Origin: an uncultured virus (IMG/VR IMGVR_UViG_3300033998_000157)
Taxonomy: Duplodnaviria > Heunggongvirae > Uroviricota > Caudoviricetes
DNA length: 20,000 nt
Direction: 5' to 3' (one strand)
IMG/VR virus record: IMGVR_UViG_3300033998_000157
The number at the start of each line of letters is the position of its first letter. Position 1 is the first letter of the stretch. A model generated the notes under the pieces. It made no database searches, had not been told where the DNA came from, and saw only the letters and a program-made list of their open reading frames with translations. Below are positions 1 to 20,000 of this stretch, piece by piece. A program made the position numbers and the translations under genes.

Positions 1-2
1 AT

Positions 3-1766
3 GTAGCTTTGACATTAGAGCCAACTTCTGATAATGGAGCAGTTGCTATATTATTCCCTTCATATGGAAACAAACCTTCTGATTTTGCATATATTGTGTA
101 TGATGAGGACTACTTAGATAATGGAGAAGGCGGAGCTTTAATATTAGGAGCAGAAAATGATGGAACTGGTAGTTCTGACCATGTAAGAGTAAAAAGTAGA
201 TTTGTAATTGAAGCAGATATGTCATCCTATGACCCAACAAACGCTTTTACAATCGAACAATCAAAAAATGGAACGGTATTAATGAATGTTCAAAGAGATG
301 GAAACAAATAGTATATTAAAGCAGGTACATATAATGTTATCTTTGAAGGTAGAAATACATGGGACGCTGATGGATCGACAATATATCCAACCATACATGG
401 TTCGCACCAAGATGAATGGGTAATGTTACATTTCCCACATGTTCCATATCTTGAAAATGGCAAAGGCGGTTATAATGGTGTTACATTTGGATAGAGGGTT
501 AGATTTGCAGCCAATGCTAACACACCCACTTACTGGGATTAGGGTATTTAGAGTTCAATAGGTTCTGATAAATTTTCTATTTCAAGAGGCGGAAGTTCTA
601 CATAGTTCTTGTAGATAGACAGTTCTGGTAAAGTAGGTATAGGCAAAAACTCACCTTCTAAAACATTAGATGTATCTGGTGATATTCAATAGAGTGGTCA
701 AATTATTTCAACCGTTTCTACTGGTACAGCTCCGCTTGCTGTAAGCAGTACAACAACAGTATCAAATCTTAGTGCAGATATGGTTGATGGAGTACATTAG
801 TCCAGCTTAGTTCGAAACGACACCACAACAACTATAAGTCACATAGGTCCATGGTTCAAATATACTGGTACGTCAGAAGTTATATTAGCAGAACACACTA
901 ACGGTGGTCCAGTTCCATTCTAGTTAAGAAAAACTGGAGATACTGGTACATCAGATTCATATGGAATTCTCCATTTAGATAGAGGGAAGTCTGAGAATGG
1001 CCAAGGTTCAAACTTGTATTTCAGATTACTTAATGGTTCTTCGTATGAAGAATTTGGTGGAATTGGTTAGAAAAAAGTTGATGATAATAATGGAGAACTA
1101 CAATTTTTGGTAAGAACTGGTGGGACAAGTAGAGTAAAAGTTGGATATTTTAACAAAGATAAATATTTGGTTTTAGAAAAAGGAATGTTAATAGACAACT
1201 CATAGCCTTATTTAAGAGTATGGAACACAAACAGCGGAACTTAGGATTTCTATTTTGGTGAAAGTTCAAGTAACGGATATGGACTACATTTATATTGGGA
1301 TAGTGGATATACCACATATTGGAAGTCAAGGCACGCTGGTACAGATACAAATGTATTTCATATAGACACACGTTCTCCGGACCTTATAATGGATAGGCAA
1401 ATTCAAACTAATACAGGTTCTTCTGGCGGTATTAAAATAGGTAATAGTATATTGTCTTCTGTAGATGGAAATGAATTAGTAATATACAAAACTGATCAGA
1501 TAAGAATATCAGATTCAACATCATGGGATTATAACCAATGGGCTGGAATTAAATATGAATCCTCTACAAGAAAAATGTATATAGGTGGTCCTTAGAGTTC
1601 TAAATTCGATAGTAATACAAACCCTCAAACAATGTAGGCTCTTGTATTAGATTAGGTTGATCAATTAGAAGCTTAGAATACAGATGCAACATTTAAATCT
1701 GTAACAGTTGGAAGTTTTCAAATTCAAGCCGATGCTGAATCGATAGATTTTGTGTATATGGGGTGA
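3..1766 (+). CDS. Tail fibre protein, proximal/gp34-like, 5'-truncated by the window edge; TAG-recoded (587 aa visible)
   Basis: One frame is open from position 3 to TGA 1764-1766, interrupted only by about 16 TAG codons. Fibre motifs: IDSSGKVGIGKNSPSKTLDVSGDIQ*SG and STGTAPLAVSSTTTVSNLSADMVDGVH*SS. The C-terminus VTVGSFQIQADAESIDFVYMG recalls the T4 gp34 C-terminus (from memory). Confidence 0.85.
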
Positions 1767-1770
1767 TTGA

Positions 1771-4671
1771 ATGAGTACAATTAAATCATCATTTGATAAT
1801 GGTGAATACTTTGCAGAAAAAGAAATTAATGAACAATAGCCTCCAATATATGATAGGTAGGTATTATACCTACCTTTTATTGGAGATTTCTTTACTGAAC
1901 ATAATTATCTTGAAGATATTGGAAAACAAAATTTTATTTCGTGGAGCGGTAATGGTTCTTATTGGCAAAACATGATTCAAGATGGTACATTTTTAGGTAA
2001 TCCAATATACAGAGTTGAAAAAAGCACATATGATAGCGGATATTTTTACGCTTATTGTCTTTCAGGACTCGAAAAAATATAGGATGCAGAAGAATATACA
2101 TTAACAGGTATTTTTAAAAGTTCAACATCAAACGAAAGCACATAGCCTTTGGCAAGTATTTATTAGGGCGGTGGCTGTCCTTGGACATAGGGTAATTATA
2201 CTTCTTAGTACGAAAGTGCAATATATAAATATTATTTAGGAAATGGTTGGTGGAGATATTTTTATACATTCAAAATAAATAGGGATAAAATAACAAATTC
2301 TTCATATATCAATAGGTTATATTTAGGATTTCATTGGTCTTGGTAGAGTGTTGGAACATATGTGTGGGGGACTTAGCCATAGTTATATTTAGGAAATACA
2401 TTGCATATTTATCAAGGAAATAAATCCGCTTATTCAATATAGAATATAAGAAAATATTACGATGGAATTGGATTTGAACAACCAACAACAAATCAAATTT
2501 CTACTTCAAATATGGAAGGATATGATATAGGCTATACAGGTAATGTATGTGGTTTTAGTAATAATTTTGATTCAAGGTTTGGATAGGGCAATTGGAGTAC
2601 AGAAATAGTATATTAGGATAATTGTCCTATCGATGGTATTACAAAAGCACAAAGAATAATAACAAAAAAGAGTGGATGGGGCGGATGGACTTCTGGAAAC
2701 ATCGGAAATACTTCTGGCGACATTACATATGGAGTACTTATAAGACTACATTATGGTGAAATACAATTCGGCGATTTGAATACATCAAGCAGGTTGTATA
2801 TAAATAAATCGTATTACCAACAACACAACAAAAAACTTGGAGAATGGTTATGGTAGGTAGATCATTTTTCAGGTACTTCAACAGGTAGGCATTTATATTA
2901 GAATGGGCCAACCAAAGCAGACATTTAGTAGGTATAGATTTATAACCAAAAAGAAACCGTTGGTTATGTGAATGGAAGTGCTGGCATTAGTAAATAGTCC
3001 TTGCCTACTGATATATTTGAAATGTTTAAAAATGAATTTTCTGTTTAGTTCATATATGAACCATTAAGCGAACACACATATGGCACGTATGAAGCTATCT
3101 TCACATTAAATTGGTGGACTGCTGACTATTCGCAAGATTGGGTTGGCATTTATAGAGGAAACGGATGGAGTAATTCCGATACAATTACTTTTGAAATAAC
3201 TGACGGAACAAGGAAATATGATCATAGCACTAATATTTCAGGCATCAATTCAAGATTAAATCATAAACTTTTTGTTTAGGTATCATATAGTGAATCTCAA
3301 AAAAGTTTTTCAATATATGTAAGAGATTTGACTTAGGGTGAAGATTTAGCAAGAGAACTAATATATTTAGAAAATGATTTTTAGTTTAGCCAAAATTGGA
3401 ATTATTAGTATCTTGGAACATTACATCAAGATTCTGGAGTACAAAATTAGAAATATTCGCATTTTATGGTATATAGCAAATATTATAATAGTTATGAATT
3501 AAAAAGATTAATTCCAAAAATATTCGGTGTAGATAAAAATAGCTTTACAAAAGTTAATTTAATAAAGGAACACGAAAACATTTTAGAAAGGTATGGTCCT
3601 ACTTAGTTTGAAACTGGAAAAAATGGTGGTATATGGAGTGCATATACTCAAACAAATTGTTCTGTAACATTAGAACCTGTTAGATTTAAGCAAAATCCAT
3701 ATTCATATTTTATATACAGAAAACCTAATATATCTGGTTCTGGCGGATGTGGCACTGGACAAACATGTAATTGGGGCGGATTGAAATTGTATTTTCCTGA
3801 CGACGGAACTTTTGAAGAAGAATAGACTTACAAACTGAGTTTTTGGTATAAAGGTTATTCTACTCATACAATATAGGTATATTTTTAGTATGAAGTAGGT
3901 TGGGCAAGTAAAGGCGTTGGATTATCAGCTTTAAATTTACCTTCTATCACCCACACATTTGATGATACCGATGGCTGGCAGTATTATGAAGAAACATTTA
4001 CAATACCAGAAGGATATATACATCAAACTGGAACTGATGGTAATACATATTTTTGTATGCGTGAATTTAAAATAGGATATACTTACACCAGCACAGATTC
4101 AGTTGGAACAAGATTATTTATTAATGATTTAACTATAGAAAAAATATCAGATGCTGGTTCTGGAAAAGACACATATGGTATTAAAAAAGACGGAATTTAT
4201 GTAAAACCATTATTTGAAGGATAGAAAAAACACAAAGTTTATTTACTTGGAACTTAGTATGACACGGATCCTTAGATACCAGTAACAGGAAATAGAACTG
4301 TTAGAATAGATGGAACAGATATTGTGAATGGAACAGGTAGAGGATTAGCATTAACTATATTTGACGAAAACTTCAATTTAGTTTCAAATACAATTTATGA
4401 TGTATATGGTGATGATACTTAGAGAACAAATTTGTAGAATTAGCTATAGTAGATAGGAGATACACAATATTGGTAGCTCACTTCATTCGATTAGGTAAAT
4501 CCAAATACAAACCTAACAAATCAGTTGCAAAAAATGGGTTCTAAAATATGGCCATTATCATATAGAAGTCCATATTAGTAGTTAGGACAAGGAAAACGTA
4601 TTCTTTATGAAGATGGCTCCGATTCGGCATAGTATTATAAACATAGATAGGTAATTAATGTAAGAATATAA
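1771..4671 (+). CDS. Large tail-fibre hinge/receptor-binding protein (966 aa) with lectin/CBM-like domains and a C-terminal ILEI/gp35-like domain; TAG-recoded
   Basis: ATG 1771 follows SD GGGGTGA; stop TAA 4669-4671; about 43 in-frame TAG and no TAA/TGA inside. LamG-like segment at ~3040-3510, CBM-like segment (TYKLSFWYKG...GWQYYEETFTIP...LFINDLTIEK), and C-terminal GRGLALTIFD...YDVYGDDT*RTNL*N*L**I...LTSFD*V...YRSPY**LG. Confidence 0.8.
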
Positions 4672-4684
4672 GGGAGGTCAAGAT

Positions 4685-7216
4685 ATGGCTGAACTAAAGG
4701 CAGGCACTACCATAGGTGGATATAGGTAGTTGCACGAAGGGATTTCTAATCCTACATTAAATTCAGATACAACAATTAATGCAAATTTAACAGTAAATGG
4801 AACAACTACTGTAAATGGTGAAATACATTTTGATGACGTTTCTCGATATTGGCTTTCAACTTAGACTAATTGGGGATTATATTGGGATACTTCAACCAAT
4901 CAATTAAAATTCAGAGGTTCTGGTTAGGATAAAGTAATAATAGATTTGGACGACGGAACCACAGAAATAAAAGGAGTTGCAAGCTTAACTTATTCATCTC
5001 AATATCCTTTAAACATTAATGGTTCTGATGACGGAAAAATTGTTTTGCAAGGATCTTCTAATCCTTACATTAGATTTAGAGAAGGAACAACTGATAAATA
5101 GTATATTCAATGGAGTTCAGGTGGTTATTTACAATTCAGAAATCAAGAAGATGGGTCCGGATTAAGAATTAGAGATTCAATTGATTTTACAAAAGACGGA
5201 ACAACATGGTATTCTGTTTGGCATTCTGGTAACCATGGTTCAAACAGTGGTCTTGATGCTGATTTGCTTGATGGACAACATGGTTCATACTATACAAATT
5301 AGTCAAATTTAAATGCTGGCACAGTTCCTACAGCAAGACTTTCAGGAACATATAATATAAGTATTTCTGGTAATGCTTAGACATAGAGTAAATTATAGAC
5401 TTAGAGAACGATTTCTTTAAGCGGAGACGTATCTGGTTCGGCAAATTTTGATGGTTCTGGAGACATAACTATATCGACAACTGTTTAGGATAATTCTCAT
5501 AATCATTAGATAAGTAATATAACATGGGCTTCGAGTCAAAATTTAAATTTAACATAGACTGAAAATAACTTAGAGTGGTCTATAGATATGAGACCAGATA
5601 GCTATACAGGAACTTACTTTCAAATATGGTCAAGTACTAAATCCACAGTGCTAAAAGCAGAACATGATACTGGTTATGTTACTATTCCATATAAATTGAT
5701 AATAGGTTCCACAAGCACTAATCATATAGAATTATATACAGAATCTGGCACATAGCAAATAGCAGATACATTTGCTGATACAACAACCTATAAAAACTAT
5801 ATATACTTTTATCAAGTTTCAACTTCAAATGATCCCGCATATATCATGCATGAAACATCTGACAGCGAAACAAACGAAGGAGTATTACATTTATGTCCTT
5901 CTGATGATAATGCATATGGAGATTATGTTTCTATACACGGAACTAATGACCCAGATGTATTAAAGCTACATACAGACGGAACTATAGAAGGAGTGAAGAG
6001 TTTAACTGCATCAGGAACAATTACATAGACAACTTTTACAGGTTCATTATCTGGTAATGCTTCAACTTAGAGTAAACTTGCTACTTAGAGGACAATTACA
6101 TTATCAGGTGCGGTAACTGGTTCTGCAAGTTTTGATGGCTCTTAGGATATTACAATTTCTACGTCAGTTAATCACAATCACGACAGTTCTTATGTAAATG
6201 TTACTGGTGATTCAATGTCTGGAACCCTTACTGTTCCTACTCTTCAAATTAATGATAGCAATACTAAACTTGTTGAAGGCGGTGAAAACTCCGTTAGAAT
6301 ACAAACAAATAGCGGATATATAGATATAGGTCCTCAAAATACATCTTGGTAGCACCTTGACACAGATAGATCTAATTTTTATTTTGGAAAAAGCATACAT
6401 GTAAATGGAAATATATATGCCTATAACACAAGTTATTATTTTAATGGAAGTTCATTTAATTTTCCTGGCGGAACTGTAAATGGAACGCAAAAAATCACAG
6501 GCGATTTGGATATGGATGAAGGAACAATTTACTATGTACGTGAAATTCGATTTGATTGGACATCAAGAAGTTATAATCAAGAATATCATTCTATTGTAAG
6601 TAAAAACGCATCTGGTACTTTATCTGATGCTATAAGAATTAATAGCTATGGTGACGTTGTAATTAATATAGATTCAAACAACAATGGTACTAATACATTT
6701 TCAATATATAAGCACGGAGGAACAGGTTAGATAAGTTCTTCATATAGGCTCTTCTATGTAGATGAAAGTGGTTATTAGTACGCAACTAAAGTATATGGTG
6801 CAGTATATAACGATTATTAGGAATATAGAATTGGAAAAGAAGAAATTGAGGCTGGATATATAGCTGTCACAGATAATGATGGAAAAATTAAAAAATGCGA
6901 TAAAGATAGAGCAAGAAATATTGCAGGTGTAGTTTCTGATGTATTTGGTTTTGCAATTGGAGAAGTAGATGGAGAAATCAATATACCGATATAGGTTGCA
7001 GGAAGAGTGTTAATTTATTAGTAGAACAAGGAAAAATTAAAAATTGGCGATTAGGTATGTTAGACAAAAGATGGACGAGCAAGAAAAATGAAATGGTGGG
7101 AAAAAATTATTTTCCCAGAATAGATTGTTGGATATGTTGATGAAATACCAGATTACGAAGAATGGGGTAACGATAAAATCAAAGTAAATGGTAGAGTTTG
7201 GATTAGATTGAGGTGA
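4685..7216 (+). CDS. Distal tail fibre protein (843 aa) with C-terminal intramolecular-chaperone/peptidase G2-like domain; TAG-recoded
   Basis: ATG 4685 follows SD GGGAGG; stop TGA 7214-7216; about 27 in-frame TAG. N-terminus MAELKAGTTIGG is T4 gp36-like. Also VWHSGNHGSNSGLDADLLDGQHGSYYTN*SNL, two GNAxTASKLATARTI-type repeats, and C-terminal VYGAVYNDY*EY...GVVSDVFGFAIG...PI*VAGRV...VNGRVWIRLR. Confidence 0.9.
5366..5508 (+). repeat. Tail-fibre internal repeat copy 1 (SGNA*T*SKL*T*RTISLSGDVSGSANFDGSGDITISTTV*DNSHNH)
   Basis: Protein-level repeat of 6050-6181, read directly from translation. Confidence 0.85.
6050..6181 (+). repeat. Tail-fibre internal repeat copy 2 (SGNAST*SKLAT*RTITLSGAVTGSASFDGS*DITISTSVNHNH)
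   Basis: Protein-level repeat of 5366-5508; GCT at 6080 aligns with TAG at 5396. Confidence 0.85.
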
Positions 7217-7220
7217 TTTA

Positions 7221-7847
7221 ATGTAGGCTGTAACTCCATACGTCACTTATGTAAGTCTTAGTATAAATACTGATAATGTTGTATATACATATAAAATAAC
7301 TGCAGATACATACTTCTATAAAATTTGGAACAGTTACACAGGGACCTGGAGTAGTTGGACAACAGTTGGAGCCGCATTAGATAATAGTCCTCGATACAAC
7401 CAAGCACAGCACACAATAACCGTTTCAAGAAGGACTGACGCTTAGGTTTTTTACACAATACATTTCAGAATGTTTGAATACGATTGGATGACTTGGACCG
7501 AATCAGGGAATTCTCATATTTTTAGAAGTTATTATATCTCTTTTTATTAGCCACCTCAATCTTCGTCAAACGTGTTAATAAGAGACGAAATATATAAATA
7601 TTTAATATGTAGTGGTAAATCAACATATTCAACAAACAATTTTCATAGTTCTATTGTTCAAGGATAGTTAGTAGATGATTAGCATAATATGACATTAATA
7701 GATACTGCCGCATAGGGTGGAAACATAATAAGATAGGACAATTATAAAGTATGGTATACTCATTAGCATTCAGGTTCTAATGCATATCGTGATAGAGGCG
7801 AATACGATAACGCAACATATTCAGATTCATACCCATGGCCATGGTAA
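7221..7847 (+). CDS. Hypothetical tail-associated protein (208 aa, Tyr/Trp/Thr/Ser-rich; possible adhesin); TAG-recoded
   Basis: SD GAGGTGA overlaps the previous stop; the gene starts ATG TAG GCT GTA; 8 in-frame TAG; ends YPWPW then TAA 7845-7847. Confidence 0.75.
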
Positions 7848-7861
7848 TTGGTGGTGAAATC

Positions 7862-8347
7862 GTGAAATATTTAAGAACAATATAGTATTCAATAAATACT
7901 GGTAATAAAAAACAATATTATGGTATAACAGGCACAGGTATAGAGTTAGAAATAAAATAGAATGACACAGAAATAATGCAAGTAATTGAACCAGGAAGTT
8001 ATGTAGTAGATGATCAATTAATCGAATTACAAAAACTAAACATATCAATTTTTCAATTGACATATGACAAAAACAAAATATATTTCAGATTGGGTGATAA
8101 CATGACAATAGAAGAATTTAATCAAATAATAAGTTATATTTAGAAAGTCACAAATTCAACAGAAAATGATATTATTCAACATTTTTGCAGATTTTTAAAT
8201 ACTACAGAAGACAAATTGTTTGATATACTAAAAAATGTTAATCAAGGTTTGTTTTTGGGTTTGAGTCATAAAGAACAGGATTTTAAGATATGTATAAACA
8301 CCAAAGAATTAGATAAGTTGGTGATAGATAATGCAAATCAAGTTTGA
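7862..8347 (+). CDS. Hypothetical protein (161 aa); TAG-recoded
   Basis: GTG 7862 follows GGTGGTGA; 3 in-frame TAG; TGA 8345-8347 overlaps the start of the next gene. Confidence 0.7.
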
Positions 8348-8582
8348 CGGAGAATATTATGACAACATGCACATTGCTTTTACACAAAATGAAAATATAG
8401 TGAGTATAATATTAGAAAAAGAAAAAGCAGATTTTACAACGTTATCAAATGAAGAATACGATATAATTTTAGTTGATGAAGAAAATAAAAAAGAAGAAGT
8501 ATTATTTACAGTTTCGAAAAATAACATAGTTAAAACATCTTTTGGCAATTATACAAAAATATATATTTATAAAGAACTTTAA
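8331..8582 (+). CDS. Hypothetical protein (83 aa)
   Basis: ORF track; SD-like GGTGA upstream; no TAG; TAA stop; fits operon packing. Confidence 0.7.
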   Translation: MQIKFDGEYYDNMHIAFTQNENIVSIILEKEKADFTTLSNEEYDIILVDEENKKEEVLFTVSKNNIVKTSFGNYTKIYIYKEL

Positions 8583-8594
8583 GGAGGTTAAAGT

Positions 8595-8969
8595 ATGATT
8601 ATTAAAGCTTTTGATGTACAAAACAAGGAAATTGCAACAGTTCAATAGGATCCAGCGTATGTAAAGTATAATCTTCAATACGAAACCGAATCTGGAAATT
8701 TTAAAGGATTCTTTGAAATTGTGCGTGGTGAAGCAAATATGCTTTCATTATTAAAAGTTTTAAAGTATTCTGTGCAAAAGAACTTATCACATTTAATAGT
8801 TGAAAATGAAGATGGAACACAATTATATGGTGTATCAATGTTATTCGCAGAAGCTCAAACAATAAATATCCATGAAGGTCACTTATACTTCAGAATGGGT
8901 ATAATTATTACTCCAGAAAATATGGAAGAATACGCACAATTCTTAGAAGCACACGGATTATATCAATAA
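8595..8969 (+). CDS. Hypothetical protein (124 aa); one recoded TAG
   Basis: Strong SD AAGGAGG at 8581-8587 and ATG 8595. TAG at 8646-8648 joins it in frame to track ORF 8721..8969. TAA stop. Confidence 0.75.
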
Positions 8970-8978
8970 TAAAATATC

Positions 8979-9010
8979 AAAATGCCCCCACAATATGGGG
9001 GTATTTTATT
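8979..9010 (+). terminator. Intrinsic terminator closing the tail-fibre operon
   Basis: AAAATGCCCCCA-caata-TGGGGGTATTTT stem-loop with a T-rich tail, just after the 8969 stop. Confidence 0.7.
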
Positions 9011-9023
9011 AGGAGATGTTGCT

Positions 9024-9773
9024 ATGAATATTTTTGGATTAGAAATTGAAATGATGTTGCCTGAAATTGTTTTGCTCGAACCTCCTGTTCAAAATATACC
9101 GATAAGGTATGTAACCACAAACATGCTAAAAAACATGCCTTCGAATTTGTTTAATATTACGTTAGTCAAAGAATATAATTTTACAGTAGACGTAATTTTT
9201 AAATTCAAAGATATCGAATATAAAAAAACAATGCCTAAAAATTGGTGGAATTCAGTGAACAAATTTTTAGATAAGAATAATTGGAAATTATAGTTTCCAT
9301 TGCATGAGATGTTATCAGATAGTGAAATATATGAATTAGCATATCAATATTATACAGGACAGTAGAGTGACAGAATCAAAAGAATATATACAGGTTACAA
9401 ATTATTAGACGAATATTTCAAAGAATGGAATTTTGCGTGGCATTATGCTCATAATGGATTAAAAAATGAAAAATTGCATAACAAAAATATATTTAGAGTT
9501 GAGTATGACGGAAGCATAATTAAAGGTGATACCGAAATATTTAAGGGTAAATATTATGGAATAGAACTAATAACACCAATTTTTAATAAGGAATCAATTA
9601 TAGAAGTATATTCGAAAGTATTAGATTTTATTCTCATAACCTTGATATCTATTTACAAAATCGTCTTCATTATCCCACTCAGGATAGAAATACAACGTTT
9701 CGCCGTTTTGAAGTTTAAATTCGATAATGGATATATCTCTATATAGTGTCAAATAATTTCGTATAGTCAATGA
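9024..9773 (+). CDS. Putative amidoligase (COOH-NH2 ligase type 2)-like protein, N-terminal half only and probably truncated; TAG-recoded
   Basis: SD AGGAG and ATG 9024. TAG at 9291 and 9363 join two track ORFs. Motifs FGLEIE, FRVEYDGSI and GIELITPIF are present. After ~9620 the frame runs antisense into the next gene, to TAG 9744 or TGA 9771. Confidence 0.55.
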
Positions 9774-10013
9774 TTCATCTTGTATTTCATGATTAACATA
9801 AAAATTTGTATGTAAATCTAATGCTTCTGTTGATATATCGATATATCCTTTATTTATCCACTTTTCTTCCTCTAATTTTCCTCTTTCATTTAATGTATAC
9901 TTTTCTTTTACATCTTCAAAACGAATATCTAAAATAAATTCTTTTGGTATAACACAATAATCGCCATTTTCAAATACTAATTCAATCCATTTAAAATCAA
10001 ACTCATTAAGCAT
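9621..10013 (-). CDS. Hypothetical phage protein (130 aa)
   Basis: ORF track; SD AAGGAGGG upstream; TAA stop; acidic globular composition. Confidence 0.8.
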   Translation of the reverse strand: MLNEFDFKWIELVFENGDYCVIPKEFILDIRFEDVKEKYTLNERGKLEEEKWINKGYIDISTEALDLHTNFYVNHEIQDESLTIRNYLTLYRDISIIEFKLQNGETLYFYPEWDNEDDFVNRYQGYENKI

Positions 10014-10189
10014 TCTATCCCTCCTTAAAACTATTCTAATTCAATTATACACTTGAAAAATACAATTAATTGACTACGTATTAATATACAAATAACTGCT
10101 CACTGCCTACCTTTTTTATGCTTTTATTTAGCCCCGCCCCGCGCACGCGAATAAAAATAAGGTCGATTATCGAAGTTGCGAACGTGGAA

Positions 10190-10219
10190 TTGACATGAGG
10201 GTCGTGAAGGTGGTATAAT
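10190..10219 (+). promoter_or_regulatory. Consensus sigma70-type promoter with extended -10
   Basis: TTGACA 10190-10195, 18-bp spacer, TG-G-TATAAT with -10 at 10214-10219, 41 nt upstream of ATG 10261. Confidence 0.85.
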
Positions 10220-10260
10220 AGTAAAAAGCGGGTGAGCGATTATTTATAGGTGGTGATATT

Positions 10261-11586
10261 ATGGCTAAATTTAAAAAAGCTCCTCCTTATTACACATTGT
10301 TGGATCATATAATTAAATTAAATCGAAATCATGGGGTTGATTTGTTTACTATTTTCTACTACTGGGTCATGCAATGCGAGTTATACGAAGATGAGGACTT
10401 TGTATCCAGCGTCTATAGCGTCATTAATGAAAAATTTGAGGGCTTTAATAAGGCAAATAATATTAATGCTATTATAATATTTTTCATCGGAGTTATAAAC
10501 ACATATAGTAAATACAAGAGCCTTCCTGATTACATTCGACCTATAATGGCTAAAGCTTTCTATAGGTTAAGTATTTATGTTCAAGAAGGCGCTAAGTTAC
10601 AGAATAAAATTACTTTTGTTGAAGCTGTGGCTTCTAAAGATATTAATCAAAAATATTCTCCACGTGGTTATTTCATTTTGTCAAATTTGTTCTATAAGAA
10701 AAATACGAAGGAATTAATAGAAGTTATAGAATACGATGTTTCTGAAGAAGAAAAAGAAGAACCTTTTAAGAATCATAAAGTGTTTGATTATGATGAAATA
10801 GCTTTAATGGTTCATAGTGTGCTTACTTCGAAAAATCAAAATGAACCTTTAATTAAAAATATACAAGAAATGGTTGAAGAAATTTCAGATGAAGAATTGA
10901 ATGATGTTGTTGGAAACGAACCTTCTATGATTAAAAAATTGTATGCATATACAAAATTATTGATAATTGTCGCTAAAGAAAACGATAAGACAATTAAAGA
11001 ACTCGAAATTGATAGGAATAGATTAGATAATGCTATTAGAGGTATTATAGCTTCACAAAGACACGATAAAACATTCGAAGAATTAGAAAATAGAGTTGCT
11101 TATTTAGAAAATTTATTAGCAGAGAAGAATAAAGAAATTCATCAATTAAGGAATGATGAAAAGTCTAAAACTATAGAAAAATTAAATAAGAAACTAAGCG
11201 AATTGCAAGAAAAGTATATTGCTCTTAGCGAAGAAAACAACTCAAGAAAAGAGCTCATCAATGAATTAATGGAACAAGATAGATATTTTATAGAAGAAGA
11301 TATTATGACACCCTTAGAAGAACCAATAGACGTCATATACTTTGGATTAAGAAATATGGAACTCTATAATTATCTGAAACAATTCAATATATTGCTATAT
11401 ACTGTGAATCCAACTGTTACCCCAGATTACGTTCCAGAAGACAAACCTATTGTATTCAATATAGATGTTGCTAAACATGTGGTTTGGTGGAAAATTAAAC
11501 ACCTAAAACCATTACTTGTAACTGGTTCGAATGCAGAAAGATTAGGTAATATGATATATAGATTTGTAAAAGAGAGGTGGCAATAA
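10261..11586 (+). CDS. Coiled-coil protein (441 aa) with a possible DUF2325-like C-terminal alpha/beta domain
   Basis: ORF track; SD AGGTGGTGA; long E/K/L heptad segment at ~aa 240-340; C-terminal IDVIYFG...IVFNIDVAKH. The domain call is from memory only. Confidence 0.75.
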   Translation: MAKFKKAPPYYTLLDHIIKLNRNHGVDLFTIFYYWVMQCELYEDEDFVSSVYSVINEKFEGFNKANNINAIIIFFIGVINTYSKYKSLPDYIRPIMAKAFYRLSIYVQEGAKLQNKITFVEAVASKDINQKYSPRGYFILSNLFYKKNTKELIEVIEYDVSEEEKEEPFKNHKVFDYDEIALMVHSVLTSKNQNEPLIKNIQEMVEEISDEELNDVVGNEPSMIKKLYAYTKLLIIVAKENDKTIKELEIDRNRLDNAIRGIIASQRHDKTFEELENRVAYLENLLAEKNKEIHQLRNDEKSKTIEKLNKKLSELQEKYIALSEENNSRKELINELMEQDRYFIEEDIMTPLEEPIDVIYFGLRNMELYNYLKQFNILLYTVNPTVTPDYVPEDKPIVFNIDVAKHVVWWKIKHLKPLLVTGSNAERLGNMIYRFVKERWQ

Positions 11587-12041
11587 TGTTTTACCTCAAC
11601 GAGTCGTTTATAATGGTACCTAAATCAGTAATGATTTTTGCTTTAACTGTTAGGCCAGCAAATACAGGACGTATTTATCTTTACCTGTATTCAAACTCTC
11701 TTGCTCATTCGTGGAAAATTGGTGTTGCAAAAAAATACACAAGTTTAATTTCATACAGACATATATCGAAGAAGATGGAGATAGCATACGGAATAGTGGA
11801 AGACTCGATACATCAATTAATCAAAATCAATGCTATTAAAAAAGTTGAACAAAATAATAAAGGCACTGTGTATAAAGTAAATGTACCTGAATGGTACGAC
11901 GAAGAAAAAGGAGAATGGCATTTTGAAGATCCAGAAAAGTCAAGAACATTCTATGCTATAGATGAAGATATAGATACATTAAAACATATTAAAACCAGAC
12001 TTAAAGAAGATAAAATACCACTATTTAAAAAGATATTTTAA
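11586..12041 (+). CDS. Winged helix-turn-helix DNA-binding protein
   Basis: Start moved to ATG 11586 (TAATG coupling, SD GAGAGGTGG; the track uses GTG 11577). SYRHISKKMEIAYGIVEDSIHQLIKINAIKKVEQNNKGTVYKV fits a wHTH pattern. Confidence 0.65.
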   Translation: MFYLNESFIMVPKSVMIFALTVRPANTGRIYLYLYSNSLAHSWKIGVAKKYTSLISYRHISKKMEIAYGIVEDSIHQLIKINAIKKVEQNNKGTVYKVNVPEWYDEEKGEWHFEDPEKSRTFYAIDEDIDTLKHIKTRLKEDKIPLFKKIF

Positions 12042-12042
12042 A

Positions 12043-12062
12043 AAGGGGCAATTAAGCCCCTT
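12043..12062. terminator. Probable bidirectional terminator between convergent genes
   Basis: AAGGGGC-aattaa-GCCCCTT flanked by A and T runs, between the stops at 12041 (+) and 12061 (-). Confidence 0.7.
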
Positions 12063-12342
12063 ATATTTTTAAGTTGTATTTGTTTATCAGTTTCATTATT
12101 TTGTTGAATAGTTCTTCTGTATAATCCTTGTCGTTGATGTAAATGTGTATGTATCCAGAACTTCCGTCAATAATAACGAAATGATTATAATTCTGTTTTC
12201 TCAATTCGTCATCAATTATGTTCTTACTTACAGTCATATATTCAACATACTTTCGTGAGTCAAATTCTCCTTCAAAAATATAATCAATCCCTTCTAAAAT
12301 CGGTATTAATTCAAATAGTATATGGTGAAAAGTTAAACTCAT
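12061..12342 (-). CDS. Hypothetical protein (93 aa)
   Basis: ORF track; SD GAGGTGG; TAA stop. Confidence 0.7.
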   Translation of the reverse strand: MSLTFHHILFELIPILEGIDYIFEGEFDSRKYVEYMTVSKNIIDDELRKQNYNHFVIIDGSSGYIHIYINDKDYTEELFNKIMKLINKYNLKI

Positions 12343-12353
12343 ATAACCACCTC

Positions 12354-13361
12354 TTAGTATAGAACTAAATATACATCAATATTTTCACTGAATACTAATT
12401 CAGATAACATCAACATATTTGCTATCGCATTTATTGTATAGTTGATATATTCATCAAATGTTTTATCGCTTTCTTCGTAATAACAAATTTTTATTATATC
12501 ATCATCAAATACTATATATACATCAGAATTTTCTGGAAAATATACATGCGGATTATATATGTTTCGAGAATGTGTTTTATCTGCTATAGCTGTGTAATTG
12601 TAGAATTTACCAATAGTATTGTGAATATTTTTTGTGCTTAACATATCCAATGTTATATAATACGGCTCTTCTTCTCCCCTAAAAACCTTTAAAGGCGGTT
12701 TTTTCATAGCCATATTAATCATATTATTAATCAAACATATATTATTCTGGTAATATGTGCTTTTTGCTAAAGAAAATACTAAGTCTCTATGTGTTTTAAG
12801 AAATTTATCTATTTTAGGAATCATGAATAATAATGGGTTTTCAGAAATTATGTGTTGAGAATTTACTTTTATTAATTCGTTCAACATTCTGAAATTCACA
12901 ATCAATTCATCTGAATTTTTAATGCTATTTACTATGTTCTCGAAAATATGCAAATCTTCTCTAACCTTGTTTATTGTATTAAAATCCCTAAAATCATTTT
13001 CTTTTATTGATTCCTTACACAATTCAAGTCTCGCAATTTCATAGTTCAAAAATTCTTGGAAAAATAATATATGTTGTAATACTGTCAATCTTTTTAATTG
13101 CAATAATTCGCTTTTCAAATTCATGAAGAAGTCATATTCTTCTTTTTCCACTTTAAGCAAAATGACATCTTCATCAATTCCGTATTTGCGTTTTATAAAT
13201 TTCTTTCTATTAGTAACCGTATAAGAACACAAAAATTCAGTTTCCTCTTCTATTTTGAAATTTTGTCGTTCTTCTTCTGATTTAAAATCTCTAATATAAA
13301 ATCGTATATTATTATTGTAGTTATACATTTCTTCTTGTGGTTTTTGTTTAGCAAAAAACAT
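12354..13361 (-). CDS. Hypothetical protein (335 aa)
   Basis: ORF track; SD AAGGAGG; TAA stop; no family recognised. Confidence 0.8.
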   Translation of the reverse strand: MFFAKQKPQEEMYNYNNNIRFYIRDFKSEEERQNFKIEEETEFLCSYTVTNRKKFIKRKYGIDEDVILLKVEKEEYDFFMNLKSELLQLKRLTVLQHILFFQEFLNYEIARLELCKESIKENDFRDFNTINKVREDLHIFENIVNSIKNSDELIVNFRMLNELIKVNSQHIISENPLLFMIPKIDKFLKTHRDLVFSLAKSTYYQNNICLINNMINMAMKKPPLKVFRGEEEPYYITLDMLSTKNIHNTIGKFYNYTAIADKTHSRNIYNPHVYFPENSDVYIVFDDDIIKICYYEESDKTFDEYINYTINAIANMLMLSELVFSENIDVYLVLY

Positions 13362-13381
13362 TATTGCGCCTCCTTATTATA

Positions 13382-13405
13382 ATATCCAGCCTCACGGCTG
13401 GACAT
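13382..13405 (-). promoter_or_regulatory. Stable GNRA-loop hairpin upstream of the RBS of 13361
   Basis: Minus strand ATGTCCAGCC-GTGA-GGCTGGATAT, followed by TATAATAAGGAGG; no U-tract. Confidence 0.45.
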
Positions 13406-13473
13406 AGTTACCTTTTTAATATATTGTATGAAAAACTGAACTATTTGGAGAATATAGAACAAGAAATGTTAGG

Positions 13474-13659
13474 TTAACTTTTTAATATATTGTATGATAA
13501 ACCTAATATTGTATATACAGATAAGAATACTAAAAGTACTTTAACGTAAAACGGGATATAATATGGTATAACAGAAAATGCTGTCAATATAGTTAGTATA
13601 GATATTGCTATTATTAATAGCATTATGTCCGAAAACACTAATTGCATCATCTTTTTCAT
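13474..13659 (-). CDS. Small membrane protein, two predicted TM helices (61 aa)
   Basis: ORF track; SD GGAGGG; two hydrophobic stretches. Confidence 0.7.
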   Translation of the reverse strand: MKKMMQLVFSDIMLLIIAISILTILTAFSVIPYYIPFYVKVLLVFLSVYTILGLSYNILKS

Positions 13660-13671
13660 ATTATCCCTCCA

Positions 13672-14916
13672 TTAAATATGCAATAAGAATTCTGGTTCTG
13701 TTTTCATTATATATTTAATAATTGATTCTTTGAATTTTTTATCTGTTTCTTCTTTATATATATCATATAATTTAGAACTATAACCATTTATTTTTAAAGT
13801 TCTTAATATATTAACAGTTTTCTTTCTTAATGGTATTGGATTTCTTTTATCTGATGCAAGTTCATATAACTTATCTGCATAATCTTTTAACGCAAATTTC
13901 TTTATCACATCAATGGCAAATGATTTCATTTTTAAAGAATTAGATTTCAACATATCTTCGATTTTTTCGACAAGCATATAATCTTGAAAATGTAACAAAT
14001 ATCTTATAGCATAATCATATTCTTCTTTAAACACATATTGTCTTGCCTCATTTATGTGATTTGGATCATCTTTAAGCATAGCGATTTTAAATTTTAAATT
14101 TACTATTTTAGGGTCTTGTATTTCTTCAATTTTAGCTATATCGCTTTCTCTAATAACTTCAATACTATATTTTGATAAAACACTTGTAATTAATATTCTT
14201 ATTAATTCTACATCTTCTTCTTTATCCATTTGATCAATATAGAATTTTTTACCAAATTCAAGTGGTAAATCAGTAATATGTTTTATAACTAATTTCTTTA
14301 ATTTATTAGGTAATTCATCATATATAGGCACTAATAAATTATATATAGATACAGTATCATGTTGTTCTACAAACCTATTAATAATTATTTCCTTTGTTTT
14401 CTCATTAACATATGGATTTAATATTACTTCTTTTTCATTGCCTTCATTAATTATGCTAATTATTACTGGATTAGTTTCGTCTTTAAACAATTCATCCAAT
14501 CTATGATAATCATACATTTTTAATAATCTAGCTAATCTAATTCTTACTTTTTCATTTGAATCTTTTGACAATTTTTCTATTTCTTCAAAAGACAACAAAT
14601 CATTTTCAACTACTTTTTCTAATGCAAATAATCTAACGCTGATTTCTGGATCATATATAAATTGTTTTAATTCCAGATTATCTATCATTTTGTTTTTGTT
14701 GCAATATTTTAACGCTTCTAATCTTACTTTTCCATTATCGTGATTAATAAATTCTTTAACACCTGTAATTATTGTTTCCATATTAGATAGTTTTTTAATT
14801 GCTAATGCTATATCAATTGGATTTTCACTTTCTAACATTTTAGAGTATTTTAAATATTCAGTTCTTGTTGCTTCTTCCATAAGTTCTTTATACTTTTCAA
14901 TTATTGGATTTGCCAT
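13672..14916 (-). CDS. HEAT-repeat protein (414 aa)
   Basis: Repeated HEAT-like motifs: NHDNGKVRLEALK, YDPEISVRLFALE, KDSNEKVRIRLAR. SD AAGGGGG. Confidence 0.85.
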   Translation of the reverse strand: MANPIIEKYKELMEEATRTEYLKYSKMLESENPIDIALAIKKLSNMETIITGVKEFINHDNGKVRLEALKYCNKNKMIDNLELKQFIYDPEISVRLFALEKVVENDLLSFEEIEKLSKDSNEKVRIRLARLLKMYDYHRLDELFKDETNPVIISIINEGNEKEVILNPYVNEKTKEIIINRFVEQHDTVSIYNLLVPIYDELPNKLKKLVIKHITDLPLEFGKKFYIDQMDKEEDVELIRILITSVLSKYSIEVIRESDIAKIEEIQDPKIVNLKFKIAMLKDDPNHINEARQYVFKEEYDYAIRYLLHFQDYMLVEKIEDMLKSNSLKMKSFAIDVIKKFALKDYADKLYELASDKRNPIPLRKKTVNILRTLKINGYSSKLYDIYKEETDKKFKESIIKYIMKTEPEFLLHI

Positions 14917-14928
14917 GCAAACACCCCC

Positions 14929-15159
14929 TTAATTTTTAACACCCTCAAGTGATTGCTTTTGTAATAATTTCTGTACTTCTTCTATATATTCTTTCATTCT
15001 TTTATCGATATAATTTTCTAATTCTTTTTGATCAACATTTAACTTTTCTACTAAAAACTCTAAGATATAACTTATTACTTGTAAGTTTTGGTTTGTTTTA
15101 ATTTGTAATTGTGCCAAACTATCAAGTTCTTGTTGTAATGTTTTCATCTTATCATCCAT
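14929..15159 (-). CDS. Small coiled-coil hypothetical protein (76 aa)
   Basis: ORF track; SD GGAGGTG; TAA stop. Confidence 0.7.
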   Translation of the reverse strand: MDDKMKTLQQELDSLAQLQIKTNQNLQVISYILEFLVEKLNVDQKELENYIDKRMKEYIEEVQKLLQKQSLEGVKN

Positions 15160-15161
15160 AT

Positions 15162-15371
15162 TTACACCTCCGAATTCTCAAATTTTTTCTCTAAAAATTC
15201 TGCTAATTCAAACAAATCTATATTAGCATCAGAAATTATAAAATCTACAATTGTATATAAAACCATTATTGAGTTATACATATCATTTAATTGTATAGAT
15301 ATGTTGTTTATATCATTATCTATTTTATTAACTTTGTTTTCTAGTTCTGTAATACGTTTGTTGTTAAACAA
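15162..15371 (-). CDS. Small coiled-coil hypothetical protein (69 aa)
   Basis: ORF track; TTG start with GGAGGTGG SD; TAA stop. Confidence 0.65.
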   Translation of the reverse strand: MFNNKRITELENKVNKIDNDINNISIQLNDMYNSIMVLYTIVDFIISDANIDLFELAEFLEKKFENSEV

Positions 15372-15372
15372 A

Positions 15373-15414
15373 TCCTACCACCTCCTATATAAATATATTA
15401 TACTGGTGGTAGGA
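15373..15414 (-). promoter_or_regulatory. Inverted repeat overlapping the RBS of the 15371 gene (RBS-occluding hairpin and/or polC terminator)
   Basis: TCCTACCACC (15414-15405) pairs with GGTGGTAGGA (15382-15373). The loop contains TATAAT and the stem is followed by TTTGTTT. Confidence 0.55.
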
Positions 15415-15423
15415 ATAAATAAC

Positions 15424-18400
15424 TTAAACAAACACTGTTGGTGCGTCTGATGTTAATCCTTCCATTGCTCCGATTTCTTGTAAAATTGCAATATGATTTT
15501 TATTAGCCTTAACTCTCTTTTTAAAGTCTTCAACAGACATAAATTGTAATTTATTTCTTTCATTAACTATATTATTAGCTACAGATGTTCCTAATCCTTT
15601 TATTGTATTTAAAGGTAATAATATTTTATTGTTTTTAACAATAAATTTTTCTGCTTCGCTTTCATATATATTTGGTAATTCAAATTCAATATTATGTTGT
15701 TTAGCATCAAATATTATTTCTAATATACTTGCATCTTTTTTATCCTTAGCATTTTTAGTTCTTAAAAGTTTAAATATTGTATCAACCAATGTTTTTGAAT
15801 CCATCATATAATAATCAAAAGTTACTGATGATTTTTTAGATAAAATTGCACTATAAAATGCTGCTGGATAATATCTTTTAAACCATGCTATTCTATAACT
15901 CATCATTACATATGCTGCCGAATGTGCTTTTGGGAATAAATAACTTATCTTTTTACATGCATTTATATACCATTCTGGTACTCCGTGTGCTTTCATTTCG
16001 TGTATGTCTTCATCTCTTAATCCTTTGCCTTTTCTAACTCTTTCCATAATATCAAATGATAATTTTTTATCTACACCTTTAGAAATAAGGTAATTCATTA
16101 TATCGTCTCTTGCCGTGATAATTTCCTTTAATGTTGCAACACCTGATTGTACTAAAATCTCTTCATTTCCATTCCAAATATTTTCACCATGAGCTATACC
16201 TGCTATTCTAACTAATTCATCAAAAGTAGTCGGTCTTGTGCTTTCTAATATTCTTCTTACAAATGGAGTTCCAAATTCTGGAATACCAATACTATCAATC
16301 TTACTAATTGGTTCTAAATCATAATCTGTTGAATTGAATAATTTCATAACTTCTTTATCATCCATTGGAACAGTTAAAGGATCTACTCCTGTATATTCTT
16401 GTAAATACTTTAAAATTGTAGGATTTAAATGACCTAAAGCGTCTAATTTTACTATATCATCGTGTATATGTTCGTAAGCTATATGAGTTGTAAATGCTTG
16501 TGATGTGTCATTAGCAGGATGTTGATATGGTGTAAAATCAAACACTTGATATTTCTTTGGTACTATTAACAATCCTCCAGGATGTTGAGATGTACCTACT
16601 TTAACTCCTTGTAATCTTTTTGCTATATATTCAACTGTAGCGTCTGATATCTTTCCATTTGTACTTGCATAATCTCTTGCTATTCCAAATGCAGTTTTTT
16701 CTGCAATTGTAAGTATTGTTCCAGCTCTAAATACTTTATCTTCACCAAACACTTGTCTAACATAATCATGTGCCTTTGCTTGGAATTCATCTGAAAAATT
16801 TAAATCTACGTCTGGTACTTTATCTCCTTCAAATCCAACAAATGTTTCAAACGGTATATTTAAACCTCTTTTATCCATTTTTACATTACATTTTTCACAA
16901 TATTTATCTTCTGCATCATATCCAGTTGGAGCATCTACAAATTCAGTATGTTTACATTTAGGACAAACATAATGAGCAGGCATAGGATTAACTTCTGTAA
17001 CTCCTATTAAATGAGCAACCAAAGAAGAACCTACCGAACCTCTTGAACCAACAATATATCCATTGTCTTGTGAATACTTAGTAACAATTTGTGCTAATAA
17101 ATATAATTCAGCAAATCCGTGTTTAATAATTGAATTAAGTTCTTTGTTCACTCTTTCTAAAATAGCTTTATGTGGATTATCACCGTATTCTTCTTTAAGT
17201 CGTCTCAACGTTAATTCTTTCAATTGTTTGTCAGAATTTTCAATTCCTGGCGGTATTAATATTCCATTAACTATTTTTATATTTTCAATATCTTCTATTA
17301 ATTGTTTTGGGCCATTTAATACTATATTCATCGCCACATTTTTGTCATTAACTATATCTTGAATTTCTTTTATTAATTCATCTGTTCTAAAAAAGTAAGC
17401 TTCTATATCTTCTTTATTTCTTGACTTTGATTTATTACTTTGAGTTAGTGATTTAAATACTATTCTATCGTACTCATCTAAATAATGTGCATTAGATACT
17501 GCAATAATAGGTTTTTTCATCTTTTTAGATAATTCAAACTCATATTTATATATATTTTTCGATGTTTCTGGATTAACTGATGTTTTTGCTGGTGCTATTT
17601 CTATATAATCATATAATTCTTTATAATGATCTATATTTCTATCATTAAATTCATTGTTATATATTTCTTCGTATAATGTACTACCTTCTAATCCTGTTCC
17701 ATATAATAATCCTTTTTTATATTCTTTTAATTTATTTTCTGGTATTGCTGGAATACCATGATATAAATACTTTGAATGTGCATCTGAAATCATTTTATAT
17801 AAGTTTTTCAAACCTTCTTGTGTTTTAACTATAACTGATACTTGTATTATTTTTCTATCTACTTCATTCTGTTTTCCATATTCATTTAATTCGTTTGCTG
17901 TAAAAATTTTTAATTTAAAAGTTCTTTCTAATAATTTCATAAATATCATTGCTAATACTTTAGCATCTTCATCAGCTCTATGATGATTAAAATCTCCCAA
18001 TTTAAATGTTTTTGCTAATGATGCCAAACCATGTCTTTTTCTGTTGTTCATAACTGTTCTTGATAATCTTAATGTATCTAAGTAAGTCATATTAATTTCT
18101 TCTATTGCATTTATAAAAGAATAGTCAAAATCCGCATTATGAGCTACAAGCACAGTTCCTTTAATAAACTCTTTGAATTTTGGCCAAACCTCTTCTATAT
18201 ATGGTGCATTTTCTACCATATCTTGTGTTATACCAGTGATTTGAGTTGAAATTTTACTAATTTGCTTTCTTGGTTTAACCATTGTATGAAAACTATCTAT
18301 AATCATACCATTTTCTACTTTAACAGCACCAATTTCAATTATTTCATCATATTTTGGACTCGTGCCAGTGGTTTCTAAATCAAACACTGTGTATGTTTTC

Positions 18401-19209
18401 TCTGTTAAATTAAAATCTTCTTTTAAATTATTAATAATTAAAGAATCATCGTTATATACATTAATTGTTGCACCATAAATTGGAGTTATATTATATTTCT
18501 TAGATACTTTTTCTAATATAGGAAAACCTTGAACGCTTACTATATCAGAAATTCCTATATATTTATATCCTCTTTCACTCGCTTCTTTTACATATTCTTC
18601 TATATCTAATACAGATGTGGCTTCTGATAATTTAGTTTTTACATTCAATTCAATTCTTTCTATATCTTTCTTTTTTGTTTCTATCCTTTGTATTTTATTT
18701 AATAAAATAGCATTGCTTCCATAATTACCTTGTATTAACACTTCTTCTCCAACATTAATGTTTTCTATAATATGTGCATCCAAAGTATTTACATAACATT
18801 TTATTGTTTCTGTTGTATCATTTACATACAATACATTTTCTTGTTTATGAACTACTTTACCTTTAATTATAACTTCTTTTGGTCTTGATATATAAACATC
18901 TTTGATATTCATTGCACCTTCGATAGATAAACCTTTCTTTTTCTTTAACTCTTTACCAGTTAGTTCTAAAATTCTATTTCTAAACATATCAGAACTTACA
19001 TACATTTGTTTGTCTTTATAATCTACATAAATCCAATAATATTTAGAATATGTTCTAACAAACACATCTTTGTTTATTTTTTGCTTTAATATTTGTGCCT
19101 TTTCTTTATAATCTTTCGGCATATATTTTAAAAATACATATAATTTATTATCTTTTATATAAGCATGTTCAGGTTCAACTCCAAATATTTCGTGTATTAA
19201 TTCTTTCAA
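15424..19209 (-). CDS. polC: DNA polymerase III alpha subunit, PolC type (family C with embedded DnaQ exonuclease)
   Basis: Exonuclease motifs VFDLETTG, AHNADFD and HHRADEDA; GSRGSVGSS; Zn finger CPKC..CEKC; catalytic KVPDVDLNFS; SQHPGG; KLDALGH; YLFPKAHSAAY. Likely start is TTG 19209, given GAGGAGG spacing (the track uses GTG 19218). Confidence 0.95.
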   Translation of the reverse strand: MKELIHEIFGVEPEHAYIKDNKLYVFLKYMPKDYKEKAQILKQKINKDVFVRTYSKYYWIYVDYKDKQMYVSSDMFRNRILELTGKELKKKKGLSIEGAMNIKDVYISRPKEVIIKGKVVHKQENVLYVNDTTETIKCYVNTLDAHIIENINVGEEVLIQGNYGSNAILLNKIQRIETKKKDIERIELNVKTKLSEATSVLDIEEYVKEASERGYKYIGISDIVSVQGFPILEKVSKKYNITPIYGATINVYNDDSLIINNLKEDFNLTEKTYTVFDLETTGTSPKYDEIIEIGAVKVENGMIIDSFHTMVKPRKQISKISTQITGITQDMVENAPYIEEVWPKFKEFIKGTVLVAHNADFDYSFINAIEEINMTYLDTLRLSRTVMNNRKRHGLASLAKTFKLGDFNHHRADEDAKVLAMIFMKLLERTFKLKIFTANELNEYGKQNEVDRKIIQVSVIVKTQEGLKNLYKMISDAHSKYLYHGIPAIPENKLKEYKKGLLYGTGLEGSTLYEEIYNNEFNDRNIDHYKELYDYIEIAPAKTSVNPETSKNIYKYEFELSKKMKKPIIAVSNAHYLDEYDRIVFKSLTQSNKSKSRNKEDIEAYFFRTDELIKEIQDIVNDKNVAMNIVLNGPKQLIEDIENIKIVNGILIPPGIENSDKQLKELTLRRLKEEYGDNPHKAILERVNKELNSIIKHGFAELYLLAQIVTKYSQDNGYIVGSRGSVGSSLVAHLIGVTEVNPMPAHYVCPKCKHTEFVDAPTGYDAEDKYCEKCNVKMDKRGLNIPFETFVGFEGDKVPDVDLNFSDEFQAKAHDYVRQVFGEDKVFRAGTILTIAEKTAFGIARDYASTNGKISDATVEYIAKRLQGVKVGTSQHPGGLLIVPKKYQVFDFTPYQHPANDTSQAFTTHIAYEHIHDDIVKLDALGHLNPTILKYLQEYTGVDPLTVPMDDKEVMKLFNSTDYDLEPISKIDSIGIPEFGTPFVRRILESTRPTTFDELVRIAGIAHGENIWNGNEEILVQSGVATLKEIITARDDIMNYLISKGVDKKLSFDIMERVRKGKGLRDEDIHEMKAHGVPEWYINACKKISYLFPKAHSAAYVMMSYRIAWFKRYYPAAFYSAILSKKSSVTFDYYMMDSKTLVDTIFKLLRTKNAKDKKDASILEIIFDAKQHNIEFELPNIYESEAEKFIVKNNKILLPLNTIKGLGTSVANNIVNERNKLQFMSVEDFKKRVKANKNHIAILQEIGAMEGLTSDAPTVFV

Positions 19210-19305
19210 TATAGGCACCTCCTCTATGTGAAAGCACTCCTTTGTAATATTGTATTATTATTTAAAAGAAATAACTTGTATATATCCCTATATATTACAT
19301 TTTTT

Positions 19306-19333
19306 GAAAAATAAAGCACCACTTATGTGGTGC
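19306..19333 (-). terminator. Intrinsic terminator after the 19338 gene
   Basis: Minus strand GCACCAC-ATAA-GTGGTGC followed by TTTATTTTT. Confidence 0.75.
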
Positions 19334-19337
19334 CTCA

Positions 19338-19832
19338 TTATTTCTTTTTAACAACTATTATTTTCACATCACCATCTTCATCAATTCCTTCATTAGCAAG
19401 TTTCTTTATTTGTTCTATAACTTCTTCATCATCTATTATCTCTTTTAATGTTTTTTCAATTGGTTTAAAATCATCATCTTTTTCAATTTTGCGTGACTCT
19501 TTAACCACTTCTTTAAACATTAAATATTCTTTTGAAAGCCTATTTATCATATCATTGGATAATTGTTCAAAGTTTTTATAAACACCAGAAGTAAAAGTTT
19601 TTAATATATCATCAAATTCTTTGTTTCTTAAATCAATTTTCAATGAATCTTCTAAATATTCAGAAAAAGCTTCTAGAAAATTTTCTACAAATAATTTACC
19701 TATTTCTTTGATGTTTTTATTTAGCATATTCATTTCTTCATTAACAATTTTATCAAATTTGTTTAAATCAATTTTATCGAAAATATCTTCACCAAATTCT
19801 TCTTCTAATAACTTTTTTAAATTTTTATCCAT
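19338..19832 (-). CDS. Hypothetical acidic helical protein (164 aa)
   Basis: ORF track; SD GGAGGTG; TAA TGA stop. Confidence 0.8.
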   Translation of the reverse strand: MDKNLKKLLEEEFGEDIFDKIDLNKFDKIVNEEMNMLNKNIKEIGKLFVENFLEAFSEYLEDSLKIDLRNKEFDDILKTFTSGVYKNFEQLSNDMINRLSKEYLMFKEVVKESRKIEKDDDFKPIEKTLKEIIDDEEVIEQIKKLANEGIDEDGDVKIIVVKKK

Positions 19833-19882
19833 CCTAACACCTCCAACTATTATTTACTTTATTATATTTTATTTTAAAACTA

Positions 19883-20000
19883 TGCAAGAAGACACTCACC
19901 TCTATAGGTGGGTGATGAATTGCACCTATAGAACACATAAACCCTTCCTAAACACGTATGGCTTAACCAATTCAGTTTTAACTGGCTTACAAATCTCTGC
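19883..20000 (-). mobile_element. Probable end of an IS200/IS605-family element (iscB/isrB/tnpB type), continuing beyond the window
   Basis: Minus strand TGCAATTCATCACCCACCTATAGAGGTGAGTGTCTTCTTGCA is an imperfect hairpin resembling IS200/IS605 subterminal ends I recall from low-GC anaerobes. It is preceded by a short open frame (..KPVKTELVKPYVFRKGLCVL*). Confidence 0.5.

Follow-up and report, generated by a model that had tools for sequence, protein, structure and literature searches.

TAG as a probable alanine codon in the tail-fibre block of an uncultured phage

A 20,000-nt window from an uncultured virus (IMG/VR IMGVR_UViG_3300033998_000157), the whole stretch of DNA that we analyzed, raises the question of which amino acid, if any, is specified by the many TAG triplets that lie in frame in its tail-fibre genes, and how they come to be read. 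The initial annotation, made from the sequence alone, proposed alanine. The window appears to hold the tail-fibre (late) module of a low-GC uncultured phage from a subsurface metagenome that has its own PolC-type polymerase, on a phage contig that is probably ~135 kb long. Under translation table 11, we found only one ORF of at least 80 aa within 1-8330 (3-311, with a TTG at 9 as an alternative listed start). Reading through TAG instead gave eight abutting ORFs on the + strand, from 3 to 9773:

3..1766, + strand: gene 1, a fibre-like structural protein of 851 aa, of which the window covers the final 587 codons; 16 TAG, stop TGA
1771..4671, + strand: gene 2, 966 aa, putative receptor-binding or tail protein; 43 TAG, 18 GCN, stop TAA
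4685..7216, + strand: gene 3, an 843-aa tail fibre; 27 TAG, stop TGA
7221..7847, + strand: gene 4, 208 aa, no function assigned; 8 TAG including codon 2, stop TAA
7835..8347, + strand: gene 5, 170 aa, no function assigned; 3 TAG, stop TGA
8331..8582, + strand: gene 6, 83 aa, weak match to phrog_20490; 0 TAG, stop TAA
8595..8969, + strand: gene 7, 124 aa; 1 TAG, stop TAA
8982..9773, + strand: gene 8, 263 aa; 3 TAG, stop TGA

The exact tally of in-frame TAG codons in genes 1 to 8 (16, 43, 27, 8, 3, 0, 1, and 3; 101 in 3,244 codons) agrees with the count first given (~16, 43, 27, 8, 3, 1, and 2-3), and the abutting read-through genes and the absence of internal TAA and TGA that had been described were confirmed in all eight ORFs. 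Frame 0 of these genes contains TAA four times and TGA four times, every one of them a terminator, whereas the other two frames contain TAA 123 and 146 times and TGA 29 and 140 times; the open frames are therefore not due to chance. Coding density was compared as frame cover, i.e. the share of a region within stop-to-stop frames of at least 100 codons, and supports the same picture: across 1-9800 it rose from 0.24 to 0.97 once TAG was taken as sense (0.45 for TGA-sense and 0.76 for TAA-sense), and across 9800-20000 it was unchanged at 0.90. Shine-Dalgarno-like sequences (GGAGG, GAGGTG, or GGGGTG) lie upstream of four of the seven visible starts (1771, 4685, 7221, and 8595). Logan contigs from run X1, possibly the source sample, matched 1-5900 and 5980-9800 with 0 differences, and pieces from run X2 differed by a single G>A at 6359, outside any TAG, but both assemblies come from one study, so that their agreement on the TAGs is not independent confirmation. 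If TAG is counted as an alanine codon, the late genes divide their 202 alanine codons equally between TAG (101) and GCN (101), and alanine rises from 3.1% (GCN) to 6.2% with the 3.1% contributed by TAG; glutamine already stands at 2.7% without TAG (82 CAA and 6 CAG). The corresponding claim for gene 2 also proved accurate, with alanine at 1.9% without TAG and 6.3% with it, and every sequence motif quoted in the initial annotation was found.

The identity of the amino acid was examined with a Codetta-like column test, in which genes 1-3 were compared with 279 aligned homologs. A clean set, from which 4 self copies and 18 Gln-rich proteins (Q of at least 4.5%) had been dropped, left 69 of 86 TAG columns usable (at least five residues each). 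In this set, the summed log-odds at TAG were +33.2 for A, -44.4 for V, -56.0 for S, -56.5 for L, and -61.0 for G; A led in 31 of the 69 columns and was the best residue in 2000 of 2000 column bootstraps, with a smallest margin of 23.9. As a control, all 48 sense codons with at least five columns each were decoded according to table 11. When GCN-encoded alanines were masked (query residue replaced by X and re-aligned), they scored 0.58 nats per column, compared with 0.54 for TAG in the same run, and A was on top in 28 of 58 masked-alanine columns; A accounted for less than 5% of clean-homolog residues in 13 of the 69 TAG columns. Pooled over genes 1-3, the column consensus is alanine, not serine or glutamine, and each comparative test that we ran favors the alanine reading put forward at the outset. 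On the strength of these alignments, TAG very probably stands for alanine in the late genes. That it is a sense codon interchangeable with GCN and read by a phage tRNA is, in our view, also probable, if a degree less so.

The contribution of individual genes differs. Gene 3 matched 13 PHROG families, eight of them labelled tail (seven tail fibre, one minor tail), and across its 27 TAG columns A scored +24.4, with L next at -15.3; bit scores were best with TAG translated as A in 8 of 11 families. The motif GNA.T.SKL.T.RTI is present in two copies in this gene; where one repeat reads KL-TAG-T, its counterpart reads KL-GCN(A)-T. Aligned with gene 3, the Dec protein of phage L (PDB 6e3c_C) has A at three of four TAG positions. 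For gene 2, which matches phrog_38688 and has 109 relatives by HMMER, A scored +13.1 over 33 TAG columns, followed by V at -26.1, and PHROG bit scores were 59.9 for A, 56.4 for S, 52.9 for Q, and 49.4 for G; in Bacillus phage Basilisk gp51, 11 TAG columns are aligned and 3 of them have A. Taken over five cultured phages, the residues at aligned TAG positions were A 18, S 9, and Q 1 (counted over overlapping HSPs). Homologs of gene 1 span only ~17% of its length, and its nine usable TAG columns taken alone gave V (+1.7) and R (+1.6) as best residues. A single relative was found for gene 4 (P0297), with Q, S, T, S, K, T, and Q at seven aligned TAG positions, and family searches gave no match for gene 5. 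Residues 131-213 of gene 8 have a sub-threshold match to Amidoligase_2, which lies past the first two TAGs, and the final 153 bases of this gene overlap a convergent gene (9621-10013) of the adjoining block. That block is free of TAG and provides a contrast to the late genes:

9621..19832, both strands: contrast block of eight genes, all with stop TAA
10190..10219, + strand: sigma-70-like promoter (TTGACA, 18 nt, TG-TATAAT; 12/12 matches)
15424-19218, - strand: PolC-type DNA polymerase (family match), within the TAG-free block

Here, in-frame TAG occurs 0 times in 2,995 codons, and GCN encodes alanine 122 times; out of frame, the same genes contain the TAG triplet 118 times in one frame and 50 times in the other. 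All in-frame TAGs of the window therefore fall in the tail-fibre block (3-9773) and none in the polymerase-bearing block. The sigma-70-like promoter, which is a consensus match only, precedes a TAG-free gene (10261-11586). This split bears on the possibility that the host itself reads TAG as alanine and that the phage merely follows the host code without any switch of its own. Such a host would fit with the lack of a visible suppressor tRNA in the window and with the finding that 0 of the 16 genes of the window end in TAG, and 43 TAGs in one gene would be easiest to translate in a cell that lacks RF1 action at UAG. However, a 50% share of TAG among the alanine codons of the late block, set against none in eight genes with 122 GCN-alanine codons, is the pattern of a phage that starts its infection in a standard-code cell, and the accessible part of the account of a Codetta screen of more than 250,000 genomes reports no bacterial TAG=Ala. 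We therefore regard a recoded host as unlikely.

A different small amino acid (Ser, Gly, Thr, or Val) that merely looks like alanine in alignments would be consistent with the residues that follow A 909 opposite TAG in the pooled clean set (S 218, G 189, and T 171), and in gene 3 phrog_356 scored best with S (58.7). This too is improbable, and more so than a recoded host: the log-odds of V, S, and G are far below zero where that of A is +33, and in the masking control A, S, G, Q, T, V, E, and N were each recovered, so that masked S, G, T, and V came back as themselves, unlike the TAG columns. The PHROG totals likewise rank A first, followed by Q, S, and G.

Several observations favor glutamine as the meaning of TAG (genetic code 15), which is how public translations render it and how crAss-like, Lak, and further recoded phages use it. 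The 851-aa protein P0246 of a public collection, which is gene 1 itself, carries Q at 16 of 16 TAG positions, and P0124 carries Q at 26 or 27 of the 43 TAG positions of gene 2, depending on the alignment used. In gene 3, phrog_5181 (109.4 vs 92.6) and phrog_5342 (65.8 vs 62.8) score higher with Q than with A, as does the sub-threshold CBM_4_9 match of gene 2 (22.7 vs 19.5), and at codon 389 of gene 2, one of the A-poor TAG columns, 7 of 12 clean homologs have Q. Moreover, for phages that differ from the code of their host, the accessible part of the Borges preprint (10.1101/2021.08.26.457843) gives only TAG to Gln and TGA to Trp. Under code 15 the TAG columns should be conserved glutamines; with only the four self copies dropped, Q was indeed the second-best residue, but at -3.9 over 71 columns, against +32.9 for A. 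Alanine is thus ahead by 37 nats even with Q-bearing relatives included, and dropping six Q-carrying relatives as well lowered Q to -65; in the pooled clean-set columns Q numbers 51 against 909 for A. We attribute the second place of Gln to the few included relatives that were apparently translated with code 15.

The Q residues of these relatives behave as alanine. Six relatives with Q at 40% or more of TAG columns also have Q on columns where the query has a GCN-encoded alanine (4/30, 7/22, 5/23, 4/29, 3/18, and 0/18), and the Q columns of Gln-rich relatives are topped by A in low-Q homologs (e.g. P0008: 32 A vs 2 Q of 86), whereas the Q columns of 40 random low-Q proteins gave 64 A vs 154 Q of 662. 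At least eight separate relatives, counted as distinct 90%-identity representatives, contain such alanine-like Q (P0004, P0008, P0010, P0021, P0023, P0030, P0048, and P0124), and many TAG positions are kept in relatives. Because their Q falls both on GCN-alanine positions and on alanine columns, the Gln-rich relatives look like code-15 mistranslations of phages with the same recoding. A glutamine reading would also leave gene 2 with 7.2% Gln and 1.9% Ala, and we consider it highly improbable.

That the TAGs are not translated at all, whether because the genes have decayed, because assembly or sequencing errors introduced them, or because RNA editing restores GCN, has next to no probability, since the stop-codon asymmetry (101 TAG vs 0 internal TAA or TGA, with intact frames and starts) already contradicts it, the assemblies of the one study agree, relatives keep many of the positions, and an editing route from TAG to GCN would have to change two or more bases in every codon.

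How could alanine be delivered to an amber codon? We favor, with somewhat more than even confidence, a phage-encoded tRNA-Ala(CUA), that is, a phage tRNA in which the anticodon CUA sits on a tRNA-Ala body; searches of the 20,000-nt window turned up neither a tRNA nor any other RNA family. AlaRS identifies its tRNA by the G3:U70 pair of the acceptor stem and disregards the anticodon. The host enzyme would therefore charge tRNA-Ala(CUA) with alanine, with no need for a new synthetase, and for the same reason a tRNA-Ala body can take a foreign codon. The TAG-free genes on the replication side would be readable by an unmodified host ribosome, and the late genes would yield full-length products only after the reading of TAG as Ala is in place. 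With 43 TAGs in one gene, read-through per codon would have to be near complete, which implies that RF1 is out of action, whether absent, outcompeted, or blocked in late infection. TAG and GCN are two or three bases apart, and thus a 50:50 mix at conserved alanine sites needs many multi-step changes, via TCG (Ser) or GAG (Glu). GpC avoidance as a driver of the change finds no footing here, as GpC is not depleted (odds ratio 1.02 overall, 0.89 in the late block, and 1.17 in the rest). Laboratory precedent exists for such a decoder, as G3:U70 tRNAs with a CUA anticodon put alanine at amber codons in E. coli, according to the available text of PMC5389517, and some budding yeasts read CUG as alanine, as described in the accessible part of PMC8629427. 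In both systems a tRNA-Ala body takes a foreign codon; however, the yeasts exchange one sense meaning for another in a eukaryotic nuclear code, and the suppressors are a laboratory construct, and neither is a natural stop-codon reassignment in a phage.

Among natural systems, the closest in behavior are the recoded phages, described in the accessible parts of two reports as reading TAG as Gln (code 15) in crAss-like, Lak, and related phages, or TGA as Trp (code 4) (10.1101/2021.08.26.457843; PMC9523058). Like them, the present phage has in-frame TAG in intact genes, a coding density that is restored when TAG is sense, TAG concentrated in structural or late genes with replication genes in standard code, a low GC content, and no gene ending in TAG, and the same logic of a phage suppressor tRNA and a late code switch would be expected here. 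Unlike code-15 phages, it appears to use TAG for alanine and not glutamine, with TAG making up half of the late-block alanine codons; CAG is one mutation away from TAG, whereas no alanine codon is. The present phage comes from a subsurface metagenome rather than from the gut. Our literature search for TAG=Ala in phages found none. The initial annotation knew of this meaning otherwise only from green-algal mitochondria, and the part of PMC6821328 available to us bears this out: UAG is alanine in mitochondria of Hydrodictyaceae and Neochloris (Sphaeropleales), and the Hydrodictyaceae reader is a tRNA(CUA) whose nearest relative is tRNA-Ala(UGC), matching the mechanism that we infer for the phage. 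Codon and meaning are the same in both, and both are deduced from conserved alanine positions, but the algal code, as there described, is genome-wide in an organelle and goes with changes in mitochondrial release factors, whereas in the phage it covers one gene block, and the tail fibres and PolC-type polymerase are those of a phage and not of a mitochondrial lineage.

Current treatments of phage recoding recognize TAG=Gln and TGA=Trp as its two cases, and TAG=Ala would add a third meaning with strong comparative support. Annotation tools, in the accessible text of Cook et al. (PMC11210395), apply code 15 automatically when TAG recoding is detected, and the resulting mistranslation is already in public protein sets, where gene 1 is stored with Q at every TAG. 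Wrong Q residues of this kind degrade homology searches, structure predictions, and comparisons of receptor-binding proteins. We think it likely that there is an environmental phage clade in which TAG is a major alanine codon of late genes, read by a tRNA-Ala(CUA) that an anticodon-blind host AlaRS charges, with RF1 out of action. If so, the Gln assigned by gene callers would be wrong at ~3% of late-protein residues in public databases, and the mechanism predicts a decoder tRNA with both G3:U70 and CUA. Phage recoding would then not be confined to amino acids whose codon lies one mutation from the stop, as with CAG to TAG or TGG to TGA; alanine would be within reach because AlaRS ignores the anticodon.

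Read with the standard code, the window's first 8.3 kb contain 1 open reading frame of at least 80 amino acids. When TAG is read as a sense codon, the same strand resolves into eight adjoining genes, with 101 in-frame TAG codons in total.

Genes of the late, structural block (3-9773), read with TAG as sense
Gene 1: 3-1766, + strand, 16 in-frame TAG
Gene 2: 1771-4671, + strand, 966 aa, 43 in-frame TAG
Gene 3: 4685-7216, + strand, 843 aa, 27 in-frame TAG
Gene 4: 7221-7847, + strand, 8 in-frame TAG
Gene 5: 7835-8347, + strand, 3 in-frame TAG
Gene 6: 8331-8582, + strand, 0 in-frame TAG
Gene 7: 8595-8969, + strand, 1 in-frame TAG
Gene 8: 8982-9773, + strand, 3 in-frame TAG

Inside these genes there is neither TAA nor TGA, and each terminates in one of the two; in their own frame the eight terminators are the sole TAA and TGA codons, and the other two frames hold 123 and 146 TAA and 29 and 140 TGA codons. 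We compared coding cover between codes, a check proposed in the initial annotation, and found that long open frames cover 0.24 of the late half under code 11 and 0.97 with TAG as sense, compared with 0.45 with TGA as sense and 0.76 with TAA as sense; in the window's other half, cover is unchanged at 0.90. The in-frame TAG counts per gene given in the initial annotation, the motifs it quoted around TAG and its figure of 18 GCN against 43 TAG codons in gene 2 were all reproduced on recount. A Shine-Dalgarno-like sequence was seen 5' of 4 of the 7 starts. The TAGs are spread along the genes (6, 10, 12, 13, 7, 11, 5, 7, 8 and 22 per successive tenth of gene length), and by this measure we saw no start-of-gene 'amber gate' in genes 1-8. 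The base 3' of TAG (A 35, G 28, T 27, C 11) is similar to the base that follows any codon. Codon 2 of gene 4 is itself a TAG (7224-7226; Met-TAG-Ala-Val...), so that its first peptide bond already needs a decoder. Gene 8 overlaps a convergent gene (9621-10013, - strand, phrog_2349) by 153 bases (9621-9773), and its sole stop-like codon within this overlap is the TAG at 9753, which leaves its true 3' end uncertain.

These TAGs are present in the DNA. Logan contigs of the sequencing run X1 reproduce positions 1-5900 and 5980-9800 with 0 differences, and fragments from another run in this study show a single G>A at 6359, outside any TAG. Since X1 is possibly the sample from which the window came, and the two runs are from a single study, this replication is not independent, and it excludes a one-off assembly error. 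The runs containing the window's DNA are labelled subsurface metagenome, with no RNA dataset listed for this stretch, and a contig of 135,633 bases is recorded as carrying a fragment identical to gene 3.

To determine which amino acid TAG encodes, we aligned relatives of gene 3 (n=120), gene 2 (n=109, from an exhaustive HMMER search) and gene 1 (n=51) to queries carrying X at every TAG, so that the codon had no influence on the alignment, and for each codon summed the log-odds of each residue against background over its columns, in a Codetta-like manner. The test covers the 86 TAGs of genes 1-3; the 15 TAGs of genes 4, 5, 7 and 8 lie outside it, and the single relative found for gene 4 carries no information on the meaning of TAG. 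With only four copies of the phage's own proteins dropped, 71 TAG columns gave A +32.9, Q -3.9, V -51 and S -55. In the same analysis, table 11 was recovered for each of the 48 sense codons that had at least five columns. We then used a clean set, from which both the self copies and 18 Gln-rich proteins (Q at least 4.5%) were dropped, leaving 69 of the 86 TAG columns. Consensus residues tabulated at these columns pointed to Ala, in line with the initial annotation: log-odds were A +33.2, V -44.4 and S -56.0, the top residue was A in 31 of 69 columns (followed by T in 8 and G in 7), the pooled residues opposite TAG were A 909, S 218, G 189, T 171 and Q 51, and A won 2000 of 2000 bootstraps. Alanine was also returned by gene 3 alone (+24.4) and by gene 2 alone (+13.1); gene 1 alone, with nine poorly aligned TAG columns, gave no residue signal.

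Because known residues anchor alignments whereas X does not, we ran a control in which A, S, G, Q, T, V, E and N were each masked in the queries, which were then re-aligned. Each of the masked residues was recovered. Masked GCN-Ala columns scored 0.58 nats per column, with A on top in 28 of 58, and TAG columns in the same masked run scored 0.54, indicating that TAG columns act like the phage's own ordinary alanine columns. Moreover, the solved phage L decoration protein 6e3c_C has A at three of the four TAG positions of the fibre motif and Y at the fourth, and of two motif copies in gene 3 one reads KL-TAG-T and the other KL-GCN-T. In five cultured phages, the aligned TAG positions hold A 18, S 9 and Q 1, a count that serves as illustration and not as independent columns, given that the HSPs overlap through repeats. 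Together, these observations show that TAG occupies alanine positions as a sense codon.

An unlikely alternative is that TAG encodes glutamine, as in code 15, to which the Q residues of several relatives point. The closest relative of gene 2, the public protein P0124 (58% identical over its full length; 8.0% Gln, 1.7% Ala), carries Q opposite 26 of the 43 TAGs, and in six relatives Q fills at least 40% of the TAG columns. In five of these six, 'Q' is frequent on the phage's GCN-Ala columns as well (4/30, 7/22, 5/23, 4/29 and 3/18; 0/18 in the sixth), where it is the commonest residue in one relative; true Gln seldom substitutes for Ala. The stored translation of the window's own gene 1, P0246, has Q at 16 of 16 TAG positions. 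We found that 17 of 267 homologs of at least 300 aa contain 5.5% Q or more, and compared the Q columns of these proteins, with Q masked, to low-Q homologs. These columns were mostly topped by Ala: A against Q was 32 to 2 in P0008 (n=86 columns), 29 to 1 in P0010 (n=68) and 26 to 2 in P0021 (n=48), as against 64 A to 154 Q (n=662 columns) in a control of 40 random low-Q proteins. The Q-bearing relatives thus look as if phages with the same TAG=Ala reading had been translated with code 15. Eight public fibre proteins (P0008, P0010, P0004, P0030, P0021, P0023, P0048 and P0124) contain 6-10% Gln, and since ordinary homologs have Ala at these 'Q' columns, they are probably proteins of TAG=Ala phages translated with code 15.

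Some results remain on the side of other residues. In PHROG scoring, 3 of 11 families fitted better with a residue other than A (phrog_5181 favours Q by 17 bits, phrog_5342 favours Q by 3 bits and phrog_356 favours S); the other eight, and the one family of gene 2, favour A. A sub-threshold Pfam match prefers Q over A by 3 bits, and 13 of the 69 TAG columns are nearly devoid of Ala in the clean homologs. At one of these 13, the TAG of gene 2 codon 389 (2935-2937), 7 of 12 clean homologs carry Q, although the neighbouring TAG at codon 387 falls on Ala; codon 389 may reflect plain substitution or a CAG-to-TAG change.

Gene 3 matched 13 PHROG families, of which 8 carry a tail label (tail fibre in 7, minor tail in 1), and gene 1 supplies the final 587 codons of a fibre-like protein of 851 aa. 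Gene 2 matched phrog_38688 and, below threshold, a carbohydrate-binding module, and its C-terminal part resembles Bacillus phage proteins annotated as receptor-binding or minor structural. For the late genes, Pfam and NCBIfam matches all fell below threshold and were of no help in decoding TAG. The relative P0245, from the cluster of P0125, is 44% identical to the C-terminal half of gene 2, uses the standard code and is annotated in a Thermosipho sp. assembly, which hints weakly at the kind of host or habitat.

Stop-codon recoding is known from phages, as is UAG=Ala from algal mitochondria, so TAG=Ala in a phage is no new category of recoding. A literature search, with most subscription journals outside its reach, returned no paper in which a phage reads TAG as Ala, and the word alanine was absent from selected phage-recoding papers. 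For phages that differ from the code of their host, the Borges preprint (10.1101/2021.08.26.457843) describes TAG to Gln and TGA to Trp as the sole changes observed.

As to what drove the change, GpC avoidance is ruled out for the window, where GpC is not depleted (odds ratio 1.02; 0.89 in the late block, 1.17 in the rest). AT pressure is one possibility, in a genome of about 30% GC. TAG lies two or three bases from any GCN codon, so that replacement has to go by way of Ser (TCG) or Glu (GAG). In the late block, alanine sites are split equally, with 101 TAG and 101 GCN among 3,244 codons.

We propose that the phage would make its own decoder, a tRNA-Ala body carrying the anticodon CUA. AlaRS relies on the G3:U70 pair, and G3:U70 tRNAs with CUA insert Ala at amber codons in E. 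coli (PMC5389517); in the sole established natural UAG=Ala code, the tRNA(CUA) is closest to tRNA-Ala(UGC) (PMC6821328). At 99% read-through per codon, the 43 TAGs of gene 2 would let about two thirds of chains reach completion, and such a number in one gene suggests that RF1 would have to be effectively out of play. A search for tRNAs within the 20,000-nt window found none. Searches for further sequence of this phage or its kin did not recover a 40-mer of the window as an exact match in the viral and metagenome contigs searched; protein-guided scans (with the polymerase, with gene 2 and its relative aligned, and with a relative's fibre fragment) returned standard-code relatives or nothing; degenerate patterns for conserved peptides, and the fibre motif pattern with TAG at the Ala position, had 0 matches in viral and genome contigs; and the phage record collection gave distant standard-code matches only.

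In-frame TAG occurs only in the structural block and is missing altogether from the replication-side genes: the eight genes of 9621-19832 have none among their 2,995 codons, and each ends in TAA. Among them is a PolC-type DNA polymerase III alpha (15424-19218, - strand) with an RNase_T exonuclease inserted in its PHP domain, whose best phage-record matches are near-full-length and at most 39% identical. A sigma-70-like promoter of full consensus with an extended -10 (10190-10219, + strand; TTGACA, 18 nt, TG-TATAAT), identified by consensus match alone, lies 40 nt 5' of the TAG-free gene 10261-11586 and would fit expression of the TAG-free genes by the host polymerase, that is, early. In the model set out in the Borges preprint (10.1101/2021.08.26.457843), early genes are written in the host code and late genes need the phage suppressor, and the division into TAG-free and TAG-rich genes observed here agrees with this early/late model.

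Follow-up and report, generated by a model that had tools for sequence, protein, structure and literature searches.

Phages that read TAG as glutamine (code 15) include crAss-like, Lak, Garnet, Topaz, Agate and other phages (Borges et al., preprint 10.1101/2021.08.26.457843). In recoded phages TAG aligns best with Gln and TGA with Trp, and in excerpts of that preprint these are the only two reassignments stated for phages whose code is unlike that of their host (10.1101/2021.08.26.457843). The TAG-to-Gln recoding of phages is given as validated by proteomics in an excerpt of a later paper (PMC9523058). A different reassignment of the same codon, UAG to alanine, is described in excerpts on the mitochondria of Hydrodictyaceae and Neochloris green algae, where UAG is decoded by a tRNA(CUA) closest to tRNA-Ala(UGC) and where the code arose after loss of UAG and a change in the release factor (Zihala and Elias 2019, PMC6821328). 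These algal mitochondria are the only natural UAG-to-Ala precedent we found. Our full-text literature search returned no published phage with TAG read as alanine, and the papers on recoded phages that it found carried no mention of alanine.

Here we describe a 20,000-nucleotide stretch (the window) of an uncultured Caudoviricetes virus, IMG/VR record IMGVR_UViG_3300033998_000157. Its sequence points to a phage with two codes: the replication genes follow the standard code and avoid TAG, and the virion genes probably read TAG as alanine, putatively by means of a tRNA with anticodon CUA. The phage resembles code-15 phages in restricting in-frame TAG to structural (late) genes and keeping it out of the replication genes, in having a host whose code is presumably standard, and in the likely role of recoding, the gating of late-gene translation. 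It differs from them in that its TAG columns correspond to Ala and not Gln, in that no gene for a suppressor tRNA, a release factor or a synthetase is visible in the window, and in its habitat, which is the subsurface and not the gut. With the code described for algal mitochondria it shares the codon, the new meaning and the way that meaning is inferred, from conserved alignment columns. That code, however, belongs to an organelle and applies genome-wide, whereas here a phage appears to switch codes between early and late genes in a presumably standard-code host. The window is not green-algal mitochondrial DNA, as it carries phage tail-fibre genes and a PolC polymerase, with TAG in the late block only.

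Two blocks of genes

The window is an AT-rich portion of a phage genome (29% GC). In sequencing run X1 the contig extends a further 4218 bases past its left end, and the original assembly runs on to the right. Under the standard code (table 11) positions 312-8330 contain no ORF of 80 aa or longer. Read-through of TAG opens five back-to-back ORFs across 3-8347, and six virion ORFs in total, all on the plus strand, within 3-9773. The first is the 3' part (587 codons) of an 851-aa fibre-like gene (3..1766, 16 in-frame TAGs). It is followed by a virion gene of 966 codons, probably for a receptor-binding or tail protein (1771..4671, 43 TAGs), and by a tail-fibre gene of 843 codons that ends in TGA and is open only with TAG read through (4685..7216, 27 TAGs). 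Three small late genes complete the series, at 7221-7847 (eight TAGs, the first of them codon 2), 7835-8347 (three) and 8982-9773 (three).

The remaining six genes lie on both strands in a TAG-free block at 10261..19832, which contains 121 GCN alanine codons and includes a PolC-type DNA polymerase with an exonuclease domain (15424-19218, minus strand). In-frame TAG thus occurs 100 times in 3043 late (virion) codons and not once in 2778 early (replication) codons. None of the 12 genes ends in TAG; four late genes end in TGA and two in TAA, and all six early genes end in TAA. The layout is that of a stop-codon-recoded phage. Searches of Pfam, PHROGs and NCBIfam gave no usable family matches for either the early genes or the small late ones.

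Counting TAG as alanine, the virion genes contain 191 alanine-equivalent codons, 100 TAG and 91 GCN; on this reading about half of the alanines of the tail genes are written TAG. As shares of late-gene codons, TAG amounts to 3.3%, GCN-Ala to 3.0% and Gln to 2.6%. Ala and Gln cannot be told apart by composition alone.

Probable alanine at TAG positions

The fibre protein encoded at 4685-7216 (P0001) matched PHROG tail-fibre families with E-values from 1e-14 to 1e-27, and towards its C terminus it is similar to the end of the phi29 pre-neck appendage protein (PDB 3gqh) that acts as an intramolecular chaperone. Its gene holds the sole repeat family we found (D1), present in two plus-strand copies. 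Copy 1 (5366..5494) encodes SGNAXTXSKLXTXRTISLSGDVSGSANFDGSGDITISTTVXDN, where X is TAG (5378, 5384, 5396, 5402 and 5486), and copy 2 (6050..6178) encodes SGNASTXSKLATXRTITLSGAVTGSASFDGSXDITISTSVNHN (TAGs at 6068, 6086 and 6143). The copies are 129 nt long and agree at 92 of 129 bases (71%) with no gaps; in 100 codon-shuffled control genes the mean was 63 identical bases (sd 1.6) and the best 69 of 129. Their spacing of 684 is a multiple of three, so the frame is kept, and 31 of the 43 codons encode identical residues other than TAG. An earlier note on this DNA had described a gapless alignment of about 40 residues between the copies, which these figures bear out.

Within the repeat, TAG 5396 pairs with GCT 6080, TAG 5378 with TCA 6062 and GGA 5459 with TAG 6143, and TAG faces TAG at 5384/6068 and 5402/6086, all as the earlier note had it. 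A sixth pair that it lacked, TAG 5486 with AAT 6170, falls at the 3' edge of the repeat, where the copies differ by an indel (TTVXDNSHNH vs TSVNHNH). The repeat reveals recoding without recourse to a database because GCT is kept in one copy where the other has TAG. The further step from small partners to alanine held in part: the partners are indeed small (Ser, Ala, Gly and Asn), but the repeat alone excludes little beyond large residues.

The repeat is of the Dec beta-helix type, and this phage and known members have the motif GNA.TA.KL.TARTI.L.G.V.GS..FDGS.N..I in common. Those members comprise the C-terminal part of phage L Dec (6e3c), PHROG tail-fibre families 8378, 7389, 11011 and 23820, Dec family 3018, and the tail fibre of the cultured Nitratiruptor phage NrS-4 (LC545445.1). 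What sets the present phage apart is its use of TAG at the conserved alanine positions of this motif. Copy 2 matches residues 88-134 of phage L Dec (PDB 6e3c, E = 1.3e-8), where NAETADKLSTARTITLTGAVTGSASFDGSANVTI places Ala opposite the TAGs at residues 462, 468 and 487 and Tyr opposite the fourth aligned TAG. NrS-4 has GNASTATKLKTTRTIALSGDVSGSASFDGSGNVTI in its repeat and is 57% identical to the repeat region when TAG is scored as X, and 68-70% identical to copy 1 with TAG read as Q or A.

Standard-code homologues of three genes provided evidence beyond the repeat. For their collection TAG was translated as X, which scores equally against every residue, and we gathered 120 homologues for the fibre gene, 42 for the upstream fibre-like gene and 109 cluster representatives for the 966-aa gene. 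The scored set consisted of 258 standard-code subjects (111 + 42 + 105), with ten Gln-translated relatives and four self hits dropped. For a column to count, at least 5 of the 12 columns around it had to be identical, and each subject contributed once per column. In all, 50 TAG columns, each with at least four subjects, were scored.

Ala was the plurality residue in 33 of these 50 TAG columns, compared with 28 of 46 columns that hold a GCN alanine codon in the window. The mean profile of the TAG columns (A 0.45, S 0.07, L 0.05, T 0.04) resembles that of the GCN-Ala columns (A 0.47, S 0.08, V 0.07). By cross-entropy Ala was the best of all residues tested (-114.1 nats; Ser -146.5, Thr -149.6, Gln -156.9), and it was best in 2000 of 2000 bootstraps over columns and in each of the three genes alone (24, 4 and 22 columns). 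The same order emerged from the 41 columns that lie beyond the two repeat copies (Ala -99.5, Ser -124.8), with Ala the plurality residue in 24. Split-half controls recovered the true residue in 200 of 200 trials for 16 of 18 amino acids (Q 196, M 177). Homologues had at least 80% Ala in 11 TAG columns, among them residue 462 (65 of 65); two TAG columns of the 966-aa gene were 23/24 and 30/33 Ala. At position 798 (gene 3..1766), within VDGVH-TAG-SSL, Ala stood in 10 of 17 homologues.

Within the repeat motif itself, T-x-.KL.T-x-R occurs 85 times in 52 of the 111 standard-code fibre homologues. Ala fills the place between T and.KL in 83 of 85 occurrences and the place between T and R in 75 of 85, and Gln occurs at neither. 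The TAG columns shared by the two copies are therefore alanine columns in standard-code homologues, and we saw neither the variability nor the preference for Ser or large residues that would speak for another residue. The proposal that TAG means Ala and not Gln is thus supported, chiefly by evidence beyond the internal repeat, such as the column scoring in three genes. Scoring of twelve readings of TAG against PHROGs agreed, with Ala putting the most families below 1e-15 (nine, compared with five for Gln).

A second line of evidence comes from TAG-to-GCN exchange in a relative. The only one found in 151 Thermotogota genomes is a locus (L246) on a 2.3-kb contig of a Thermotogota bin (G090:C278). 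Its gene order is that of the window, with the end of the 966-aa gene followed by a fibre gene starting MAEL..., and these carry 23 and 13 in-frame TAGs. Aligned codon by codon with the window, it gives 12 pairings of TAG with GCN, 8 of TAG with TAG, 5 of TAG with a Ser codon and one of TAG with CAA; the two copies of the window align to the single copy of the relative, so the repeat region is counted twice in these figures. TAG-to-GCN interchange among close relatives, which the earlier note had proposed as a check, is thus present at the DNA level. In its motif, GN-TAG-ETATKL-TAG-T-TAG-RTI-TAG-LAG-TAG-VTGS-TAG-SFDGS-TAG-N, TAG stands opposite GCT, GCG and GCA of the window, and GCA stands opposite a TAG of the window. 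Summed by hand over the close relatives, the non-TAG partners include about 22 Ala and 16 Ser.

Ten close relatives in protein databases have Gln opposite most TAGs and are rich in Gln and poor in Ala (P0285: Q 8.0%, A 1.7%), compared with medians of 2.5% Q and 9.2% A in standard-code homologues. At the two motif positions the Q-translated relatives have Q in 6 of 10 and 8 of 10 cases, and otherwise mostly A. The public database copy of the window's own protein (P0242) shows Q for every one of 16 TAGs, which indicates that the Q in the closest relatives is there because databases translate TAG as Gln. Such residues are code-15 translations and carry no evidence on the meaning of TAG.

Other collections yielded fewer relatives. 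DNA comparison found no further phage contig in bin G090, and GenBank phages gave no near match, none by blastn and none by tblastn with P0001, prot2, P0019 and P0002. Two patterns that place TAG at a conserved Ala codon of the fibre repeat matched no IMG/VR contig, whereas the pattern with GCN instead of TAG gave at least 126 matches, so the lineage appears to be absent from the IMG/VR collection scanned. A DG.H-TAG pattern gave three IMG/VR matches, all of them out-of-frame chance occurrences. Exact 42- and 48-mers of the window were absent from the viral and metagenome contig collections searched.

Among other readings of TAG, the one that fares best, though we consider it improbable, is a different small residue, Ser or Gly, tolerated at Ala positions. 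Like alanyl-tRNA synthetase, seryl-tRNA synthetase ignores the anticodon. A tRNA-Ser(CGA) is one anticodon change away from reading TAG, and TCG is one substitution from TAG. Ser was also the second-best residue in the column scoring, pairs with TAG once in the internal repeat (TCA) and is a frequent partner in the close relatives. It nevertheless lay 32 nats behind Ala; columns that hold Ser codons have a profile (S 0.44, T 0.14, A 0.10) unlike that of the TAG columns, and the 11 TAG columns with at least 80% Ala contain almost no Ser. PHROG scores with TAG as Ser fell below those with Ala in eight of nine families, phrog_5342 being the reverse (64.5 v 62.8).

Ambiguous or leaky decoding, in which near-cognate host tRNAs or several suppressors insert a mixture of residues, is less probable still. 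It would agree with our finding no dedicated tRNA in the window and with the third of TAG columns that are not dominated by Ala (17 of 50). However, GCN-Ala columns show the same non-Ala fraction (18 of 46), TAG also occupies columns that are 100% Ala in homologues, and leaky read-through could not carry translation to the end of a gene with 43 TAGs.

Glutamine, as in crAss-like and Lak phages, would have to be tolerated at ancestral Ala positions, and we regard this as very unlikely. It is what the gene callers behind the database proteins assume, and CAG becomes TAG by a single transition. Two PHROG families score higher with Q than with A, phrog_5181 (109.4 vs 92.6 bits) and phrog_5342 (65.8 vs 62.8 bits), contrary to Ala. 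Two Q-translated relatives match phrog_5181 strongly and four standard homologues do not at 1e-25, and this family may itself include Q-translated members. Ala outscored Gln in the other seven of the nine families. Against Gln, it ranked sixth among the residues modelled, 43 nats behind Ala, and was the plurality residue in one of 50 TAG columns; columns that hold Gln codons have Q 0.33 in their mean profile. It is missing from all 85 + 85 core motif positions, and in the Thermotogota-bin relative TAG faces CAA once and GCN 12 times. GenBank phages (50,697 records) were also matched better by copy 1 with TAG as A (868 records, 186 at 60-80% identity) than with TAG as Q (776 records, 45 at 60-80%), and each of the top matches listed scored higher with A.

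That the TAGs are real stops in decayed virion pseudogenes, or artefacts of assembly, can be practically dismissed: it would fit the lack of long ORFs under table 11, but all 100 stops are TAG and in frame, the early genes have none, homology continues through the TAGs along whole proteins, TAG positions are kept in the relative from another data set (eight TAG-TAG pairs), and the identical sequence came from two sequencing runs, with no variation at any TAG codon among contigs from the runs that match the window.

Host and habitat

A Thermotogota host is likely but unproven. Among the matches listed, the nearest cellular PolC proteins are those of Thermotogota (43-47% identity), with Bacillota at 44% or less. 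A gene present in three Thermotogota genomes resembles the one at 11577-12041 (154 aa), with 63% identity between the proteins and about 70% at the DNA level. Together with the relative in the Thermotogota bin and with the label, subsurface metagenome, of the two sequencing runs that contain the window, these matches make this host likely.

Searches with PolC added no phage relative. In the 151 Thermotogota genomes we found only host-type PolC, at 47% identity or less. A search of IMG/VR with the single PolC protein gave no match, and an alignment of seven PolC sequences of the phage lineage found there only distant exonuclease domains. Among the matches of that alignment listed for genomes and metagenome contigs, all were cellular PolC at 44% identity or less. 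A 35-nt match to genome G079 was considered as a CRISPR spacer and rejected, since there is no repeat array at that site.

Decoding and consequences for phage recoding

ARAGORN and Rfam detected no tRNA gene in the 20-kb window, Rfam giving no match at E <= 1, and none of the 42 tRNAs in bin G090, which holds the fragment of the relative, has anticodon CUA. The identity of tRNA-Ala for alanyl-tRNA synthetase rests on the G3:U70 pair of the acceptor stem and not on the anticodon. Since the enzyme reads this pair and ignores the anticodon, any tRNA body with G3:U70 can become an alanine suppressor. From this recognition rule and the algal tRNA(CUA) precedent, we infer an alanine-type suppressor tRNA(CUA) as the candidate decoder of TAG.

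We hypothesize that the phage brings a tRNA with anticodon CUA that would be charged by the alanyl-tRNA synthetase of the host. The virion genes would then be translatable only after the suppressor tRNA had been made, a gating of late genes of the kind proposed for TAG-to-Gln phages. The use of TAG may also let an AT-rich genome replace the GC-rich GCN codons. The route to 100 TAG codons is not obvious, given that no single substitution links GCN to TAG and that the distance is two or three substitutions. A plausible but conjectural path from GCN to TAG passes through TCG (Ser), in keeping with the Ser partners of TAG in close relatives.

On balance, we think it likely that amber has come to mean alanine in this lineage, which would make it the first such case found in a phage and the first in any system other than an organelle. 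The lineage would have at least ten members in public metagenomes, all mistranslated with Gln, would probably infect subsurface Thermotogota, and would exploit the indifference of alanyl-tRNA synthetase to the anticodon. If true, a TAG-to-Ala phage would break the rule that phages switch codes only to Gln or Trp, and would point to a third easy route to recoding, through a synthetase blind to the anticodon. With gene callers limited to code 15, about 3% of the residues of these virion proteins are given as Gln. This in turn impairs homology searches, the prediction of structures and the profiles of families, and the behaviour of phrog_5181 may be one trace of such mistranslation. A natural alanine amber suppressor carried by a phage would also be of interest for genetic-code engineering and for virus-resistant recoded hosts.

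TAG codons at gene starts and in a fibre motif

Among the late genes, six plus-strand virion genes, the one at 7221-7847 has a TAG directly after its start codon (ATG TAG GCA, 7221-7229), and translation would therefore stop at once without the inferred suppressor tRNA(CUA). The first TAG in the remaining late genes falls at codon 15, 17, 23, 103 or 104. A fibre motif, LDG.HAS, provides a second internal key for comparing TAG with Ala (798-800 and 5300-5302). In the first gene of the window it takes the form VDGVH-TAG-SSL, with Ala at the TAG position in 10 of 17 homologues, and the part of the same protein lying upstream of the window, known from its database copy P0242, contains LDGLHASSF with an ordinary Ala.

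Database proteins translated with TAG as Gln

Residues 214-496 of the tail-fibre protein P0001 (window 5324-6172) matched the profile phrog_5181 with 109.4 bits when TAG was read as Gln vs 92.6 bits when it was read as Ala. Relatives P0002 and P0019, both translated with TAG as Gln, also match this profile, which may itself derive from code-15 translations of genes that contain TAG. Public protein collections hold the window phage and about ten relatives in TAG=Gln translation (P0242, P0285, P0002, P0003, P0006, P0008, P0013, P0019, P0021, P0028, and P0046). These proteins are rich in Gln (up to 10.4%) and poor in Ala (as low as 1.7%), and mistranslation is therefore probable, with the wrong residue at every TAG.

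Assembly break and depth jump

In the Logan assembly of X1, a sequencing run containing the window sequence, a break separates contigs of 10.1 kb and 13.9 kb at 5871-6009, just upstream of the second copy of the fibre repeat (6050-6178). The sole bridge between them is a 139-base piece, and odd joints occur at 6009>6117 and 6156>1. The assembly graph around 5871-6009 was probably confused by the internal fibre repeat. Across 19883-19986, at the window's right end, Logan contig depth rises from ~22 to 240-300. This stretch also occurs in a sequence present at much higher abundance in the sample, either a repeated sequence, an attachment site, or an element of the host. Positions 19955-19956 within it vary (CG>TA), the 13.9-kb contig stops at 19903, and neither ARAGORN nor Rfam returned a match to it.

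Thermotogota relatives

The minus strand at 15424-19218 encodes a PolC-type DNA polymerase III alpha subunit of 1264 aa with an inserted exonuclease domain. It shares 46-59% identity with a small clade of short metagenomic PolCs (P0123-P0128), and the closest cellular PolCs are those of Thermotogota (43-47%). A TAG-free plus-strand gene at 11577-12041 (154 aa) also has homologues in Thermotogota genomes; its product is 63% identical (92/147 aa; DNA ~70%) to that of a stand-alone gene in G073, with further matches in G076 (two places) and G079, some at contig ends. The matches of this gene point to gene exchange with Thermotogota, or to a Thermotogota host.
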